A stretch of 63,973 nt of DNA, filler included, from Folioceros fuciformis (Eukaryota), in assembly GCA_049999805.1 (NCBI GenBank). It is 8 parts of 8 records of this genome, joined end to end, with 100 filler letters (N's around TTAATTAATTAA, not from the genome) between each part and the next. Parts side by side here need not be neighbours in the genome. Positions count along the whole stretch, not along the records: positions 32,150 to 41,315 come from JBNGIO010002944.1; 7 more parts are not named here. The stretch is one strand, 5' to 3'. Within the stretch, counting starts at the first letter, position 1, and the number at the start of each line of letters is the position of its first letter. The notes below the pieces were generated by a model that was not told the origin of the DNA, ran no database searches, and was given only the letters and a program-made list of their open reading frames with translations. Positions 1 through 63,973 of the stretch are shown here, piece by piece. The position numbers and the translations under genes are program-made.

Positions 1-1084
1 TCTCCTGTGCAGGCTACGAAGGTCTAGCCCCGGGCTGAGCACGCATCACAAAGCCTTGCAGCGACGTCCTCGATCAATTGATGCACCGTCTAGGTTGAGA
101 AAACGATCAATTTTGTTTGTAAGTGCATCTAGTTGAGATTGGATTGTGCATATGCTGCAAAGTATCTGCATTGTCCGATTCCAGGGGAGATCTTCGCTCC
201 TGGTAATGTCTTGCTGCAGGAGTTCTCCGAGATTGTAAAAGTCGGTGGATGGAGGATCGTGTTCAGCATGGAAATTTGAGTCCTGAAAATTAACTCTACT
301 CCTTCCTTGGCTTCGTTGATGCAGACAACGGGAGGAAACCAAGCTACTTCTTTGCAGGATAGGAGGAGAAGGAGGCCTTGGGAATCTGAAACGAAATTAA
401 GGCCAATCTAGTCAATAGGGATTCTGAGGTTTCTTAGCCACTAGGGATTGAATATATATGTTAGTGGCAGAGTCTAAATAGTTCCCTATTCTAGATCTCT
501 TGTGCCTGTTTCTTCAAGGCATCTTGGATAAATGCTTGTGGTACTTGCATAGTTATGCCTAGCAGAGCAGAGGAAACTGTGATATATACTGACTTAGACA
601 TATGAGGCAAGTGGCAAGGATATGTTGGGCACACGATCCAAAAGCCATTGAACAAAATGGCTGTTGAATTCTGTGCCTAGTTGTATTTCTCACCACACTC
701 TAAATATGTCTAGGACAGCAACATAATTGTTTTTGTAATTGAAAAAACTATTGAGTGATGCAAACAGGGGAATACATGTGATCTAATATGTCTGGCATAT
801 TTAGAACATATGCATTGACTTTCTGCACTAGTATGTAGTAGTTTCTTCCATAAAATAAATGCCCAAAGATGGTTTAGAGATGCTGCTCTGATACCATGTG
901 AAGAGAGCAAGTTGCTAGGCATAGTAGACAGAATATATGAGCACAAGCAGAAAAGGAAGTAATACACACATGAGAAAGTATGTCTTATATACAAGCCTAA
1001 GTGTCCTTTCGATATTAACCCTAAACTAAAGCTAACCATAATTGCTGATTATATAAACATAACCCTACGGGAATTATCTTAACA
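1..1084 (-). mobile_element. 5' end of a Ty1/copia-type LTR element (LTR 897-1084, PBS 885-896, long leader), abutting the integrase of the next element
   Basis: GCTCTGATACCA at 885-896 is the reverse complement of the Met-tRNAi PBS TGGTATCAGAGC. It directly abuts a TG...AACA-bounded 188-bp segment. Copia integrase C-terminal sequence starts immediately after 1084. Confidence 0.75.
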
Positions 1085-4000
1085 GGTTTTATCCAGTTTT
1101 CACGGGAACGTCTCTCCTGTGTAGTCTCTCTTGTAAGCCTTTGAGACTTCTGAATAACCAAGGAAAAGCAGGGGTCTAGCCCTATTATCTAACTTGCACC
1201 TCTTCTATTTAGGGACATAAGCATATGTTGTGGAGCCAAACACCCGCAAGTGCAACGAGCTTGGCTTCTTCCCCCAGAACACCTCATACAGAGTTTTTCC
1301 ATGTACTGCATTAGTCAACACTCTATTAAGTATGTAAGTAGCAGTTGAAATAGCTTCTGCCTAGTAGTGTTTGGGCAAACCTGCCCATCCAAGCATACTT
1401 CTAGTCATACCCATCAAGGTATGGTTTTTACGCTCAGCAACACCGTTTTGTTGTTGAGTACATGGAATGGCTAATTGACGGATGATCCCATGCTTTGAAA
1501 AAAGCTCATCATATCAATGTCCAATGAACTCCCCACCGTTGTCAATGCGAAAACACTTCACAAAATTGCTCGTTTGTTTCTGTACCATAGGAATCCAGGC
1601 TGCTATACACTCAAAAGCATCACTTTTGAGGTGAAGTGGAAACACCCAAGTGTAGCGTGAGTAATCATAAGTTAAAGTGAGGTAATACTCTGCTCCACCC
1701 AGTGATTTAACCTGCAACTTGCCGGCTATATCTGCATGTATAAGTTCCAGCACTGCATGAGCCCTCTAAGGCTGCTTGTTTTCGAAGGGAAGCTCCTTCT
1801 GCTTCGAGAAAACACAAGATTGGCACAGAGGCAGCTGCTTGAAACAGGAAGGCAGTTTCTCCCGATAACAATTCAGTGAAGACATGAGATTCCATTTTTC
1901 CCTGTTTTTATGTCCAAGTCTAGCATGCCAAGACTTGCTTCTGAGGTAGTTAAGGTAACAAAGGCCTCTGCATTAGCGGACAAACAAAGTTGATATAGTT
2001 CATTTACCAACTGACCTTTTGCTACGTGCTTTCCAGGTCTGGACAGGTCATACAGGCTACAGCTACCCTGCTCAAAGGAAAAGCCATACCTTCCCGACTG
2101 AGTGGTTGCCCTAAATGACAAGAGACTCTTTGACATGGTAGGAACATAAAGGACATCCTCCAACAGGACCTCTGACCCGTCAGTCAAGGTAAGGGTAACA
2201 GTACCCACTCCTCGTACGTCTATGCCTCTAGAATCCCCCACATACACTGACTGAACTGAGACATCAGTTTTGAGTGTGGAGAATAGATTTTTTTTATTGC
2301 AGACATGAGACGTAGCACTAGAATCTATGAACCAAGAGTTTGATGGAATAGCAGATGAGGACAAGCAGACTGTTACTGTTAAGATAGTCGAACTGCTTTT
2401 GTGGAGAGAAGATCCCTTGTCCTTGGCGGCCACATGTGCTTCGGAACGAGGATCCTTCTTGGGTTCTCCAGCCTTTTTCTTTCAGCAGTCCCTCTCCCAA
2501 TGTCCAGCAATTTGGCACCAATTATAGGTACCTTGCCATTTGATGGAGGGAGAAAGTTGGAGCCACCAGAACTACTAGATTGCTGGTAAGTCTTCTTCTC
2601 TTTCCCCCTTCCCTTCACAAACGGCTTGCCCTTAGCTGCAAAAAGAACCTTCTCTTACTCTTGAGCCCTGACCTGGCTTGTGTCTGCTGGCCTCCTCTTG
2701 CAGGAGAGCCCTAACCACATTATTCAAGTTCAAAGTATAAGGTTGATTCACAGCAGAGGCAACATAAGCTGTAGAGAGTCGAATTCTGTCCAGAGATAAA
2801 CGTTTGATAGGAGGAGGGCAAGGCACTAAACAACTGGGCAACCATTTCAACCTCAGTAATCTTGGCACCTAGAGCAGCCAACTGTGCTCGCAACAGCCTC
2901 AACTTGGTAATTCCTGGTCCCATAGGGTCTCCTTCCCTTATCCTAAACAAGTGAAAGTCACTTCACAGATTCATATAAGGTACAAACATTTTGTACCTTA
3001 TACGTATATCTAAGCTGAGTCCAGACTTCATGTGCTGTGTCTAGAAACTCAACCTCAATAACAGTCACGGCATCCAACCCAGACAATAAAATGGCAAAGG
3101 CTACTTTGTTGCCTTTGTCCCATTTTGTCTTCTCATCTGCTGTTGGTTGATGTGCAGCTGTGGATGGGACCAAGTAAGGGTTTACAATGCTCCCATCGAC
3201 ATACTCCCAAACATCCCTCGCATTCAACGTTGCTTGCATTCGAGCCCTCCAACTCTCATAGTTTACAGGTTTGCCATCAAACTGATTCTTCTCCTTAAAT
3301 TCACCCGAATAAGTACTAGCTTGAGCAGGAGTACCCATGTTGAAAGGAGGTAGGGCTGTATATGGGAGAGAGGAGAAAGCAGGGAACTGTGATTGCAAGG
3401 ATTGAAGGAAGGAGGCTTCTATGGCTAGATCCTCATCTACGACATTATCTGTGTCCCCAAACAACCACTCAAGGTCATAAGACATAAAGAGAAACAAAAC
3501 AACATCTACTGTAAGGAAACAATGTTTTTAATATTTTAAGATGTTGTTTTTAGGGTTAGATATAAAAACCCACTAACTCAACTGAAACGTTGCAGATGAA
3601 CATGAATCAACGACAGGTGGCAGAGTTCATCAACCGTCACCCTAGGCCAAGTCGCCGATTGGAGTCTGCTGAGTGCCCCTAGCACTGCACCTGCGCCAAC
3701 TTGCGAGATCCTCCTTTTGTCAAAGCTGGGATCTCGAGTTGAGTTGCGCCCCTACAGATCTGGTCGCCCACACTGCAGCACCATGGAAGAATCCTCGCGT
3801 GAAGGCACCAAGGTCAGCAGATAGGTGGCAACAAGAGGTGCGCGAGCAGACTCAGATCCAGATTCAGCGCGCTCCAATCTCAAGGTGAGAGCAGTTAGTG
3901 AACTCTGCACATTTTGAAGCAATTCATGCATAACCAGTACACGTTCTCCCTGGTTTATTAGCAAGCTGCATCCGATGCAATCTCCTAAAAGAGGGATCTC

Positions 4001-4691
4001 CTCAGCGCTGGGAACTCTCTTGTGTAAAGCCTCCCGCCTGGAGTCAGGAAAAAATCCACCGGTTTTGAACCTGTCTCTGAGATCCGTTCTTGAGTCTGGA
4101 AATTGAGTACTACTCGGAATTCTCCTGCAGATGTGACAGGAACGCGGAGATAAAGGTGGCTCCTCCAAGGTGAACTTGTGAGATCTCGCTGGGGAGGAGA
4201 CCACGTGATTGTGCCCACCTTGATGATCAGCTTGATGTAGGCAATTCCAGGGCTGCCTCCTCACAGATTGTGAGAAAGGATCATCCAGACATCGCCCGCG
4301 CCTCCGTGTCATCATGCAAGACCAATAGACTCCATTTCTTTTTATACCATTCACTGAAATTATCTAAACGTAGACAAAAAAAGTACTGCGCATCACAAAG
4401 TCGCACATTTCCAAAGAGGAAATTTGTGCACTAAGTGATAAAATAGAAACAGCCTATGCTAGCATTCTATATATTGGATCGATAGAGCTGGTGCTCTGAT
4501 ACCATGCTAATATATGCGGAAGCGTGCTCACAAAAGGAAGAAGAGCAATTAACTAGTTAAGGACCATGTGTCCTTAAATACAAAATGTTTGAGTGTCTTT
4601 GAGTTAACTCCCTATTTAAGACTCACATTTGCTAGGTGGAGTTCCAAGTTCTTCAACGATGACTTGTGATCAGCTAATCCTCTTCTAAACA
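1085..4691 (-). mobile_element. Degenerate Ty1/copia retrotransposon, 5' half: LTR 4505-4691, PBS 4493-4504, ~1.1-kb leader, gag, protease, integrase
   Basis: PBS (GCTCTGATACCA on +). gag N-terminus FDGKPVNYESWRARMQATLNARDVWEYVDG. Degenerate zinc knuckle (YNWCQIAGHWERDC), protease WFIDSSATSHVC, integrase LELIHADIAG / RIDNGGEF. Many stops and frameshifts. Confidence 0.92.
3752..4354 (-). CDS. Extra ORF in the copia 5' leader, upstream of gag (unknown function, short coiled-coil segment)
   Basis: 200-codon open frame between PBS and gag. Its segment VQSSLTALTLRLER resembles IQSQLDALTNKIDR in ORF 46-342, which lies in the leader of the neighbouring element. Confidence 0.4.
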   Translation of the reverse strand: MNGIKRNGVYWSCMMTRRRGRCLDDPFSQSVRRQPWNCLHQADHQGGHNHVVSSPARSHKFTLEEPPLSPRSCHICRRIPSSTQFPDSRTDLRDRFKTGGFFPDSRREALHKRVPSAEEIPLLGDCIGCSLLINQGERVLVMHELLQNVQSSLTALTLRLERAESGSESARAPLVATYLLTLVPSREDSSMVLQCGRPDL

Positions 4692-5829
4692 TTGAGGATA
4701 TCCAGCCCATCCTCGACCTCTTCTCCGACGCGATAGACTGGACTCCAAGGATTTGCACTAGGAACATCAACATCGGCAGAATCGTCGAGCCCAGCCTCAG
4801 CATTAACACCAAAAATCTGCAACAGGGAATTGTGGCCTGGTCTAGGCCTCAGGCGTGCATCTCCTGAAAGGCGCGTGTCTCGATAAGCAAGGGTGCATTC
4901 GTACGCCGCATGTGTGCTGAGCGCACAATGCTCGCGATCGTGCTGCGTTGCGTGCACGCCTTGAAGCATGGAGAGCGCAAGCGCCAGAGGCGGAGGAGCA
5001 TCTCTGCCTCGCCATAGTCGGGGAGCTATCAGGAGGGCACGCAAAATATGCGTGCACCCGACCCATGTGGTTTAGACCCGTGCTGGGCGCGGTTGGCCTA
5101 ACGGTCGCACCTACCTCCGGCTACCTACCAATCAGTGGACGGGGCGATTCAAGCCGGAATATGCCCAATTTGGGCTTTTCGGCTTATTTTCTGCCCTATT
5201 TATATTTATTATCCTATTTACATGCATATTTTTAGGTTATTTAATACCCGTTTTAGACATGTTTATATCTTTCCAGCTTTATTAGCCTATTTCCAATTGC
5301 TTATTTAGCATTTTAGTTTAGGATATTTTTTTCTCTTTCTATTTAAACATTTAAGTTAAGCTTAGGTTATCTAAATATGCTTAATTTTTAATTATTTTCT
5401 TAAGCAGATAACTTTTGATTTAGTGGGAGCCTACTTATGTTTTAGGCCTCATTTTAAGGCTAGTTTTCACCCCTACATTCATAGTGAGTGGGATTGATGA
5501 AATATATCTAGTTTAGGGCACTATTCATTAGGGCACCTTACTTAAACATTATTATATATTTAGGGCATTAAATAGTTACTTAATTAGTTGCTCTAGATAG
5601 TTAGTTGTTATATTAGTTGCAACTACCTAGTGGTTACAACAACTTATGGTTGTAACCACTTAGCCACCTAACCACTTAGCCTATGTAAAGGCTTGTACTC
5701 TTTACTTTCATAATTCCAATCATATTGTAGCACTTTTGCCTAAGAGCTATTGATTCTTATCATGTTCTGTAAACAAAAAGGGTGAGCTTAGAAGAGCATT
5801 GCCAACATTTGTTTGCTTTGAAAATCCTA

Positions 5830-6727
5830 ATGCAGTTAAGGGAGATGGACCTGGTAAGATACAGGAAAACAAGGAGTGGACATTTCAGGCTCAAGGTGAA
5901 AAAGTTTGAAGTTGGAGATTATGTATATTTGCATAGGAAGACTGACAACAATTGATACAAGTGCGAGTAGGATAATATTAAGGGTGAGAAGTGTGAAGTT
6001 GAATGGAATTCTGGAGTTGGAGGGAAAGGATGGTACAACTTGTTTGGAACACATGAAAAATTGTGCACCGTGTCATTTACCTCACTTGAATCCAATAATT
6101 GATGTGCAAGCTTTTGTGCCGAGAAAGGGATTTGCTTGTACAGTTTGTGGAGATTCTGGAGGTGATCATTGCATGTACCAGATGGGCAATGGTTTTGTCC
6201 AATGCGTGTAGCGGTTGACACATTGTGAGGTGCAGTATGTTCAACATGTATGTACGTTGATGAAAATTTTGTTTATTTGTCTTACCAACGAAAGATGGTC
6301 AATAGATTAAGGGGGGGGAATGAAGGTGTCGCAGCAAGGGAGAAGGAGTAGAGGACAGCTATTCCTTTCGTCGATCTCGTGTGTAACAAAACACCAAAGA
6401 GTTGCAGGATGACCAGTAGCCTTGGTATGCACGACGGAGAGGAAGCATCCAAGGGGAGGCATCCAAGAATTATGAGTGTGATCATTGTACTCACATCGAG
6501 GGAGGAGGAGTAGAGATAAGCTACTCCTTTCATCGAACTCGTGTGTAGTAAACCACCAAAGAGTGGCAGGATGACCTGGAGCCTTGGTGTGCACGACAGA
6601 GAGGAAGCACTCAAGGGGAGGCATCCAAGTGCATTGTTGACAAGAATATACGCGTATATCATATAGGGGCTAGCCACTCCAAATACACATGAATGCATGC
6701 TATATATATAATATATAAAAGTGTTCA
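5830..6727 (+). mobile_element. 3' end of a Ty3/gypsy element: integrase C-terminal tail with degenerate PHD finger, PPT 6309-6320, 3' LTR ~6321-6727
   Basis: Translations KFEVGDYVYL, IILRVRSVKLNGILELEGKDG, HMKNCAPCHLP, CTVCG and, after an internal deletion, VPDGQWFCP (PHD-type). Followed by AAGGGGGGGGAA and a TGAA...TTCA-bounded segment. Confidence 0.75.
6337..6629. repeat. Two diverged ~131-bp direct repeats (period 162 bp) inside the gypsy 3' LTR
   Basis: 6337-6467 and 6499-6629 align, and both end in AAGGGGAGGCATCCAAG. Confidence 0.9.
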
Positions 6728-6829
6728 AAGACGTCTAGGGTTCAGTTCAGATGTTGAGGAGCAAGACCTCTTGAAGCACGCCAATAGTCAAGTAAAATGT
6801 GACAAGGCTGACTATTTACCTATCCTTCT

Positions 6830-9800
6830 TGTAGGATTATTAAAGCCCAATGTGCTTAGACTAATGTGTTTAGTCTAAGATTAGTGTCTATTTGTTTAGA
6901 TTAGCTTAAGATAATCTTTAGGAAGCTTCCCTTCTTGCACAGCTTCTTGTGAGCTTCTTGTGAAGCTTCCTTGGGAACTCTTCTAGAGGGTATAAATACC
7001 CTCTTGAGCTCCCTTGCAAGATAAAGACCTTGCTTTCTCCTCTCCTCCTTCATCGTGTGGCTCCCCTAGTGATCCTTCAGCTGGTATCAGAGCAAAGGTT
7101 GTGTAGCAAGAGGGTGATGGCTGTACGTGCTGCGGATAAGATTCACAAAGGCATAACAAGGCTGTGAGGAAGGCATCAGAGTGAGGGCAGCATCCCGAGG
7201 GCCCGTGTGCAGCAACCTTGCTGCCCAGGGTACAAGGGGCTCCAGCTCTACCATGCTCAGACGCGGGCCGTAGTAGTGGCAGCGGTAGCGGCAGCGCGGG
7301 GCACCCCGCGCACCGTATGGAGTGCCCGACCTAGCATGGGGCACCCGCGCGCGCCACGCGGGGTGCCTGCCCTAGCGCGGGCATCCAGGAGGGCGCCGCT
7401 GCACCACCCCGCATCGTAGGGCACTCGCTCCTGCCAATGGTCTCACCATTGTAAATGTAGAAGGTAGCCTTCTAACAAAAGACGTGAACAGGAACAATAT
7501 GGAATCTTCGAAAGGTTCCAATGCCCTCATGATGAGAGGAAGGTCCACTTCAAAGGGGAAGTACAAGGAGTGAAGCCTTTCCCGAAGTAAATCTCGTAGC
7601 CGTAACAATGTTGAGTGTTACCATTGTCACAAAAAGGGTCACATCAGAAGGGACTGCGAGAAGTTCAAGAAGGACAAAGGAAAGGAGAAGAAGCAGAGCG
7701 ACAACAAGGCAAGGCCGAGTATCAAGCCTCACGAGGTGAATTTTGTTGATGATGGAGATGTTCTTATCTCTTCTTCCTTCGATTCTACACAATCGACAGC
7801 CGTGTATAGTCTCTAATTGGATAATTGACTCTGGAGCATCTTTCCATGTTACTCCGCATAGGGAGTGGTTTAGCACCTATGATGCTACTAGGAAAGGATG
7901 TGTTTGGCTTGGAAATAACTACGCATGCAAGATTGCAAGCGTTGGTGATGTGCAGCTGAAGTTTGACAACGGATCTTCATTCATATTGAAGGATGTTAGC
8001 CATGTTCCGAAGTTGACGAAAAGCATGATTAGCGTAGGGCAGTTGGATGACGCTGGCTACCACTGTTGGTTTGGGGATCATTCTTGGAAGATCTTCAAAG
8101 GTTCTCTTGTGTTAGCTCGTGGATTGAAGTGTGGCACTTTGTACTCACTTCATGTAACCATTGTCAAGGATCATGTGATTTGTGTAACGAAACAACCAAA
8201 TATTTCCTTGTGGCATTGTCGGTTAGGACATGTCTCAAAAAGGAATGAAGATCTTATCTCGTTTTGGTTACCTCCCTGCTTTTGCCTTCTCCGATTTCTC
8301 CATGGGTGAGCACTATTTGTATGGGAAACAGGCGAAGTCACCACATGGAGCAAGAGGTAAACACAAAAGTAAACCTCTTGAATTGGTTCACAGTGATGTT
8401 TGTGGACCTATGCCCACTACGTCACTAGGCGGTGCATCATATTTTGTCACTTTCATACATGATTTCTGACGCAAGGTGTGGGTTTATCCTTTGAGGAAAA
8501 AGGATGATGTTTTGACAATGTTTCAGAAATTCGTCACCCTTGTGGAGAATCAGTCTAGTCTTCGACTAAAGTGTCTAAGGATAGACAATGGTGGAGAGTA
8601 CGTTTCAAAGGCTTTCCAGTCATTCTGTGATTCCAATGGAATCAAGAGAGAATTGACTACCATGTATACTCCTCCCCAAAATGGTGTGGCTGAACGGATG
8701 AATAGGACCATCTAGAAGAGGATGCATAGTTTGTTGTCAAACTTTAGATTGCCTAACGGATTCTAGGCCGAAGCAGTGTCTACTGCGGTGCATCTTCTTA
8801 ACAGATCTCCTAATAAGGCTGTGGATGAGCAAGTTCCAGAGGAATTGTGGTCTGGAAAGAAGCCGTCTTACAAGCATCTACGAGTGTTTGGCTGCGAGGC
8901 ATACTACCATGTTCCAAAGGAGTTTCGAGACAAGTCGGCACCCAAGTCCAGAAAATGTATTTTTCTTGGCTATGGTAACTCTAGTGAGATGGGATACCGT
9001 TTATGGGATTCAGAAGCCAAGAAGGTTGTTTGCGGCAATGACATGTTCTTCAATGAGATCAAAATGCATAAGAAGCCTACTCCAACTGTGGAGCTGCGAC
9101 GGGTGGTCTTCCAAGAAGATGGACTTGATCGTCACGGACAGGTTGAACGTTGTGATGTGCAGGAACCCATTCCTCCACTTGTAGAAGAAGAGAGAGTGCA
9201 ACCAGCTCCGGTCAAGGCGCCTGTGCTTCGTAGGTCAGGAAGGATTTCATGTCCTCCTGACAGGTCTGTTGCATCTCTTGATTATGTCATGCTAACGGAT
9301 TGTGGGGAGCCCTCTTGTTACAAAGAGGCCATGTCAGTGACTGACAAGGACAAGTGGGAGAAGGCGATGCAGTCGCAGATGGATTCGCTCCACAAGAACC
9401 AAACTTGGGAGTTGGTTCAGTTGCCTAGGGGCAAGAAGGCGTTGCCATGCCAATGGGTGTATAAGATGAAGGACATACCCCATTATGGCAAACCCAAGTA
9501 CAAGGCACGATTGGTTGCTAAGGGTTTTAAGCAACAGCAAGGTATTGACTTTGATGAGATTTTCTCACCAGTTGTTAAAATGACCACCTTGCGATGTGTT
9601 CTTGGTCTGGTTGCGAGACACGACATGGAACTTGTCCAGATGGACGTGAAGTCGGCATTTTTGCATGGTGATCTTTAGGAAGAGATATACATGTAGCAAC
9701 TAGAGGGTTTCATTGAGAAAGGCAAAGAGAATCTGGTGTGCAGGTTAAAGAAGAGACTTTATGGTTTGAAGTAGGCACCTAGGGAGTGGTATTACAAGTT

Positions 9801-11170
9801 CCACTCATTTATGCTTTCTCAAGCCTACAAGCCTAGCGAGGAGGATCATTGCCTCTATACAAAGCAAGCTAAGGATGGAAGCTTGCTCATTCTGGTCCTA
9901 TAAATGGATGATATGCTAATTTTTGGGACTAGCAGTGATGAGATTTCAGCGTTAAAGTCAAAGTTGAATGCTCGCTTTGACATGACAGACTTGGGTGAGG
10001 CAAGCCATATTCTTGGCATGCATATTTGTCGAGATAGACAGAAGCATTTGCTTTACTTGTCTCAGACTAAATACATTAACAAGGTGCTTCAACGTTTCAA
10101 TATGGAGAAGGGGAAGGTATTGAGTACTCTGTTGCCTCCATATATGAAACTTTCGAGCAAGGATTGCCCTAGCTCTGTGGAGGACAAAGCTGAAATTGAG
10201 AAGGTTCCATACTCATCAGCTGTAGGGAGTTTGATGTATGCAATGATTGCTACACGTCCTGACATTGCCTTTGCAGTGGGAGTGGTTAGCAGGTTTATGT
10301 CAAACCCTGGTAGGAAGCATTGGGAGGCAATGAAAGGAGTTATGAGGTACTTAAATGGTACAAAAGCTTTGTGCATATGTTTTGGTAGTGAAGATGCATC
10401 TGTAGTGGGATATACGCAAGCCAATTATGCAGGGGATATGGACAAAAGGAGGTCCACATCAAGTTATGTCTTCATGTGCACTGGAGGGGCAGTCTCATGG
10501 CGATCTCATTTGCAATCGTGCATAACGCTATCTACCACAGAAGCCGAGTATGTTGCAGCGACTGAGGCGTGCAAGGAAGCCATGTGGCTTGCTCGATTAG
10601 TGGGAGATTTGGGGATCAAGGTTGAGCCGCCAGTGTTGCATTGTGATAGCTAGAGTGCTATCCAATTGGCGAAGAATCTAGTGTTTCATGCGAAGACCAA
10701 GCATGTGGAAGTGAAGTATCACTTCATTCGAGAGGTGTTGGAAGACAAGAGGGTACAGCTTATCAAAGTTCACATCAGTCAGAACCCTGCAGATGTTCTT
10801 ACCAAGGGGCTCTCTACGAAGCAATTCACACAAGCTTGGACACTCATGGGCATGACGTAGACCACTCTTCTATGAAGGTAACTTAGCCTTTAAGTGAGAG
10901 GTTGTAGGGTTATTAAAGCCCTATGTGCTTAGACTAATGTGTTTAGTCTAAGATTAGCGTCTAGTTAAGTATCATTAGTTTAGATTAGCTTAAGCTAATC
11001 TGTGGGAAGCTTCTTGCGCAGCTTCCTGTGCACTTCTTGTGAAGCTTTCTAGGGAGCTCTTCTAGAGGGTACAAATACCCCCTTGAGCTCCCTTGCTATT
11101 GAGACACTGAGAGTGTGACCTCTCTTTCTCCTCTCCTCCTTCACCATGTGGCTCCTCTAGCGATCCTTCA
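6830..11170 (+). mobile_element. Two-LTR Ty1/copia element (Tnt1/Tork-like), gag largely deleted, pol degenerate
   Basis: LTRs 6830-7079 and 10903-11170 (TGTAGG...CCTTCA), PBS TGGTATCAGAGC 7082-7093, PPT 10892-10901. Motifs: CYHCHKKGHIRRDC, WIIDSGASFH, LELVHSDVCGP, PQNGVAERMNRT, KARLVAKGF, QMDVKSAFLHG, KHVEVKYHFIRE. Confidence 0.95.
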
Positions 11171-11172
11171 AC

Positions 11173-11845
11173 ATGCGCCGCTAAAACTATGGTCTTTTAG
11201 TGATGAATGTTGATAGAAGGTTTGACATTGGACCTATGGACAATCATTTTGATGGAAGAGTATTCCACAATGTGTTCACCAGCTTTGTTGAGAAAACAAC
11301 AAACGACAATTTTTGGCTAGTGGTTATGCATGGTGTGGAAGATGCTCACACTATGAGAGACTCTATGAGGAAACTTTGTAAAGGGGGTGGCTTGGTCTCA
11401 TTTGTCTGGAGTAAGACAAACATGGCAAAATGACAGAGGAGGTTTTGAGAGTGTGGAATGTATAACAATTGGTTGGTGTGTAAAGGAAGGAAGTAGTAAA
11501 GAACACACCACAATGATGCCAGGTCCACTGCAGGGAACCTTTAATGGCGGAAGATCTATTATACCACACAATACTGCCGTCAAAAAACATGTCTACCTCT
11601 CCCACGATAAGCGTGTCGTCTGCCCATATCAGAGACCATTGGGGTTCATGGGGAGGATTGTGCGGAGCTTCAGCAGGGAGGGGGAGTGGGTTGTGGATGC
11701 ATGCTTAAGCAGCAAGACTACTTTGTCGACAGCATTGCTTAGTGGGCGACATTGTGTTGCAATAGAGGAGACAAGAGATGCACTACCTATATTCCTTAGC
11801 GAATCCATGGGTATGAAGTGTTGTCTGATGCGCATGAAGAGCTAA
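11173..11845 (+). pseudogene. Degenerate beta-class amino (N4-cytosine/N6-adenine) DNA methyltransferase-like domain (N6_N4_Mtase type)
   Basis: CPYQRP-LGFMGRIVRSFSREGEWVVDACLSSKTTLSTALLSGRHCVAIE matches the beta-class pattern HPTQKP..L..I...S.EG..VLDPF.GSGTT..AA...GR..IGIE. Upstream FVWSKTN...VECITIGW matches the IIWxK...E segment. One frameshift near 11430 and one stop. An acidic tail follows to ~12171. Confidence 0.72.
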
Positions 11846-14321
11846 CTTTCAAGCTGCATCAATGAGGACCTTCTCAAGTCTAACCCAAGGAGGTTTGCAT
11901 AAGCGAGAAAGACTTCACACAGGCGCAAGTTGTTTCTCTAATTGCAAAGTGAAGGATCTGGCGAGCCACCGAGGCCTTGGAACACAGTCAGCAAACTCTC
12001 CAGCATGTGTGGGAGGGCCCTGATGGTGAGGATGGTGGCGATGAAGACAATGCAATTGATGATAAGGCGGTAGAGGAGGTTGACAACTTTGATGCAGACG
12101 ATAGATCGCGCTTTCTCAATGTGAATGTTGTGTTGGATTCTGAGGCTCCCCAAGATCCTCCCGTGGTATAGAGTTCTCATAGAGTGGAGACAAGTTTTTG
12201 TAAATTGTTAATGTAGGAACAAAACTTGACGTGTTGAAGGCCTAACCTTCCCCTTACATGGTATGATATTTATTTGGAGCCCACTCACTTTTTTCATTAA
12301 ATAAGAAGCGGGCACCAGTCAGCCGGCGGCTCCCCCCTACCGTTCTGCATGCGTGCTGAGCACTCTGTGTATTTCATTACCGCTTGTAGGGTCGCAAGCT
12401 TAGGGATTCTGGTCATACCTCGATTTGATGTATACTACGAATGGTGTATCTTTTCGTCAAGGAGGTCTACCTCTCTACTAAGGGGGGTAGGACATTCACC
12501 CCCTTGCAGCTTTCTCGTGTTCTATGCTGACATTGTCAAAGCCAACGGTGGTCCAATCATGAGCCACCTTAACCTGACCTCCAGTTGGCATACCTTCGAC
12601 CCCATCAACTATCAATATGTCCTCACCTATGGAGTCCATCCTACATGTCCTTAATTCAAAACTTGCACCCAATCTCAACACCGTAAGTTAAGTAAAGAAT
12701 AGAGAAAAAAAAAAGGTACAACACTTAGGGACACGTCTTTCCCCTTAGACTATGTAGTCTAGACTTTGCAACTCTACTATGTCTACACTAGGTTAAACTT
12801 GAGAAATTTTCTAAATTAAAAAAAAATACATTTATATTTATGTGAAAAAAAGCCTAAACTCTTCAAAAGGGCAATTCTCTATGTGAAATTTTGGCATGGA
12901 AAAACACATCTAAGCATCCAAAGGGGTATGAGGAGAAACCCCTTTATTTTAGATGTTATTGCAAGTCCTCTCGGGTTCATCTACTACCCCCTAAATTTCC
13001 CATCCCACATGCACATATTTCTATGGCATCTTTCCATCCTTCAAAAGATGCGAGAATTCCATCTAGAGAACCTTGGTATATGAGAATCAAGCCTATGTTC
13101 AATATTGATGACTTTGAAGATGGAGAGCCATCTGACATCGCTCAAATTTGCAAGCGTTTGGGATGGACACTTGTGAGCATTAAGATGTGTATCGAAATTA
13201 CATCTAGTATTGTATTCCCAATTTTAAAAAGTTGGTTGTTCTTGGTCTTTAGGCTCTTGTTGACATGCTCTGAATTCGAGCATGTAGATGAGCGGTTTGA
13301 TTCTAAATTCTCACTCTTATTGCGTTCCTAGTATCAAGAAGTTTAGGGTTTAGGAATTATTATTCAATGGCCTTATTGCCAAAAGCCAAATATAGAATTG
13401 TTATATTACTCAGGGGTATACTATTATTTTTGTCATTCATGGTGAGTAAGTATAGACCATTTGAAGATAGCAGCCTTGGAGGCTCTATATGTGGGGTTTT
13501 GTCCAAGCAATTTGTTTGAGTAACATAGTCATACTTTTATCTCTGTATTAATCTCTTATGTCCCCTGGCCACATTGTGGATCACAACTTAGTGCATAAGC
13601 CTTGACTTTTAGCTTGTTTTCTTATTGGTTGGCCTCAAGTTCTAAATGCATGCTTTAGATGCATCACATTAGTGGCTTCATTCTCAATTTTGATCTCAGC
13701 TTAGCAAACTTGTTGGCTTTGCAAGTATCCATAGCTGTGCTACTTCGCAATGCAACAATTGCTTAAGGGTGCATATCAGGAAACATCCTTTCTTAATGCT
13801 TAGATAAATCAAAAGATGAGGCCACGATAGGAAGAAAAAGAGCCCAACTTCCAACAAAGGCTATCCACATAGAGGCCTCCTTAACCAGTAGACTTGTATT
13901 TTCAATTGTGAAATGTAGACACACTTGTTGATGATTAGGGTTGATTTCTATTAAAGCCTATTCACTAGGAGAGTTATGCTTTGGAACAAAGACTGTAGAA
14001 ATTATAAATTTGTGTCTACAATGACATAAATAGGAAGATTAAAATAACCATTTACCACTTAGGTTATAGAGACAAAATTGTTTTCTACTAATCATGACAA
14101 GGCCATTTGTAGAGTAGTGGTAGGTGTTTCTCTCAAAAGTGGACAAATTTTTTTTAGTTGTGAGTTCTTTATGTCTTGCAATGGTTATTTGAGCATGTCA
14201 AAATTTGACCAAACTAAGCACTAACTACTTAAGCATTTCAAGGACTTTTCCTTTTCCTTTTCTCAAGCTTTAGTTTCTAGACAAAGACAAGGATATATAC
14301 ATAGTAAAGAATAAGGAACTA

Positions 14322-14471
14322 ATGATGGCTTTCACACAACTACTTGGTACAGCTGCATGTGCTACATTATTTGCAGTTCTGATGGCATTATGGCACATTT
14401 ATCAACACTTGATAAACTATACAGAGCCTACATACCAACGTTATATAGTGCGCATCATATTTATGGTTCCT
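14322..14471 (+). CDS. LAZ1-like: LAZ1-homolog / TMEM184 (OST-alpha family) membrane protein, first coding exon
   Basis: WHIYQHLINYTEPTYQRYIVRIIFMVP is the hallmark plant LAZ1-homolog sequence. The exon ends at a phase-0 GTAAGT donor (14472). Confidence 0.93.
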
Positions 14472-15451
14472 GTAAGTGCATGTGAACTAACATATCATGT
14501 ACAATGTTGTATGCATAAACAAAAGTTCAACTGCTTGTGCTTTCCTTCCTTGCTTACTCTTATATGTGTACACATTTCATGGGGCCAATTCATATTTATT
14601 TCATAAATTGCGTTATGAATTAAAAATATTCCTTTTAAATTTTATATCTTTAAATTATTCTTTTGAGAAATCATGGAAGAAAAGAAACCAAACTTTCAAT
14701 CCTTTGTTATCATCTTTGTTTTGTTAATATATTTCTAAGATTAGGAAAATAAGGAAAAGTATATAGTTGTAGGTTGATAAAGTACACAAGAGGAAGAAAA
14801 TTTGCTTGCAAAACATGTTGTTTGCTATCTTTCCTAGCATCTTCCTCACTCTGGAGACATCTTACATACCATCCTTTATCCTCTCCTCCCCTCACGTGCT
14901 GAAACCTTTCTCCATAGCCCAAGCAACATCTATGTGGGGGAACTCCCAACTATCTTCTTTTCCCTTTCCCTTCGCACCATCTCTCTCTTCCCGCCCTTCC
15001 TTGTGACTTGGACAACATCTCTCCCTTCATTCCATGGCGTCTACCACGCTTACTTGATTTACTCCCTCTAGGTCATGTACCACCTTTATGTTAATCCTAC
15101 ATTTTTCTGCTCTCATTACCTTCTCCCTCTTAATCTCACTCCTCATGGGTTACATTACATCTTGTGCTCTCTCTCACTCTCATTGTAATCCCTTGTTAAC
15201 CCATTTCCTTCAACACCACTTGTAGAAGTTCCATTTACACATACCCCCCATCTACACTTGTCCTCCTTATCCTTGAGCCTACCTTTATTCTCACATCACC
15301 CTTTTCCTCACCACAAAGATAAGGATACATCATAGGAGATCACATATATACAAAAAATTCTTCTTATTTGAATAAAATCACAAAAGATTTATCTAGGCAT
15401 GTGTACTAGATTAGAAAGATTATTGATAATACTTCTTGAATTACACAACAG

Positions 15452-15525
15452 GTTTATGCAATGGCTTCTTTTTTATCATTATGTGTATCTAATGGTGCTA
15501 TCTACTTCAGCTCAATTCGGGATGT
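15452..15525 (+). CDS. LAZ1-like: LAZ1-homolog / TMEM184, second coding exon
   Basis: CAG acceptor 15449-15451, reads VYAMASFLSLCVSNGAIYFSSIRD in frame with exon 1, and ends at a GTGCGT donor (15526). Missed by the ORF track. Confidence 0.9.
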
Positions 15526-15994
15526 GTGCGTAACAAGATCGCAAATGTTTGATTTTTGTTCATTTTTGTCATCTTCTTGAAAGAATAGGTTAATGCTTTA
15601 AACTAAAGTAGAGATGGACGCATGCATAAAAATGGGTCAAAGAGAAATTTTGGAAAGTTGGCCAAGTTGAAATCTTCTTTCTTAAGCTTAATTGTACAAG
15701 CAATAAGATATCTAAATTTCTCTCAAACAAAGTGTTTCGCTAATTAGTTTTATGGTAGAATAGTGATATGGTTTCTTTTTATTCGAGGGTTAGCCCCTAG
15801 TGTTCCTACCATGGTTTATCTCCCTCTTTATGGGTAGATGGGTTTTTCCATCTTGTTTTCTCAAGTAAATAAATCATTTAGTTCATCAATCAAAAACGTA
15901 TATATGTTGAATGTTCAAATATAGGTTGTGTGTTTTCTTTTTTAAAAAATATTTAATTATATATTTAATCGGATTTGTTTAATAATAATAATAA

Positions 15995-16094
15995 NNNNNN
16001 NNNNNNNNNNNNNNNNNNNNNNNNNNNNNNNNNNNNNNTTAATTAATTAANNNNNNNNNNNNNNNNNNNNNNNNNNNNNNNNNNNNNNNNNNNN
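15995..16094. other. Artificial assembly spacer (also 32050-32149, 41316-41415, 49433-49532, 54578-54677, 61160-61259, 62746-62845)
   Basis: Identical 44N + TTAATTAATTAA + 44N blocks; the 12-mer puts stop codons in all six frames. Confidence 0.98.
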
Positions 16095-16105
16095 CAGCTG
16101 CATAT

Positions 16106-16504
16106 TGTTGAGATGTCACCCCCGCCATGCTCAAAGGAGGTTAAAACAAGTTAGTTGAAGCAAGATGCAGAATCCCAAAAATAAGAGCACTATAACAAAG
16201 CTCTTAAACTCAAATAAAAAGGAGAATTACAAAAACAACACAATACAAGTGAAGAGGGAGTTAGACTGCAAATACTAAGTGGGTTCATCCCTTCTTTTAT
16301 GGACCTATGGGTGGCACTCTCATTTCGTGCCCAATATGGGATAAATGACCCCAAACCCTACAATACTTTTTTGCCTAACATAGCAAAGTCTAATAAGCTA
16401 TATTTATATATTGATCATAACCTTAATCACTCTTACCACTAATTAGTACAAACTCAATAAGCTAGATTAGCACTAATTAATCTCAACATTAATTATGCTT
16501 AACA
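16106..16504. mobile_element. Solo LTR with 5-bp TSD CATAT
   Basis: TGTTGAGATG...CTTAACA flanked by CATAT (16101-16105, 16505-16509); nearly identical to 51188-51589. Confidence 0.93.
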
Positions 16505-16559
16505 CATATGTCTAATGATGAATAAATAAATAAATATCCGTAAAAGAGATAGTGAGACT

Positions 16560-19500
16560 ATTGAGTCTTATATCAATAAGTTTTGCACAGCTCATGCGAC
16601 TCTCTCATATTGTGGGACCACATTTACAGAATCTCAAGCTGCCATTAGCTTCTTAGCATCTCCGCCTGAAAGTTATTCTCAATTCATTGGTTCACAGAAT
16701 GCCACCATTCAAGCTTCTAGCCCTGGTGCTACTGTAACTCTTGAGCAAGTGTTTGGAGCATTGATTGCTGAAGAAAGAAGGGGAAGTCTACACAAGACCA
16801 AGTCCAACTCACAGCAGAGCTCAAGAGTCCTGTTTACCTCCAAGGGATGTCGTAGTGGCAGAGGTAGAGGGCGAGGTAGCCCTAGACAAGGTGCAGCATC
16901 TACTTCTCGTCAGCCCAACCTTCAAAGGAAAACCTTCACCTGCGATTGGTGCAATATACCTAGGCATTAGGGGAAGGATTATAGGGAAAAGAGAGCTGGT
17001 GAACCCGGGAAGGAGTGTTCGTCCCCAGAATCTAATGTTGCAAGTTCCAAAGGACTATCCAAAACACCTTCTATCTCAGCAGTTTGCTTGTCTTCCATTC
17101 AGATTCAGACGGATATGTGGTTTTTAGATTCAGGTGCCACCTGCCGCATTTGCTATGATAGGAGTGCTTTCATTGTTTTCAACACACTTTCTGACCATCA
17201 CCAGTACTCCTAGGGGATGATAGTGGGTTAGCCATAAAGAGCTCAGGTTCTGTTAAGATCCAATTACTTGATGGCTCCATTCTCCCCATCTCAAGTGTGT
17301 TATTCATCCCATCTATGACCAAAAATCTCATGTCAGTGATGCAATTGACAGAGGAACAATACTGTAGAATATGCTTTGATCACAATGGTTGTTCTGTGAC
17401 TAGTCATAGTACCCCAGCTGACTTTTTTATAGGAACCCCATTTAATGACTTGTACCTCCTCAACGTTCAAACACAGTATGTCCAAACTCCTATTGTCCAT
17501 GTGCACAAGGTTCCGGCCTTTCTCCAACTCGATTATGGTACTGCCGTCTAGGGCATGTTAACTTTAACAGATTCTATACCTTAGTTGATAACTATGTCTT
17601 GCGAGATCTCTTATCTTTCTCCTTTGACAATAAAGCCTTTTGTGAATCTTCTCAGTTGAGCAAGACCATTTCTCAACCCTATAAAGATTTGAACGTATCT
17701 CGTGCTATCAGCCTTCTTCATACTATCCACGGTGACATTTGTGGTCCTATGTCTACCACGTCTTTTGGGGGAGCATCCTACTTCATTACTTTCCTTGACG
17801 AGTGGAGCCGATACTGTATAGTGTTTGTTCTTGCCCACAAGAGTGAGGCCTTATCCTGTTCTTAGACTTATTCGACATCTTCTTATTGTCAAACTGGGCA
17901 CAAGCTGAAAATTTTGAGGACAAACAATGGTGGTGAATACACGAGTCATGCATTCAAGGATTTTTGTGTTGGAGAGGGAGTCCTTCATCAATTCACAGTC
18001 CCCTACACGCCAGCACAAAATGCCCTCGCCAAACGCAAGAATAGAACACTTTAGGAGGCCACCCTATCCAGCTTATCTTTTGCAGGCCTAACTAAAGGCT
18101 ATTGGACAAAAGCCCTCATGGTTGCAAACTATGTTCAAAATAAATTGCCTGCTAAGGACACCTTATGAGCGGTAGACTTGTAAGAAGCCCCGCATTACTC
18201 ATCTTCAAATATTTGGAGCTCCCGCAGATGATTTCATTCCTCAGCATTGAGAAGTAAGCTTGACCCAAAGGCAGTACGATGCATTTTCATTGGATACTCA
18301 GATGAAGTAAAAGGATACAAGTTGTTTGATCCTACCTCCCAACAAGTTTCCTTCTACAGAAGTGTTGTTTTTCATGAGAATGCCCTTCTATGATGTCATG
18401 AAGTTGCTTTGGCACTATTTGCCCTCGAACCCACAGTTTCTATCCATGGTGTTCATGATTTGGACGATTTTCATACTGATGCTGATTCTGACATCTCCAT
18501 TTTTTGATGTTGATGAAGTACCCAGTTCAACTCCCTCGGCTTCAGGGGGCAAGACAACATTTGGGACACCTGATCTTCCACCACCAATAGTCTCCCAACC
18601 AGATGAGTCCTCTGTTCCCTCCATTGACGAACCCTCTAAAGTTGATCCTGTCACTGCTCTTGATGACAAGCCTGCTTATGGACCAACTTTAGAAACATCT
18701 GAACCACCAGTTTCAGAAGCAGTTGAACCTCACCATTCTCAGACGATTGAGCCTGCAACAGAACTAGTACTACATCGATCAACTCGTCACAAACCACCAT
18801 GTAGTGAATGGCCTGAACCTCGCTTTGCAGCTAGCCTTGTTGCAAACACCTCAAACTCCTCAGTTAGTTTCCATACCTTAGAGCCCACAACTTACCAGGA
18901 GGCAATTATTGGCCCCAAAGTTGATCATTGGAAGAAGGCCATCAAGTCTGAATACAATTCTCTAATATCTAACCAGACTTGGAAACTAGTAGATTTGCTG
19001 AAGGGCCGTAAGCATGTTGCTTACAAATGGGTATTCAAAAAGAAGTTGAATATTGATGCCAGTGTAGGTCGTTATAAGACAAGGTTGGTTGCTAAAGGTT
19101 ATAGCCAGATAGCAGGATTGGATTATAATGAAACCTTCACCCCTGTAGTTAAGTCCACTTCTATCATAATACTACTTTCCCTAGCTGCTCATTATGGACT
19201 TCTGGTGCATCAGTTAGATGTTAAAACTACTTTTGTGAATGGATCACTAGAAGAAGAAATTTACATGGCTCAGCCACGAGGTTTCGAAATAGATATGGAT
19301 AAGGTTTGCCAGTTGCTCAAAACACTCTATTGCTTGAAACAATCAAGACGAGCCTGGAATGAAACATTCCATGCTTTGCTTATTGAGCTAGGGTTTACAT
19401 GCCTAGACGTTGACATTAGTGAATATATCTTATGGGAAGGTGCAAACTTTCTTATCTTAACAGTTTATGTAGATGACAACTTTCTATTTAGTACATCTGC

Positions 19501-21390
19501 TACATCGATGGCTAGGATAAAAGGAGTTCTGCTTTCTTGTTTCGACATGACCAACTTGGGCCAACTTACTTTCTCACTTGGTGTCCAATTTCATTTTTCT
19601 GAGGACAGACATATCATTGAGATTCACAAGGATACATCAACTGCTACAGCGATTTAATATGTTTGACGCTCGCCATGTTTCAACCCCTATGTCAACAGGT
19701 GATAAGCTCTCTAAGGAGCAGTGCCCAACGACAAAGGAGGAAAAATATACAATGGCAACACGTCCCTATGGGCAAGTTGTATGTAGTTTGATTTATGTAG
19801 CTTGAGGGGTATACAATAGGTATCATCAGGAGCCACCACATCGTGGTGTGATTACCAATCGGCTATCGCCTCATCGAAAAATCTGGTTTTTCATGCACAT
19901 TGAGATTACTCACCATTTTATTCGGCAGGCTGCTGATACATGAGAGGTGAAGGTCCATTACATCCCAACAACAGACAATATAACAGATCTCCTAACTAAG
20001 GTTTTACCCAAGGCCTCCCCATTCAAGGCAATCTATAGCAGCAAGACTCAAGCTTATCACTATTACATATAAAACTGGTACAGCACACTAAGCTGAGATG
20101 CAATCCCCTGTCTTCAAATGTGAACATGGTAGTCCTGATCCCTTATCTTTATCATCAGAGCCTTCAGTAGGTTTTCAGCTCTTTTGAGCTTGTCGAGTAG
20201 GGTTGCAAGTCAAGGAACAGAATTTCATTAGTAGTTGAGGCAGAAGGTGACTGAAAGATCAGAGAGGTAGATAAGGTGGATGAAGCATCACTTACAGCCA
20301 ATCCCTTCTTCTTCCTCTTCAAAGTCGTCATATCTCTTTTTCTTTTGAGCCTTCTCTTTAAAGGGAGTGACATGACTGCCCTTAGGAATTTTGGTTGCAC
20401 ACACTAACACCATCTGATCATCCTTGCTCAGTTTTTCTTTTGCTCCAGAGGTGAGATTGTAGGCATATTAATGATCATGTTCCCCATCTTCAGCAAGTAG
20501 AGCTCTCTCCATTACTTCACGATACTGATGTATGGACAATCTCCCACCTTTTCCATCATAGGTCTTCTCAAATGAAACCTAAGGGGGTGTATCATAGACT
20601 TGGACTTTATCTCTTGTAGGTGTCATTGTCTTCAAGTAGACCTTTGCATAGTCTTTCTGTCTTTGCTCTCCTTCAGTCTTGCTCGTGTCTATGTTGGAGG
20701 GATAGTGTTCACAGATTGATCGGTGAAGAATCCATTAGCGACATGAGTATCTCAAAGCAAGAATTGACTCTCGTCCACATTGAATGCACTCTATGCCTCT
20801 TGAAGCAGCTTTGGGAGAGACCTCCATCAGCACACAGCTGTGGTTGCAGCCCTTAATCCAAATTCCCAACAGACTGATGACGAACCAGGCAAGTATAAGA
20901 GCAGCAACAAGATTGGACAGCTCGAATAAAGAATGGTGGAACGCCATTGTGCTTTATCCTGCAAGTTGGAGCGTAGAGCTAGCTGGAGCGCCACAAGACT
21001 ATAGGCTGAGCATGATGGAGTTAGACATGAGGAACAGACGTAAGAAAATTTGTCACTCTTGCACTCATGGAGTTGTGCATACCACCTGATACTTGTTTCA
21101 GGGTTTAGGTTTAAATTCCTTTTGGCTTAATTCTAAATCCCAATTATTAGACTAAGAGGGAGCAAAGGAATATTGATAACGCATAGGTTATATATTTTGC
21201 GATAGCCTAATAATTAGTTACAACTACTTTTCAGACTCTTGTATATATGCTACTTTTTCCCATTACACAAAATAACTATTTTTCATTTTGCATAGCCGGG
21301 TGCTCTTCGTGCCCATGGTTGTGCCCATGGTTGTACCCCCGCATCTTCCATCGCGTATATGTGCATAAGGACTCCCACTAGCTCAGTAAA
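16560..21390 (+). mobile_element. Degenerate Ty1/copia element (gag end, PR, IN, RT, partly deleted RNase H, ~1.1-kb 3' spacer with antisense gene, PPT ~21154, degenerate 3' LTR; right boundary approximate)
   Basis: CDWCNIPRH knuckle, WFLDSGAT, TIHGDICGP, YKTRLVAKGYSQ, HQLDVKTTF, LTVYVDD. Purine tract AAGAGGGAGCAAAGGAA followed by TATTGATAAC. Confidence 0.88.
20114..20947 (-). pseudogene. Antisense two-exon gene in the copia 3' region (exon1 20947-20296, intron 20295-20203, exon2 20202-20114), putative C2HC zinc-finger protein
   Basis: A single frame runs from ATG 20947 with three TAA/TAG stops. GTAAGT donor, TACTAAT branch site, acceptor ACTTGCAA (AG mutated to AA). The phase-1 splice gives in-frame SLLDKLKRAENLLKALMIKIRDQDYHVHI*. 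Confidence 0.7.
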
Positions 21391-21752
21391 GGACATTGTA
21401 GGCTTGCAAGTTTTGCTAATTTAGCAACTGTATGTGAGGTAACAAAATGTGACTAGGATTTTGGCAGAGACAACATAAGGGCTGCATATAGGTCCTCTTC
21501 ATGCATCACCTTTCCGTATGTGCTCTCACATTGTGTAGCAAGTGTTCTAAACATGCCAACATGTCCTTTTCCTTAAATCCTTTACCAGCCAAACTTAATG
21601 TGTTTGCCATTTTGAAATCGAATGTTGACGTTGGATTGATGATTTCGGGATTGATGATCAAGGTTTGCTGCCATACAATGAATCGAAGGTATTTTCTATT
21701 ACTGAAAAGAGATGGAAAGTCCCATAATGAATCTACAAAATGTGGTAAGGGG

Positions 21753-24700
21753 CTAGGCCTAAATATCAGTTCGCCAGGGTACGACCTGGCGAACCGACAT
21801 GCCATGCCATGAGCATGGCCTGCCTCTCCCATACCCCTCTCTCTCGTATCCGTGCCAACCCGCGACCAAGCCACCGGGGGCGAGGGGAACTAACCCGCGA
21901 TCAGGCCACCGGGGGTGAGGGGAACTTCCCGTCGTCCTGAATACTACGGCGATACTTTGGCACGATACAAAGTCAAACTCGTCGGCACACACAGCGTTTA
22001 GGCATGCGCAGCTGGGACGCACGGAGGCAGGTGTGGAGGAGGATCACCAAGACGAGCAGAGAGGATGATCACCAAGACTGAGTTTTTGATTATTTGCAGC
22101 ATTGGTCAAAACATATGAAGGGAGACATTACTGGCACCTACATCGCACCTACACCTACGCTAGTTTTCTTTGTCTGCTGATAAATTCCAAGTCACTCTCT
22201 TCTTCTTTTTCTTCGGTGGTGAGAAGAATGGCTTAATCCTGACGATGTTGGTGTCCCCCTCGTTGGTGGTGAATGCTTGAAGAGGCTGCCGTGTTGCAGG
22301 CATTTCCTGCTCATATGCAATCAAATGCTGAACATCCATGAGTGTACTTTTCACCAAAAGTGCTGCATCCCCCACGACTTCCTTATTCTTGTGCATCTAA
22401 TTCACAATAGCATTGCAATCTTGCTCTAGGAAGCGAATCTGATCTTCTGTTCCACTTTCGTTACATAAAACACCCTCCACAGCGGGTTGCAGGTTGCACG
22501 AAACGCTTTCCATCAACTGTTCTCTATTATCACATAAAGCAAGAGTTGTTACAGGCCCTTGAATTACCAGACCATTCGTTGCTGTATAATAACGTTTCAT
22601 TCGGAGTGTGTATGAGAGCACTCCAAGCATATCCTACACTTTCACGATGTGTTTACAAATAAAGCCTTTCCTCCCTTGAGCACACTCACATGTAGCCCAC
22701 ATGGAATCTGCATTCTCAATTGTATATGTCACATGGGCATCTGTTGAACTCCTGCATAAAGCTGTGGTCCAAGGTGGGGAAGGCAAAGTAACATTATCAT
22801 CGTCAATCAGAGTTGCCCCATCTATTACAGTGTGCACCAATTTCTCCTCGGTTTGTGTTAACCACATACCCTCCTTCTTTGCAATGGTTCACATACCAAT
22901 AATGGGACGCAATTACGAAGCACAATTGATGTAACAGCCAGTCTAATACCCTGCCAGCAAGAGATGCCCTCGTAAGACTAAGTTTCTGCTTAAAACACCG
23001 ATGCTATGCCTCTATAACAGAGGCACAGTCTTGCCCTGCATGCGGAAGCATGCGGGCATTTTTATGAACATGCCTGCAATCAAAACAGGCCTTGTGAAGA
23101 TGTGTATGTGCACAAGCTTGAAAAGGGAGAATACGAGGTTAGAGCTATGGACTAACCTAGTTGTGCACCCCGGGTTGTTCTGAAATAGCCCACGAATGCG
23201 GGTTGCCGTTTCTCCCACTTGGCATAGAAGGAAAATAGCAAATGCTCAACCTCCCGAATTGTATCTCAAATTGTTGTGCTGGAACCCTTGACGTACATCA
23301 GTTCACCTAATGCCCCATATGGCTTCCTTGTCTACCCTCTTTTGGACTTTCTTAATAAGATTAAGGAGCCAAGCACAATGCACATGCCAGAGGTAAAGAA
23401 GAAGAGGAACACTATAATTGTAAACCTTTCGAATTGCAGCAATCTTAGCTGCACAAGGGCAACCAATTTGCATCCTTACTTAACGAAACCTCATGAAAAG
23501 ATGTCAACCACCTGGCTATGGTGTCACTTTTATCGTCCTTTGCCAAAACCCACGCTATCGAAATACCATTCATATGAAGGTCGAAAGCCATAATTGTGAA
23601 GAGCTGGTACTTGTACTGGTTTACACCAAACGTGGAGTCAATCCCGAGCACATTATTCGTACCATGTGTCAAACAGGTCTGAAGCATGAACGGGGTCTCA
23701 ATCCCCAAACAAAACGACTGATCAATAGTGGACTTGTGAAACACAAATGCAGCATTGAGCCATGTTCATATACCCACACTAATATTGTCATCTTGATGAT
23801 GTTTCCACACTGTACCTTGCAAGTCGACGGGAAGATTGTCAATGTCTGCACTTGTCAAGAAATCATCTCTAACCTGGACATACTGTCACTCATACTCCAA
23901 GCTCGTTGAAAGCCCACAACATTTTGCCCGCACCTGCTCCTAGTGTTGTCTAAGAATCTCTGACACAAAAACATTACATAGTAAACCATGTTTCACCCAT
24001 GCCTTGTTGTCAGCACTCAAGTGAGAAGCCCTGACATTGTTTAGCATGCCTATGTACTCTAGGCCATGACACACTCTTTCAGAAACATCCACGTGCATAG
24101 TTTTGTATAATGTTACTTGAGCAATTACTGGCCATCTTCGTAGCTGTGCAATGACAAACGAAGCTTGACAACCGTGTTTGATGCTTTCACCGTTAGCAAT
24201 CCAAGGCTGTCTACGCTTCTTCTCACCCTCCACAGTAATAGGTACAGGTGGTGGAGGCATGGGAACATTCCGCAATTCCTGTGGCCCATATGCACAACAA
24301 TAAATGCAAGCAAAACACTAAAGATGAAATCTTTCAATGATACCAACAAGCAGAAAGTAAACGGATTGAATCCTTAGGGTCCATACATACCGTGTTGTGA
24401 CAATGGCTGCATCTAGCTTCAAACAACTTACTGTTGAAGTATTGCTGGCCGGCCCTCTACGAGATGCCTTGTAATAATTTGTAGGAGCATGTGACAATGA
24501 GTTCATGTCCTCTATGAAATCTTGCACTCTAGTCCAAGGGATGTAAGCTAGTTGTTGTTGTTTGTCTTGGCCAGGACAAAATGGATGCTTTTATGAGATT
24601 GCTGCTATTCCAAGTCATTGAAAGAAAATTTCCCTTCACCAGGCCTCTGAACTGCAAAAGGACAATGCACTGCAACCTCATCCATCGCTCGAGCACGATC

Positions 24701-25004
24701 AGTATACATGCATCCTCCATAGCCTTCAGTCTTTCAACTCTTACCGTACGTCATGCTTTGAGCAGAGTGCTCTCTCCGTTCTTGTTCTCAACTGAAACGA
24801 ACGAAGGGCGAGCAGTATCGCCGTGGGAATTGCTACGACAATCGGGGCGACGGGAACTTGAATTAGTTTCTCGTCGCTCATGGTAGCTCGGTCTCAGGTT
24901 GGCACGGATAAGAGAGAGAGGAGAAGGGGAGAGGAAGGCCATGCTCATGGCATGGCATGTCAGCTCGCCAGGCCGTACCTTGGCGTACCAATATTTAGGC
25001 CTAG
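21753..25004 (-). mobile_element. MULE-superfamily DNA transposon with ~140-bp terminal inverted repeats
   Basis: CTAGGCCTAAATAT...CATGCCATGCCATGAGCATGGCC...TATCCGTGCCAACC at 21753-~21892 is mirrored at ~24863-25004. The element contains a transposase pseudogene. Confidence 0.88.
22160..24720 (-). pseudogene. MULE-type transposase with SWIM zinc finger (resembles the Arabidopsis At1g60560/At4g13970-type SWIM family)
   Basis: IDSTFGVNQYKYQLFTIMAFDLHMNGISIAW (DDE core), CECAQGRKGFICKH (SWIM), HGCQASF...HVDVSERVCHG, CAYGPQE. Probable intron (GTATGT donor near 24390). Multiple stops. Confidence 0.85.
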
Positions 25005-26740
25005 TGGTACCGTAAGGAAGACTCCTACAAACTATCTAAGCATCTATTTGTTGATTCTAAATTCATAATTTTTTTATTTACAATTTAAGAAAATTATAAA
25101 TTGATCATTTCAATCTATATTACCATTTATCTTAGAAATTATTTTGAACAAATAAATGGGAGAATGCACCCTTGCCTATAAGGCACACACATTAGAAATT
25201 TATAGGTAAATTCTAATAACCCGAATTGTCATTGTCTTCAATTGTTATTATATTTAAAATAAAATTATATGATTGAAATACTAAATTAAAATTTTTGATT
25301 ACAGGATTGCATTTTCCTATTGAATACTCTTCTTCAAATTAGAATATTTTCGAGAAATATATTAGAATTTATAGCCTATAAATTAGACTAAATGTTATAT
25401 CATTTTTTACAGGTTTCTAGGGTACAACTGCCAATTAGGCAGTTGTCATAGTGTACCTCCATTGAATTGTTGGAACTATTCAAGGGACATGCACTATGCT
25501 AGTTGACTTAATTGCAGTACATTCTAATTCCTGTAAAGAAAATAAAACAAAAAAATTATATTTTGTTGTTCATTGTTTGTTTTTTTGAAAATTGGTTTCT
25601 AATCAAGAAAACATAAAAAATACATTTTCTGAAAGCTAATTAAAATTTGCATCTATCTGGATGCAATGTATAACACAATGTGTTGATACCATCTTGATTT
25701 TAGGTGTGTTGTAAATCTATTATATATAATATAATACAATACAATACAATAAAGAACGTTCATCTCTACATATGTTGAGTAAAATATATATTACTTAAAC
25801 ATTGTGAAAACTCAAAATACTTAATTGTCTTACAAATAGTCACCCCTTCTTAAACTAGTATTCTGAATGAGTGTGATCTTTAACTTAACAGACACACTCT
25901 AATGAAACGGTGTGCCTTCTTATATCTAAAACCCTAAGTTGATATAAACAACACTCTATGGGGTAGGTATTCCAACATAGCAACTAACGTTGCTGTTTCT
26001 AGTGTGCATATGTTCCCAGTAGATTCAGAGCCAAATGCGGAGATTAAAGGGGATATTACTAGAGTGGAGAGCTTTGCTTGGAAGGGAAATGATCCATGGA
26101 GGAGGATTAATCAAAATCTTTTGCCGAGTTGAAAGGAATCTATGCAAAGATCGGGAGAGGAAGGAGGAGGGTGCCACTCTAAACATGTTGATATTTGTGA
26201 TCAACTGGCACACGACCTTAGGCGCATCTAACCACAAAGCGTGTAAACTTGCATTAAGGAAAAACATGAAAGCAAATAAAGTATATAGTCTAAGAACATG
26301 AAACAGTATGTAACCGTCACTAACCCTAAGTGGTAGCAATGTATACTTAGGTCTAAATAATACCTTTAACACTCCCACTCATTGCTAACCACCTTAGTGA
26401 GTTGTAGGCATTTACAAGTTAATCGAATTAACGACTAGCTAGAACCCAAAACCCTGAATCTACATAGGGTTTATCAGAGCTCCTTCACTCGTGCAGTTGT
26501 GCCAATCGAGTCTTCGAGTACTAGGAGGAAACGCTCCTTGAAGCTTGCATCTCTAACCTCAGAACCCTGTACCCAGAGGAATCACCTATGGCGAACAGGG
26601 GTGCAGTAGGAGCGATCATGAGCGTCTCGATTCAGATCTTAGACTCAGAGACTAGCGACTCTGAAGCAACTCTCTTCAATCAGCAGATCCAGCTCCTAGA
26701 TCAGGGGCACCTGGCGTCGGAGGGGAGTTAGGTTGAAGAC

Positions 26741-27624
26741 ATGGGCGCCGCTCCCACTGCCTCTAATGAGTTTTGCGAATACCCTCCGCCAATTCCTGCA
26801 CCAAGATATCCAACTCTGGAAGAAAACCGAGCTGTGTGCATCTGCCCCGAGCATCCGCCACATTGTCGTCGGCATGGGCGGACACCCAAGTGGCTTCACA
26901 TGTGCAGACGAGAGAGCTGCCACATGAACAGATACTGGGAGGATTGGGTAAACAAGCTGAAGCAGCGAGAGACTGAGCTCAGGAGGGAACTGGAGGAGTC
27001 AAGGATGCGTCATAACCCAACTGCTCACTCTGCAGATCAAATTCCTAAACCCGAGACTCCTGTTCTACCTAATTTCATTTTGTCTTGTGGTCCCCTTAAC
27101 AGCGCTTTTCTACCTCAAGGAAGGGAGACAAAGATTGTGTTGCCGATGAGATACCGAGGGAGAACTTTTTCTTTGCCAAGAGGCCACCCTAACAAGACGG
27201 TGAGGCTTATCTCCGACAATGACGGTGGAAGCGACCCTCTAACTCTAGAGATGTATGTCTGTACTGAGACAGGAATAGCCATGAAAAGGGAGGAGTGGTA
27301 CAGATGGGGAGGTTCTAGTGGGAACTTTGTATCCTTTTATGGTAAGCACCTTCAAAACTCTAAGGTCTCCCACTCTTGTTGTTGTTTAGAGAAGGACTGA
27401 AAGGCTTACACTGAAGCACTAACTGTACATGTGTGTTACTTGCAGTTGCCAGGGATAGACCAAATGAGGAAGCAGTGATACCCTATGCAACTGAGGACGA
27501 GAACATTGAAGAAGAACCAAAACATGATTTCGACTCCAACTACCTTGGGATACTAAAAGCAAGGGGGGAAGAAAGAAGATCATTGTTCTTTGACGGCACA
27601 AGCTCAGGATCTGAGACTCCCTAA
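26741..27624 (+). CDS. Antisense two-exon gene of the copia element (exon1 26741-27341, intron 27342-27445, exon2 27446-27624; 259 aa), Cys/His-rich motif plus coiled coil
   Basis: G|GTAAGC donor, CACTAAC branch point (27417-27423), TTACTTGCAG acceptor. The phase-1 splice joins ORF 26741 in frame to ORF 27433-27624. Contains CICPEHPPHCRRH...LHMCRRESCH. Confidence 0.75.
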
Positions 27625-28845
27625 GAACTGTGAACACAATTACATCACTGGTAACACACAACAGTCAGTCATTCCTCAAACTGACATTTTCAATGCTGCT
27701 GGAGTCTAAGACTCCTAGCATCTTCTTAAACTGGTTGTGCTTTACCTTAGGAAGGGCTTTAGTGAGCAGGTCAGCTGCATTAGTTTTTGTTGGTATGTAC
27801 TCAAGACAGATCTGACCTGAAGCAACTACCTCACGAATGAAGTGGTGTTTAACTTCGATATGTTTTTTCCGTGCATGAAAGACAGGATTTCGTGCCAGGG
27901 TAAGTGCAGACTGATTGTCGCAGTAAATTAACGTCGGTTGAGTCTGCTCCTGTCCCAGATCCTTGAGTAACCTTCTCAGCCATATGTCCTCCTTTGCAGC
28001 TTGAGTGAGAGCAAAGTATTCTACCTCTGTAGAGGATAGAGATACTGTGGATTGTTTCTTAGATGACCAGGTAACCATGCCACCAGCTAATAAGAAGACA
28101 TAGGCCGACATCGACTTTCTTGTCTCTGGGTTTGATGCCCAATTGGCATCACAATAACCAGCCAGTGTAAGAGAATCCTTGGATGACTTTTGTTTCGAGT
28201 AGTGTATCCCATGTTTACTGGTACCTTTCAAGTATCTGAAAATGCGTTTTGCTGCTGACCAATGTATTTGTCCAGGATCCTTCAAGAATTGAGAGGCCAT
28301 ACTCATGGAAGGGAGATATCAGGTCTCGTATGGTTAGAGCAAAAGATCAAGGAGCCAACAGCTTGAAAATACGGTACGCTCATCATCTGGTTTTTCTCTT
28401 AAGCAGTTTGAGGTGACTGCTCTTTCAATAGTTTACTGCCAGCCTCCATAGGGGTTAAGGCAAGTTTAGCATCCAGGAGCTTGTACTTGTGCAACATATC
28501 AAACATGTACTTTTCTTGGTGTATAACTAAAGTGCCTTGTTGAGGATCTCGTAGGAGTTGTGTGCCCAGACAGTAGGACAACTCACCAACGTCCACCATG
28601 TCGAACCTTCCCAAGAGTAAGGACTTGACACGTTCAATGTATGGCACGTCAGTACCTAGGAGAATATAGTCATCAACGTGCAAGGCCAAGATAACATAGC
28701 CAGGGTCATCATGAAGCAGATACACATTGGAGTCTGCTGAAGACTTCATGAAGCCCAAACCTCGTAAGAACTAATCTATGTACTCATACCAAGCTCTTGG
28801 ACTTTGCTTTAGGCCATAAATAGTCTTGAGCAACTTGCAACTAGT

Positions 28846-29059
28846 AATAGAAATAGTATAGATACTTTATATAGAAACGTACTTTAGATAGAAATAGTAT
28901 AGTCTAGCAGCAGCATATAAAGTAAACATGTAAATAGAATTATATGTAAATAACCAAATACAATATGTCCTAAAGCTTGGAACCCTAACTGCCGGATGCA
29001 TGTAAGGTGTCCGTGCATCTAACGATCTCTCCTCTTTTTTCATAAAACTTTTCTTCATA
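28846..29059. mobile_element. AT-rich ~210-bp insertion (probable degenerate solo LTR) interrupting RT
   Basis: The RT reading GKEDW|CKLLKTIYGLKQ is split by unrelated AT-rich sequence. Termini and TSD are degenerate. Confidence 0.5.
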
Positions 29060-30365
29060 CCCAGTCCTCCTTGCCTGCTAGCAATCTCATGACCTTCGGG
29101 CTGTTGCATGTAGATCTCCTCCTCCAGCTTGCCATGAAGAAATGTTGTCTTGACATCTATCTGATGTATAAAGAGAGAGAAGAAGGCTGACATGGCAAAC
29201 AGAACTCAAAGGGACTGAGCCTTGACCACAAGGGAGAATGTATCATGATAGTCTAGCCCAGGGACTTGTGAGAAGCCGTGAGCAACCAGCCTGGCCTTGT
29301 AACGGGCAATGGAACCATCAGCTCGATACTTCAACTTGAAGACCCACTTACTCGTCACAATTTTCCTCCCTTGAGGGGGTCTACAAAGCTCCCAGGTTTT
29401 ATTAGAAATAAGAGAGTTGTATTTAGACTTTATAGCATCTTTCCATTGCTTGGATTTAGGATTGGTAAGAGCCTCATGATAGGACTGAGGCTCATGGCCA
29501 GGGTTGATTGCAACATGAGCTGTATCTCTAACCGTCTCTCCAGATCTAGTGGCAACCGAGCGCGAGACAGGTTGTGGCTCCCAACGTCCAGCCCAGGCCT
29601 CCGGTCTGTAGGGTTCCTCTAACCATTCCTCCCGAGGCCTATAGGGTTGAGAAGAGCGGCGTAAGGGAACTGAATGTTCGGGAGGATCAGGGAGAGGTAA
29701 CACAAACTGTACTGGGTCATCAACCTCAAGGTCTGAAACAGGTAAGTCGATGGGAGCAGAAGGAACATGAACTATTTGTGTAGATTGTTCTTAACCTGTG
29801 GCTGAGACTGAATCAAACAAGTCGTAATCATTGCTATGAGATTCAAAGTTGTGAGGTGGCAAAGGTGTGTCCAGAGGTGGAACAGTAACATCAGTGAAAG
29901 AAGGATCAGAGATAGGAAATTCAACGACATCTAAATCTGCCTCTGAGGATAAGTTCTCTTCTGATTTAGGTACTAAGACTGGATATTCATAGTCTACAGG
30001 ATCAACCACCTTTGGAGGCTTCAAGACAGGGCGCTCATCAAATACAACAGTCTTAGCATGACTGACTTTGTGTGAGATAGGGTCAAAAAGCTTGTACCCA
30101 TGAATTCTAGTAGTATAGCCAATGAAAATATGCCTTCTAGACTTATAGGCAAACTTATGTCGTAGCTTGTCAGGTATGTGGGCATAGGCTACACTACCAA
30201 AAATGCAAAGATGAGATAAGTTAGGCTTATGACCTGTCCACGCCTCAAACGGTATTACCCCTCGAAGAGAAGAGACGACAATCCTGTTTTGAAGATAAGT
30301 AGCGACTTCAACTGCTTCTGCCCAAAAACGTGTTGAGTTATCGAGCTCTATATAAGCTAAACTCA

Positions 30366-30555
30366 TGTGGTGTTAGTTATCCTGGTTGGGTTCATACTAA
30401 ACTAGTTCTAGTTATAGTAAGACAATGGTGATGCGTATTGTTTTTGGTTGTGACTACCAATACCACCCTCTCTTCTCTCCTCTCCTCTCCTACACTTGCG
30501 CATAGACTGGAGTCGATCCTATTGACAAAACGTACTGATAACCTCCCCTGAAACA
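30366..30555. mobile_element. ~190-bp TG...CA insertion (probable solo LTR) interrupting integrase
   Basis: Integrase sequence (NGRVERRHRTL ... FWAEAV) is split by TGTGGTG...GAAACA. No clean TSD. Confidence 0.5.
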
Positions 30556-32149
30556 GTAAACAACGAGCTGTATCCTATAGAGTACGATGTCTCCTCTCAA
30601 CCCTTCCATTCATGTCAGAGTGATAGGGAATTGTCAACTGTCGAGTAATCCCCTTATCCTGATAGAACTGTTGGAAGGCTGTGGAGAAATACTCTTTAGC
30701 ATTGTCTGATCGTGCACTTCCACTGCTTGCTTGTTTGTCCTTTAGCATAGGCTAAGTATCTTTTGAAACTCTCAAATACCTTGCTCATATGCTGTAGGAG
30801 CTCTGTTACTGTGAAATGAGACATATCACCTTCAAATACAACAAAGTAGCGAGCTCCTCCCCATGAGGCCACAGACATGGGACCATAGATGTCTGTATGG
30901 ATGAGATCAAGAACATCTGTGGGCTTGCGTTGCGTGGCTTACCACTGCCAAAATGGGACTTAGACTGTTTCCCATGTACACAGACCACGCACAAATCCAG
31001 GTCAGATAATTCGGATTCTGTAAATCCTGTTACCATTTTTTCTTTGAGTAGCCTTTGCATAGCCTTAATGTTGGGGTGACCAAGCCGGCAATGCCAATGT
31101 AAGGCCTTACTTGCAGTTGACTTCACTACAGCTGCATGTGCTATAGGCTTGGATGAAGTCGGGGAAACAAAATCTAGCAGATATAGATCATACAAGGGAG
31201 AACCCCTAGATATGACCCTAGTGGGAGAGTCCAATGTGGAGATCACACACAAAGGTATGTCGTGTGGTTTGCAAAGGTACATGTAAGGTATTCTCTAGCC
31301 TCAAATTCCCTCCATCCTTCAAGGAGATTTGGACTGTTCCGACACCCTTCATTGGGACTTCTGAATTATCTCCTAACGAAACTGCTGATTTGTGGCAGGT
31401 TGGAACACGTTCATATGTAACAAACTGCTTTTGAGATGAGCACATGTGATTCGATGCTCCACTGTCAAGGAACCATCGATGTGAATCACGAGCAACTGAA
31501 TTAAGGCAAGCTCCAAGCAACCCCGTCGTCGAGGCTCTCGCAATATATCCTTCAGGTTGCTTTCCCTTTGTTGCCTCATTTGCTTCTCGTTTCCTGCAAT
31601 CTTTAATCCAATGCCTTGGCTTATTGTAGTAATTGCAGTTACCGGGCTTCTTCCCACCTTGAAGAGAGGTGTTGTTTCCATAATTGGATGACTGGCCCTT
31701 GCCACGTCCAAAGCCTCCTCGTCCTCTACTTCTGCCTCGTCCTCGTCCTCGTCTCGAGAACAAAGCAGTATCCGTCTGTCTGTGGGAAGATCCTGCTCCA
31801 CTAAACCCTGATTTATGCATGTGCTTTCTGTTAGCCTCTGCTTATAGCAAAGCTCCAACTAACCTTTGGACTATCATGTTTGTTGTAGCTGGTGTATTGG
31901 CAGTTGCTGGTACAACTGTTGTTGCAACCTGTTGGCTAGAGCTGCACTGTTCATAACTCGGTGGTAATGATGCCAGTAACTGGATGGCTGCCCTGGACTC
32001 AGAAATTATAACACCACACGAAGCAAGCTTAGCTCTTGCAGCTCGAAACNNNNNNNNNNNNNNNNNNNNNNNNNNNNNNNNNNNNNNNNNNNNTTAATTA
32101 ATTAANNNNNNNNNNNNNNNNNNNNNNNNNNNNNNNNNNNNNNNNNNNN

Positions 32150-32688
32150 TTGTTCCTTGCTTGGTCAAGTGCTGTAGGCCGGCCATGTCTTATGGCGTCT
32201 GGTAAGGTTGTGGGGAGGAGATACCCAAGAGGGAAGTGTGTTCCCTTCTTCCTTTTGTTTGGGGTTAGTCTAGTGACTCTTGCCGGGTAGGATTAGTCCG
32301 TAGGGAAGTGTAGAAGGTAGTGGTGTCGTTGCTGGTTGCTGGTAGTTGTTGGTGTTGGTGCTGGAGCGAGAGAGTGAGTGAAGTGAGTGAAGGAAGTCGC
32401 AGATCTGAGAGGTTAGAGTCGTTGTAGTGACTGGAGTGAGTTTGTGGGCACCGAGAGAGGTGCAGCTGACCGCCGGACAGCGAGGCCTGTCCTACGCCTG
32501 ATCGGAGCTGGAGGGGAGCCCTCGAATCCGTCATCGAGTCGATCAAGTCCGACCCTCCGTCCACAGCAGCAAGGAACCCCATCGCTCCTTCGTGGGAACG
32601 ATACCCAATGTCTGAACGACAGTGGGATAAGTGTGGCCACTAAAGGTGGAACTCGTCGGCAATCCGTGCCCGGGGTTTTGCCTCCACA
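32150..32688 (+). mobile_element. 3' portion of an LTR-like terminal repeat
   Basis: ~32572-32688 aligns with ~54753-54867 (GGAACCCCATCGCT...GATAAGTGTGG...CCCGGGGTTTTGCC.CCACA). The similarity stops at ...CCACA in both. Confidence 0.6.
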
Positions 32689-32957
32689 GGTAACCCTAGC
32701 TGCAGTTGGGATTCAGCAAAACTTGAAGCTAAACTACAAGTCATAGAGTTCAGGTAACCCTAGCTGCAGTTGGGATTCAGCAAAGCGTGAAGCTAAACTA
32801 CAGGTCATAGATTTTAGGTAACCCTAGCTACAGTTGGGATTCAGCAGAACATGAAGCTAAACTACAGGTCATAGAGTTCAAGTAACCCTAGCTGTAGTTG
32901 GGATTCAACAGAACGTGAAGCTAAACTACAGGTGACAGAATTCAGGTAACCCTAGCT
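32687..32957. repeat. Tandem repeat, 64-bp unit, ~4.2 copies
   Basis: CAGGTAACCCTAGCTGCAGTTGGGATTCAGCA...GAAGCTAAACTACAGGTCATAGAGTT recurs at 32687, 32751, 32815, 32879 and partly at 32943. Confidence 0.95.
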
Positions 32958-33934
32958 ATCTCTTCATATCTGCTATCCAAAGCTGGAGCAATTGAGCACA
33001 TGTAGCAATCCAGTACGCAATCCCTAACTGTCACTCCTCTCCTTGTGCAACTAAAACTGATCACATGATCGCGATGGGCGGGCAATCATGCCCTGAAGAT
33101 TTAGATTCTCCTGAAAAGAATGGTGAGTCTGCCTTGAATTTCTCAAGGGGAGGTAGACTAGAAGCCCCAAGAAGAATTGACAATTGATTGCTGATACATT
33201 GCAAATGACCAGAATATTCTTCCTTCAAGGAAGAGAGTGCATGTTGTAGGCGCTTCTCCCTTTCATATATAACCTCTAGAAAAATATATTGTCTTGCACG
33301 CAATTGAGCTACACGTATCTCAATGCGATTACAATAAAATTCCACCACAGAATAAATATATTCATAGGATATATATAATATTTCATAGGATATTCAGAAT
33401 CAAAATCTTCTAAATAGTATCAACAAGAAACTCCAAATTAGATTGCAATTTCTTATTATCTATATGATGATATATAGGTGGTTGCTTCAATTTTTGATTT
33501 TTGGTCACTTGTTTGGAATGGCTTCTACAAGCCTCAATTTCATGATGTCTATCTGATCTTTGCTCTCGTTTCAAATTGTGGAGCCTTCTTTGTTCTTGCA
33601 ATTGCCTCTTCCAAAACTGTCGTATCAAAACTTGATAATTATCGAGTGTCTCATTGGTCCATGGCAGTTTGGAAGTGGGCGGGGAAATGTGTGATTCGCG
33701 CTGGTGTCTTGAAGGAAATTCACCATGCGACATTGCAAGATACAAAGGATTCAGACACCATCACGGGGCTCTGATAGCATGTGTAAATACCTCTTGTCCC
33801 TAGCTAAGCAAGCGAGCAATAAACAAAGGTAATATATATTCAACAAAGCGCAAAAGTATTATATACAAAATAAAGTCTCGTAACCCTAAATAACTAGGTC
33901 ATCATATTAACCCTTGCTGGTTATATATCCAACA
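32958..33934 (-). mobile_element. 5' end of a copia-type element (LTR 33780-33934, PBS 33768-33779, leader) abutting the RT of the next element
   Basis: GCTCTGATAGCA (PBS, one mismatch) followed by a TG...AACA 155-bp segment. It shares ATATTAACCC and TTGCTG.TTATATA with LTR 897-1084. Confidence 0.72.
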
Positions 33935-36035
33935 ATCGTACCCTTTTAGCCCTGGCAGACCATTACAATCTCCTAGTGCATCAACTGGATGTCAAAATAG
34001 CATTTTTTGAATGGCCTGCTAGAGGAAGACATCTATATGATCCAACTTGAAGGTTTTATCATCAACACCGACAAAGTTTGCAAGCTCCTCAAAACTCTTT
34101 ATGGACTCAAGCAGGCTTCTTGAGCCTGGTATGAGGTATTTCATAAGCTCTTGATGGAGCTAGGTTTCACCTGCCTTGATGCAGACACCAGTGTATATAT
34201 CTTATGGGATGGAGCAGACTTCTTGATCCTTACAGTTTATGTCGATGACAATTTCCTTTTGAGCAATTCTGCTACTCTTATGGCTCGAATCAACATGATC
34301 CTGCTTTCTAAGTTTGACATGACCGACCTTGGGGAACTTACCTTCTCCCTTGGTGTGCTGTTCCATCTCAATCCGACTAACAGAACTATTGACATACATC
34401 GGGATCACTTTGTTCATCAGCTCCTCAAGCATTTTAATATGCTTGATGCTAAACCAGTGACCACTCCTATGGCTCTTGGTGAGACACTTTCTGTTGAGCA
34501 ATGTCCCACTACCAATGCGGAGAAGAAGCTTATGGCCAACATTCCCTACTGACAAGCTCTTGGCTCCTTGATTTACCTTTCTGGTTCGACACGGTTGGAT
34601 ATTACTCGAGCAATGGGAGCTGTGAGTCAGTTTTTAGAGAACTCAGGTTTGTCTAACTAGACTGTTGTTAAACATATATTTTGATACTTGAAAGGAACTC
34701 CCCGACTGGACTTGCGTTTTTCGAAGTCCAAGACTGGTTTGGACCTTTCAGCTTATTGCCATGCGAATTGGGCAGGGGACCCTGATACCCGACACAGTGT
34801 TGTTGCCTATTGTACTTTCATGGGCACTTCCACTGTTTCCTGGTCTAGCAAGAACTATCCACTATATGTCTTTCCTCGACAGAAGCCAAGTGTGCAGCCA
34901 TGACTCAAGCTTCCAAGGAAATTATATGGATAGGCAGCTTTCTCAAAGAACTCCAACAACTTCAGGCAGATCCCACTCCATTATTATGTGACAACCAATT
35001 AGCCATCGCACTCTCAAGAAATCCTGTGTTCCATGCAAGGTCCGAGCATATCGAAATTAGCCATCATTTTATTCGTCAAGCAGCAGAGGGTAATAGTGTC
35101 AAATGCTCTTACTATGGACAAAGTCTCAGACCTTCTCATGAAGGCCTTGTCAAAACCATTACATGAAAAACACACTGCTTCTGCTAGTATTTGTGAGATT
35201 CCTGCTGTTGTTACTAAGTGCACTGCCCATTAGCTAGGCTTGCTTTTCTAATCCCCCAGTGGGAGTTTGTTGTGTTTCTTGAGTGTATTCACCATGTCTT
35301 TTCTGGCCTTCATCAGCCTTGGCAAACTCCTCTGTCAAAGCTACAAACCCACAGGGATAATCAGTCACTTCCCTTGCAAACAACAGATTCTCAACATAAC
35401 TTTCAAGTCAGCTACTTACTGCCGTATGTGACCCACACACCAGTTTCTGTCATGTGTGGTTCAGGTTTCTTCACTTCCTCTTTTCCTGCTCTCTTCGTGC
35501 CCTTAGCAGACTTAACAGGCTTGTGCCCCCACTCTTTCTCCATGTAGACCTCGTCATTAGAATCCACTGGAAGAGGGATTTCCATGTAGGCCTGCATCTC
35601 TTTGGGAGGTGGCCTTAGGGCCACCCATGCTATGCCTCCTTTTTCCTTTTGTTCAGTCTCTTTGCATGTCGTCTTGTGAAAGTCGGCTGCAGGCGCAGCA
35701 AACACTCTTGAAGGGATGCCCTTGTCGTCGACGTTCTGTAGTCTTCTCGCCATCTTCGCCTTCGAACTATCAGCTGGCACAGGACCGCAACTTGGGGACT
35801 CGAAGGAGACTATGTTTGAGTCAAGACAATGCATTGCATGGAGACAAGACTGCCTTTCAGAGAATTTCCTGACTGGAATCCAGATTCTCTCACAACCCAG
35901 GCACTTAAGGCCTTGTATTACATCGTCCATGGTCGACCACACAAGACGTCGATGTGCACACCTGCTTGGAGATAAAGATATCTAGGTGCAGAGGATAGCG
36001 AGCGAGAAGACTTTGATCACAAGTAACATCAACTC
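33935..36035 (+). mobile_element. Degenerate Ty1/copia RT-RNase H fragment plus 3' spacer with antisense gene (related to 16560-21390)
   Basis: HQLDVK, YILWDGADFLILTVYVDDNFL (cf. YILWEGANFLILTVYVDDNFL in the 16.5-21 kb element), NPVFHARSEHIEISHHFIRQ. Confidence 0.9.
35234..35930 (-). CDS. Intact antisense two-exon gene of the copia element (exon1 35930-35420, intron 35419-35341, exon2 35340-35234; 205 aa), putative C2HC zinc-finger protein
   Basis: A|GTAAGT donor, GACTGAT branch site, TTTGTAG acceptor. The phase-1 splice is in frame (...VTYG-TLTEEFAKADEGQKRH...EKQA*). Motif CLGC-x17-HAMHC. Confidence 0.78.
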
Positions 36036-37296
36036 TGTTAGAAAACAAGAAATCCCAAGATCAGGTCTTGGATCAATTCATTTCTCATAAGTAGTCCTTA
36101 CACACATATATAGCTTTAAGGCATGAACATATCTCGTTGGATAAGCAATTTATCTCGAGACAACCTATGTACTCTAATATAAACTAGAAACTACCAAATC
36201 CACAACTTAACTGGTTCACTAATAATTAGAACTAGTCTAGTGTGAACCCAACGGGTATAACTATCGCCACATGAGTTTAGCTCATATAGAGCTCAATAAC
36301 TGAACACTCCCCCTGGAGCTCAACTTAGCATCTGTATGCCTAACATAGCTCGGAATTTCTTCAGCTTCTTTGCTCCCATTGGCTTAGTGAATATATTGGC
36401 TATCTACTTGTCTGTGTTCACATACACAAGATCAATAGCTTCATATACAATCCTTTCTCAAAGAAAATGATAATGTACCTTAATTTGCTTCGTCCTCGCA
36501 TGAAACACTAGGTTTCGTGCTAACTGTATGCTACTAAGATTGTCACAATAGATAACAACCTTGTCATTGACCTGCAATCCAAAATCTCCAAGTAACTTAC
36601 AAATCCAAGTCACTTCACATGCTGCCATCGCTGCGCCGCTATATTCAGCTTCTGTACTAGACAAAGCCACTGTAGGCTGCTTCTTGCTGCTCCATGTTAT
36701 TGCTGCACTCCCAAGTGAAAACATGAATCCACTTGTAGATCTACGATCAGTAACACTACTTGCCCAATCTGCATCTATGTACCCACACAAGTTTATCTCT
36801 GAATTTGTAGCATAAAAGAGAGCATGATCCATAGTTGCCTTCACATAGTGCAACGTTTGCCTTACTGCATCCAAATGTGGCTTTCTTGGCGCTTGCATAA
36901 ACTGACTCTGCAGTCCCACTGTATAGTTCAAATCTAGTTTGGATATATTGAGATATATCAAGCTACCTACAATCTTCCTATACATTGTTGGATCTTCAAG
37001 TGCTTCACCATCATGAGCACTGAGCTTCAGATTTTGATCCAAAGGAATCGAAATTGGCTTACACTTAGCCATACCATACTTGGTTAGTACATTCGACGCA
37101 TACTTCTGCTGTGATAGCCAAATGCCTGTGTTGGTTCATATAATTTCAATGCCCAAGAAGAACCTCATTTCACCTAGGTCCGTCATCTTACACTCTTGTT
37201 GCAAAAGTTCCTTGATCTGCTCCACTTGATCCAGCTAATTACCTCCAATAGATTAGATCATCCATGTAGATGATCACAAAGACCAGTCCTTTTGTA

Positions 37297-37616
37297 TTCT
37301 GCACACACATACAACGAAGGATCTGCATCTGCCATGTTCTACACACACATACAACGAAGGATCTGCATCTACCATGTTCTGCACACACATACAACGAAGG
37401 ATCTGCATCTACCATGTTCTGCACACACATACAACGAAGGATTTGCATCTGCCATGTTCTGCACACACATACAACGAAGGATCTGCATCTGCCATGTTCT
37501 GCACACATATACAACGAAGGATCTGCATCTACCATGTTCTGCACACACATACAACGAAGGATCTGCATCTACCATGTTCTGCACACACATACAACGAAGG
37601 ATCTGCATCTGCCATG
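37297..37616. repeat. Minisatellite, 40-bp unit x 8, amplified from RT coding sequence
   Basis: TTCTGCACACACATACAACGAAGGATCTGCATCTGCCATG repeated 8 times with few substitutions. On the minus strand the unit encodes the RT segment ADADPSLYV. Confidence 0.97.
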
Positions 37617-38780
37617 CTGAATCCGACGTGAATCAGATGCTGAGCAAGACGCTCATGCCAAGCCCCCGGGGCTTGCTTAAGTCTATACAACGTTTTTTTC
37701 AGCTTGCACACATGATTTGGATGATCCGAATCCTCATAACCTGGTGGCTGGTCCATGTATACTTCTTCCAGTAATTCTCCATGTAAGAAAGCATTCTTCA
37801 CATCCATACGATGTAGGACCCAACCTTTCGATGCCGCTAGTGCGATCACGGTTCGAATTGTTGCCATTTTGGCAATTGGACCGAATGTCTCCTCGAAATC
37901 TATTCCATATGTCTGGGCATATCCTTTGGCCACAAGCCTTGTACTTGCTGAGACTGCCATCTGCGTTGTGTTTGACCTTGTACACACATTTGCAACCTAT
38001 TGGTTTCTTACCTTCAGGTAGTTGTACTAACCTTTGCCATATAGGCACGGTGCCTAGCTACATAGCTATCATAGGTCAACCGCTGTATTGGAACCTTCTA
38101 CATTCTAGATCTCCGTGGTATTGAACCACTTCCAGGGGCTGATTGAACCTCTTTTGCACCAGGTGTTTCGATTTTCGGTACACTGAATTCCTCATCCAAG
38201 CTCTGCTCAGAGTCACTTGAATCATCCACACGTGCACTCAGGTCTGGTAGCTTTGAATCATGGACTTTTTCCTTCCCTTTGCGAGACACAGCTGTGGAGC
38301 TCGGAGGGCTCACACTACCTCGCAACCTGCCACTCTATGGATTCTGAACATTTGTCGAGTTTGATGACGCTTGCATGACACTTGTGATTGTTGACCTACA
38401 TTGCTTGTTACCTCAGATTCATGCACATCAGCTACACTACTTGCTTGTACTTCAGAGTACCAGCTAGCCATTTCATCAAAGACTACGTCTCTGCTTACTT
38501 TCATAGTTCGTGTACTGGGATTGTAGCACCTGTATCCTTTCTGTTTAACAGAATACCCAATGAAGACACACTTTTCTGCTTTTGGATCAAGCTTAGTCTG
38601 CAACCCATCCGGAATATGGACACAAGCGATGCAACCAAATACCTTTAAGTGTGACAAGGCGGGTTTCTTCCCTATGAACTTCTCTTACGGTGTTACACTA
38701 TGCACCGCTGCTGTTGGAGTTCTTTTCACGATGTACATTGCTATGTTTACAGCTTTAGCCCAATAGTAGTGAGGCATCTT

Positions 38781-39206
38781 TTTTTTTCGCGAAAAAATTC
38801 TGATTAAATTAGCAGATGCCTCCCACTACGATACAAAGGGAAAATCCTGCTACCGTATGTACAAAAATCAAGCACCAGAAGAGAGAGGGAGAACTGGCCT
38901 TGAGTCCCAAACTCAACACAAGGCGCTCAGAGAGCATTCCCCTACACTATGGTACCCTCAAATTGCTTTAAGGCTCACCATCCCCAGGGGCACGAATGAT
39001 TCCAACGCGTATCTTTCCCAGGCAATCCCGCCATCCTCCAGTCTTTCCGCTTAAACTGCTTCCGACGGGATTGCTCCAAAGCTTCTGCTACAATCAACGA
39101 ATGCTCCCATATGCGCCCCAACAAAGCTTTCGATGAAGCTAAATCCTGTCCTCCATAGACCACCACGGACTAGTTGACCTAGAGATGGAAAAGGCAAGAA
39201 GAACAC
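38781..39206 (-). mobile_element. 5'-truncated LINE (L1-like) insertion with short poly(A) tail and TSD
   Basis: Splits integrase EKKMP|HYYW. TSD AGGCATCTT at 38772-38780 and 39207-39215, with a T-run at the left end. The minus strand reads LFHL*VN*SVVVYG, similar to the L1 ORF2 C-terminal W.LW..RN..VF motif. Confidence 0.78.
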
Positions 39207-42200
39207 AGGCATCTTCTTCTCTGTGATCAATGCTCTCTCCACTTATGCTATGTGTCTGTTCTTGCGCTCTGCAACTCCATTTTGTTGCGGCATATAATGA
39301 CATGAGTACTGCCGTTGAATGCCCTGTTCAGATAAGAATTTGCTAAACTCTCGGGAGAAGTACTCTCCCACTCCATAAGATCTTAGGCATTTGATGTGCC
39401 TACCTGTTTGCTTCTCAGCCATCGCCTTGAAAGTATGAAAGTGAGTGATCACTTCACTCGTTTCTTTCATGGAATATACCCACACCTTTCTTGTGTGGTT
39501 GTCAATGAAGGTCACATAGTACTTGCATCCTCCGATTGATGCAATCTGTGTAGGACCCCATACATTTGAATGCACAACATCCCACACATGTTTGCTAACA
39601 TGTTTGTCATGGGGGAACGCATTCCTAGGCTAATCCCAAGTTGACATGCTTCACATACACCTTGCAATCCATTTGCTGTAAGCTCGGGTATGCCTGTGAC
39701 AACCTTCTGATGCTGCATGGACTTCAACTTCTGCACATTCACATGTCCAATGCGTTTGTGCCACATCTCTAGGTCTATCACAACCCTTGTACCCTTCGCA
39801 AACATGGCTGACTTCAGCTTAGGAACCTCCACATTCAAGGTGAACATTTGTCCAACCTTCTGTCCTTGAGCAATCAGGCGACCGCCTTTCTTGTACTCTT
39901 CAACGAAGAGTCCTGTAGGTGTAAACCTAACCTGTAGTCCTTGCTCAACCATCTACCCAACCAACACCAAGTTCTTTGTGATGTTGGGTACGTGAAGAAC
40001 ATGTACCAAGCACTTTACTTTGCCATCCTGCATCTTCAGAGGTACAGTTCCTGTATGCACAATTGCATGTGTTATGTCATCTCCATTTTCCACATATCCA
40101 GGTTTATCAAGCACCTACATTTCTTTGAACCACTCCCCATGGCATGTCATGTGGTTCAAAGCTTATGAGTCCACATACCACATAATCTCACCATTATTGG
40201 ATCCATTAGCAGACACAGAGTTAAGCATATGCTACATGACAAACAAGTTGTTCGAGTCATTCTGACTGCTGCTAGAGGTATAATTGTTTTGCTGCCGCCT
40301 GTTGCCTTGATTTCTCCGTGGATAGTCTCTTGCGAAGTGACCTGACCTACCACAAGTCCAGCAACCACTATTGACTACATTTCATCATTTTGCTATTGAT
40401 TTCCACGTCCTCTTTGACTCCCCTAGCCTCAAGAATTTTCTCCTCTTCCACTGGTACTCTTGTACTGGGACTCTTGATTCTATTGCTGATTTTGGTAGGA
40501 ATTTCTACCTCTACCACTTTGGGCTCTACCTCTGCCTCTACCATAGTAGAAGGCCTGCTCAGAGTTTTCCTTAGGTTTAGAGGATGATTCCTCGCCTAGG
40601 TTTTTCTCCTCTATGATCAACATAGAAATCAGGTCTGAGAAATTGGGAATGTTTTCCCGAGTCTGTATGGAAGTCTTGAACTGCTTATAGGCAAGTGTTA
40701 ACCCGCGCAAGCAAACTTGACCTTGTCGTCATCTTCCACACTAACACCATTGGATGGAAGGGATTCCACTATCCCTTTGATCTTTAACGAGTACTCATTG
40801 ATTGTCAAGTTCTTCTTCATAAATGTGTTGACGTCATTCTTCAACTATAGTTTCCTCGCCTTCGTGTTGGTCTCATAGAGTTTGACCAGCTCATCCCATG
40901 CTTCTTTGGGCGACTCTGCGTCTGTATGTGCCCAATCATGGTGTCATGAATGCTGATTGACAGCCAATACATGACCTTCCGAAATCCTTGGCTCCAATCC
41001 TTCAGCCTTAATATGCTCCGCTTTTGCATTCCTTTCAGGTACTACATGGGGTTTTGCATGCTCCCCCTCAATGTAGTCCCTACAAAATTATGAGAAGCAT
41101 TTTTGCTTGAGAAGGATAATCATCTATATACAAACAAGGTCTAATATTTTTTATGCCATAGGCAATGGCGGTTAGGTTTTTTTTTATAATTGTGTGTCCT
41201 TTCACACTAGGCTAACTAGCCCTAGCTGAAACTTATTCAACTTAGCCTAATTGTTGACTAACTAACGCTAGACTACTCCTAAGCTTCACTTTGCACATCC
41301 CAATACCCCTTTCCCNNNNNNNNNNNNNNNNNNNNNNNNNNNNNNNNNNNNNNNNNNNNTTAATTAATTAANNNNNNNNNNNNNNNNNNNNNNNNNNNNN
41401 NNNNNNNNNNNNNNNTATTACCCCAATTGCATCTTTGACTTGGGCATGACTTAAAATAGGATTTCCTTCGTAATATTTTTCAAAAGAATTTTCAACATTT
41501 ACAACTTCATTTTTGGGTGAAGGTCAAACAAAAGTCCATATAACATGGTTTATGCCATGCACTCTTGTAGTCTCACTACAATGGTAGACTCCTGCACTCC
41601 TATATTCTAACTGTTGTGTAGACCCATACAATCCTGCAATTGACTACATCGATAGACCCATGCATTCCCGCATTTCGAGTGCGCCGATCTATTGACACAC
41701 TCCAAGTTAGTTTTCACAATTATATACTAAATTACTTTACCACTTTTGCAAATGAAATGTGGAACTTAAGATGATGAACGTCTTCAATATGTTTTGAATA
41801 CATTTCCTCTGCTACTTCAAAAGTTGAGCACTTCAAACACGATATATGGAAAGCAAGCGGATTCTTAAATGCCCGTCGAGCCCCATTTTCAAAAAGGAAC
41901 CCCATAAAATGGTATGGGTCAGAATATAGTACAAGGGTCTTTTCTTGCCAATATGTTAAGAGGGGTTGGCTTCATGGACATTGAATCACTCGTTTTGCTC
42001 ATTTGTTTCTGATCCCCACCTAAAATCATTGTCTCTCTTTAGTTTTATGTGTCACCGCAAAAGAACAGATCTCACAGTCATGAGTGTAGAACCTTTGACA
42101 TCGGCAAATTATGGCAAAATAGCACCCATGTCAGCTCGCCCTCCTTGCCAGGAAGTCATTCTAATGTAACGTTTTTTCTCAATCAAGAAGTGCTCAGGCA

Positions 42201-43054
42201 TGGTAAAGTTCCATAGTATGGTTGCCCAAATTGTGTGAAGTTAGGTCAGCCATGGTCTTTGGAAAATGGAGTACCTTGCAGAGCGTAAGCATGCCTGCGC
42301 CCTTCCAGATGTGAGCATAAGTCATGTTGTCCAACTCTTACTTTAAAGTGAATAGGCACACAACATTAACATGTACTCACTTTCTAAGCCGCTTAGGAAA
42401 TTCCTTCTAGCCAAGAGCTATATAGGCTTGGGCATCAAGAGTTGGAGTTATGAGATGCACTCATGCATGCAATGAACCTCAATCGATCTTAGTCATCACA
42501 TGATAACAACTTCCCTCTCAAGGATATTGTATTGTTTTCATGATCTGCCTATACTCCACTCAAAAACCCTAAAAAAGCTATGATCAACAAACGAAGTCCT
42601 CTACATGTGCTCATCAACTAATGATCACGCGGCTCGTTATGTCCAAAAACATTAGTGGCAAGTAGGGGGGATGCATCCCTAAGGGTGGGCTCCATTGGCA
42701 TTGCAAGGTTTGCTTTATGGGCAATCAGGGCACTATAAGTGTCCTCCATTCATACGCTGGCGTCATCAGAATGTACTTGTTCTTCATCGTCGATATCATC
42801 AAACTCTTCCGCTGGGGCTTGTGCTCCACAGTGTGAAGGGGAGCCTGGTTCGATGTGTGGTCATAACAAGGCTAATTTCTCCTTAACAATCTTTTTTGTC
42901 TGCCGCATACATAGGTGCTTGCGTGGCGTCAAGTGGAATCCGTAGTATACAATCATGGTTTTTCTTGTGTACAACTTCTGGACATTTGGAGGCCGCTTGG
43001 GTCTGCCCTTCTTCTCACATATTTCCTCGAAATCTCCATCACCTCTGCGAACAA

Positions 43055-43303
43055 TTACTCTCTAACATACTTGCCCTCATAGGCACCAGTATAATATGTT
43101 TGCCACCAATGCACCAACAAGTAAGGCTCCCCACCTGTCATATGTGTGCTCACAACTTTTGCTAACCAAAACTCTTGATTATGTATATCGCCCTCACACA
43201 GTGTGATTATGAACATCTCTTTGTGTATTTTCAAGACATCTCCATTCATCCGCGAAATCTCAGCCTCATGCCTGCCACTACTTTGATATGCGCCTATGTA
43301 CAT
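43055..43303 (-). pseudogene. Protein-like ORF fragment, probably transposon-derived
   Basis: FWLAKVVS...LLVHWW looks like a beta-rich globular segment, but no family could be assigned. Confidence 0.3.
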
Positions 43304-44854
43304 GGGCCTCTATGGTAGGTCGCGCATAGTACTTCCTCTAACATAGCTTCTTCTAGTATCTACATGGGATGAACAACCTTTCCGCTTCACACCTATTGTA
43401 CCACGTTCAAGGGGTCATCAATACCAGATTGATATTGTTGTTCACAATATCAACAATTCACTCTTGATCTCACCAGAAGTCTTGCCACCTCACGTTTTCC
43501 CCATCAGTCAAGTATGTAGATAGTTTCAACAACCCTTTCTTCACATGTCCCACACATTTCCCAGTAGTCATCTGCCCTTCCTACCCCTTCTTGTCCTTTG
43601 GCTACAGTGATATTACAGTTGTTGGTTGAATGAATGTATCTAGAACATCCATAAGATACTCTAGCCCTTCCTTGGGTTCGCACAAAAGGGAGGTTGCGTA
43701 TTACTTGCTCCAGGTTACAGTGACCCTTTGCCTAGTTTCTCCTCCCGAGTTATTTTAAATTGGTGTTGCTATGAAAGTTTGTTGAGCTTCTTCACCACAG
43801 CCCTGTACATGTGTTGACCATCACCTTGGAGGACTGGCCAAACAAACCCTCTAAAATCTAGAACTTCAACCAAATGCTTATTCAGAGTATATAAGCTTTG
43901 CAGAATTCAGATGAGTTGCGGTACTATCTTTGCCTCTTTGTGCCTTAAATACTTGGAGAAACAAGAGAACATTGGATCTACTTGGCCATGTGTATGGTTG
44001 TGGAAGATCACATGTGCAGAAACTCTCCTCAAGATGGTCAGTTTGAATGATCCTTGTCATTTTTTTGTGTTTCGAGTGATAGAGTGTTTAGCTACTGCCA
44101 AGGCAAGGCCTTTTTTTACCAAAGGTGTTCTTGGCCCATGGCAATTTCACTCCTTGGCTTTTGTTTTTTTCTTTTTACCAATATCTATTCCTTGGACCAT
44201 GAACTATGAATGTAGGGCCAAACTAGAAGTTCCTTAGGCCTTAGCGTTTTAGAATAATCGAATTGACTATATAAGGGAGAGGGGTCCCCATTCAGCCATC
44301 GTTGTTTACTCGGGTGGGGGAGTGGCTCGCTCCACCACGGTGGCTAAGTATGGAGTGTACTGGCTGAACCAGGTGGAAATAGCAACCCTAGTTGTGGAAT
44401 CCAGACAGATAGTGAGCAGTGGGGCACCACTAGGGATGGAGCACAAATGAAGAAGTATCCTCCGGCACCACGACTTTGTGTGCTTCCAAAACGGGAAGAG
44501 ATCAGCAACGGGAGGTGGACGTGGTGGCAGCAGCGGGAGAGAAGTGAAGCATTGCGGTGAGGACGAGCGAGAGGCCAGCACACGGAGCTGGATATCATAG
44601 AAGACACCGGGGGGAAGCACTCATCTGAGGAGGCTCGAGGGCAGGGTAGCTAGAGAAAAGATGGAAGGTGAAGGGGGTACTTCAGCAGCGGTCGAGGAGG
44701 TGGTGAGGCAAAGTGCATGTATGGCTAGGAAATTGAACCAAAAGAAAGTTAGTAGTAAAGAGGAGGGAACCACCCCAGAATGGGACATGGGAAAGTCGAG
44801 GGAGATAATTGGAAGAAGCAAACCAGGATGGCACCTCAGGCTGTAGCAGTAATT

Positions 44855-46560
44855 ATGGCTGCTCAGTGGCTTCACATGGATCACTGGAAGGTTCGAGTTG
44901 GTGGCCTTTTGCAGGAGGTAGGTCTGGAATTTATGGAGAAAAAGTAGTGTTATGACAGCCCAATGCTAGTGCAAGAGTGTGCCCGATATTTGGAGGCCAG
45001 ATTGCAGGAAAGAGATCTGAGGCAGAGACCGCAGGACTGGTGCTTGGAACTCTTCCAGATGGTGTATGGACGGAAGGAGGTTGAGCATGGGGGTTTGGTG
45101 ATCAACCTTCGAGGAAGAAGACCCTAAACACTGTAGTGGCAGTGATTATGAAGCCTGAGGAGGTGAGGACTAACAATGGTTGGGTGGTTTGGCAATTGGC
45201 TTCAGCACAGTTTGTGGGTTTGGCCAAATGGATTCTATGCTTTCTACAAAGCAAGAAGTTGGACCATATCGCAGACCATTTCCTTGTCTTCCTCCATGAG
45301 GTGGTCAGTAGTGCACGGGTGGAGTGGAACCGAGTCATTTTTTAGCATGCTTGTGAGGAGAGGGCAATTTACTGACTTCCTCTCCTCTCCCTCCCTCATC
45401 TCGCCCTTCTTGATTCACATTTTTGCACACACCAAGTACTTAACTGAGTTGGAGATTGTGTCTTCTCTCCATAGCTGGAAGCCAGTCAGGGAAGTCAAGG
45501 TTGAGGAGGAGGAACCCAAGGAAGTTTCACGAGAGGACTCTAGCAACTGGGAACCTGAATCATCAGAGAACTTAGGGGAAGAAGTTGGGAGGGGCAAGAA
45601 AAGGAAGGCCCAACCAACAGAGCAAAGCATGGCCAAGAGAGGAAAGGTAGACACAAGAGAGCAAGAGCACGCAACACCAACCCGAATTACCAGATCGATA
45701 GCAGCAGCGGAACCGCGGGAAAAATTGGAAAAGGGGAAAAAGTAGGCTCACAACTCCACAACGTTGAAGGATGAAACGCAAAGGGTTAACGAGTTAGTTG
45801 TAGGACAAGAAGGGTTACTGTTGGCAGGGGAAACCCTTGAGGAGTGGAAGAACATTTTTGGGGACATCCTCATGGATTGCCCAACTGGAGCAAGAGCTGA
45901 AAACACAGCACAAGTACGGGAGTGGCCGTGGAAGAAGATGGGCCACGGAGCAGCCCAAATTAATGATTTGCAGGGGCTAATTTCAGTTATGTCCCAGATT
46001 TAGGTAGACGTCCTCAACCACGCTGCAATAGCACTCACTTGGCTCAGCATGCAAGGGCAACAAGAGGAGCTCTGCTTAAGGAGAAATTGGAAGATATTGA
46101 AGGTAGGAAAAAGCAGCAGAAGATCGTAAGTGGGAATGTGAGGAATCGCTGAGCAGGGCACATGAGGAGCTAAAGGTCATGGATGTTCAATCAGAAGGTC
46201 TAGGGAATCAAGTAAAGGCAGCCCATGCTACAATTGACGAGCTCCAAAATGAGATTTCCCGGTCTCAAGAGCTAGCAGCGCCGTTGGAGAAATTCAAGAA
46301 GCTAGCTCAGAGGTATGAGAGAGAGAGGGATGACGCTAGGACCGCAATCAAGGGTGAAGCAGGGAGATAGAAGAAGTGAAAGGGTTTAGCCACCGTAGTG
46401 GCCAAAGCAACCACTGTTGCAGAGTCAGCCTTGATTGTTGAAGCATGAATTGCAGTGGCTGAACCAAGCACCGTGGTGGAACCAGCCACTGTCGGAACCA
46501 TGGCAAGGGGGGATGCAACTCCCCTGGAATCCAAGAGGCAACCAACCCAAGACTGTTAAT
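44855..46560 (+). pseudogene. Retroelement accessory ORF (ATHILA ORF1/Transposase_32-like N-terminal domain plus coiled coil), copy A
   Basis: LVQECA, QFVGLAKWILCFLQSKKLDH, SLISPFLIHIF; homologous to copies at 51-54 kb and 57-59 kb. TATATAA at 44268-44274. Confidence 0.65.
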
Positions 46561-46669
46561 GAGGGGAGAGAGTAAGAGCCTCTTTAGCGGAAGGGCATAC
46601 TATGCTGTAATGTAGGGATGAAGATTCTCATGTCCCTAGCTTTTAGTTGCATGGTGTAGGTCCGAAAAT

Positions 46670-47450
46670 GTAGTGCCAGGTACTTAGGGCGGAAACTAAA
46701 GGAGAAGGGACAAGGGAAGGAGAGGAGACACGGCGGATGTGAAAGAAACGGAGGAGAAGAAGGGGTGAGGATGAGAGGGGAAATGAAGGCGGAGAAGAAA
46801 GCGGAAGGGAGGAGTCAAGGAGAGAGAACTAAGGGACCACCAAAGTACCAGGTACCATGTGCGGTTGTCAATCCCACGATCGCGGCTACATCACCCGCAG
46901 TTGTTGTAGAAGCATTCCCAGAGTCCGTCCCCTTGAGTTCGGTGACATGCTAGAAGCGACTATCTACCTACCTACTCTACCACTCAAAATACTAGCTATA
47001 AGTCACACTTAATACACACGTTTATTGAAGTAGGTGGCTATAAATGTTTCTACGACTGCTACTGGCTTCCACTACCGGTTGCTTCTTCTGCAACCGCTTT
47101 CCCCATTCCACGACTGTTGTCGAGCTGCAACTACCTCCCTTCTCAGATGAAGTCCACACATAGATTAGGAGACTCCACCTCCAGTTCAACCTCTAGCTCC
47201 TAATCACAAAATGACTCTATGTCTATGGGGTTCCACCCTTATATAGGATTTTGCGAATTGTCCAAAGGCCAAGGGCCAAGGAACAATCTGCCCTCCGGTC
47301 CAAGGACCAGTTATTTGTCAAACAAAAACCCAAAACTAAAAACTCATAGGCCAAGGAACTTTTGAGTATAAATACCTCGGCATACTCACAACCTGACTCT
47401 GCTCCACACCAAACTTAGCAAAAAGAACAAAAAATCACTCCAACACGCAT
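46670..47450 (-). mobile_element. LTR-like promoter/terminus (ends ...CACA at 46858, followed by TGG) plus pyrimidine-rich leader
   Basis: ~47045-47450 is the reverse complement homolog of ~56630-57035 (TATA at 47239-47245). ~46670-46845 is the reverse complement homolog of ~54868-55040. Confidence 0.65.
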
Positions 47451-48288
47451 CTCAGCAGAGAATTCCTCATAATCAGATCGTTCACAGGGAGCCTAACACA
47501 CAAAGCAAAGTAATGCTCTTACTCATTTGGGGGGGATAGAGCTCATGTGAAGTGCAGCGGGTGCGATCGAGTAGGCCATACGGAAGCTGTGTGCTAGCAA
47601 CTACATGCAGAGTTAAAACCAGCAATAGGCCAACCTAGCAATAATGCCAGTGGATCGGGTGCATCCGCATTATTGAGGCAGGATATGCCACTAGTACATG
47701 TTGGGCATCCATATTACAATATAGTGTAACTAAAATGAGGTTATTTGTAACACATTTGTGGCAATTGTGACAGTTAGGTTCGGTGATACCGAGCCCAGGA
47801 TATTGTAACAATAATTGTAACTCTAACGTCGTGACAACTAGCCGTTGTCACAATTTCTTTGCTTAGTTGTTTGGTATGGTTTGCATTATGGCCCCTTGTG
47901 GGCTTGCTATGCTACACCTCAAGCTACGCAATCACACATCAAGGGACACCATGCCTTTAATACACATGACTTTAATAATGTTTGGACGATGCCATAAATA
48001 CTGATGGGGCTCTTGGGCTCCGTGTCACTATATTTTATTAATGCCAAATAATAGATGTATATTAAGTCTATATATGTCATATGGACATGAGAAAGGGCGG
48101 CTATGCATTTCACACAACATAGGACACCATGTCATTAATATTGTTTGGCCCAAGATGCCATAAATTAATATTATTTGGGCTCAAGATGCCATAAAAACTG
48201 TTTGGGCCTCTTGGCTACGCCGCTACGTGTCATTATATTTTATCAATGCCTCATTAATGTCACAGACCAGTAGTATAATCTACATATG

Positions 48289-49067
48289 TTATATACGAGA
48301 AAGGATGTATAAACATATAAACATCATGGTATGTATATAGAAAGATCTAGTGTTGCCCATGTCTCCAAAATTCATGGCCCGTGTTCCTCTTACTTTCTCC
48401 ACCACACTCATCGTATAATGGTTGGAGGGGTTCACTTTTCGCTTTTCTCCTGAGTCATATTCACGAGATGCGTACTTGACTGCCTTGTCACTTATAACGG
48501 ATCTGCGACATCTCACTTTTTTTGTCTTTTGCCATGAGGGTTTGGAGGGTTTTGAAGGTTTCTGCGAACGCCTCTGAAGTTCAGCACTAACTACAGGCTC
48601 TTTGGGGCCTTGCTCCTCCTCACTTGCCTCCTCACTTGATTGACTTTCAGCAGGCTCTATTGCCACCTACAGGAAAACACTAGTAAGGAAACATCATTCG
48701 TCATTGCTAAATTGGAGTACACCGTTTAAACATACCTTCTCCTTGCCATAACCAACTCTCAATTTCCTTTCGATCTTCTTCCGCTTTAAGCTGGGGTTGA
48801 TGGCTACCACCGCAGCATACCTCACTCGTGTCATTCTACCTTCAGACGGATTTTCTATGAATTTGTCCCCATAGATTTCAGATTTTCTTCCCCTTCCACA
48901 CCTTGGTTGCTCGGGCTGAAAATCATCACTGTCTATTTCTGCCACTTCTTCGTGGTTAGCATCCTTGTCTTCACGTATGTGGTCTTCATGTCCTTCACTC
49001 CCTAACTTTTCATTCTCACCACTCGCCTCAGGCTCCGGGTCCGTTGCCACCACATCCACCTCATTGT
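48289..49067 (-). pseudogene. 3' part of a spliced gene for a charged low-complexity protein (intron 48735-48667), cut off by the LTR at 49068; probably transposon-encoded
   Basis: AAG|GTATGT donor and TTTTCCTGTAG|GTG acceptor join ORFs 48694-49059 and 48289-48666 in frame. Confidence 0.5.
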
Positions 49068-49432
49068 TGTAAGGTTATTAAAGCCCAATGTGCTTAGACT
49101 AATATAATTAGTCTAATCAGACTAATGTAATTAGTCTAAGATTAGTGTCTAATTAAGTATCATTAGTTTAGATTAGCTTAAGCTAATCTTTAGGGTTTAG
49201 GGGATTAGCTTAAGCTAATCTTTAGGAAGCTTCCTGCGTAGCTTCTTGTGAGCTTCTTGTGAAGCTTCCTTGGGAGCTTTTCTAGAGGGTATAAATACCC
49301 TCTTGAGCTCCCTTTGCAATAGAGCTGTGAGAGACACTGTGAGACCTCTCTTTCTCTTCTCCTCCTCTCTTCTTCTCTCTTCTCCATCACCATGCTCCTC
49401 TATCGATCCTTTCAAGTGGTATCGGAGCCCGG
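49068..49432 (+). mobile_element. 5' LTR (49068-49414) and PBS (49417-49428) of the same copia family as 6830-11170
   Basis: TGTAAGGTTATTAAAGCCCAATGTGCTTAGACTAA... aligns with LTRs 6830-7079 and 10903-11170; TGGTATCGGAGC follows. Confidence 0.93.
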
Positions 49433-51187
49433 NNNNNNNNNNNNNNNNNNNNNNNNNNNNNNNNNNNNNNNNNNNNTTAATTAATTAANNNNNNNNNNNN
49501 NNNNNNNNNNNNNNNNNNNNNNNNNNNNNNNNTCTAGCTCTAGCTAGGGCATGGCCTCCACAACCGTTCATGCCAGCCAAGCAATCAGCCAGCCTATCGT
49601 CAGACCCTGACCCCTGACACTGACATACCCAGATACCCGTTCCTATGTTCAAACCATTATTATATTATTATATTATTTTAATATTATTATATTATTTAAC
49701 CATTTAATATTATATGTCTTTAATTAATATTAAACTAATCACCCAACCCTATGGCCTGGTACCGAACCTAAACCTTCCCAGCTTTGGGACCAAACCTAAA
49801 CCCACTCTTATAACCAAACCCACTATTTCTTGGTCAATTAACCCAATTAGCACAAAGAAAAATAGGAAAAATGACCAGAAAATCAAGGAAAATTAGGGAA
49901 AATAAGTTGAAAAAGAAAACCAAACCATACCACTATTAACCCTTTTTCAACCAAAACAAACTACTACCCCAAACTTTGAAGGTTCACAGTTTTCCTAGTC
50001 TTGGGTGGTCAACTTATGAGTCAACCATATCTAAACGTATGGTAGGTCTAAGATGTCAACATTGATTGACCAAATTTCACTTGTCTATACTATTATTCGA
50101 GTCAAGAGGAGTGGAACTGCTAGTAAGGTAACTTGTAGATTTGAACTACGGCCGTCGTAGGTGTGTAACTGTAGACAATCGTAAGTATCGGAACTCCCCT
50201 CGAAAGAATCAAACAACAGGGACTTAGCAGTTTTTTTTTGTCTTGATCAATAGAGTGACTGAGTACAACCCGGGCGGTTCCTTTTATATCCAAGAGTATA
50301 CTTGGCCCATGGCAATTCACTTTCAGCATGGCTTTGGTCAACCAATAACAGGTCCTCAAGTCTTGACAACTGCAAAAGGCCAGGCTTGAAGTTCCTTGGA
50401 TAATGGCGGGATTGTTTTTGTCGCAATAACTTGTCCTCGGCTCGTGACCTACGAGGATGGACTAAGCAAGACGTTCCTTGGCTGTTGGTGGGTTGGAATA
50501 ACCAAGAGCCTATATAAGGAGGAGGAGGAGGTATTCCACCACGATGGTGTGTCCATGTGGGGTGGTGGCTCGCACCCCTATGATGGCTAAGTAAAGAGTG
50601 TGTCGACTCGGCCAAAGAGGAGCCAACAACCCCAGTGGCGGATTCGACGTGGCCGAGAAGTGAAGGAAACCACCAGTCGCGGAGCGCAACTAGAATAGAC
50701 CGTTAGCAGGACACCACTGCCAGGAGCAACCTTCGCGTTGGTGGAGCAGCCAGAAGGAAGGGAGCGGAGCTTGGGCCGGGCGGAAACAGGGAGCGGAGCT
50801 TTGTCCAGGCGGAAACAATGAGCGTTGTGGCTATAGGATTAGTGTGAAGTGCTGGAAAAAGAAACCCTGGACGGAAGGAAAAGCGGGAGGCGTAAGGGAC
50901 GGCGCAAGGGGCGAAGTGAGCCGCAACGGGAAGGGAGATGGGCATCCAGGGGGAATCAGGTCCGGAGCAGGCATATGATGGCAGCTCAGTCGGAGACAAT
51001 GATTTCCACCACCCAGTGGCCCAACATGGATCACTGGAAGATAAAAGCGAACGGTCTGATGTAGAAGCTGGGCCTTGGGTTTATGGAGAAGAAGTGGTGT
51101 CATGACAGTTCTGTTTTGGTGCAAGAGTGTGCCCATTTTCTGAGGAATATGGGACCCAAAGAAACTTTGAGGCAGAGGCCCCATAGT

Positions 51188-51589
51188 TGTTGAGATGTCA
51201 CCCCCGCCATGCTCAAAGGAGGTTAAAATAAGTTAGTTGAAGCAAGATGCAGAATCCCAAAAATAAGAGCACTATAACAAGGCTCTTAAACTCAAATAAA
51301 AAAGGAGAATTACAAAGACAACACACATACAAGTGAAGAGGGAGTTAGACTACAAATACTAAGTGGGTTCATCCCTTCTTTTATGGACCTATGGGTGGCA
51401 CTCTCATTTCGTGCCCAATATGGGATAAATGACCCCCAAACCCTACAATACTTTTTTGCCTAACATAGCAAAGTCTAATAAGCTATATATATATATTAAT
51501 CATAACCTTAATCACTCTTACCACTAATTAGTATAAACTCAATAATCTAGATTAGCACTAATTAATCTCAACATTAATCATGCTTAACA
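51188..51589. mobile_element. Solo LTR with 5-bp TSD ATAGT
   Basis: TGTTGAGATG...CTTAACA flanked by ATAGT (51183-51187, 51590-51594); near-identical to 16106-16504. Confidence 0.95.
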
Positions 51590-51839
51590 ATAGTTGGAGC
51601 TTGAAGTTGTTTCATGAGGCTTATGGGCGAGAGAAGGAAGAGCGGGGAGGAACAGTAATCGATTTGTGGAGGAAAAAGCCTTAAAAAACTGTAGTGGCTG
51701 CGCTCATGAGGCCTGGAGAAGCGAGAACTAACAATGGTTGGGTGGTGTGACAGCTGAATTCAGGGAAGCTGGTGGGTCTGGCCAAATGGATCTTATGCTT
51801 CCTACAGAGCAAGAAGTTAGACCATGTGGAGGAAAATGT

Positions 51840-52620
51840 TGTGTCCGGGGACACTGTGAGGCCCACACAAACCCTCTATGTCGGTGTAGCCTTGGGATTC
51901 GATCCCGCGGGAATGATTTGTGCCAAGTAACACAGGTTTCTTCTAATACTGACTCTTGCCTAGGTCAAACCTTATCTACTACCGTCTACGCCCTACCACT
52001 ACCCGTTAGTTAGCCTAACTACCACGGGTCCTACTCTACGACTTTGGTCTCTACACAACGCCCATGGTTGTGGTCTCCGTGACCACTAGTAGCTTCCACA
52101 ATAGTGGTGGGTCCCACCCAAAACCCTAACTAATATTTTCCAACGCAGGCGCCGCTGTGGGTTTCCACGCGGGTTTCTGCCCTAGGGGCTTCGAGACTCA
52201 CAGAGCTAGGCTTATTGGATGCTCCTCACACATGCAAATGCTAATTCTTGGGAAACAAGACCCCGCAGATCAGCCACACTCCCTCACACACACATGCAAC
52301 ACTCCCAACACATGCAAAACACACCAGAACTCTGGTGTACACTTATTTCTTACAGGTCTGTCCCCAAACGTCTCCAATCGTCTAGCAATGTCCACCAATC
52401 TCTAGCAATTTCTCAGCAATCCTTCACAACTCCTTACAAGCTTCCACAATCTTCAACAGTTCTCCACAAATGTCCAGGAATTCCTCAGAAATTCTCCAGC
52501 AACCAAGTCCAAGCCTCAACAATCTTTCTTAACCTCCCAGCAATTTCTCAGCGATTTTCTTCAGTTCTCCAGCAATCTTGCAGCAAACTTCCAGGGTTCT
52601 CCTCAATCTCTCAGCTCACT
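51840..52620 (-). mobile_element. Inverted copy of the terminal segment seen at ~60300-61002
   Basis: TGTGTCCGGGGACACTGTGAGGCCCACACAAACCCTCTATGTC aligns with the reverse complement of the sequence ending at 61002. The GGTCCCACC.AAAACCCTAACTAATATTTT motif is shared. Confidence 0.75.
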
Positions 52621-52646
52621 CTTCCGCAGCCAATGGTTTGGGGAAA

Positions 52647-52882
52647 AAGGGAAGGAGAAACTCTCCCTCCACCCTGCGCAGTGGGCGGATTCATCCCCCT
52701 CTCCTCAGCTTACTGTCCATAGTCAACAGTTCAGGGAATAAGGGAAAGAGAAGTTCTCCTTCCACTCCGCACAGCTGGCGGATTCGTCCCCCTCTCCTAA
52801 GCTACGGACCACAGTCAACAGTTCAGGGAATAAGGGAAAGAGAAAGTCTCCTTCTACTCCGCAAAGCTGGCGGATTCGTCCC
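52647..52882. repeat. Diverged tandem repeat, ~92-bp period, about 2.5-3 copies
   Basis: AGGGAA.GAGAA...CTCC.TC.A...GC...G..GGCGGATTC.TCCC recurs three times. Confidence 0.8.
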
Positions 52883-54749
52883 TCACCACGACCGTCAGCA
52901 GGAAGAGGAAGGCAGGGGCTGGGCGGAAGACCCCCGCGAAGAGGAGGAAGGTCAGAGCGTGCGTCATCAAGGTAGTAGTGGATTCGGCGCTGTAGGAGTC
53001 TGCCCAAAAAACAGGTGACAGGCAACCGGGCACCCCCTCAACTAAACCCAAGGAATTAGAGCCAGCGAAGGGGGCGAAAACGGCTGAGGTGGCAGAGAAG
53101 TTAGGGCTTACCCCGGGGGAAGAACTCTTTCCGAGGTGGGAAGAGATCTTCAGGGCCACCCTCTTGGTGGAAAATTTGCAGGAGGAGGATTTGGCCAAGG
53201 TACGCACATTACTAGGAAGGGGGATCCTAGACAGAGGAATGACTAGTGGAGGCACGCCCCAATAAGTGGATTTACTAGGCTTGACAGCGGCCATGGTCCA
53301 GGCGCAGGCAGACATGCTGGACTAGGCTGCACAGGCGCTCAATTGGCTGAGCATGCAGTGGCAGAAGGAAGAGGAGGTGTAGGCCAAGTTGTATGAGGCG
53401 GAAGCAAGGCGGGAGCAACTTGAGGAATCTCGATAGGCCCTGAGTGCAGCAAAGGAACAGGCGCAGGAGAGAGAACGCTGAGTTCAGGAGGAAATGCAGG
53501 CCATGAAAGATCAATAGGAACTGCTCCTGACTCAAGTGAAGGAGGTCCACGAAGCCAATTAGGAAATGCAACAGGAGCTATTGAGGGCACGGGAGTAGGA
53601 GGCGGCTGCAGTGGAGAAGGTCCAGAAGCTCGCGGACTGGTATAAACAGGATCGGTATGAGGCCTGGAGCCGGATGAAAGGAAAAGGGAAAGCTAAACGG
53701 AGTAGCAGGTTCGCGACCAAGGTAGCCGAAGTCGCTACTGGTCAGAGGGAGACCACACCAGTAGAGGACAGCCCTACCAGGGTAGAGAAAACAGCAACAG
53801 TCGTGGAGCCCGCAATCGGAAGAGCTAGGATGGCGACCCGCACTAGGAGGACGGGGCTGGGAACAGCGGCAGCCAGAGGAGCAAAGGGTTCCCCAGTACC
53901 CTTGGAGAGCAAAAGACAGGCAGTTTGGGGTAGCCCACAGGAGAAGGGGTAAGCACCTCATCTACAACAGAAGGCCAGATTGTATTACAACATCTGGATG
54001 AGGAAACTTATGTTCCTGGCCTCTATGTGAATGGGGACCATGTACTTAACCTAATTGTCCACGTGCGTGTGGAAATAGGAGGGACAAGGGCTTATTGCCT
54101 ACAACTGAGGACTCGCGGGGGATGCTTCTCCCACTCCTTCCGGGTATGGGGATTGCCTCCTTGTTATTCGGAGGCAGTCTTGGAGCAAAGAACTCGTGAT
54201 GGTCCTCAACAACAAGTGGCCGGAAGGTGGAGGAAGGACCCCTCGACAGACCCCACCCACGACTCAACAGGAGAACTCAGGAGGCAGCGAGAGCGAGGTA
54301 GAGGTTTTATGCGAGGATTGCCTGACCAGCGAAGAGGAGGGAGGGCCCGAGGGTTTGGCGATCCAGGGAGGGGTACTTGAAGGCCGGATAGGAGGTGAGC
54401 GCGGCAATAGGATAGGCCAGAATTCATTGTATCTTAGAATAGCATTTAGTAAGATATGTTGAAGATGCTTTCTTGGACCTGATGCTGCTCGTAATTAAGA
54501 GCGCCTATTTGCCTGAGATTGAACTTAATGGCGGCTACGATCCCCGCCCGGCGTGTGTACAAAGAGGCATGTTGATGNNNNNNNNNNNNNNNNNNNNNNN
54601 NNNNNNNNNNNNNNNNNNNNNTTAATTAATTAANNNNNNNNNNNNNNNNNNNNNNNNNNNNNNNNNNNNNNNNNNNNCCCCCCATACACCATTGCCGTCC
54701 AATTTAGCCAAAGGTTGCAATCAAAAGTTGTTCCCTCCATCCATAGCAA

Positions 54750-55920
54750 CGAGGAACCCCATCGCTTCTTCGTGGGAACAAAAATCAATCTCAACGACAG
54801 GGAGATAAGTGTGGACACTAAAGGTCGCACCCTTTGGCAAATAGTTGCCCGGGGTTTTGCCACCACAGGTGGTCCTCTAGTCCTTCTTCTCATCCTATCT
54901 CCCCCCTTCCTCCTTCTTCTCCGTCTTCATTTCTACTCCCATCCTTACCCTACCTCTCCTCCATTGCTTCTACTTCCGCCGTGTTTCCTTTTCTTCTCCC
55001 ACCCCTTCCCTTTAGTCTCTGCCCTGAGTACCAGTCGTACAAAACCCTTGCTCTACACTCGGTCACAGGCAACCATGGAATCTATCCATGTGGAGGAGCG
55101 TCATGCCTGGAGGAAGCGGGAGATAGATGCCCAAGAGGCCTGCCGATAGCATACGGCGGATTGAGACCGCTACTGGAAGGAACACAACCAGGCAATCAAG
55201 GGGGAGCATGACTCCTCTTGGAAGGTGGATGAGGCAGTCTAGTAGTTGGAAGAGCTGCGGGGTAGACTCCACACGGTGCAGGCAGAGGAAAAGGCGGCAC
55301 AACATGAAGTTTGAACCTTGAAGGCCGAACTCGCATGAATATGCAAGGATATGAAGAGTTGTGGATAGATATAGGAGGCAGAGCGGAAGACGTTTGTGAG
55401 ACGTGCCAACAAACTACAGGCCAAGACGGAGGAGTTACATGCCCAACTTGTAGATTACGAGACACGAGAGGACTATATGGAGGTAACGCTCCTCCAAGCC
55501 CAAGTAGAGATTGTCTTCAACCTCCAGCTATAAGAATCGACCACAGTCACTTCGGTAGCCCTCGAGGAACTTTGGAGGTATGTCACATCGGCAGCAGCAC
55601 AACATTTTGACCTACCTGAAGCTAGATGGCGGTCAAAGTACCGAACCCTCCGTCGAATGGTGGTGGACGACATCCAGCAACTCGACAACAGTCACGCTTT
55701 CTTACATAGTGAAGTCCTTTGAGTCTTAAGTGAGACCGCGGAGACTATGGTAGCTGCAACTACTTCACCACCTCCCTCAAGTGACTGCACCGCACCAAGT
55801 AGTCTAGAACGACAAACCCGCGGACCTCCTTCCCTGGACCCTAGCCTCCAGCTCCTGGTCCATTCACACCAAGCTAGTTCCGCCGACTTGCCCATCCCAA
55901 TCGATGGGGCATAATCTCCT
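54750..55920 (+). mobile_element. LTR-like end (54867), pyrimidine-rich leader and degenerate ORF with a Cys cluster (possible gag remnant)
   Basis: Homology to 32572-32688 and, inverted, to 46670-46845. ATG at 55075 opens a stop-interrupted charged frame. Confidence 0.45.
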
Positions 55921-57319
55921 CCGGGCCCCACCCCTTCTACTCTGCCGCCTTCTCATTAAGGCATAGTGTCAGTTATTTGCTGGCTCTTGACAAAATCGCA
56001 CTATTTGGACCTTAGAGTAGATGCTAAGCCTTCTTTTATTTATGGTAGTTGTCCACACATGGAGTTTGGTTTTTGTATATAACCCCCCCTATGGTAATTG
56101 AGAGGGGCCTTAGACCTCACTTCTTGTCCATTTTCTACCATTTTCCCCTCCATTCTCTTCATCTTTGCGAGCTCCATGAATGGATCTCCACCCCCGATCT
56201 CTCTCTTGCCCCGCCACTTACCCAAAGTGCCTTGGTCTGCCATAACGAACATCAGGACGCCCTATGTCCCTCCTTCATGAGCGAAGAAGATCCACAATGC
56301 TCAGGGAGCGCACCTGGCCACCCTACTGACCCTTAGCTATAACGAACACCTTCCTTGACGTATCGCCGATGGTAAGACTTGGGGTACCATCAACACATCT
56401 TCCCTATTTCTGGTTGCGGACACTGCCTTTTCCCTCCCCACCTCACCACTCCCCTCCGCCTTTGCCCCTTCCTCCCAAACTCGGCGGGACGCTACCCTTT
56501 GTTTGGGTCCACATAGCTCTTCCACCTTCGTCTTCGTCACCCTCTGCCGTTGCGTTTGCGACCTCTCTTTTGCCTTCCTCTTGCCCCTGCCACTTGTGAA
56601 CGACATGATAACTAGGAAGTCTCTTCTAAAGTGTGTGTTGGAGTGATATTTTGTTTTTTTAACTAAGTTTGGTGTGAAATAGAGTTAGGTTGTGAGTAGG
56701 TTGAGGTATTCATACCCAAAAGTTCCTTGGCCTATGAGTTTTTAGTTTTGGGTTTGGTTTGACCAATAACTGGTCCTTGGACTAGGGGGGTTGATTGTTC
56801 CTTGGCCTTTGGTCTTTGAACAATTCGCAAAAGCCTATATAAGGGGGGAACCCCAGAGACAGTAGAGTCATTTTGTGTTGGGAGTTAGAGGTCAAACCGG
56901 AATAGAGTGTCCAAGCCTATGTGTGGGCTTAATTTGAGATGGGAGGTAGTTGAAGCTCGACGGCGGTCGCGGAATGGGGAAAGTGGTCGCAGAAGGAGCG
57001 ATCGGTAGTGGAACCCAGTAGCAATCGTGGAAACAGGAACAGCTTCTGGAAGATGGAAACCCTAAGGGTTAGTCCAAGTGTCCAGGAGGAATTTTCGAAG
57101 TGAAGTGCAACCACAACTGAAGACATGTCGGGGAGCGAACTGTGGGCAAATGAAAGCGCAAGCATCTAGGCTGAACGGGATGAATGCGATGACCAGGGAG
57201 GAGGCCATAGGCGCGGCAGTAGCGGGCATCTCCTGGCAAGCTTGAGGCAACGTGAGGCTGCGAGGAGCGGCCTTAGGCGGTGGTGGTGACGCGCAAGCAA
57301 ACCCTGGAGCGGCGACACA

Positions 57320-59690
57320 TGGCTAAAGCGGCAATTGACTCTTGCAAGAACGTCACATTCCGACCCATGGCGCAGGTCGAGATTGCCCTCTGGCCCAACA
57401 TGGACCAATGGAGGGTCCTGACAAGAGATCTGGTGGAGAAACTAGGTCTCGGGTTCATGGCAAAACGCTGCGAACCCAGGTTTGGTGCAGGAGTGTGCAC
57501 AATAGCTGCAGGCTAAGGCGCCAATAGGAGGAATTAGAGACAAGCTACAGGATTGGGACCTGGACCTGGTGAAGGCGCTGTATGGGTGCAACGAGGACAA
57601 GCTGGAGGGATCGTAATCGAGTCCCTACGGAAGCGGAGCACAGTGGCAGCAGCAACAACGCTGTTCAAGGCGGGCATAGGATGGGAGCCCAACCGGTGGC
57701 TGACACGCGAGATGGCGTCTACTCAATTCATGGGCCTAGCCAAATGGCTCCTCTACTTCCTACAGCACAAGAAGCAAGATTATTTGTCTGACCATATGCT
57801 GTTGTTCTTGCATGAGGTGGTCAAGAGGAGCAAGATCGACTGGGAGAAGATCATCTTCGACAAGCTGAGTGAGGAGAGGCAGAATCTGACCTCCCCCACT
57901 CCTCGGCCATCCTTAATTTCTCCCTTCCTTATTCATTTGTACTTACATGTTAACTGCTCACCAGGGTTGGACATTGTGGCTTCCTTGCACATGTGGCGGC
58001 TTGTTAGGGAGATCAAATGGAAGCCGGATGAGCCCAAGGAAGAGGCAGAGCCGGAGTCGAGTAGCTGGGAATCTGGAGCAACTGACAGCTCAGGGAGGAG
58101 GCCACCGTCAACAGGAAATGGAAGGTTCCTAAGAGGAAGCAAGAAGACTCCTACGAAGAGGAGAAGGGCAGATGCGTGCGTCAGTAGGTCCAAAGCAAAT
58201 CTCGCACTGCAGGAGACGGCCAAGAAGACAATGACCACGCAACAAGGCACCCCATCCACAAAATCAGCTGAAGAGGCACCGCCGGCTAAGGGGAAGCCCA
58301 CTGATGTGGCTGTAGGAATTTTGGAGAAATTAGGGTTGACCCCAGTAGTGGAACCCTTCTCTAGATGGGAAGAAGTCTTTAAGGGCACTCCCCTGGTGGC
58401 AAACTTGGAGGCGGAGGAGCTAGCTAGAGTGCGCACCTTGCTGGGGAAGGGAATACTAGACAGAGGAATGGCTACCGGCAGAACCCCTTCTCAGCAGGTG
58501 GATCTTCCAGGGTTGACAGCGGCCATGGTCCAGGCATAGGCAGACATCCTTGATCAAGCCGTGCTGGCGCTCACCTGGTTGAGTATGCAGGGATAGCGAG
58601 ATGAGGTGGCACAGGCCAAGCTAGCTGAAGAGGAAGCGAGACGGAAATAGCTAGAAGAAGCCCAACAAGCCCTTGGCAAAGTGAGAGCTCAAGTGCAAGA
58701 AGAATTGCGCAAGGCACAAGAAGAGGTGCAAACCATGAAGAATTAGTAGGAAATGCTCTTGACCCAAGGCAGAGAGGCGCATGAAGCAAATCAGGAAATG
58801 CAACATGAGTTGTTGCAGGCATAGGAGCAGGAAGCAACCGCTTTGGAGAAGGCCTAGAAGGTAGCGGACCATTACAAATGGGAACGGGATGGGGCCCTGA
58901 GCCGAGTCAAGGGGAAGGGCAAGGTCAAGCGGAGCAGCAAGTCCACGACCGAGGTAGCGGAAGTCGCTACCAGTAGGGGAGAGACGACTCCGGTAGTGGG
59001 GAGTCCTACTGCGGTTGGGGAAGCAACGATAGTCGTGGACCAACAACTGGGGTTGTTGAAACCCCTACCCATACCAAGAGGACTGGAATGGAGACAGCTG
59101 CAGACATAGCAACATGAGGCACTCCAGCATCCTTGGTGAGCAGAGAGCAGACAGTCAGGGGTAGCCCACGGGAGGAGGGGGTAAGCACCTCATCTGCAGC
59201 AGGGGGCCAGATTGTATTAAGGCACATGGATGAAGAGTCTTATATTCTTGGTCTCTATGTAAATGGAGATCATGTACTTAACCTTACTGTCCATGTGCAT
59301 GTGGGAATAGGAGGGACCAAGGACTACCGTCTACAAGTGAGGACCCGGAAAGGATGCTTCTCCCATTGTGTCCGGATATGGGGATTAACCCCTTGTTATG
59401 CGGAAGCAATCTTGAAGGAGCTCACGGAAGAGGAGGCACAGGCTTGGGTAGAGGAAGAACTTGTGCTGGTCCTTAGCAACAGGAGGCCAGTGGAGGAAGA
59501 GAGGACTCCAAGGCAGGCCCCACCCTTGCCCAACCAAGATAAGGCAGCCAACAACGGGAGCGAGGTGGAAATTTTATGGGAGGATTTGCTTGACGAGTAG
59601 CTTGGAAGAAGAGCCTAGGGATTTGGTGGCAAAGGAAGGAGGGCCAGAAGGATGGATAGGAGGAGGGCGCGGCGCTAAGGTAGGCTAGGA
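57320..59690 (+). pseudogene. Retroelement accessory ORF copy C (best preserved), within a unit spanning ~56620-61002
   Basis: 328-aa ORF with QFMGLAKWLLYFLQHKK...IDWEKIIFDKL...SLISPFLIHLY. It continues through TAG stops as a long coiled coil, then YVNGDHVLNL...GCFSH...WGL. TATATAA at 56836-56842. Confidence 0.7.
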
Positions 59691-61259
59691 GTTATTGCAT
59701 CTTAAAAATAGAATTTAGATAAGATTTGACTAGATATCTTGGACCTGATGCCCTCCCGAAATTAAGGGCACTTTTCAAGTTGACTGTTTTTAGACCCAGA
59801 CGTTATGGCGAGCTGTGACACCCGCTCTACAACTTTGTATAAAGAGGCATGTTGATGCCTCTCTAATTAGACAACTTCCCCGTTGAGATCCCCACGCTGC
59901 CAATGGCTGAATTGGAGATATCTAGTTTGGGTGGGTAGTGTGTGCGAGAAGCTCCTAGGGGTGGTCGAGAGCTTTGCTCCGCGGCTAGTGCTGAGGGGAA
60001 TGATTAAGCAAGTTTTGTTGACAATGGAAGAGGAGCTAAAGGATTGGAGCGGGGCAGGTCTGGAGCTTGCTTGTAACATCTGCTGTGACGTCTAGAAGCT
60101 TCCCCTTCCCTTATTCCATGAACTGCTGGCTGTGTTCCGAAATTTTGAGTGTGAAAGTGTGTGTGAAGATGAAGATTGAAGGGGTGAGTGAAAAGAACGT
60201 GTGAGTGAGCTAAGAAGAGAAGGAGAGGAGAGCGGCCAAGCACTAAATGTGATGCGAGGTGTGAGGCAAGAGAGGAGAATTGTGGCTGATCACTAAACGC
60301 GATGCGAGGTGAGAGGCAAGAGATTGAGATTAAGGAGAAGAACTAACTGCAACTAATCGAAGAGGATTGTTGAGAGATTGAGGGAGATTAGGGGAGATTG
60401 TGGAGGATGGCTGAGGGATTGCTAGAGATTTGTGGACATTGTTGGAAGATTAGAGACATTTGGAATCAGGCCTATGAGAAACGAGTGTGAATCAAAGCTC
60501 TAGTGTGTTTTGCATGTGTGGAGAGTCTTGCATGTGTGTGTGAAGGAGTGTGGCTGATTTGCGAGGTCTTGTTTCCCAAGGATTGGCATTTGCATGTGTG
60601 GAGAGCATTCAATAAGGCCAGATTTGTGAGTCTAGAAACCCCTGGGGTAGAAACCCAAGGTGGAGACCTGCGGCGGCGTGTGCGCCGGAAAAATATTAGT
60701 TAGGGTTTTAGGTGGGACCCACCATGATCGTGGAAACAACTACCGGTCGCGGAAACAGCGACCGTGGTCGCGGAGTGGGAACCGAAGGCGTAGAGTAGGG
60801 TCCGCTATAGCTGGGCTAATTGGGGGTAGTAGTACTTGAGTTGGTAGGTAGCAAGGGCTGTAGTACATGTGTTTTGACTTAGGTAAGGGTTAGTAGTGAT
60901 AGAAGTTAGCGTTCCTTGGCACAAATCATTTCCTTAGGTGCGAATCATACGACTATAATGACATAGAGGGTGAATGTGGACCTTACGGTGTCTCTAAACA
61001 CAAGATTTCACTCCATACCACTCCATCGAAGTCCCAATAGGCTACTCCGTGTGGTCCAATGTCGATTCCGCTTCACCTCCGTTCTCATCCATGATGGGCC
61101 CGCTGACCTAGGACTGTTGAGGAACCAGATGCCAATGCGCACGAGAGTGCTCAGAATAANNNNNNNNNNNNNNNNNNNNNNNNNNNNNNNNNNNNNNNNN
61201 NNNTTAATTAATTAANNNNNNNNNNNNNNNNNNNNNNNNNNNNNNNNNNNNNNNNNNNN

Positions 61260-63973
61260 AAGGCAATGAGCTGAGATAGATCTTCTACTGTCAGCATCAG
61301 ATGCCCAGTCTGCGTCACAGTAGCAGGTGAGCAACAAGTTCTCAGGTCTTTTTGTATATAGTAATCCTAAATTTGGTGTGGTGCCGAGATAGCGTAGTAT
61401 CCGCTGTACAACATGCCAGTGAGCAGAACCATAATTCGACAGGAATTGTGAAGTAACTCCAATAGCATGTGAAAGTTCTGGACGTGTCCAATTCCTGAAG
61501 TATATGCATACTCCCACTGCCGACCTGTACGATACGGATTCCATTTCCTGCCTTTCTTTTTCTGTCTTAGGACATTGTGCAAGAGTTAGCTTATCTCCAA
61601 CAGCCATAAGCGTGGCTACTGGCTTTGCATGCTGCATTCTGAATCTAACCAGTGTTTGCTGAACAAACGTCGACAGATGTATAAATATTGTGTGTGTTGC
61701 AAGGTTTTGTAGGATCTGTATCCTAAGGAAGAATGTCAGCTGACCCAAGTCTGACATGGAGAACTCCGAGGTCTGAAAACCTTTTACTGTTGCCATGTGC
61801 TTTGGGCCACTGGCCATGATGACAGCGTCATCAACATATAAAGCAAGGTATACAACACCATCCTTGTCATGTAACTTATATACATTAGAGTCAGCCTCGC
61901 TTTGCACGAAGCCACATTTCTTCAAGTATGTATCGATGCGTTTATACCATTCTCTAGGGGACTGTTTAAGTCCATAGATAGTTTTGACAAGCTGACAGAC
62001 TTTCTGTGGGTGCTTAGGATCCACGTAACCTTCTGGCTGTTTCATATAAATAGTTTTTTCTAGTGTTCCATTCAGGAATGCCGTTTTGACGTCCATGTGC
62101 TGTAACAGGAAATCATGCTATGCGGCCAAGGCCAATAGTGCTCAAACAGATGTAGCCCTCACAACTGGGGAGAAGGTCTCGGTATAATCTAACCCTTCTA
62201 CTTGACTGTAGCCTCGTGCTACCAGTCGTGCTTTATATCGGGCTATGGACCCATCTGCTGCAAGCTAGGTCTTGAAGACCCATTTGCATGTAACAGCCTT
62301 CCTTCCTGCAGGGAGATCCTCGAGAACCCATGTTTTGTTATCCATAATGGATTTATATTCAGACTCAATGGCTTCTTTCCATTTCGTTCTATCAGGTGAG
62401 TTTATAGCCTCTTGATAAGACTGAGGTCTCCTGCATCCAAAGGATCTGCGTCCTCTTGTACTAGAAATGTTTTATATGTAAGTGGCGGCTGCTCCCACTC
62501 GTCAGGAGAAGAGGTATGAACCCAACTACTTCTTCTGAGTGTAGGTTCCTCAACTAATACACTTTACCCAGCAGCTTCAGTATGTTGCTGCTCTTCCTCA
62601 CCATCGCTTGCATTGTGCACAGAGTCCGAGGAGATTGGCTCATCATCGTCACTCTCATCGTTAGGAAACTCACTTGGTTCTTCATAATCATCCGACAAGT
62701 CAATATATGAAGGTGGTAGTTGAACCTGACTGGATGGTGGAGTAGNNNNNNNNNNNNNNNNNNNNNNNNNNNNNNNNNNNNNNNNNNNNTTAATTAATTA
62801 ANNNNNNNNNNNNNNNNNNNNNNNNNNNNNNNNNNNNNNNNNNNNAAAAACCTTGAGATGAAGCAAGCTGGGCCTCTTGCGCCAGTACACCTTGAAAGGA
62901 GTCCTCTGTGGAACTGAGCTGGTCAGCACCCTGTTGAGGATGTAGGTGGCTGCTACAACGGCTTCAGCCCAATAGCCTTGAGGTAAGCCTGCCCAAAGTA
63001 ACATGCTTCTGGTCATGCTAAGGAGCGTTTGATTCTTGCGTTCTGACACGCCATTTTGCTGGGGCGTGTAGGGAACAGTGAGTTGTCGCAAGATCCCAGC
63101 CTCCTGGAGAAGATTATCAAAGGATGAGTTAACAAACTCTGTCCCATCGTCGGTCCTGAGGATCTTCAGCAACTTGCCTGTTTGCCTCTGAGCAGTAAGG
63201 AGCTAGTCCTGAAAGTAGCTAAAGGTATCACTTTTAGCACGCATTGGAAAGGTCCATGTGTAGCGAATGTAATCATCTGTAAGGGTGAAAAAGTAGCGAG
63301 AGCCTCCAAGGGAGGGCTCATGGATTTTTCCAAATATATCGGTATGCACTAATTCCAGCACTTCTGTGGCTCTGTGTGCAGAGGCATTCAAAAAAGGTGA
63401 CTCCTTTTGTTTGGCTAGTATGACGACTCGCAGACAGGTAAATGCTTGAAGCATTTAGGAAGAGGCTCCTTGTGACATTCGGTGATAGATATATCAATGA
63501 GCTTAGCCCTATTAACGTGACCTAGTCTAGCGTGCCATAACACTGCCTCCTGTTGTGCACTAACTGTATTCATTGTGGTTGAGTGAGCGACAGGCTAGGG
63601 AACGACAGCAGGGCCGCAACTGATGTTCAACCGATACAGATCGTGATCTAAAATACCTTTGAAGACACATGTATCTGGGTATGCCTTTCTGTAGAAGGAG
63701 CAGTGGTTAGAATCAGCACGCATACAGAAGGTGCGAAGGCGGAGGAGCTGGCTCATGGACATGAGATTTTTAGCCATACTTGGGACATACAAGACATCAC
63801 TCAAACTAAGGTGTGTACCGTCATGCAGCCGAAATATGCAAGTACCTCTGCCATCAATGCGCAGACTGGTTGTACTTTGCTCGTCTCCGAGTAGCACCTT
63901 GTCACTAACATGACTAAGGTTAAGGATAGTAAACAACTCCCTGTCCTTGCAGATATGAGTCGTGGCTCCGGAA
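61260..63973 (-). mobile_element. Degenerate Ty1/copia pol (PR, IN, RT, start of RNase H), collinear across one spacer
   Basis: SGATTHIC, LELVHTDIFG, PQQNGVSERKN, MDVKTAFLNG, LALYVDD, YCDADWA. Confidence 0.93.

Follow-up and report, generated by a model that had tools for sequence, protein, structure and literature searches.

A decayed beta-class amino-methyltransferase gene in Folioceros fuciformis as a probable remnant of ParB-methyltransferase transposon cargo

We found that a stretch of DNA from Folioceros fuciformis (the window; 63,973 nucleotides in eight joined parts, filler included) carries a dead fragment of a beta-class amino-methyltransferase (MTase) gene. This relic is probably the MTase part of a ParB-MTase cargo gene that belonged to a cut-and-paste transposon with terminal inverted repeats (TIRs) and a DUF7869 DDE-type transposase.

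Results

A methyltransferase split between two frames

ORF translation and profile searches placed a beta-class amino-MTase at 11185-11845, encoded in two frames with one frameshift between them (Table 1). The preliminary description had read the locus as a bacterial-type beta-class amino-MTase relic, and this identification was borne out by both Pfam PF01555 and a profile of the family; the peptides that it quoted were also found in place when the ORFs were translated. Frame A extends from residues ahead of strand 4 (MRR*NY) across the motif IV position to the W-x-K-x-N block (FVWSKTN), with the ORF proper at 11185-11433 (NYGLLVMNVD...FVWSKTNMAK*). The ORF of frame B, at 11369-11845, holds ECITIGW, CPYQRP, EGEWVVD-ACLSSKTT and GRHCVAIE, and includes EGEWVVDACLSSKTT between PYQRP and GRHCVAIE. 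When the relative P0017 was mapped by tblastn, its residues 92-173 fell on 11188-11424 and its residues 182-291 on 11444-11767 in a different frame; because the relic is colinear with P0017, no intron is called at the junction.

The family profile was built from 16 relatives and searched against all 2660 window ORFs of at least 15 aa. Frame A matched positions 65-148 of its 404 (E 3e-11) and frame B positions 158-260 (E 4.5e-26), the next-best window ORF reaching E 0.53; judged on sequence, the match of both frames is far above chance. The order of the motifs is that claimed for the beta class, as the motif IV position (~11203-11214) lies N-terminal to motif I (11696-11722). Frame A alone was without a Pfam match, and residues 79-139 of frame B matched PF01555 (N6_N4_Mtase; E 6.8e-7) with 29.9 bits, exceeding the gathering score of 26.7. 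Further searches with frame B returned 42 phmmer matches at E <=0.001 among 1.84 billion representatives and M.RsrI in a PDB sequence search (E 0.027). The best NCBIfam matches were adenine MTases including CcrM (E 3.6e-4 and 1.9e-3, far below the cut-offs). No relative of longer length was obtained at E <=0.001 (0 of 196 candidates), and the identity of the window copy to any relative was only 26-46%.

An acidic ORF downstream was without a match to either the family profile or Pfam. Acidic tails with F-D motifs end the relatives P0004, P0011 and P0016, and the ORF may be what remains of such a C-terminal tail, the likeness being one of composition only.

Table 1. Features of the window that bear on the MTase relic.
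Feature	Position	Strand	Basis
MTase relic, frame A	11173..11433	+	Family profile; tblastn with P0017
Frameshift, frame A to frame B	11425..11445	+	P0017 tblastn mapping; ORF list
MTase relic, frame B	11444..11845	+	Pfam PF01555; family profile; phmmer; M.RsrI in PDB
Acidic ORF	11953..12171	+	Composition only; frame as frame A
Copia LTR retrotransposon	6830..11170	+	LTR repeats, LTR alignment, Pfam; right LTR abuts relic
Copia-type gag/Pol_BBD	1873-3527	-	Sole retroelement domains found upstream
DUF7869-type transposase relic, decayed	42864..44056	-	Pfam, profile, tblastn; includes C-terminal FWLAKV...VHWW
Solute_trans_a exon, probable host gene	14274-14606		2 kb downstream of relic

Decay of the window copy and motif IV across the clade

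The relic is a pseudogene fragment and is dead, as had been proposed, given its stops, its frameshift and its degenerate motifs IV (NVDR) and I (CLSSKT). In-frame stops occur as TAA at 11182-11184, at 11431-11433 in frame A and at 11843-11845 in frame B, and the frameshift falls between ~11425 and ~11445. The motif IV position reads N-V-D-R (codons from 11203) and does not fit the canonical (D/N/S)-P-P-(Y/F/W). Motif I reads D-A-C-L-S-S-K-T-T, which departs from the glycine-rich SAM loop (D-x-F/C-x-G-S-G-T), and relatives have D-L-C-S-G-S-G-T. The window reads gat gca tgc tta agc agc aag act act at 11696-11722, and C>T and G>A transitions alone separate it from the family's D-x-C-S-G-S-G-T-T, in agreement with the original suggestion for this motif.

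The missing DPPY or SPPY motif had been described as a feature of this copy. Its absence here stands, and the survey refines its meaning: all of the eukaryotic clade shares a motif IV of non-canonical form, which thus does not reflect decay of the window copy alone. Among 80 related metagenome loci, motif IV was DIPY in 46, DIPH in 9 and NIPY, DPPY and DPPW in 1 each, with none found in 22; the DPPY and DPPW loci are probably prokaryotic. The nearest relatives, P0010 and P0017, have DLPR. The clade is marked by D-I/L-P-Y/H/R and by xYQKP, the latter represented in frame B by CPYQRP and in prokaryotes by the counterpart (H/Y)PTQKP.

Because the Erm/KsgA adenine methylases have [DN]-[IL]-P-Y in their active site, DIPY may still be catalytic. 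An aspartate at the first position of motif IV is usual in N6-adenine enzymes, and given this residue the clade MTase is probably an N6-adenine enzyme. The replacement of the aromatic residue by arginine in the nearest relatives may mean that their subfamily is non-catalytic.

Placement of the relic and its relatives

A clade of 27 rows, including the window copy and Ginkgo P0011, was split from 15 prokaryote-like rows at 100/98, so that the comparison with bacterial enzymes envisaged at the outset returned a separate eukaryotic clade. The nearest group of the window copy is P0010/P0012/P0017/P0042, of the DLPR type (support 86/88); the copy sits on a long branch (1.44), and no clade beneath the 27-row one was starred. 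The transposon loci described below are absent from the tree rows and are linked to it through Ginkgo P0011 and P0084 and through profile matches. The named relatives come from the fern Ceratopteris richardii and from Ginkgo biloba, which fits the plant-genome setting first proposed. The Ginkgo models P0011 and P0084 join ParB-like and MTase parts, and their ParB-like part is 45-48% identical to that of the transposon; the annotated gene models Gb_37443 and Gb_10123 seem to represent cargo of a transposon and not host methyltransferases.

We examined the fold through an AF2 model of the relative P0023 (mean pLDDT 68.7, with most of the core, ~residues 80-300, at ~90 or above). In a Foldseek search with this model, which is that of a relative and not of the window copy, the top neighbors were CcrM (6pbd, E 1.1e-13), M.MboIIA, M.BceJIV, N4CMT and M.RsrI, with the N4CMT structure 8s9o at rank 8. 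The predicted fold and the motif order of P0023 would be those of CcrM, M.RsrI, M.MboIIA, M.BceJIV and M.PvuII. A likeness to the bdelloid rotifer N4CMT and to Marchantia MpDN4MT1a/b had also been drawn. These are eukaryotic enzymes of the same superfamily, and the likeness goes no further than that level. They have S at motif IV where the clade has D, are host genes and not transposon cargo, and, in the case of N4CMT, additionally bear a chromodomain. The Marchantia motif IV is given as TSPPY (10.1101/2021.02.12.428880).

A transposon carries the related genes

The 80 metagenome loci were surveyed for an MTase, a ParB-like ORF and a transposase, which were present in 80/80, 48/80 and 8/80, respectively. 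Where more than 1500 nt of upstream DNA was available, the MTase was preceded by a same-strand ParB-like ORF at a distance of no more than 1.5 kb in 35 of 40 loci. The related elements measure 7.6-7.8 kb, are bounded by TIRs with the ends AACAC...GTGTT, and contain a DUF7869 transposase (E ~1e-52 in 5/43 ORFs scanned) together with parS-like palindrome arrays. The 37-nt TIRs are 97% complementary in L025 (180-216/7737-7773) and 81% complementary in L008 (3144-3180/10918-10954). These loci, in which the ParB-like part lies next to the MTase or is fused with it, uphold the earlier suggestion that the family is transposon-borne. Copies are 63 to 98% identical to one another, which indicates a multi-copy family. 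Some seem to be of recent origin, such as the 96% identical pair L025 and L027, where the transposase and the ParB-like part have open ORFs and the TIRs are 97% complementary.

Palindromes were found upstream of the ParB-like ORF in 9/12 loci, at 2.15 per kb compared to 0.23 per kb elsewhere; the core of the palindrome array is TCGATG. This ORF (ORF2) is called ParB-like on the strength of a fold search with its model, which returned ParB/Noc (7bnr, E 2.3e-5, probability 1.0) as well as KorB and sulfiredoxin, and not on Pfam, where DUF6551 was the only match and was sub-threshold (E 0.02-0.08). A PDB sequence search gave no match for either the transposase or ORF2. In L008 the stop of ORF2 sits inside a GTAAGT donor, and the exon that follows matches the Ceratopteris model P0075; together with the fused Ginkgo models, this indicates one fused ParB-MTase gene. 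The MTase block of the fern-type loci is broken into separate ORFs where the relic is colinear and intron-free.

Sequence context of the relic in the window

The MTase homology reaches the edge of the right copia LTR (11170/11171), and this LTR truncates the 5' side of the relic. The copia element has LTRs at 6830-7080 and 10903-11170 (218/245 aligned columns identical, K2P 0.12), a primer-binding site, TGGTATCAGAGC, that begins at 7083 just past the left LTR, and the Pfam domains Pol_BBD, gag_pre-integrs, SH3_retrovirus and RVT_2. No target-site duplication was found, the 5-base flanks CTTCT and ACATG differing at 5/5 positions.

Two earlier readings of the DNA upstream did not hold. The short frame to the left of the copia, VKCDKADYLPIL (6792-6827, +), had been offered as the helix preceding the relic, and its score is at chance level. 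It lay outside the 8 best window tblastn matches for the N-terminal parts of 6/6 full-length relatives, was missed by the N-terminal profile, and is in a frame that does not join that of the relic across a copia lacking a target-site duplication. A gypsy element had also been placed upstream, where only the copia-type domains of Table 1 were detected; ORFs of at least 80 aa in 3500-6829 were without a gypsy domain.

A decayed DUF7869-type transposase relic is also present in the window. Its match to PF25273 (43907-44056, minus strand; E 5.4e-8, 33.1 bits, cut-off 26) is accompanied by transposase-profile matches at E 2.9e-8 (43058-43309), 3.8e-5 (43910-44056) and 0.051 (42864-43061) and by a tblastn match at E 1e-7. 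It lies downstream of the MTase on the minus strand, where the canonical layout would not place it, and is probably a separate remnant since 31 kb lie between the two. A weak MTase-like match beside it (44434-44544, E 0.55) and weak ORF2 matches at 42911-42988 (E 0.05) were treated as chance.

A ParB-like exon upstream of the relic was not found in the window (best ORF2-profile E 2.5), the upstream DNA having been replaced by the copia. TIRs flanking the relic were not identified either. With neither a ParB-like exon nor TIRs recognized and the transposase this distant, the membership of the relic in an element is drawn from its relatives only.

Discussion

The transposon-cargo reading, which we consider probable, would start from an element with the DUF7869 transposase on one strand, a multi-exon gene for a ParB-like part and a beta-class N6A/N4C-type MTase on the other, and a parS-like palindrome array between the two genes. 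The 5' part of the window copy would have been lost through the copia insertion, and a later rearrangement probably deleted DNA upstream. Since then the copy has acquired stops, a frameshift and substitutions that are mostly C>T/G>A, and it is now inert. In intact relatives, the ParB-like part may bind the element's own palindrome array and thereby bring the MTase, probably an N6-adenine enzyme, onto element DNA. The element could in this way mark its own DNA, so that transposition is timed to replication or silencing by the host is countered. Dam times IS10/Tn5 transposition to replication in bacteria.

Several other origins were weighed against transposon cargo. The relic could be the pseudogene of a domesticated, non-mobile host MTase-like gene, as would suit a locus with no ParB-like exon, TIR or adjoining transposase, a host-type exon 2 kb downstream, and Ginkgo relatives that are annotated as genes. 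However, wherever the context can be read the clade resides in TIR-bounded multi-copy elements, a DUF7869 relic is also in the window, and the Ginkgo models contain the transposon's own ParB-like part; we therefore regard a host gene as unlikely. Rather less likely still is a cargo-gene fragment that moved secondarily, as an mRNA retrocopy or through capture by another element. The presence of the MTase part alone, colinear and intron-free where fern-type loci are split into ORFs, would fit such a move, but no poly(A) tract follows 12171, the copia accounts for the 5' end, and P0010 and P0017 are likewise colinear single ORFs, so that the absence of introns may be a trait of the subfamily.

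It is improbable, in our assessment, that the family methylates RNA or protein instead of DNA. The non-canonical motif IV could be taken in this sense, and some eukaryotic acquisitions of the superfamily are proposed to have shifted to RNA (PMC4738411). Against this, the top structural neighbors of the P0023 model are all DNA MTases, and the gene couples the MTase with a ParB/Noc-like DNA-binding part and adjoins palindrome arrays. A recent acquisition straight from a bacterium or phage, or an assembly contaminated with bacterial DNA, is scarcely credible even though PF01555 is mainly prokaryotic and the best NCBIfam models are adenine MTases. The relic abuts the copia LTR and is broken by stops and a frameshift; it falls within the eukaryotic clade (100/98) and carries xYQ(K/R)P and not (H/Y)PTQKP.

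The closest published parallel to transposon cargo of this kind is Sola1-1_Ec32 of the brown alga Ectocarpus. This element spans 21.5 kb with 282-bp TIRs and the termini AACCG...CGGTT, its accessory gene encodes ParB-like and N4C/N6A MTase parts (the Ectocarpus ParB-MTase has 1104 aa), and its authors proposed self-binding and self-modification (Dinatale et al. 2025, PMC12477816). The related loci similarly hold ParB-like and amino-MTase parts as TIR-transposon cargo opposite to the transposase, and AACAC...GTGTT shares the AAC...GTT ends; this likeness comprises termini, cargo and orientation only. The algal element differs in its host, a brown alga as against fern and Ginkgo for the named relatives, and in size, the related loci measuring 7.6-7.8 kb with 37-nt TIRs; the copy in the window is, moreover, only a dead piece.

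A second parallel is given by the accessory genes PAG2 and PAG3 of Plavaka (EnSpm-type) in the red alga Bostrychia moritziana (10.1101/2025.02.11.637652). In this cargo, too, there is a domain of the N6-adenine DNA methylase type and, apart from it, one that is ParB-like, and tandem inverted repeats adjoining the ParB-like gene are proposed as binding sites. In contrast to the single ParB-MTase gene described here, Plavaka pairs the methylase with a SET domain and the ParB-like domain with a 2OG oxygenase, and it belongs to another superfamily.

Prokaryotic beta-class MTases differ from the clade, which has D-I/L-P-Y/H/R, xYQKP, introns, a eukaryotic transposon as carrier and a separate position at 100/98. 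The combination of ParB with an N6_N4 MTase is enriched in phages, and phage or plasmid fusions are described (PMC12704722). The ParB-MTase module may have originated in bacteria or phages. An endogenous-virus origin was considered and set aside: among 11 viral-contig pattern matches 2 encode a relative, both weak and neither with a ParB-like ORF or transposase.

In the literature searched, we found no land-plant report of ParB-MTase transposon cargo, ferns and gymnosperms being the groups covered, or of PF01555 with a transposon, and no mention of DUF7869. Published ParB-MTase cargo was found for algal transposons only, and the relatives in a fern and Ginkgo extend it to land plants. It is a tentative and rather doubtful further step that ferns, Ginkgo and the window organism host transposons, probably of the Sola1 type, with the full module of ParB, parS-like sites and adenine MTase, and that intact copies would mark the DNA of the element with 6mA (or 4mC).

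The relic itself is without function, and its value is as a pointer to ParB-MTase cargo in land plants. Related copies that seem young offer a testable system for asking if self-methylation by a transposon occurs in eukaryotes, which base is the target and what purpose it serves. They also provide a candidate writer to check when fern or gymnosperm genomes are said to contain 6mA or 4mC, and the Ginkgo models Gb_37443 and Gb_10123 are a warning that transposon cargo may be annotated as genes. If the self-methylating module is real, land plants would have an epigenetic self-mark encoded by a transposon, and its enzyme could also account for some of the non-5mC methylation signal that is disputed in large plant genomes.

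The methyltransferase relic

The methyltransferase (MTase) observation is real and beyond chance. A family profile made from 16 relatives (404 positions) was run against all 2660 window ORFs of at least 15 aa. Positions 65-148 of the profile matched frame A of the relic (E 3e-11) and positions 158-260 matched frame B (E 4.5e-26); the next best window ORF reached only E 0.53. Frame B also matched Pfam N6_N4_Mtase (PF01555; 29.9 bits, cut-off 26.7, E 6.8e-7). The best NCBIfam matches were adenine methyltransferases including CcrM, far under their cut-offs, and the best PDB sequence match was M.RsrI (E 0.027).

Every peptide quoted in the preliminary description was present when 10800-12600 was read against the ORF listing, and its view of the copy as dead was borne out by stops, a frameshift and degraded motifs IV and I. 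The stops are an in-frame TAA (11182-11184), one at 11431-11433 and one that ends frame B (11843-11845); the frame has shifted by about 11445. In place of motif IV stands N-V-D-R, and motif I has become C-L-S-S-K-T-T; the codons of the latter (tgc tta agc agc aag act act) are derivable from the family C-S-G-S-G-T-T solely through C>T and G>A changes, as had been proposed.

Features of the window and palindrome arrays of related metagenome loci
Feature	Source	Position	Strand	Details
Relic frame A	window	11185-11433	+	NYGLLVMNVDRRFDIG...FVWSKTNMAK*; stop-to-stop ORF listing, 10800-12600 read
Relic frame B	window	11369-11845	+	...ECITIGW...VVCPYQRPLGFMGRIVRSFSREGEWVVDACLSSKTTLSTALLSGRHCVAIE....; stop-to-stop ORF listing
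Acidic stretch, third ORF	window	11953-12171		stop-to-stop ORF listing
Copia LTRs	window	6830-7080 and 10903-11170		start TG, end CA
Upstream retroelement	window	1873-3527	-	copia-type
139-nt direct repeat	window	6329-6467 and 6491-6629		86% identical
Third LTR copy	window	about 49090-49400		same copia family as the element truncating the relic
DUF7869 transposase relic	window	42864-44056	-	Pfam DUF7869 E 5.4e-8, above cut-off; profile matches E 2.9e-8 and 3.8e-5
Solute_trans_a ORF	window	14274-14606	+	organic solute transporter Ostalpha family, E 3.3e-13
Direct repeats	window	16105-16504 and 51187-51589		97-98% identical, 35 kb apart
Tandem arrays	window	37217-37656 and 32688-33007		periods 40 nt and 64 nt
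N run	window	about 41370-41420		appears as X in translated ORF
Near-perfect palindrome array	L047	4103-4300		between transposase and ParB-like gene
Near-perfect palindrome array	L008	6720-6833		between transposase and ParB-like gene
Near-perfect palindrome array	L016	671-800		between transposase and ParB-like gene
Near-perfect palindrome array	L060	747-920		between transposase and ParB-like gene

Relatives, tree and fold

Frame B returned 42 phmmer matches at E up to 0.001 from 1.84 billion representatives, and these were of two kinds. One kind resembles prokaryotic enzymes and carries DPP(Y/F) together with (H/Y)PTQKP. The second is marked by D-I/L/V-P-Y/H/R-G, xYQKP, GRxCVAVE and long low-complexity acidic tails, and it is to this second kind that CPYQRP and GRHCVAIE of the window belong. 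A maximum-likelihood tree of 42 rows, from which 8 near-duplicate or fragment rows and those without motif I were left out, split the 27 second-kind rows, the window and Ginkgo Gb_37443 (P0011) among them, from 15 prokaryote-like rows with 100/98 support. The window grouped with four related proteins (P0010/P0012/P0017/P0042) at 86/88 on a long branch (1.44).

The AlphaFold model of another relative, P0023, had a mean pLDDT of 68.7, rising to near or above 90 over most of the core (about residues 80-300), and it places D105-I-P-Y108 directly after strand 99-105. Its best structural neighbours were CcrM, M.MboIIA, M.BceJIV, the bdelloid rotifer N4C MTase (N4CMT), M.RsrI, M1.HpyAVI and M.PvuII.

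The carrier element and its ParB-like partner

The family alignment was used to scan metagenome contigs; of 490 pattern matches, 263 were relatives, and 80 loci were retained. All 80 contained the MTase, 48 an upstream ORF of roughly 550 aa (ORF2) and eight an ORF of roughly 890 aa. Motif IV was DIPY in 46 loci, DIPH in 9 and NIPY, DPPY and DPPW in one each, the latter two loci being probably prokaryotic; none was found in 22. Nucleotide identity between related copies spans 63 to 98%; this is a mobile family present in many copies, some of them young. In two loci, L025 and L008, terminal inverted repeats (TIRs) of 37 nt mark the element ends, 7.6-7.8 kb apart; they are 97% complementary in L025 and 81% in L008, and the termini read AACAC...GTGTT.

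The longer ORF is a putative DDE-type transposase. Pfam DUF7869 was matched (E about 1e-52) in 5 of 43 ORFs scanned, and conserved acidic blocks (IDGMDQ, QLDNT..ENKN, GHTHD.IDQ) were found along with a C-terminal block, FWIAKV...VHWY. Palindrome arrays with a TCGAT(G/A) core lie between the transposase and ORF2; such palindromes were seen in 9 of the 12 loci with enough upstream DNA, at a density of 2.15 per kb against 0.23 per kb elsewhere. These shared-core palindromes are candidate parS-like sites.

Of the 40 loci in which the sequence upstream of the MTase exceeds 1500 nt, 35 have ORF2 on the MTase strand and within 1.5 kb of it. Its model (mean pLDDT 65.5) matched ParB and Noc (7bnr, E 2.3e-5, probability 1.0, about 290 columns), followed by KorB and sulfiredoxin; Pfam searches of ORF2 gave nothing but a sub-threshold DUF6551. 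Judging from splice signals and gene models, ORF2 and the MTase are most likely a single spliced gene. In L008 the ORF2 stop sits within a GTAAGT donor, and the following exon, NHKVYMKIQE..., is as in Ceratopteris richardii KP509_1Z236600 (P0075), which is 56% identical to ORF2. The Ginkgo models Gb_37443 and Gb_10123 (P0084) join a ParB-like part (45-48% identity to ORF2) to the MTase. P0084 omits the motif IV exon, and both gene models are therefore probably imperfect. It was also noted that these annotated Ginkgo "genes" resemble cargo of this ParB-MTase transposon family.

Genomic context of the relic

MTase homology reaches within a few codons of the right copia LTR edge, and we therefore conclude that the copia truncates the gene; the adjoining MRR*NY is similar to IRKRNY of P0023. 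The element has a primer-binding site, TGGTATCAGAGC, from 7083, two bases past the left LTR, and copia domains in its internal region. Its LTRs are identical at 218 of 245 aligned columns (K2P 0.12). The 139-nt direct repeat lies just left of the insertion.

The preliminary description had suggested that the peptide VKCDKADYLPIL, left of the copia, may be the missing preceding helix, a role that is not supported. This peptide fell outside the eight best window tblastn matches for the N-terminal part of each of six full-length relatives, and it was not reported by an N-terminal profile search. The five flanking bases differ at all five positions (CTTCT vs ACATG), and the reading frames on either side do not join. 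The simplest reading is that recombination between two copia copies produced this element, or that the sequence upstream disappeared in some other way. A gypsy element had also been suggested upstream, and no gypsy domain was found there. The core reading of a transposon-borne MTase relic stands, without its split-helix and gypsy details.

The MTase and transposase relics are 31 kb apart in the window and their layout is not canonical, which makes it likely that they are separate remnants. The window search for ORF2 gave no relic of it. Together, the two relics show that the source genome was colonised by the transposon family. The Solute_trans_a ORF, about 2 kb downstream of the MTase relic, is probably a host-gene exon. 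The direct repeats 35 kb apart may be the LTRs of one large, nested element, or they may be two members of a single LTR family. The DUF7869 relic situated between the two repeats is far more decayed than they are, which would be odd for one young element.

Proposed mechanism and published systems

The window copy has no mechanism of its own, because it is dead. For intact relatives, we propose that the ParB-like part would target the MTase onto the element's own DNA, since a ParB/Noc-like DNA-binding part and a beta-class MTase appear joined in one gene, palindrome arrays lie next to it, and the TIRs enclose the whole. The D at motif IV suggests adenine as the target base; Erm/KsgA adenine methylases use [DN]-[IL]-P-Y as their active motif. 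The closest relatives of the window copy carry R at the aromatic position (DLPR), so this subfamily may be non-catalytic. More speculatively, the purpose would be protection from silencing or replication-coupled control of transposition, the latter known from Dam and IS10.

For algae, systems of this kind have already been published. Ectocarpus Sola1-1_Ec32 has a 1104-aa ParB-like and N4C/N6A MTase gene transcribed opposite to the transposase, termini AACCG...CGGTT and a 4-bp target-site duplication (Dinatale et al. 2025; PMC12477816). Plavaka cargo in Bostrychia includes an N6A-methylase-SET gene, and a ParB-like-oxygenase gene adjoining inverted-repeat arrays (10.1101/2025.02.11.637652). The Marchantia enzymes have TSPPY (10.1101/2021.02.12.428880), and the N4CMT of bdelloids, which includes a chromodomain, is a host gene (PMC8885841). 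Among the eukaryotic acquisitions of this superfamily listed by Iyer et al. 2016 (PMC4738411), few are in land plants.

Our literature search found no report of ParB-MTase transposon cargo in ferns or gymnosperms. What the window contains is a genuine relic of such a cargo gene, though a dead one. That land plants have this cargo too, and that fern-like contigs include young-looking copies of it, appears not to have been reported before and merits follow-up.

Follow-up and report, generated by a model that had tools for sequence, protein, structure and literature searches.

The minus-strand stretch at 20114-20947 is, in the reading that we favour with modest confidence, a decayed accessory gene of one Ty1/copia lineage, located behind pol and on the opposite strand. 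The first-pass annotation had described a second, broken antisense gene behind the copia RNase H at 20 kb, and this description is borne out. Here, the window means the whole stretch of DNA analysed (63,973 bases). Besides this broken gene (a20), it holds two open antisense genes of the same architecture (a35 and a26), and a20 and a35 share a Cys/His motif at their N-termini. The features are listed in Table 1.

Table 1. Positions in the window of the antisense genes and of the copia elements that host a20 and a35
Feature	Position	Strand	Details
a20 exon 1	20296-20947	-	3 stops in frame vs 8-16 in the other five frames
a20 motif C-x2-C-x17-H-x3-C	20711-20788	-	TAA 20735-20737 inside
a20 predicted intron	20203-20295	-	93 nt, phase-1; donor GTAAGT; TACTAAT 20233-20227; 3' end ACTTGCAA
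a20 predicted last exon	20114-20202	-	28 residues and TGA 20116-20114; 41 nt from host pol stop
el16, decayed copia, RT to pol end	18311-20072	+	pol stop 20070-20072; RVT_2 E 3.8e-62; RNase H fragmentary
el34, 5'-truncated copia fragment (RT C-terminus, RNase H, pol end)	33970-35233	+	Pfam RVT_2
a35 exon 1	35420-35930	-	ATG to phase-1 GTAAGT donor; 0 stops in frame vs 3-12 in the other five frames
a35 motif	35826-35903	-	within exon 1
a35 predicted intron	35341-35419	-	79 nt; GTAAGT ... CTGAT ... TTTGTAG
a35 predicted last exon	35234-35340	-	TAG 35236-35234 abuts the plus-strand copia pol stop 35231-35233
a26 exon 1	26741-27341	+	behind minus-strand copia; 0 stops in frame vs 5-11 in the other five frames
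a26 Cys/His cluster CICPEHPPHCRRHGRTPKWLHMCRRESCH	26837-26923	+	C-x1-C-x17-H-x1-C
a26 predicted intron	27342-27445	+	104 nt, phase-1; GTAAGC ... CTAAC ... ACTTGCAG
a26 predicted last exon	27446-27624	+	58 full codons after the split codon; TAA 27622-27624

The host copia elements

The element that hosts a20 (el16) shows, over 16530-19654 (+), the Pfam matches Retrotran_gag_2, Pol_BBD, gag_pre-integrs, rve (weak) and RVT_2, which is the domain order of Ty1/copia (gag, protease/beta-barrel, integrase, RVT_2). Its decay is visible with both Pfam and tblastn, pol being in pieces and RNase H fragmentary. Between el16 and el34, the host of a35, blastn gave 70.5% nucleotide identity over 390 bases and tblastn 69-70% amino-acid identity of the RTs, the closest RT relatives in the window; the close relationship of RT domains initially proposed thus holds to a moderate degree. 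The RT of el34 is 39% identical to those of el26 and el61, 27% to that of el7 and 24% to that of el36.

An antisense gene is present at three of the five copia 3' ends in the window. The element el7 has none, its 3' LTR lying within about 50-250 nt of pol, and none was seen in the approximately 340 nt that remain behind pol in el36. A repeat search, short words included, found no LTR pair flanking el16, el26 or el34, so that the location of the antisense genes between pol and the 3' LTR is established from the pol side only. The segment 16101-16504, which matches 51182-51589 at 96.8%, was considered as one LTR of a pair and rejected; its word depth is thousands of times that of single-copy sequence, and it resembles an independent repeat of high copy number. 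A 64-bp tandem array was also observed at 32687-32957, and Rfam gave no match over the whole window.

Three antisense genes with a common architecture

In each of the three antisense ORFs that abut a pol stop in the window, the boundary between exon 1 and the intron is a phase-1 G|GTAAG, and all three genes carry a CTRAY-type branch motif 20-25 nt ahead of the acceptor. The predicted introns are in each case richer in T (30-37% vs 20-25%; for a20, 37% vs 25% in exon 1), and the last exon, which is in frame, is separated from the pol stop by 0-41 nt in each case. The genes lie downstream of pol on the opposite strand, with stop-to-stop gaps of 41 nt (a20), 0 nt (a35) and 40 nt (a26, pol stop 27667-27665). 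Exon 1 has about 170-200 codons, the phase-1 intron 79-104 nt and the last exon 28-58 full codons; about 140 charged residues follow the N-terminal motif. The coding frame contains three, zero and zero stops in a20, a35 and a26, respectively, against 3-16 in the other five frames.

From ATG to donor, a35 is open over 170 codons and a26 over 200, and both frames remain open on into exon 2; with one homologue among database proteins (see below), a35 looks protein-coding. The gene a26 belongs to a third, more distant copia at 26-27 kb and has the same architecture, with a Cys/His cluster that differs from the a20/a35 motif. It has no significant sequence similarity to a20 or a35, so its kinship with them is argued from architecture. 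Among the 40 DNA-contig differences listed of 3,014, position 27011 is the only one within a26, and it comes from a bisulfite-like run.

In a20, the first ATG is at 20947 and the second at 20827, 13 residues ahead of the first Cys; because of the comparison with the 35-kb copy, 20827 is the likelier start. The frame is interrupted by three stops, TAA 20735-20737, TAG 20579-20581 and TAA 20468-20470. The predicted acceptor ACTTGCAA at 20210-20203 ends in AA, and its counterpart in a26 is ACTTGCAG at 27438-27445. Both these acceptor letters and the 29-codon in-frame last exon of the initial description were recovered, with 28 open residues and a stop behind ACTTGCAA. Word depth over 20357-20888 (9.7 and 12.4, which is not a copy number) equals that of the contigs of the locus itself (9.1-9.6 and 12.4), and therefore no further copies of the 20-kb stretch were seen at 80% likeness. 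Likewise, tblastn within the window using a20, a35, a26 and P0001, an outside protein described below, found no further copy. From run X4, which we guess to be RNA, nothing was placed on 19825-21420 or 26209-27804. This part of the analysis covered 16101-32049, a span free of N blocks and of the 64-bp tandem array.

An outside homologue of a35 and the coding nature of the genes

With HMMER, 1.84 billion representatives were searched exhaustively, and one real relative, P0001, was returned (E 8e-32). Its identity to a35 is 48% over 149 residues (E 6e-43), all gaps being in-frame and no stop interrupting it, and P0001 reads through the a35 donor position (YG|CEYPT). Two other HMMER matches, P0002 and P0003, were rejected as spurious because they translate tandem repeats (8 and 18 stretches, respectively). 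Beyond P0001, a related protein was found neither among these representatives nor in a set of 5.8 billion clustered proteins. Among proteins of near-query length, word-indexed searches gave nothing for a35 or a26, and a search with the a35 and P0001 alignment found P0001 alone. No relatives were found in viral or metagenome contigs, the PDB sequence search gave no match, ESM Atlas scores reached at most 0.77, which is under the threshold for a lead, and NCBIfam gave nothing for a35, a26 or P0001.

These results bear on whether the antisense unit codes for a protein. It could be a spliced, non-coding antisense RNA of copia that acts as antisense or double-stranded RNA, the ORFs and the motif being incidental. 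The splice architecture, rather than the protein sequence, is what is conserved across all three elements; the transcript must overlap pol because of the tail-to-tail layout; and a preprint describes multi-exonic, non-coding antisense transcripts of Arabidopsis Copia that start in the 3' LTR (bioRxiv 10.1101/2024.04.02.587720). We nevertheless hold this reading to be unlikely, if the most serious of the alternatives, given the long open frames of a35 and a26 and the maintenance of the a35 frame in P0001, where gaps are only in-frame. The motif, moreover, is kept at the amino-acid level, 5 of its 10 residues identical between a20 and a35 being encoded by different codons.

Less probable still, and in our view improbable, is that the unit derives from part of a host gene, which an ancestral element captured in reverse together with its intron, and that it has no role for the element. 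The ordinary plant-type signals of the intron fit such an origin, and gene capture by LTR retrotransposons is documented, but captured genes are usually sense-oriented and present in few copies (PMC7264820). P0001 being the sole relative in the protein collections searched also speaks against it. Furthermore, the architecture is kept between elements whose RTs are just 39-44% identical, which speaks in favour of prolonged retention in active lineages.

The Cys/His motif shared by a20 and a35

The minus-strand frames at 20711-20788 and 35826-35903 read CIQCGRESILALRYSCR*WILHRSIC and CLGCERIWIPVRKFSERQSCLHAMHC, respectively, and both contain C-x2-C-x17-H-x3-C. When the window was searched in six frames for C..C.{15,19}H...C, these two motifs were the only matches. 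BLASTP aligned them without gaps, as the first-pass annotation had it, over 30 residues, of which 10 are shared (G, C, C, R, I, S, R, L, H, C), and hhalign lengthened the match to 38 columns, S-N-I among them. In both two-exon genes, the motif is located at the N-terminus of the protein, and a phase-1 GTAAGT donor follows at 142 residues in the 20-kb copy and 139 in the 35-kb copy. The stop within the a20 motif, TAA 20735-20737, stands opposite a Gln as initially noted; the change from CAA to TAA, however, was deduced rather than read directly, since the 35-kb copy has CAG for this Gln.

Behind the motif, a global alignment of a20 and a35 gave z = 0.04 against 500 shuffles, that is, no similarity, in agreement with the strong divergence first proposed for the remainder of the two proteins. 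We observed that these proteins are alike in the motif alone, although the RTs of their elements are 69-70% identical.

Of 200,000 shuffled versions of the 20-kb protein, 40 carried the exact pattern, and just 3 of 200,000 carried it at the observed distance from the donor, give or take 5 residues. The mean number of exact-pattern matches in first-order Markov copies of the window was 0.22, and 5 of 200 copies had at least two; all these figures are somewhat optimistic because the pattern was chosen after the data had been seen. A chance origin of the shared motif is unlikely. Although the pairwise E value is only 0.015, tblastn against the whole window does not report the match at E up to 10 and the match has no counterpart at the nucleotide level, it is very improbable that two open frames without relation to each other, within decayed spacer DNA, share the motif by coincidence, given the identical spacing, the near-equal distance to a donor of the same phase and the same gene position in the two most closely related elements. 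The a20 motif was most likely inherited in common with a35 from the ancestor of both elements, since the spacing is the same, the donor distances are nearly equal and no other RTs in the window are as closely related as those of the host elements.

Relationship of the motif to known zinc fingers

The ligand signature of BED fingers is C-x2-C-x(n)-H-x(3-5)-[HC], and a loop of 17 residues falls within their range, whereas classical C2H2 fingers have a 12-residue loop from the second Cys to the first His, and a second His serves as ligand. The ligand order C-x2-C ... H-x3-[CH] is common to both kinds of finger and to a20 and a35, and the BED signature is found in both motifs. A classical C2H2 finger was rejected on the 17-residue loop, the Cys as last ligand and the lack of a Pfam match. 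Unlike BED and C2H2 fingers, a20 and a35 match no Pfam model of this kind, and no confident fold was obtained: at E up to 10, no family was found for a35, BED and other zinc fingers included, and the sole match of a20 was MPP6 (E 0.11). The AlphaFold2 model of a35, built on an alignment of 2 sequences only, has a mean pLDDT of 35 (about 32 in the motif region), and that of a26 has a mean of 45, its confident part being a helix at residues 64-90 alone. The BED/C2H2 assignment of the first-pass annotation is thus not borne out, and zinc binding, BED membership and the proposed host-conflict role of the a20/a35 protein are all unsupported.

The same annotation had assumed a conserved zinc finger, whose ligands should recur in additional copies. 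In P0001, the sole outside homologue found, the positions aligned to the four ligands are V, A, P and T, with a 14-residue deletion between them, while the protein is well conserved elsewhere; ligand conservation thus fails in the one additional copy out of one. Either the motif is dispensable in at least one lineage or the P0001 copy is defective, because it lacks all four ligands. Whether the motif binds zinc appears to us evenly balanced.

Proposed function and its significance

If a20, a35 and a26 descend from accessory genes of copia elements, each would have a promoter of its own, in or close to the 3' LTR, and its transcript would be spliced. The 3' end of this antisense mRNA would overlap the RNase H coding region. 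The intron may outlast retrotransposition because, being antisense to the genomic RNA, it could not be removed from it; antisense-intron retrotransposition reporters make established use of the same principle. The motif might form a small zinc-binding module, and the protein might serve the element as an accessory factor that binds nucleic acid or chromatin, comparable to the antisense proteins of Grande and HTLV-1, which are nuclear. This is the weakest step of the proposal.

In its fullest form, the proposal is a Ty1/copia lineage with a true third gene, intron-containing, coding, antisense and with expression driven from the element's 3' end, whose N-terminal C2HC motif would bind zinc and target nucleic acid or chromatin, and whose product would regulate the element's own expression or counter its silencing, which would make it the retrotransposon parallel to retroviral antisense proteins like HBZ, the intron being kept through the antisense orientation; taken as a whole, we regard this as speculative and rather unlikely. 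Short antisense genes of this kind, with a Cys/His motif open to experiment, make a compact system in which to study the role of such genes, and they illustrate how a retroelement can retain an intron. The broken a20 copy matters mainly as evidence of motif inheritance and is by itself ordinary decay of a transposable element.

Comparison with known systems

For HBZ of HTLV-1, a spliced isoform exists. HBZ resembles the genes described here in layout, as a minus-strand accessory protein expressed from the 3' end and with a nuclear role (PMC11963269, PMC7264820). It differs from them in being a bZIP protein of a vertebrate retrovirus, without sequence relation to them.

The antisense extra genes described in plant LTR retrotransposons mostly belong to long-spacer Ty3/gypsy elements, and Grande, RIRE2, Retand and PvRetro13 are all of this type. 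Antisense ORFs have been reported from the region between pol and the 3' LTR (PMC7264820), and those grouped as aORF-3R (Grande gene23, RIRE2, Retand, PvRetro13) resemble ours in being antisense, behind pol, family-specific and without similarity to known proteins (PMC7264820, PMC11963269). Their own promoter has been shown for Grande (PMC7264820) and is presumed for a20, a35 and a26. In contrast, their spacers are kilobases long and the Retand ORFs carry a Transposase_28 domain (PMC7264820, PMC11963269), whereas here the host is Ty1/copia and the gene has about 200-260 codons, a predicted intron and an N-terminal Cys/His motif. As to the conservation by which aORF-3R are judged, a35 and P0001 share 48% identity over 149 residues, and a20 and a35 are alike in the motif alone with RTs at 69-70%. 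The words "intron" and "zinc" are absent from the Retand paper, as is "antisense" from Neumann et al. 2019 (PMC6317226), and in the literature searched we came across no copia antisense gene that was described as coding and as having an intron or a zinc finger.

The antisense transcripts of a subset of Arabidopsis Ty1/Copia families, as presented in the preprint, are spliced, restricted to phylogenetically related families and start in the 3' LTR (bioRxiv 10.1101/2024.04.02.587720). They thus resemble our units, for which splicing is predicted, and differ in that they are reported there as non-coding, whereas two of our three units are fully open and one has a homologue at the protein level. 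We therefore consider a35 and a26 unlikely to be transcripts of this non-coding type, since both are open through both exons and P0001 is a protein-level homologue of a35. While antisense extra genes of plant LTR retrotransposons are already known, those described here are short, apparently coding, predicted to bear an intron and located in copia elements.

Antisense frames with a predicted intron behind copia pol

The window is a nest of plant-type transposable elements. Pfam finds domains of copia type (gag, protease barrel, integrase and RVT_2) at no fewer than six places, as well as part of a MULE transposase and a single exon that resembles one of a host gene (Solute_trans_a). Directly behind pol, three copia elements, which we named el16, el34 and el26 by position, carry an antisense reading frame that is open or nearly so (antisense genes a20, a35 and a26, respectively). 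In all three genes, the end of exon 1 reads G|GTAAG and splits a codon after its first base, the acceptor is preceded at 20-25 nt by a CTRAY-type motif (TACTAAT in a20, CTGAT in a35, CTAAC in a26), and the last exon is in frame. The predicted introns contain 30-37% T versus 20-25% for the exons. The coding frame holds three stops in a20 and none in a35 or a26; the other five frames hold 3-16. As read in the first-pass annotation, the predicted acceptors are ACTTGCAA at 20210-20203 in a20, ending in AA, and ACTTGCAG at 27438-27445 in a26, and the 29-codon in-frame last exon proposed for a20 was recovered as 28 open residues and a stop behind ACTTGCAA. AATAAA is found 192 nt behind the a20 stop and 161 nt behind that of a35. 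Upstream of a26, a 47-codon frame (26588-26731, plus strand, ATG at 26588) lies in the same frame with one stop between, and may be either a 5' leader ORF or a chance frame.

Copia elements and antisense genes in the window
Feature	Position	Strand	Remarks
el7	6829-11170	plus	copia; LTR pair at 80.7% identity
el16	about 16530-20072	plus	copia
el26	27665-33760	minus	copia
el34	33970-35233	plus	copia, 5'-truncated
el36	about 36330-39952	minus	copia
el61	about 61260-63973	minus	copia; 3' end cut off
a20	ATG 20947 or, likelier, 20827; exon 1 to 20296; intron 20295-20203; exon 2 20202-20114	minus	
el16 pol stop	20070-20072	plus	a20 side
a35	ATG 35930; exon 1 to 35420; intron 35419-35341; exon 2 35340-35234	minus	
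el34 pol stop	35231-35233	plus	directly adjoins a35 end
a26	ATG 26741; exon 1 to 27341; intron 27342-27445; exon 2 27446-27624	plus	
el26 pol stop	27667-27665	minus	a26 side

Since the RT C-terminus of el34 is 70% identical to that of el16 and 39% to those of el26 and el61, versus 27% for el7 and 24% for el36, its closer relatives are, by this domain, the three carriers (el34 included) together with el61. Within the window, el16 and el34 are mutual closest relatives (69-70% RT amino-acid identity). No antisense gene was found in el7, whose 3' LTR begins about 50-250 nt past pol, or in the ~340 nt remaining behind el36 pol. Where the el61 RNase H should continue, the sequence is hidden by one of seven pairs of 44-base N blocks, 12 bases apart (15995-16094, 32050-32149, 41316-41415, 49433-49532, 54578-54677, 61160-61259, 62746-62845), which we read as masked stretches.

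Other features lie in or near these elements. Tandem arrays occur in or beside copia elements at 32687-32957 (64 bases x 4.2) and 37297-37616 (80 bases x 4). Three contigs from each of two DNA runs skip about 202 bases of el26 (30325-30526); this stretch reaches a summed depth of 2,751-3,797, has a partial inverted copy at 36197-36307 (80-87% identical) and resembles a miniature element of high copy number that was inserted in this copia. A 404-408-base repeat, present at 16101-16504 and 51182-51589 (96.8% identical), is a very high-copy element, with summed word depths of 26,537 and 48,366 in two DNA runs versus ~10 for single-copy contigs; it also occurs in contigs of a guessed-RNA run, has no Rfam match and is probably not the el16 LTR. 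Just past the el7 3' LTR, a 158-residue frame (11369-11842, plus strand) matches prokaryote-type N6/N4 DNA methylases over their C-terminal part (Pfam N6_N4_Mtase, E 6.8e-7; NCBIfam adenine-specific methyltransferase, E 3.6e-4, far below its cut-off), which is odd for a plant-like nest of this kind.

A Cys/His motif common to a20 and a35

The first-pass annotation had noticed the same exactly spaced C-x2-C-x17-H-x3-C motif in a20 and a35. We found it on the minus strand at 20711-20788 and 35826-35903, and these are its sole matches in the six frames of the window, also when the loop may span 15-19 residues. As proposed, the two copies align without gaps (BLASTP; 30 residues, 10 identical), and a profile comparison lengthens the match to 38 columns, in which an S-N-I after the final Cys is also common to both. 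Five of the 10 identical residues use different codons, so the two copies resemble each other as proteins. The alignment is weak by itself: the single-pair E-value is 0.015, there is no nucleotide similarity, and the a20 reading gave no tblastn match to the whole window at E up to 10. This is made up for by the position of the motif, with 142 residues from His to splice donor in a20 and 139 in a35. First-order Markov copies of the window contained on average 0.22 exact matches, and five of 200 copies held at least two. The pattern was picked with the data in view; shuffled a20 protein produced it in 40 of 200,000 trials, and within 5 residues of the same donor distance in three. Even allowing for this choice, we take the motif to be inherited. 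Behind it, the a20 and a35 proteins are as alike as shuffled sequences (z = 0.04), in line with the high divergence noted earlier.

That a decayed copy shares the motif is a real finding, and it helps to show common descent. Three in-frame stops break a20 (20735-20737, 20579-20581 and 20468-20470). The first, a TAA, does stand opposite a Gln as had been claimed, while the change from CAA can only be presumed, the a35 codon being CAG. The el16 pol is in at least five pieces, its RNase H as fragments only. The a20 locus is found without differences in contigs of two DNA runs from the same organism, and word depth on 20357-20888 equals that of the locus's own contigs alone, so that no other a20 copy is seen at 80% likeness, although this depth is not a copy number. 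Summed depth is several-fold higher over the a26 region. One run shows 791 C>T and 781 G>A differences over 16101-32049, compared with 14-115 for any other type of change; this pattern marks a methylation library converted by bisulfite or enzyme. About 0.8 kb past a20, a MULE / ZSWIM-type transposase fragment (23448-23765) lies between ~140-base inverted repeats (21753-21893 and 24863-25004, 84.5% identical); 21753-25004 is a MULE-like DNA transposon.

A homologous open frame outside the window

An exhaustive HMMER search of 1.84 billion representatives returned one real relative, P0001 (E 8e-32), a 167-residue protein encoded on one 1,658-base Logan contig; two other matches were translated tandem repeats. 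P0001 and a35 share 48% identity over 149 residues, a stretch that starts directly after the motif and reaches the donor Y-G, with three gaps, all in frame, and no stop. It continues five residues past the donor, into what is intron in a35, as expected of an unspliced copy. That the frame stays open at this divergence argues for a protein, but P0001 was found through being open, so this is suggestive and falls short of proof. The main rival explanation, which we consider unlikely, is that the antisense RNA is spliced but non-coding and its frames are incidental.

The zinc-finger reading

A conserved C2HC zinc finger of BED/C2H2-like type had been proposed for the motif. P0001, the one additional copy obtained, does not keep the ligands, since it has V and A in place of the two Cys, P in place of His and T in place of the last Cys; it retains L-G between the two Cys positions and has a 14-residue deletion relative to a35. 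At the equivalent place, a26 has a Cys/His cluster (26837-26923) of pattern C-x1-C-x17-H-x1-C, with a Cys 18 residues before W-L-H; no comparison of a26 with a20 or a35 gave a significant match. Pfam, BED and C2H2 included, assigned no family to a35, a26 or P0001 at E up to 10, and its sole a20 match was MPP6 (E 0.11). AlphaFold2 gave no usable model (mean pLDDT 35 for a35, 45 for a26). The functional reading, a conserved BED-like zinc finger and a part in host conflict, goes beyond the data.

Proposed working and comparison with known antisense ORFs

The layout, splice signals, open frames, one protein homologue and common motif are observed; beyond these, we propose that the antisense gene would have its own promoter on the minus strand near the 3' LTR. 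An own promoter is reported for the antisense gene of Grande (PMC7264820), and antisense transcripts starting near the 3' LTR are reported for Arabidopsis Copia (bioRxiv 10.1101/2024.04.02.587720). The antisense mRNA would be spliced, with the intron persisting by virtue of its antisense orientation to the genomic RNA, and the 3' end of the mRNA would overlap the RNase H-coding RNA. The protein, perhaps a small metal-binding head with a charged tail, may serve the element by acting on nucleic acid or chromatin.

The known carriers of antisense ORFs are mostly Ty3/gypsy elements with long spacers. Grande, RIRE2, Retand and PvRetro13 are already known to have such ORFs after pol and before the 3' LTR, and these sources give them no known function and no database relatives (PMC7264820; PMC11963269). 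In full-text searches of the literature we found no antisense gene of copia described as both coding and intron-bearing, and the word 'antisense' is absent from Neumann et al. 2019. The Retand paper contains neither 'intron' nor 'zinc', whereas a20, a35 and a26 have a predicted intron and a20 and a35 the Cys/His motif. A coding, intron-bearing copia case was thus not found described, and the kind to which it belongs, antisense ORFs behind pol, is a known one.

Follow-up and report, generated by a model that had tools for sequence, protein, structure and literature searches.

We describe an open reading frame (ORF) with two predicted exons which lies antisense to a decayed Ty1/copia element of Folioceros fuciformis, between the stop codon of pol and the putative 3' LTR. 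With some reserve, we lean towards the view that it is an accessory gene of a low-copy Ty1/copia family, in which a spacer of 1.28 kb separates the pol stop from the 3' LTR. We favour this reading because of the ORF itself, its splice signals, its place in the element, the repetition of the segment in the genome and the presence of a second ORF with a similar structure.

The window which we have analysed is the whole stretch of DNA, with a length of 63,973 nucleotides. It is made of eight contigs, joined by seven linkers of 100 nt, each of which has the composition 44 N + TTAATTAATTAA + 44 N. The element is found in the contig at positions 16095–32049 (JBNGIO010002943.1), which is followed by the linker 32050–32149: the end of this contig cuts the element inside gag. 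All features are listed in Table 1.

Table 1. Features discussed in the text, with their positions in the window
Feature	Position	Strand	Remarks
Exon 1 of the antisense ORF	26741–27341	+	601 nt, 200 codons + 1 base; ATG at 26741
Predicted spliceosomal intron	27342–27445	+	104 nt, phase 1, GTAAGC ... CACTAAC ... TTGCAG
Exon 2 of the antisense ORF	27446–27624	+	179 nt: 2 bases + 58 codons + TAA; acidic tail
Upstream in-frame extension of the antisense ORF	26588–26740	+	ATG 26588, 47 codons, then TAG 26729–26731
Spacer separating the converging stop codons	27625–27664		40 bp
Putative 3' LTR	26186–26381 (or to 26382 or 26371)	-	~186–196 bp; depth step, one loose end, termini read
Polypurine-like tract next to the LTR	26372–26395	-	Weak; best part GAGTGGGAG at 26380–26372
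Decayed Ty1/copia gag-pol	27665–32049	-	Pfam, tblastn, ORF lists; cut at 32049 by the contig end
Pol_BBD	31841–31218	-	Pfam
gag-pre-integrase	31294–30806	-	Pfam
Integrase SH3	30372–29791	-	Pfam
RVT_2, three pieces	29790–28399	-	Pfam
RNase H ORF	28318–27665	-	No Pfam match; three copia polyproteins match it with their C-terminal (RNase H) part
Very high-copy repeat inserted in the integrase region	30325–30526		202 bp; depth 5304 in bin 30187–30455
Second antisense two-exon ORF	35930–35234	-	ATG 35930; TAG 35236–35234

Structure of the antisense ORF and its intron

When the two exons on the + strand (26741–27341 and 27446–27624) are joined, they give 780 nt, which are translated into 259 codons followed by TAA. 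A first-pass annotation of this DNA had proposed a textbook intron which joins two ORFs in frame into a protein of 259 aa, and the coordinates, the arithmetic and the splice signals agree with it. The donor is G/GTAAGC and the acceptor is TTACTTGCAG, with the cut at its end. The branch motif CACTAAC is found at 27417–27423, its branch A being 23 nt upstream of the acceptor AG. The predicted intron has the features of the GT-AG class: a branch site in the range of 18–40 nt before the AG, a pyrimidine-rich run and a join which keeps the frame. Its GC content is 0.42, compared with 0.51 in exon 1.

The length of the intron, 104 nt, is not a multiple of three. Its place cannot be taken by a single frameshift, since there is no overlap between the two frames: that of exon 1 ends at the TGA in 27398–27400, that of exon 2 begins only past the TGA in 27412–27414. 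A continuous ORF which has decayed would require at least two hits in about 100 nt, whereas the reading with an intron requires none. On the 5' side the frame extends to a further ATG through a single TAG, and on the 3' side its stop codon (27622–27624) is 40 bp away from the pol stop (27665–27667, - strand); both features had been seen in the first-pass annotation, the latter as a distance of about 40 bp.

From stop to stop, the frame of exon 1 (26732–27400) has 222 codons. When the spacer 26383–27664 was shuffled 2000 times with its dinucleotide composition preserved, an open frame of at least this length arose twice (p ~0.001). We also looked for the strict intron pattern GTAAG-(30–250)-CTAAC-(8–40)-TGCAG in both strands of the window and found it twice, against 0.66 expected from block shuffles. 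One of the two matches is the intron of the antisense ORF: it is found precisely where the frame needs it, and the join adds 58 codons. The other match, at 3511–3595, has no flanking ORF. A scan of the whole window for two-exon ORFs which start with ATG and have donor, branch and acceptor motifs gave seven candidates, the longest of which is the ORF at 26741–27624. It is unlikely that the open frame and the intron have arisen by chance. To judge from these signals, the ORF is likely to be spliced and to code for a protein. A codon-usage test, trained on the copia ORFs of the window, ranks the annotated frame as the best of six; it does the same with every other long open frame tested, so that the test is uninformative.

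Could the segment be a non-coding spacer, with a fortuitous frame and splice-like motifs, in which any antisense transcript would work at the level of RNA, for instance by triggering silencing as dsRNA? We consider this quite unlikely. LTR elements with antisense promoters, and with antisense transcripts which are non-coding, are described in PMC7264820, the score for codon usage does not discriminate, and the predicted protein is an orphan with a structural model of low confidence, as discussed below. However, the length of the ORF in comparison with the shuffles is hard to accommodate in this way, and so is a strict intron pattern located in the only position in which it lengthens the frame. 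The count of stop codons points in the same direction: with the intron removed, only one of the 310 codons from 26588 to 27624 is a stop, against 14–27 stops in each of the other five frames of the spacer. In the sense strand, which has the direction of pol, there are 14–25 stops per frame.

The host element and its other copies

The element has the order of domains found in Ty1/copia, with the integrase before the reverse transcriptase (RT) and RNase H, and an RT of the RVT_2 type. Three full-length copia polyproteins are collinear by tblastn with its gag-pol in 27665–32049. The RNase H ORF matches ordinary copia polyproteins from plants, oomycetes and numerous contigs with an identity of at most 55%, none of them a close relative. 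The pol region is broken in at least six places over about 4.4 kb: the copy found in the window is a dead relic. At this rate about one break is expected in 780 nt, therefore the fact that the antisense frame is unbroken is no evidence of selection. In the comparison described below, three contigs per run pass over the 202-bp insertion in the integrase region; it is specific to the copy in the window and does not belong to the family. Over its first 86 bp the insertion matches the LTR start of another copia element, at 36307–36222, which is the same high-copy repeat.

The contigs of four public runs were aligned to the region 24000–32049, with at least 80% likeness. Three of the runs (X1 to X3) are DNA from one sample, possibly that of the assembly itself; the fourth (X4) is presumed to be RNA. 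The flank, at 25076–26151, is single copy: its summed depth is 7–13 in X2 and about 10.6 in X1, where the first bin has 4.7. It reaches 152 in X1 and 190 in X2 in the bin of the LTR (26152–26420), 42–66 and 58–86 over the spacer and the ORF (26421–27765), and 80–86 and 108–120 over RNase H. Contigs with an exact match have a depth of about 10.7, therefore the excess of depth comes from other copies, which have diverged. A contig from such a copy covers 26356–26659, where it is 87% alike, with 38 differences and 6 gaps. Variants at 26500–26554 are common to 3–7 contigs per run.

The flat depth from 26421 past the pol stop fits a single repeat unit in a low-copy family, with about 4–6 equivalents, depth being a rough proxy for the number of copies. 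Inside 26421–27765 we found neither a depth step nor terminal repeats. The first-pass annotation had considered that the segment with the ORF might be a one-off insertion, which other copies of the family would lack: the difference in depth between the segment and the flank speaks against this, and none of the 15 contig joints listed, out of 37, skips the segment. In the presumed RNA run, X4, seven pieces matched in 24000–32049, all of them less than 90% alike and none over the ORF. Of the public runs listed as containing the stretch, none is registered as RNA.

The antisense ORF is found between the pol stop and the boundary of the repeat at about 26186, with an orientation opposite to that of gag-pol. 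The step at this boundary and the higher depth over the first 200 bp fit the end of an LTR; the extra depth in the LTR would come from solo LTRs and from the presence of two LTRs per element. On the outer edge, one contig of X3 begins to match at 26186 and has unlike letters before this position. The inner edge reads ...GAGTGGGAG/TGTTAAAGG..., and the LTR ends with ...ATCAACA. In the first-pass annotation the ORF was placed inside the element, before a polypurine tract and a 3' LTR. The depth step agrees with this placement; the polypurine tract is weak, and the inner edge of the LTR may better be placed at 26371, which gives TGTT...AACA after the purine tract, than at 26382. Repeat finding and local blastn within the window did not detect a second copy of 26186–26382, which is explained by the end of the contig at 32049, in gag. 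The motif TATATA is found in both strands of the putative LTR, as a motif only. The depth, the loose end and the contig joints give indirect support to the placement of the ORF inside the element and to its presence in other copies.

The predicted protein and its comparison with known antisense genes

The predicted protein has a size of about 30 kDa and a pI of 6.3. Within 29 residues of its N-terminal part it has a cluster of Cys (33, 35, 42, 55, 60) and His (38, 41, 45, 53, 61), which probably binds zinc. The C-terminal 59 residues have a net charge of -8. The Cys/His cluster and the acidic tail mentioned in the first-pass annotation are thus present; for its coiled coil, what we find is a predicted helix at residues 64–90. 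A single-sequence AlphaFold model, poor as a whole (overall pLDDT 45), is confident in this helix alone. In the same model strands are predicted at residues 130–200, in exon 1.

Searches for related proteins were made at several levels. In Pfam, with E values up to 10, no family matches exon 1 or the upstream extension; Transposase_28 (PF04195), bZIP or any other domain was not found in the antisense protein, nor any similarity to families of transposases or of proteins from transposable elements. A match of exon 2 with an unrelated DUF (E 0.14) is at chance level. Exon 1 was compared with 5.8 billion clustered proteins by a word-indexed search, limited to similar lengths: there was no relative among 50 candidates. 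The sole match in 1.84 billion representative proteins (HMMER) is P0002, a coiled-coil protein of 1827 aa with tandem repeats. It aligns only to residues 55–102 of the query, in 13 repeats, and was rejected, since it matches no more than a helix of low complexity. For the antisense protein nothing usable came from the ESM Atlas, and among the PDB sequences there was only a designed helical protein (E 0.14), which we did not retain. Comparison of the antisense ORF with the other long ORFs of the window by blastp and tblastx gave nothing below E 0.1. Within these searches the predicted protein has no detectable relative, and it is assigned to no protein family.

If the ORF is an accessory gene of the element, its own promoter would lie within the 3' LTR or beside it, and the transcript, once spliced, would be translated into the product described above (about 30 kDa), in which a long helix and an acidic tail accompany the N-terminal Cys/His cluster. 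As the predicted intron and the genomic RNA have opposite orientations, the intron would not be spliced from this RNA and would survive reverse transcription. From the life cycle of retrotransposons it follows that antisense is the only orientation in which a passenger gene of a retroelement can keep an intron; a passenger gene in the sense orientation would tend to lose it. As regards function, the best guess is by analogy with proposals made for the antisense ORFs of Grande and Retand and for retroviral HBZ: the product may be a nuclear regulator of the expression or replication of the element itself, which binds nucleic acids or proteins. The combination of Cys/His cluster, long helix and acidic tail might correspond to a nuclear factor which binds zinc and associates with itself, although this is only a guess.

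Additional antisense ORFs located after pol and before the 3' LTR form a class which is already recognised (aORF-3R or eORF-3'R), and they are often described without relatives in databases (PMC7264820, PMC6317226). Examples given in these and related papers are gene23 of maize Grande, RIRE2 of rice, Retand of Silene, ORF2 of PvRetro in Phaseolus and Boty of Botrytis (PMC7264820, PMC4093653, PMC11963269). Those which are assigned to a superfamily there are all Ty3/gypsy, namely Retand and, in Phaseolus, 15 families with ORF2; for Grande, RIRE2 and Boty only the family is named. According to the same papers, the transcription of such genes is believed to start from promoters which belong to them, and for most of them no function is described (PMC7264820, PMC4093653, PMC11963269). 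The product of Grande gene23 is reported as nuclear, and the TRP28 proteins of Retand as predicted to bind DNA (PMC7264820, PMC11963269).

The ORF of F. fuciformis has the same slot and the same antisense orientation as those of Grande, RIRE2, Retand, PvRetro and Boty. It differs from the class in domain content and structure: many members of the class carry Transposase_28 (PF04195), which is absent here, and they are presented in the papers cited as single frames, whereas our ORF needs an intron. The spacer is also shorter, 1.28 kb against 2.9–6.6 kb given for Retand (PMC11963269). The eORF-3'F of the SIRE lineage (PMC6317226) also belongs to copia and is also downstream of pol, but it is described as env-like and in sense orientation, whereas the ORF reported here is antisense.

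For the copia superfamily the main source is the REXdb survey (Neumann et al. 2019, PMC6317226), which reports extra ORFs in 45 unrelated groups, from 582 copia elements; they are described as highly heterogeneous, and as having either evolved fast or been acquired independently. The first-pass annotation had raised the same alternative for the cargo in this slot, as very rapid divergence or an exchange between copia subfamilies. The survey considered unbroken frames with at least 250 codons (PMC6317226). A gene with two exons such as the one presented here would be missed, because exon 1 has 200 codons and is below this threshold. Our searches of the literature met with no copia element for which a spliced antisense ORF is described, although the supplementary lists of PMC6317226 may include antisense copia cases. 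Our best reading is that the ORF belongs to the class of antisense extra ORFs, known mostly from Ty3/gypsy, and that in this case the host is a copia element and the gene has an intron.

Extra antisense ORFs are common in LTR retrotransposons and are functionally unexplained; the cases described are largely Ty3/gypsy elements of flowering plants. If our reading is right, an intron-bearing antisense gene in a copia family would extend the phenomenon to another superfamily. It would also illustrate, in a clean natural case, why a passenger gene with introns has to be antisense to the retroelement which carries it. For the present the practical value of the finding is modest; it depends on transcription and on conservation among copies.

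Antisense genes are also found in retroviruses: HBZ of HTLV-1 and APH-2 of HTLV-2 are expressed from the side of the 3' LTR and are described as having a nuclear regulatory role (PMC11963269, PMC7264820). They resemble our ORF in being antisense genes at the 3' end of a retroelement; there is no relation in sequence or domains, so that the comparison is limited to an analogy in the way of working. HBZ of HTLV-1 reportedly has a spliced form.

A second antisense ORF and the other copia elements of the window

Nesting is frequent in the window, and in the region 33780–36320 copia elements abut each other. A second antisense ORF with two predicted exons is found in this region (Table 1). It has 170 codons up to a donor CA/GTAAGT after 35420, an intron of 79 nt with a CTGAT branch site and an acceptor TTTGTAG at 35341/35340, followed by 34 codons. 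It is antisense to a copia fragment on the + strand, with RT and RNase H in 33937–35112, and ends a few tens of bp past the RNase H match of this fragment (to 35112). Another copia element is present on the same strand as the second ORF. Its pol ends near 36322, and is followed by a polypurine tract and an LTR start, TGTTCAG..., at ~36315–36222. The junction of the two, AGGGGGAG/TGTT at ~36315–36307, is clear in comparison with the weak tract at 26372–26395. Since the polypurine tract and the LTR start directly follow pol, the second ORF is outside that element. No homologues of the second ORF (35930–35421) were found.

The two antisense ORFs share a number of features: the slot at the 3' end of pol, the antisense orientation, an intron of phase 1 near the 3' end, a stretch rich in Cys and His in the N-terminal part and a short, charged last exon. 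Their proteins cannot be aligned. The Smith-Waterman score is 34, against a mean of 32.8 for shuffled sequences (z 0.2), and 188 of 500 shuffles have a score as high. The first-pass annotation had presented our ORF as the third gene in the same slot, with the same intron phase and an unalignable protein. We find one other candidate, the ORF at 35930–35234, and have found no further one. A relaxed search for spliced antisense ORFs past other RNase H ends gave nothing convincing in 20013–21800 (-), 10855–12600 (-), 57000–61159 (+) and 35100–36334 (+). A resemblance seen by eye between the regions which follow two other RNase H ends was not borne out.

The second ORF bears on the alternative origins which can be proposed for the segment. 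One of them is that it is a captured fragment of a host gene: a cellular piece with its intron would have been taken at the DNA level by one founder and passively copied, with no role in the element. Capture of genes by LTR retrotransposons is described in PMC7264820, a family with about 4–6 depth equivalents fits a recent founder, and the splice signals are of the normal cellular type. We nevertheless consider it unlikely: neither the search of 1.84 billion representative proteins nor that of Pfam gave a cellular homologue, and a second copia element has a similar layout in the same slot.

The other alternative is that the ORF does not belong to copia, but is the remnant of another, unrecognised mobile element or gene, which was nested beside pol before the family was amplified. 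The 202-bp insertion and the abutting elements in 33780–36320 show that such events are frequent in the window. This origin is very unlikely in our opinion, since the tail-to-tail fit near the end of pol recurs in the second element; neither the Pfam searches nor the depth and repeats within 26421–27765 give any sign of a nested element.

Beyond the reading as an accessory gene, which we prefer, a more general proposal can be put forward only tentatively. There may be, in this genome, a clade of copia elements with a spliced antisense gene at the 3' end, in which the structure (an intron of phase 1, a short and charged last exon, a tail-to-tail arrangement with pol) is conserved between families while the protein has diverged past recognition; the gene would code for a fast-evolving, zinc-binding regulator similar to HBZ in its way of working, in a superfamily whose genes of this type are uncharacterised. 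Its antisense orientation to the genomic RNA would be the very reason why the intron is kept. We regard it as doubtful. If the second ORF is a true counterpart, gene structure would outlast sequence similarity, and the case would bear on the question raised in the REXdb survey, very fast evolution against repeated acquisition (PMC6317226).

The copia elements of the window differ in the region which follows pol. In an element with LTRs at 6829–7079 and 10902–11170, whose primer-binding site at 7082 is perfect, RNase H and the LTR are separated by at most about 50 bp. The spacer of 1.28 kb is therefore a feature of the family described here and is not universal among the copia elements of the window.

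Make-up of the window and its copia elements

Each N stretch in the window is built of 44 N, TTAATTAATTAA and a further 44 N, from which it follows that the window consists of eight distinct contigs, joined by linkers with stops in all six frames. Features which flank a linker are not adjacent in the genome.

Coordinates of the features found in the window, with strand where it applies
Feature	Position	Strand	Description
ORF with N6_N4_Mtase match	11369-11845	plus	PF01555, E 6.8e-7, exceeds curated cut-off
ORF fragment with Solute_trans_a match	14274-14606	plus	N-terminus, organic solute transporter family, E 3e-13
Insertion, 202 bp	30325-30526		integrase region of the studied copia copy; very high-copy repeat
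Second antisense two-exon ORF	35234-35930	minus	pol-3'LTR slot of another copia fragment
Its exon 1	35930-35420	minus	170 codons
Its intron	35419-35341	minus	79 nt, phase 1
Its exon 2	35340-35234	minus	34 codons
Compact copia element	6829-11170	plus	LTRs 6829-7079 and 10902-11170
Tandem repeat, 64-bp unit	32688-33007		at least four copies
N stretches (linkers)	15995-16094, 32050-32149, 41316-41415, 49433-49532, 54578-54677, 61160-61259, 62746-62845		

The cargo slot, that is the spacer between the end of pol and the 3' LTR, is occupied by an antisense two-exon ORF in a second copia fragment as well. Its product has 205 aa, the junction codon included, and the N-terminus is rich in Cys and His. 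A search for homologues of this ORF found none, and its sequence could not be aligned with that of the main ORF (26741-27624), which lies in the slot of the studied, decayed Ty1/copia copy.

The compact copia element has a perfect primer-binding site of the tRNA-Met type (7082-7093) and two LTRs which are 81% alike. Only about 50 bp separate the end of RNase H from the 3' LTR, so this element is without a cargo slot. A third copy of its LTR is found at 49119-49366, with a match resembling a primer-binding site at 49417. The tandem array, in which a 128-nt reference recurs at 64-nt spacing, falls in the internal part of an element on the minus strand; a sequence similar to a primer-binding site, with one mismatch, is found in this element at 33779-33768.

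Repeats and read runs around the studied copy

Within its integrase region the studied copy is interrupted by a repeat with a summed depth (the total depth of the matching run contigs, a rough proxy for copy number) of about 5300, as against 10 for a single copy. The insertion is absent from three contigs in each run. Its first 86 bp are matched by the start of an LTR at 36222-36307, which comes after the polypurine tract AGGGGGAG of a minus-strand copia element, at about 36315. The insertion is possibly a solo LTR or part of one.

Positions 24000-25075 are also repeated, with a summed depth of 135-220, and share an inverted repeat of 142 bp with positions 21753-21893. Near the main ORF this is the only region matched by contigs of X4, a run guessed to be RNA (depths 114-161, less than 90% alike).

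In the public DNA run X3, 252 of the 344 pieces placed on positions 24000-32049 are less than 90% alike, and the differences from the window are mainly C>T changes (402) and G>A changes (315). X3 appears to have been prepared from the same sample with bisulfite conversion; in that case it could yield the methylation state of the studied copia element.

Other ORFs

A match to a bacterial-type DNA methylase is unusual in a repeat-rich eukaryotic contig. The ORF in question, which begins 200 bp past a copia element's 3' LTR, matches the C-terminal part of N6_N4_Mtase; none of the adjoining ORFs completes the domain. The Solute_trans_a fragment is probably a host-gene exon amid repeats. Finally, an ORF on the minus strand (22637-22888) ends, by eye, in a Cys-x-Cys ... 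Cys-x-His pattern reminiscent of the SWIM zinc finger in MULE/FAR1 transposases; its frame runs on to 22163 across two stops.

Follow-up and report, generated by a model that had tools for sequence, protein, structure and literature searches.

ORF A and the copia remnant beside it

The window, that is, the whole stretch of 63,973 nucleotides of Folioceros fuciformis DNA that was analysed, contains a stop-free minus-strand reading frame of 205 aa (ORF A; 35930..35420 joined to 35340..35234) next to the end of a plus-strand Ty1/copia pol remnant (element 5). The initial annotation had read this frame as an uninterrupted two-exon ORF with a GTAAGT donor, a CTGAT branch site and a TTTGTAG acceptor, and its coordinates and arithmetic were found to be correct. 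The ATG at 35930 stands in the context ACCATGG, and the CTGAT sits 20 nt from the 3' end of the putative intron. Without splicing, the frame closes at a TAG (35414-35412; ..GGC AGT AAG TAG) after 172 aa. The antisense stop of ORF A (35234-35236) adjoins the pol stop TAG (35231-35233), so that the two form the palindrome TAGCTA. The predicted product is small and hydrophilic; cysteines and histidines cluster close to its N-terminus, and basic runs follow downstream.

Element 5 was assigned to copia by a match to the Pfam family RVT_2 (E = 2e-19 at 34124-34549), and its RNase H end is 39-53% identical to other copia elements in the alignment. It begins within the RT, at about 33937, and the gag-to-RT domain order is not visible there. 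Its pol contains about three frame changes (near 34004, 34856 and 35140) and four in-frame stops, in line with the earlier description of an adjacent pol broken by several stops and frameshifts; the term "intact copy" thus suits the frame of ORF A and not element 5, which is 5'-truncated and broken. On the other side of ORF A, a purine-rich tract spans 35985-36010, and both paralogous contigs that cover exon 1 diverge from the window after 36031 and continue with 186 nt unlike it. From its sequence, TGTTAG at 36036 may mark where the 3' LTR of element 5 begins. The features are listed in Table 1.

Table 1. Positions of the three ORFs, the elements beside them and the neighbouring high-copy element in the window
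Feature	Coordinates	Strand	Evidence or remark
Element 3, copia, gag to RNase H	16530..20072	+	Convergent with ORF B; natural pol stop at 20070-20072
ORF B exon 1, decayed	20296..20947	-	3 in-frame stops; start context ACAATGG
ORF C exon 1	26741..27341	+	200 codons + 1 nt; start context GACATGG
ORF C putative phase-1 intron	27342..27445	+	104 nt; GTAAGC ... CTAAC ... TTACTTGCAG
ORF C exon 2	27446..27624	+	58 codons + split codon + stop
Element 4, copia, protease barrel to RNase H	27665..32049	-	About 9 frame breaks; contig end cuts element
Element 5, low-copy Ty1/copia RT-RNase H remnant, 5'-truncated, broken	33937..35233	+	RVT_2, depth
ORF A exon 2	35234..35340	-	34 codons + stop
ORF A putative phase-1 intron	35341..35419	-	79 nt; GTAAGT ... 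CTGAT ... TTTGTAG
ORF A exon 1	35420..35930	-	511 nt = 170 codons + 1 nt
Purine-rich tract (possible PPT) and last bases common to paralogues	35985..36031	+	Sequence, paralogue contigs
Element 6, very high-copy copia neighbour, outside the finding	36214..40700	-	Pfam map; pol stop 36458-36460

Ownership of ORF A and its paralogues

Depth and paralogues were obtained from contigs of the same organism (two runs, apparently DNA, from one sample). ORF A could also be viewed as an env-like 3' ORF of the neighbouring minus-strand element 6, placed in sense orientation downstream of its pol, and the geometry would allow this: the pol of element 6 ends at 36458-36460, and ORF A lies about 530 nt beyond it on the same strand. 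However, the summed contig depth is 15-115 over 33800-36193 (only 15-56 over 35168-36193) and leaps to 1,600-18,500 from 36194 on (36194-37200), the contigs from other copies of element 6 depart as loose ends at 36214, and low-copy paralogous contigs run from the plus-strand pol end into exon 2. Ownership by element 6 is accordingly hardly credible. The assignment of ORF A to the plus-strand copia remnant, as originally made, was upheld by the low depth throughout and by one paralogous contig (34934-35345) that connects the pol end to exon 2.

The ORF A region was also found in paralogues, and at least three copies of the family carry it. The paralogous contigs cover 34934-35345, 35411-36031 and 35316-36031 with about 84-89% identity. 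Both of those over exon 1 have a frameshifting insertion there (+4 nt after 35576 in one, +1 nt after 35649 in the other). The divergence between copies is about 15-16% in ORF A and about 12-14% in pol, which gives no sign of stronger constraint on the ORF. Among the 40 listed of the 745 differences, four are substitutions in exon 1, at codon positions 2, 1, 2 and 2. In a run guessed to be RNA, three contigs matched the stretch; all were confined to element 6, outside ORF A.

Gene-like signals of ORF A

The 172-aa unspliced ATG-ORF of A was matched in 1 of 2000 dinucleotide shuffles of its own 1-kb region. T makes up 35% of the putative intron, compared with 20% and 15% of the exons on either side. 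Codon use was scored with a table trained on the pol ORFs of the window and compared with 338 non-pol ORFs. Exon 1 (0.139, pol-like) and exon 2 (0.237, exceeding all 338) of ORF A fell, together with ORF B (0.119, likewise pol-like), in the top 0-6% of these non-pol ORFs. ORF A is therefore supported as gene-like, at the level of the sequence, by its length, its RNNATGG start, its T-rich putative intron and its pol-like codons.

The same layout in two other copia families

The initial annotation had placed the same architecture in two further copia elements of the window (elements 3 and 4), and this was partly borne out: ORF C is intact and the donor of ORF B is in phase 1, but ORF B is decayed and lacks an acceptor. 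Copia domains including RVT_2 were detected in elements 3, 4 and 5, and the order gag-protease-integrase-RT-RNase H was seen in elements 3 and 4. The best database matches of the element-3 RT are plant copia polyproteins (35-47% identity). The RTs of the two other families are 39-70% identical to that of the element of ORF A, the closest pair reaching 70%. ORFs A, B and C each lie between pol and the inferred 3' LTR side, antisense to gag-pol. No direct repeat pair (LTRs) was found around elements 3, 4 and 5 within their contigs; since contig ends or insertions truncate all three elements, this does not amount to a true absence of LTRs. Two other copia elements in the window leave no room for such an antisense gene, and a search for other copies within the window found none.

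ORF C encodes 259 aa when spliced (26741-27341 + 27446-27624, plus strand), with a TTGCAG acceptor, and a gap of 40 nt separates its end from the pol stop of element 4, the minus-strand copia with which it converges. Without splicing it runs 19 codons past the donor before a stop, and the resulting 219-aa ATG-ORF was matched by 0 of 2000 dinucleotide shuffles. Its T content is 30% in the intron and 23% and 19% in the exons. The codon score of its exon 1 is ordinary (0.025; 35% of the non-pol ORFs reach the same value). Behind exon 1 of ORF B, a GTAAGT donor stands at 20295, also in phase 1; unspliced, the frame closes at once (..TGT AAG TGA) after about 219 aa. No acceptor with a convincing exon 2 was found for ORF B, the best-looking one giving a 45-nt intron and 7 codons. 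The end at 20114 proposed earlier could be reached only through a 117-nt intron whose AAAAGAG acceptor is poor, and the intron length of 79-104 nt assumed for all three elements fails here. The length of ORF B is not significant against dinucleotide shuffles, and its frame contains 3 in-frame stops, compared with 8-16 in each of the five other frames.

The long ORFs A, B and C each close at a consensus donor, and all three donors are in phase 1. As GTAAG[TC] occurs 40 times on both strands of the window, about 0.02 occurrences would be expected per 60 nt. Among the candidate acceptors of A and C, the best-looking one opens the longest in-frame extension (35 codons in A and 59 in C), and these extensions stop 0 nt (A) and 40 nt (C) from the pol stop. 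The exon 2 segments are purine-rich, as is exon 1, and the putative introns are T-rich.

These observations bear on whether the genes, if real and element-borne, may consist of a single exon (172 aa in A, about 219 in B and 219 in C), the "introns" being coincidental. The intron is not needed for long ORFs, given that the unspliced A and B stop in or just past the donor and C after 19 codons, and ORF B offers no acceptor that yields a plausible exon 2. On the other hand, coincidence would have to account for three long ORFs ending at a consensus donor of the same phase, for best acceptors in A and C that open 35- and 59-codon frames closing only 0-40 nt short of the pol stop, for a T-rich segment between purine-rich exon segments, and for the codon score of ORF A exon 2, the highest of all. 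We regard the single-exon structure as unlikely, and we infer splicing.

Similarity, homologue and domain searches

No demonstrable protein similarity was found among ORFs A, B and C by alignments, shuffles or cross-HMM comparison. Local alignment gave Z = 2.96 for A-B, 0.23 for A-C and 0.20 for B-C against shuffles, and semi-global alignment among the three gave Z = 0.76, -0.45 and -0.66. An HMM built from any two of them placed the third at 183 of 372, 160 of 376 and 166 of 377. A collinear pattern in the MAFFT alignment (CxxC...H...C; SCGP; R-x-F/Y-x-x-P...K-T...GG) was discounted as evidence of homology because it failed the shuffle and cross-HMM tests.

In a word-indexed search of 5.8 billion proteins, limited to lengths of 93-298 aa, exon 1 of ORF A gave no matches. 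The sole match of ORF C exon 1 in an exhaustive search of 1.84 billion representatives was a 13-fold coiled-coil repeat protein, which was rejected as compositional ("KLK..RE..LRRE"). Metagenome contigs contained no match to ORF A or ORF C, viral contigs none to ORF A or the element-3 RT, and the ESM Atlas no usable match for ORF A or ORF C. No Pfam family was assigned to exon 1 of A or C (E <= 0.01) or to the stop-to-stop frames (E <= 0.001), and PF04195 (Transposase_28) did not appear in either exon 1. The protein-language-model recognition values were 1830 and 1880, where 2300 is reached by 91 of 100 known-family proteins. AlphaFold2 in single-sequence mode gave a pLDDT of 38 for A and 45 for C, too low for a fold search.

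Part of this evidence would suit open frames that arose by chance or composition and represent at most a regulatory antisense RNA: no homologue or Pfam family was found, the pLDDT and recognition values are low, both paralogues covering exon 1 are frameshifted, and antisense non-coding retrotransposon transcripts are known (PMC7264820, in the part concerned with them). The shuffle tests of A and C, the depletion of stops in the frame of ORF B, the start contexts and the codons of A and B, which resemble those of pol, argue against it, and we consider a non-coding origin improbable.

The lack of demonstrable similarity among A, B and C would also fit an independent capture of different host DNA or genes by each family, the shared layout merely marking the place, between pol and PPT, where cargo is tolerated. 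Consistent with this, the interval is wholly missing from the two other copia elements mentioned above, and the extra ORFs of plant LTR elements are described in the relevant part of PMC6317226 as highly heterogeneous and perhaps independently acquired. Against it, all three families (3/3) share the orientation, the size, the phase-1 intron placed 35-59 codons ahead of the stop, and the tail-to-tail fit with pol; the protein searches above found no host-gene homologue for A or C; and the only match above noise (CxxC...H...C, Z = 2.96) occurs in the pair that is closest in RT (70%). Separate captures are thus rather unlikely, if less so than a non-coding origin.

Comparison with known retroelement genes

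HBZ of HTLV-1 resembles ORF A as a spliced, protein-coding minus-strand gene at the 3' end of a retroelement, presumably driven from the LTR side, although in the present case these features are read from the sequence. An intron of this kind goes unrecognised in the sense genomic RNA. In contrast to HBZ, the ORFs described here have no bZIP or other recognisable domain, their host is plant-like and not an animal, and the putative intron lies towards the end of the coding region.

Among plant elements, the account in the initial annotation (sense env-like ORFs in copia, antisense ORFs mainly in gypsy) agrees with the pertinent parts of PMC6317226, PMC7264820 and PMC11963269. Antisense extra ORFs are documented there mainly for Tat/Retand gypsy elements, mostly without clear cellular similarity and with a presumed regulatory or nucleic-acid-binding role (PMC7264820, PMC11963269). 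ORF A is like these genes (maize Grande gene23, rice RIRE2, Silene Retand; TRP28/Transposase_28) in its position between pol and the 3' LTR, its antisense orientation, its convergence with pol and its need for a promoter of its own. It differs from them in that the host superfamily is Ty1/copia and not gypsy, the interval is about 0.75-0.9 kb (2.9-6.6 kb in Retand), no PF04195 or other Pfam match is present, and an intron is predicted; the word "intron" is absent from the main text of PMC7264820 and PMC11963269.

The env-like ORF of SIRE (Sirevirus) elements is likewise an extra copia ORF downstream of pol, and its sequence is highly heterogeneous across families (PMC6317226, in the part on these ORFs). 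That ORF is in sense orientation (eORF-3'F), whereas the ORFs found here are antisense and much shorter. The survey in PMC6317226 applied a cut-off of 250 codons; the unspliced ORFs here are all shorter, and C exceeds it (259) only when spliced. Gene fragments transduced by LTR retrotransposons also place foreign coding sequence in the internal region of an element. They are described as occurring in a single copy or in a few (PMC7264820, abstract), unlike the A family with at least three copies and the layout with three families, for which no donor gene was found. No spliced antisense copia gene is described in the literature searched; the supplementary tables of PMC6317226, which itemise extra ORFs by element and lineage and lay outside this search, may contain reverse-oriented copia ORFs.

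Proposed model of the antisense gene

Taken together, ORF A is on balance considered to be the probable remains of a real two-exon protein-coding gene, borne antisense by an old, low-copy Ty1/copia family. The gene would occupy the space between the pol stop and the polypurine tract or 3' LTR, opposite to gag-pol. Its intron signals appear to be confined to the antisense strand, so that the sense genomic RNA would stay unspliced there and each new copy would inherit the intron-containing gene; that an antisense intron survives retrotransposition in this way is established. Antisense transcription would have to begin no more than about 100 nt from the ATG, or else in the 3' LTR and read inward, and the transcript's 3' UTR and poly(A) site would face the RNase H coding region. 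By analogy with the antisense proteins of Grande and Retand, we infer that the product may be a fast-evolving accessory or regulatory protein.

That two other copia families share the layout suggests that the gene was acquired once, long ago, and then diverged quickly. The earlier proposal of a lineage-wide accessory system is not supported beyond the shared layout: A, B and C have no demonstrable similarity, and two copia elements have no room for the gene. We put forward only tentatively that a Ty1/copia clade in this plant-like genome has kept an intron-containing, fast-evolving antisense accessory gene, driven from the LTR side, over RT identities of about 39-70%; it would then be the first spliced antisense gene to be described in copia and a plant counterpart of retroviral antisense genes like HBZ.

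Implications for copia elements and their hosts

To our knowledge, the extra genes of LTR retrotransposons are the closest counterpart in plants of retroviral accessory genes, and we know of none whose function has been established. The gene proposed here would be a new variant, in copia, of the Tat/Retand-type antisense extra ORFs. If it is real, the antisense-gene strategy arose, or was retained, in the copia superfamily too, and surveys for long ORFs (250 codons, unspliced) overlook such genes. Antisense ORFs of this kind can also be mistaken for host genes in annotation. Moreover, antisense transcription over the 3' end of pol would supply dsRNA and siRNA production, and the rapid sequence turnover of the antisense gene, if true, would be consistent with a function in host conflict, such as anti-silencing. 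With a length of about 200 aa, the predicted protein would be a small and tractable candidate for probing what proteins of this kind do.

Antisense ORFs downstream of the copia pol genes

The window is divided by seven identical linkers (N44-TTAATTAATTAA-N44) into eight separate contigs, so features on opposite sides of a linker are not genomic neighbours. Its GC content is 0.43–0.51 and its CpG observed/expected ratio 0.44–0.54. The copia elements, numbered along the window, were mapped by scanning 150 + 71 stop-to-stop ORFs against Pfam. The best database matches of the element 3 RT were plant copia polyproteins with an identity of only 35–47%, suggesting a plant-like host and a divergent copia lineage. 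The RT/RNase H amino acid identity was 70% between elements 3 and 5, 33–58% between 3 and 4, and 39–53% between 4 and 5.

ORF A is located in the contig 32150–41315, antisense to the pol remnant of element 5, and its predicted spliced product is a stop-free protein of 205 amino acid residues. The initial annotation had placed an intact, spliced antisense cargo gene at 35234–35930, and the two-exon frame with its GTAAGT, CTGAT and TTTGTAG motifs is real. The adjacent pol is badly damaged: it begins inside RT, contains four in-frame stops and changes frame near 34004, 34856 and 35140. The pol stop (35231–35233) and the antisense stop of ORF A (35234–35236) together form the palindrome TAGCTA.

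The initial annotation gave the same architecture for two other copia elements. It was found again in ORF C, behind the pol of element 4; ORF C is intact and ends 40 nt from the pol stop, with a putative phase 1 intron of 104 nt (GTAAGC...CTAAC...TTGCAG). ORF B, behind element 3, agreed only in part: it is convergent with pol (stop at 20070–20072) and has a phase 1 GTAAGT donor, but three stops interrupt it and its second exon was not recoverable. With the sole pyrimidine-rich acceptor, the intron would be 45 nt long and followed by 7 codons; the end at 20114 proposed initially would imply an intron of 117 nt and a weak acceptor site. The exon 1 lengths of A, B and C (511, 652 and 601 nt) place all three donors in phase 1. 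For A and C, the acceptor that looks most plausible also opens the longest continuation.

Positions of the features in the window (Ty1/copia features from the Pfam scan)
Feature	Position	Strand	Remarks
Linkers	15995–16094, 32050–32149, 41316–41415, 49433–49532, 54578–54677, 61160–61259, 62746–62845
Element 2, Ty1/copia	about 7740–10883	+
Element 3, Ty1/copia	16530–20072	+
Element 4, Ty1/copia	27665–32049	-
Element 5, Ty1/copia remnant	about 33937 to 35233	+
Element 6, Ty1/copia	36458 to about 40700	-
Ty1/copia fragments	1517–3527, 61260–62117, 62798–63972
ORF A exon 1	35930..35420	-	170 codons + one base, 511 nt
ORF A putative intron	35419..35341	-	79 nt; GTAAGT at 35419, CTGAT 20 nt before TTTGTAG
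ORF A exon 2	35340..35234	-	34 further codons, then TAG
ORF B	20947..20296	-	three in-frame stops, then GTAAGT at 20295
ORF C	26741–27341 + 27446–27624	+	intact, 259 aa
Paralogue contig	34934–35345		reaches from the end of pol into exon 2; 47 differences, 9 gaps
Paralogue contig	35411–36031		97 differences, 1 gap
Paralogue contig	35316–36031		crosses intron; 107 differences, 2 gaps
Host-like exon, Solute_trans_a	14274–14603	+	Pfam; Ostalpha-type transporter, E = 3.3e-13
MULE transposase fragment	23448–23765	-	Pfam
N6_N4_Mtase frame	11369–11842	+	158 aa, open; DNA methylase, Pfam E = 6.8e-7, profile positions 162–216/221

Coding potential

Each 1-kb region behind pol was dinucleotide-shuffled 2000 times, and the length of its unspliced ATG-ORF was compared with the shuffled sequences. 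The length of ORF A (172 aa) was reached in 1 of the 2000 shuffles and that of ORF C (219 aa) in none, and the length of ORF B (70 aa) was unremarkable against its shuffles; the ORF B frame, nevertheless, has 3 stops versus 8–16 in the other five frames. The motif GTAAG[TC] occurs 40 times on both strands of the window (∼0.02 per 60 nt), yet one ends each of the three frames. In all three, the first ATG is preceded by a purine at -3 and followed by G at +4. The T content is 35 and 30% in the putative introns versus 15–23% in their exons. A codon table trained on the Pfam-positive pol ORFs of the window, stops excluded, gave scores of 0.139 (A exon 1), 0.237 (A exon 2) and 0.119 (B), which are pol-like (pol, 0.099 ± 0.050) and within the top 0–6% of 338 other ORFs; the second exon of C scored 0.097 (at 9%) and its first exon an ordinary 0.025. 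We conclude that ORFs A and C are coding now or were until recently and that ORF B is their decayed equivalent, with a likely two-exon structure.

Assignment of ORF A to element 5

ORF A lies between two convergent copia elements, antisense to element 5 and sense to element 6, and either could own it. Contigs from public runs of the same organism (single-contig depth 6–10), summed at ≥80% likeness, settled the question. The summed depth over 33800–36193 was 15–115, pol remnant and ORF A alike, and 1,600–18,500 from 36194 on; contigs of other copies break off at 36214. ORF A thus belongs to the low-copy family of element 5 and not to element 6, whose depth, compared with that of single contigs, indicates a family of hundreds or more copies. 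Both longer paralogue contigs, from other copies of the low-copy family, lose their match at 36031, past a purine-rich tract (35985–36010) and before TGTTAG at 36036, which we infer to mark the PPT and the 3′ LTR start. Depth and match ends together indicate that ORF A occupies the entire pol-to-PPT interval of this family; its promoter would necessarily lie within ∼100 nt or in the LTR.

An 86-nt block at 36222–36307, also present at 30330–30415 (integrase region of element 4, 87% identity), is more abundant still than element 6. Most differences of public run X3 over 33800–37200 were G>A (218) or C>T (62), with 0 contigs ≥99% alike; this pattern suggests that X3 is a library of the same sample after bisulfite or enzymatic conversion, which might yield the methylation state of these elements.

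Predicted proteins and conservation

Pfam gave no family for the ORF A or C proteins, a word-indexed protein search at near lengths gave no homologue of ORF A, and metagenome contigs, viral contigs and the ESM Atlas contained no homologue of the ORF proteins. The sole exhaustive-search match of ORF C, a coiled-coil repeat protein, was rejected as spurious. AlphaFold single-sequence models were unusable (pLDDT 38 for A, 45 for C). The A and C proteins are hydrophilic (GRAVY -0.78 and -0.88) and near-neutral, with Cys/His clustered within the first 35–61 residues.

Relatedness of the A, B and C proteins was not demonstrable by local, semi-global or HMM comparison. The A–B local alignment contained a CxxC...H...C block (Z = 2.96; other pairs, Z = 0.2), semi-global scores were at noise level, and with an HMM from any two proteins the third ranked mid-list among about 375 window ORFs. 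If the three have a common origin, the ORFs change in sequence much more rapidly than pol. Elements 2 and 6 offer no space for a post-pol antisense gene: the last pol ORF of element 2 ends 19 nt before the 3′ LTR start, and the element 6 pol stop lies about 245 nt from the boundary.

Several signs speak against a living gene. Both paralogues covering exon 1 are frameshifted there (+4 nt after 35576; +1 nt after 35649), and between-copy divergence is not lower in ORF A (about 15–16%) than in pol (about 12–14%). The four listed exon 1 substitutions fall at codon positions 2, 1, 2 and 2, with 705 further differences outside that list. Among the listed public runs that contain this stretch, none is recorded as RNA. 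Pooled, A, B and C carry at least 3 lesions in 2.2 kb, decaying about as fast as their own pol genes. Against about 7 lesions in 1.3 kb of the element 5 pol remnant, an intact adjacent 618-nt ORF has a rough Poisson chance of ∼0.04, a hint of preservation and no more.

Other repeats and domains

Direct repeats of ∼270 nt (80.7%; 6829–7079 and 10902–11170, with a third copy in another contig at 49119–49366) are likely the short LTR pair of element 2, a compact ∼4.3-kb copia without a post-pol interval. The N6_N4_Mtase frame, directly 3′ of this putative 3′ LTR, had no match among solved structures and is an unusual neighbour for a copia element of a plant-like genome. The database protein P0043, a copia-type polyprotein of 1952 aa that comes from a metagenome assembly, combines a C-5 cytosine DNA methylase (PF00145) with integrase and RT. 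An inverted 140-nt block (21753–21893/24863–25004, 84.5%) located 3′ of elements 3 and 4, which are convergent, may correspond to a conserved portion of their 3′ LTRs or to a small inserted repeat. A 64-nt-unit tandem array (32688–33007, ∼5 copies, 90–91% alike) lies upstream of element 5, and a 40-nt-unit array inside the element 6 RT/RNase H (37217–37656; eight overlapping 160-nt copies, core 95–98% alike) gives rise to long ORFs in multiple reading frames of both strands. The contigs of 41416–61159 share a family of diverged repeats (66–84% identity; 52926–54577 versus 58143–59857, 45197–45577 versus 57713–58095), and their long open frames of up to 333 aa (e.g., 57538–58536, +) match no Pfam family.

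Discussion

Grande, RIRE2, Retand, PvRetro13 and Boty are described as carrying antisense ORFs in the interval from pol to the 3′ LTR, with Transposase_28 in most Retand antisense ORFs, and the word "intron" is absent from both main texts (PMC7264820, PMC11963269). According to the text of PMC6317226, 582 copia elements have extra ORFs of 250 codons or more, a cut-off below which ORFs A, B and C would mostly fall; the sense ORF of SIRE is the only one that it names as characteristic. Full-text literature searches did not turn up a spliced antisense gene in copia; the supplementary tables of PMC6317226, outside this search, may list reverse-oriented copia ORFs.

The cargo-gene interpretation is partly supported: the layout is gene-like, element-owned and recurrent, but it could not be tied to a shared protein family. 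The candidate antisense copia gene is best classed with the antisense extra ORFs already known in LTR retrotransposons, as a variant with putative splicing. Splice signals are strand-specific, so an intron on the antisense strand stays in the sense genomic RNA and is carried along into each new insertion. The 3′ UTR of an antisense mRNA would lie across the RNase H coding region and expose the element to dsRNA formation, so that a maintained ORF presumably pays its way. A small charged Cys/His-bearing protein would fit a nucleic-acid-binding or regulatory role, like those proposed for Grande and Retand.
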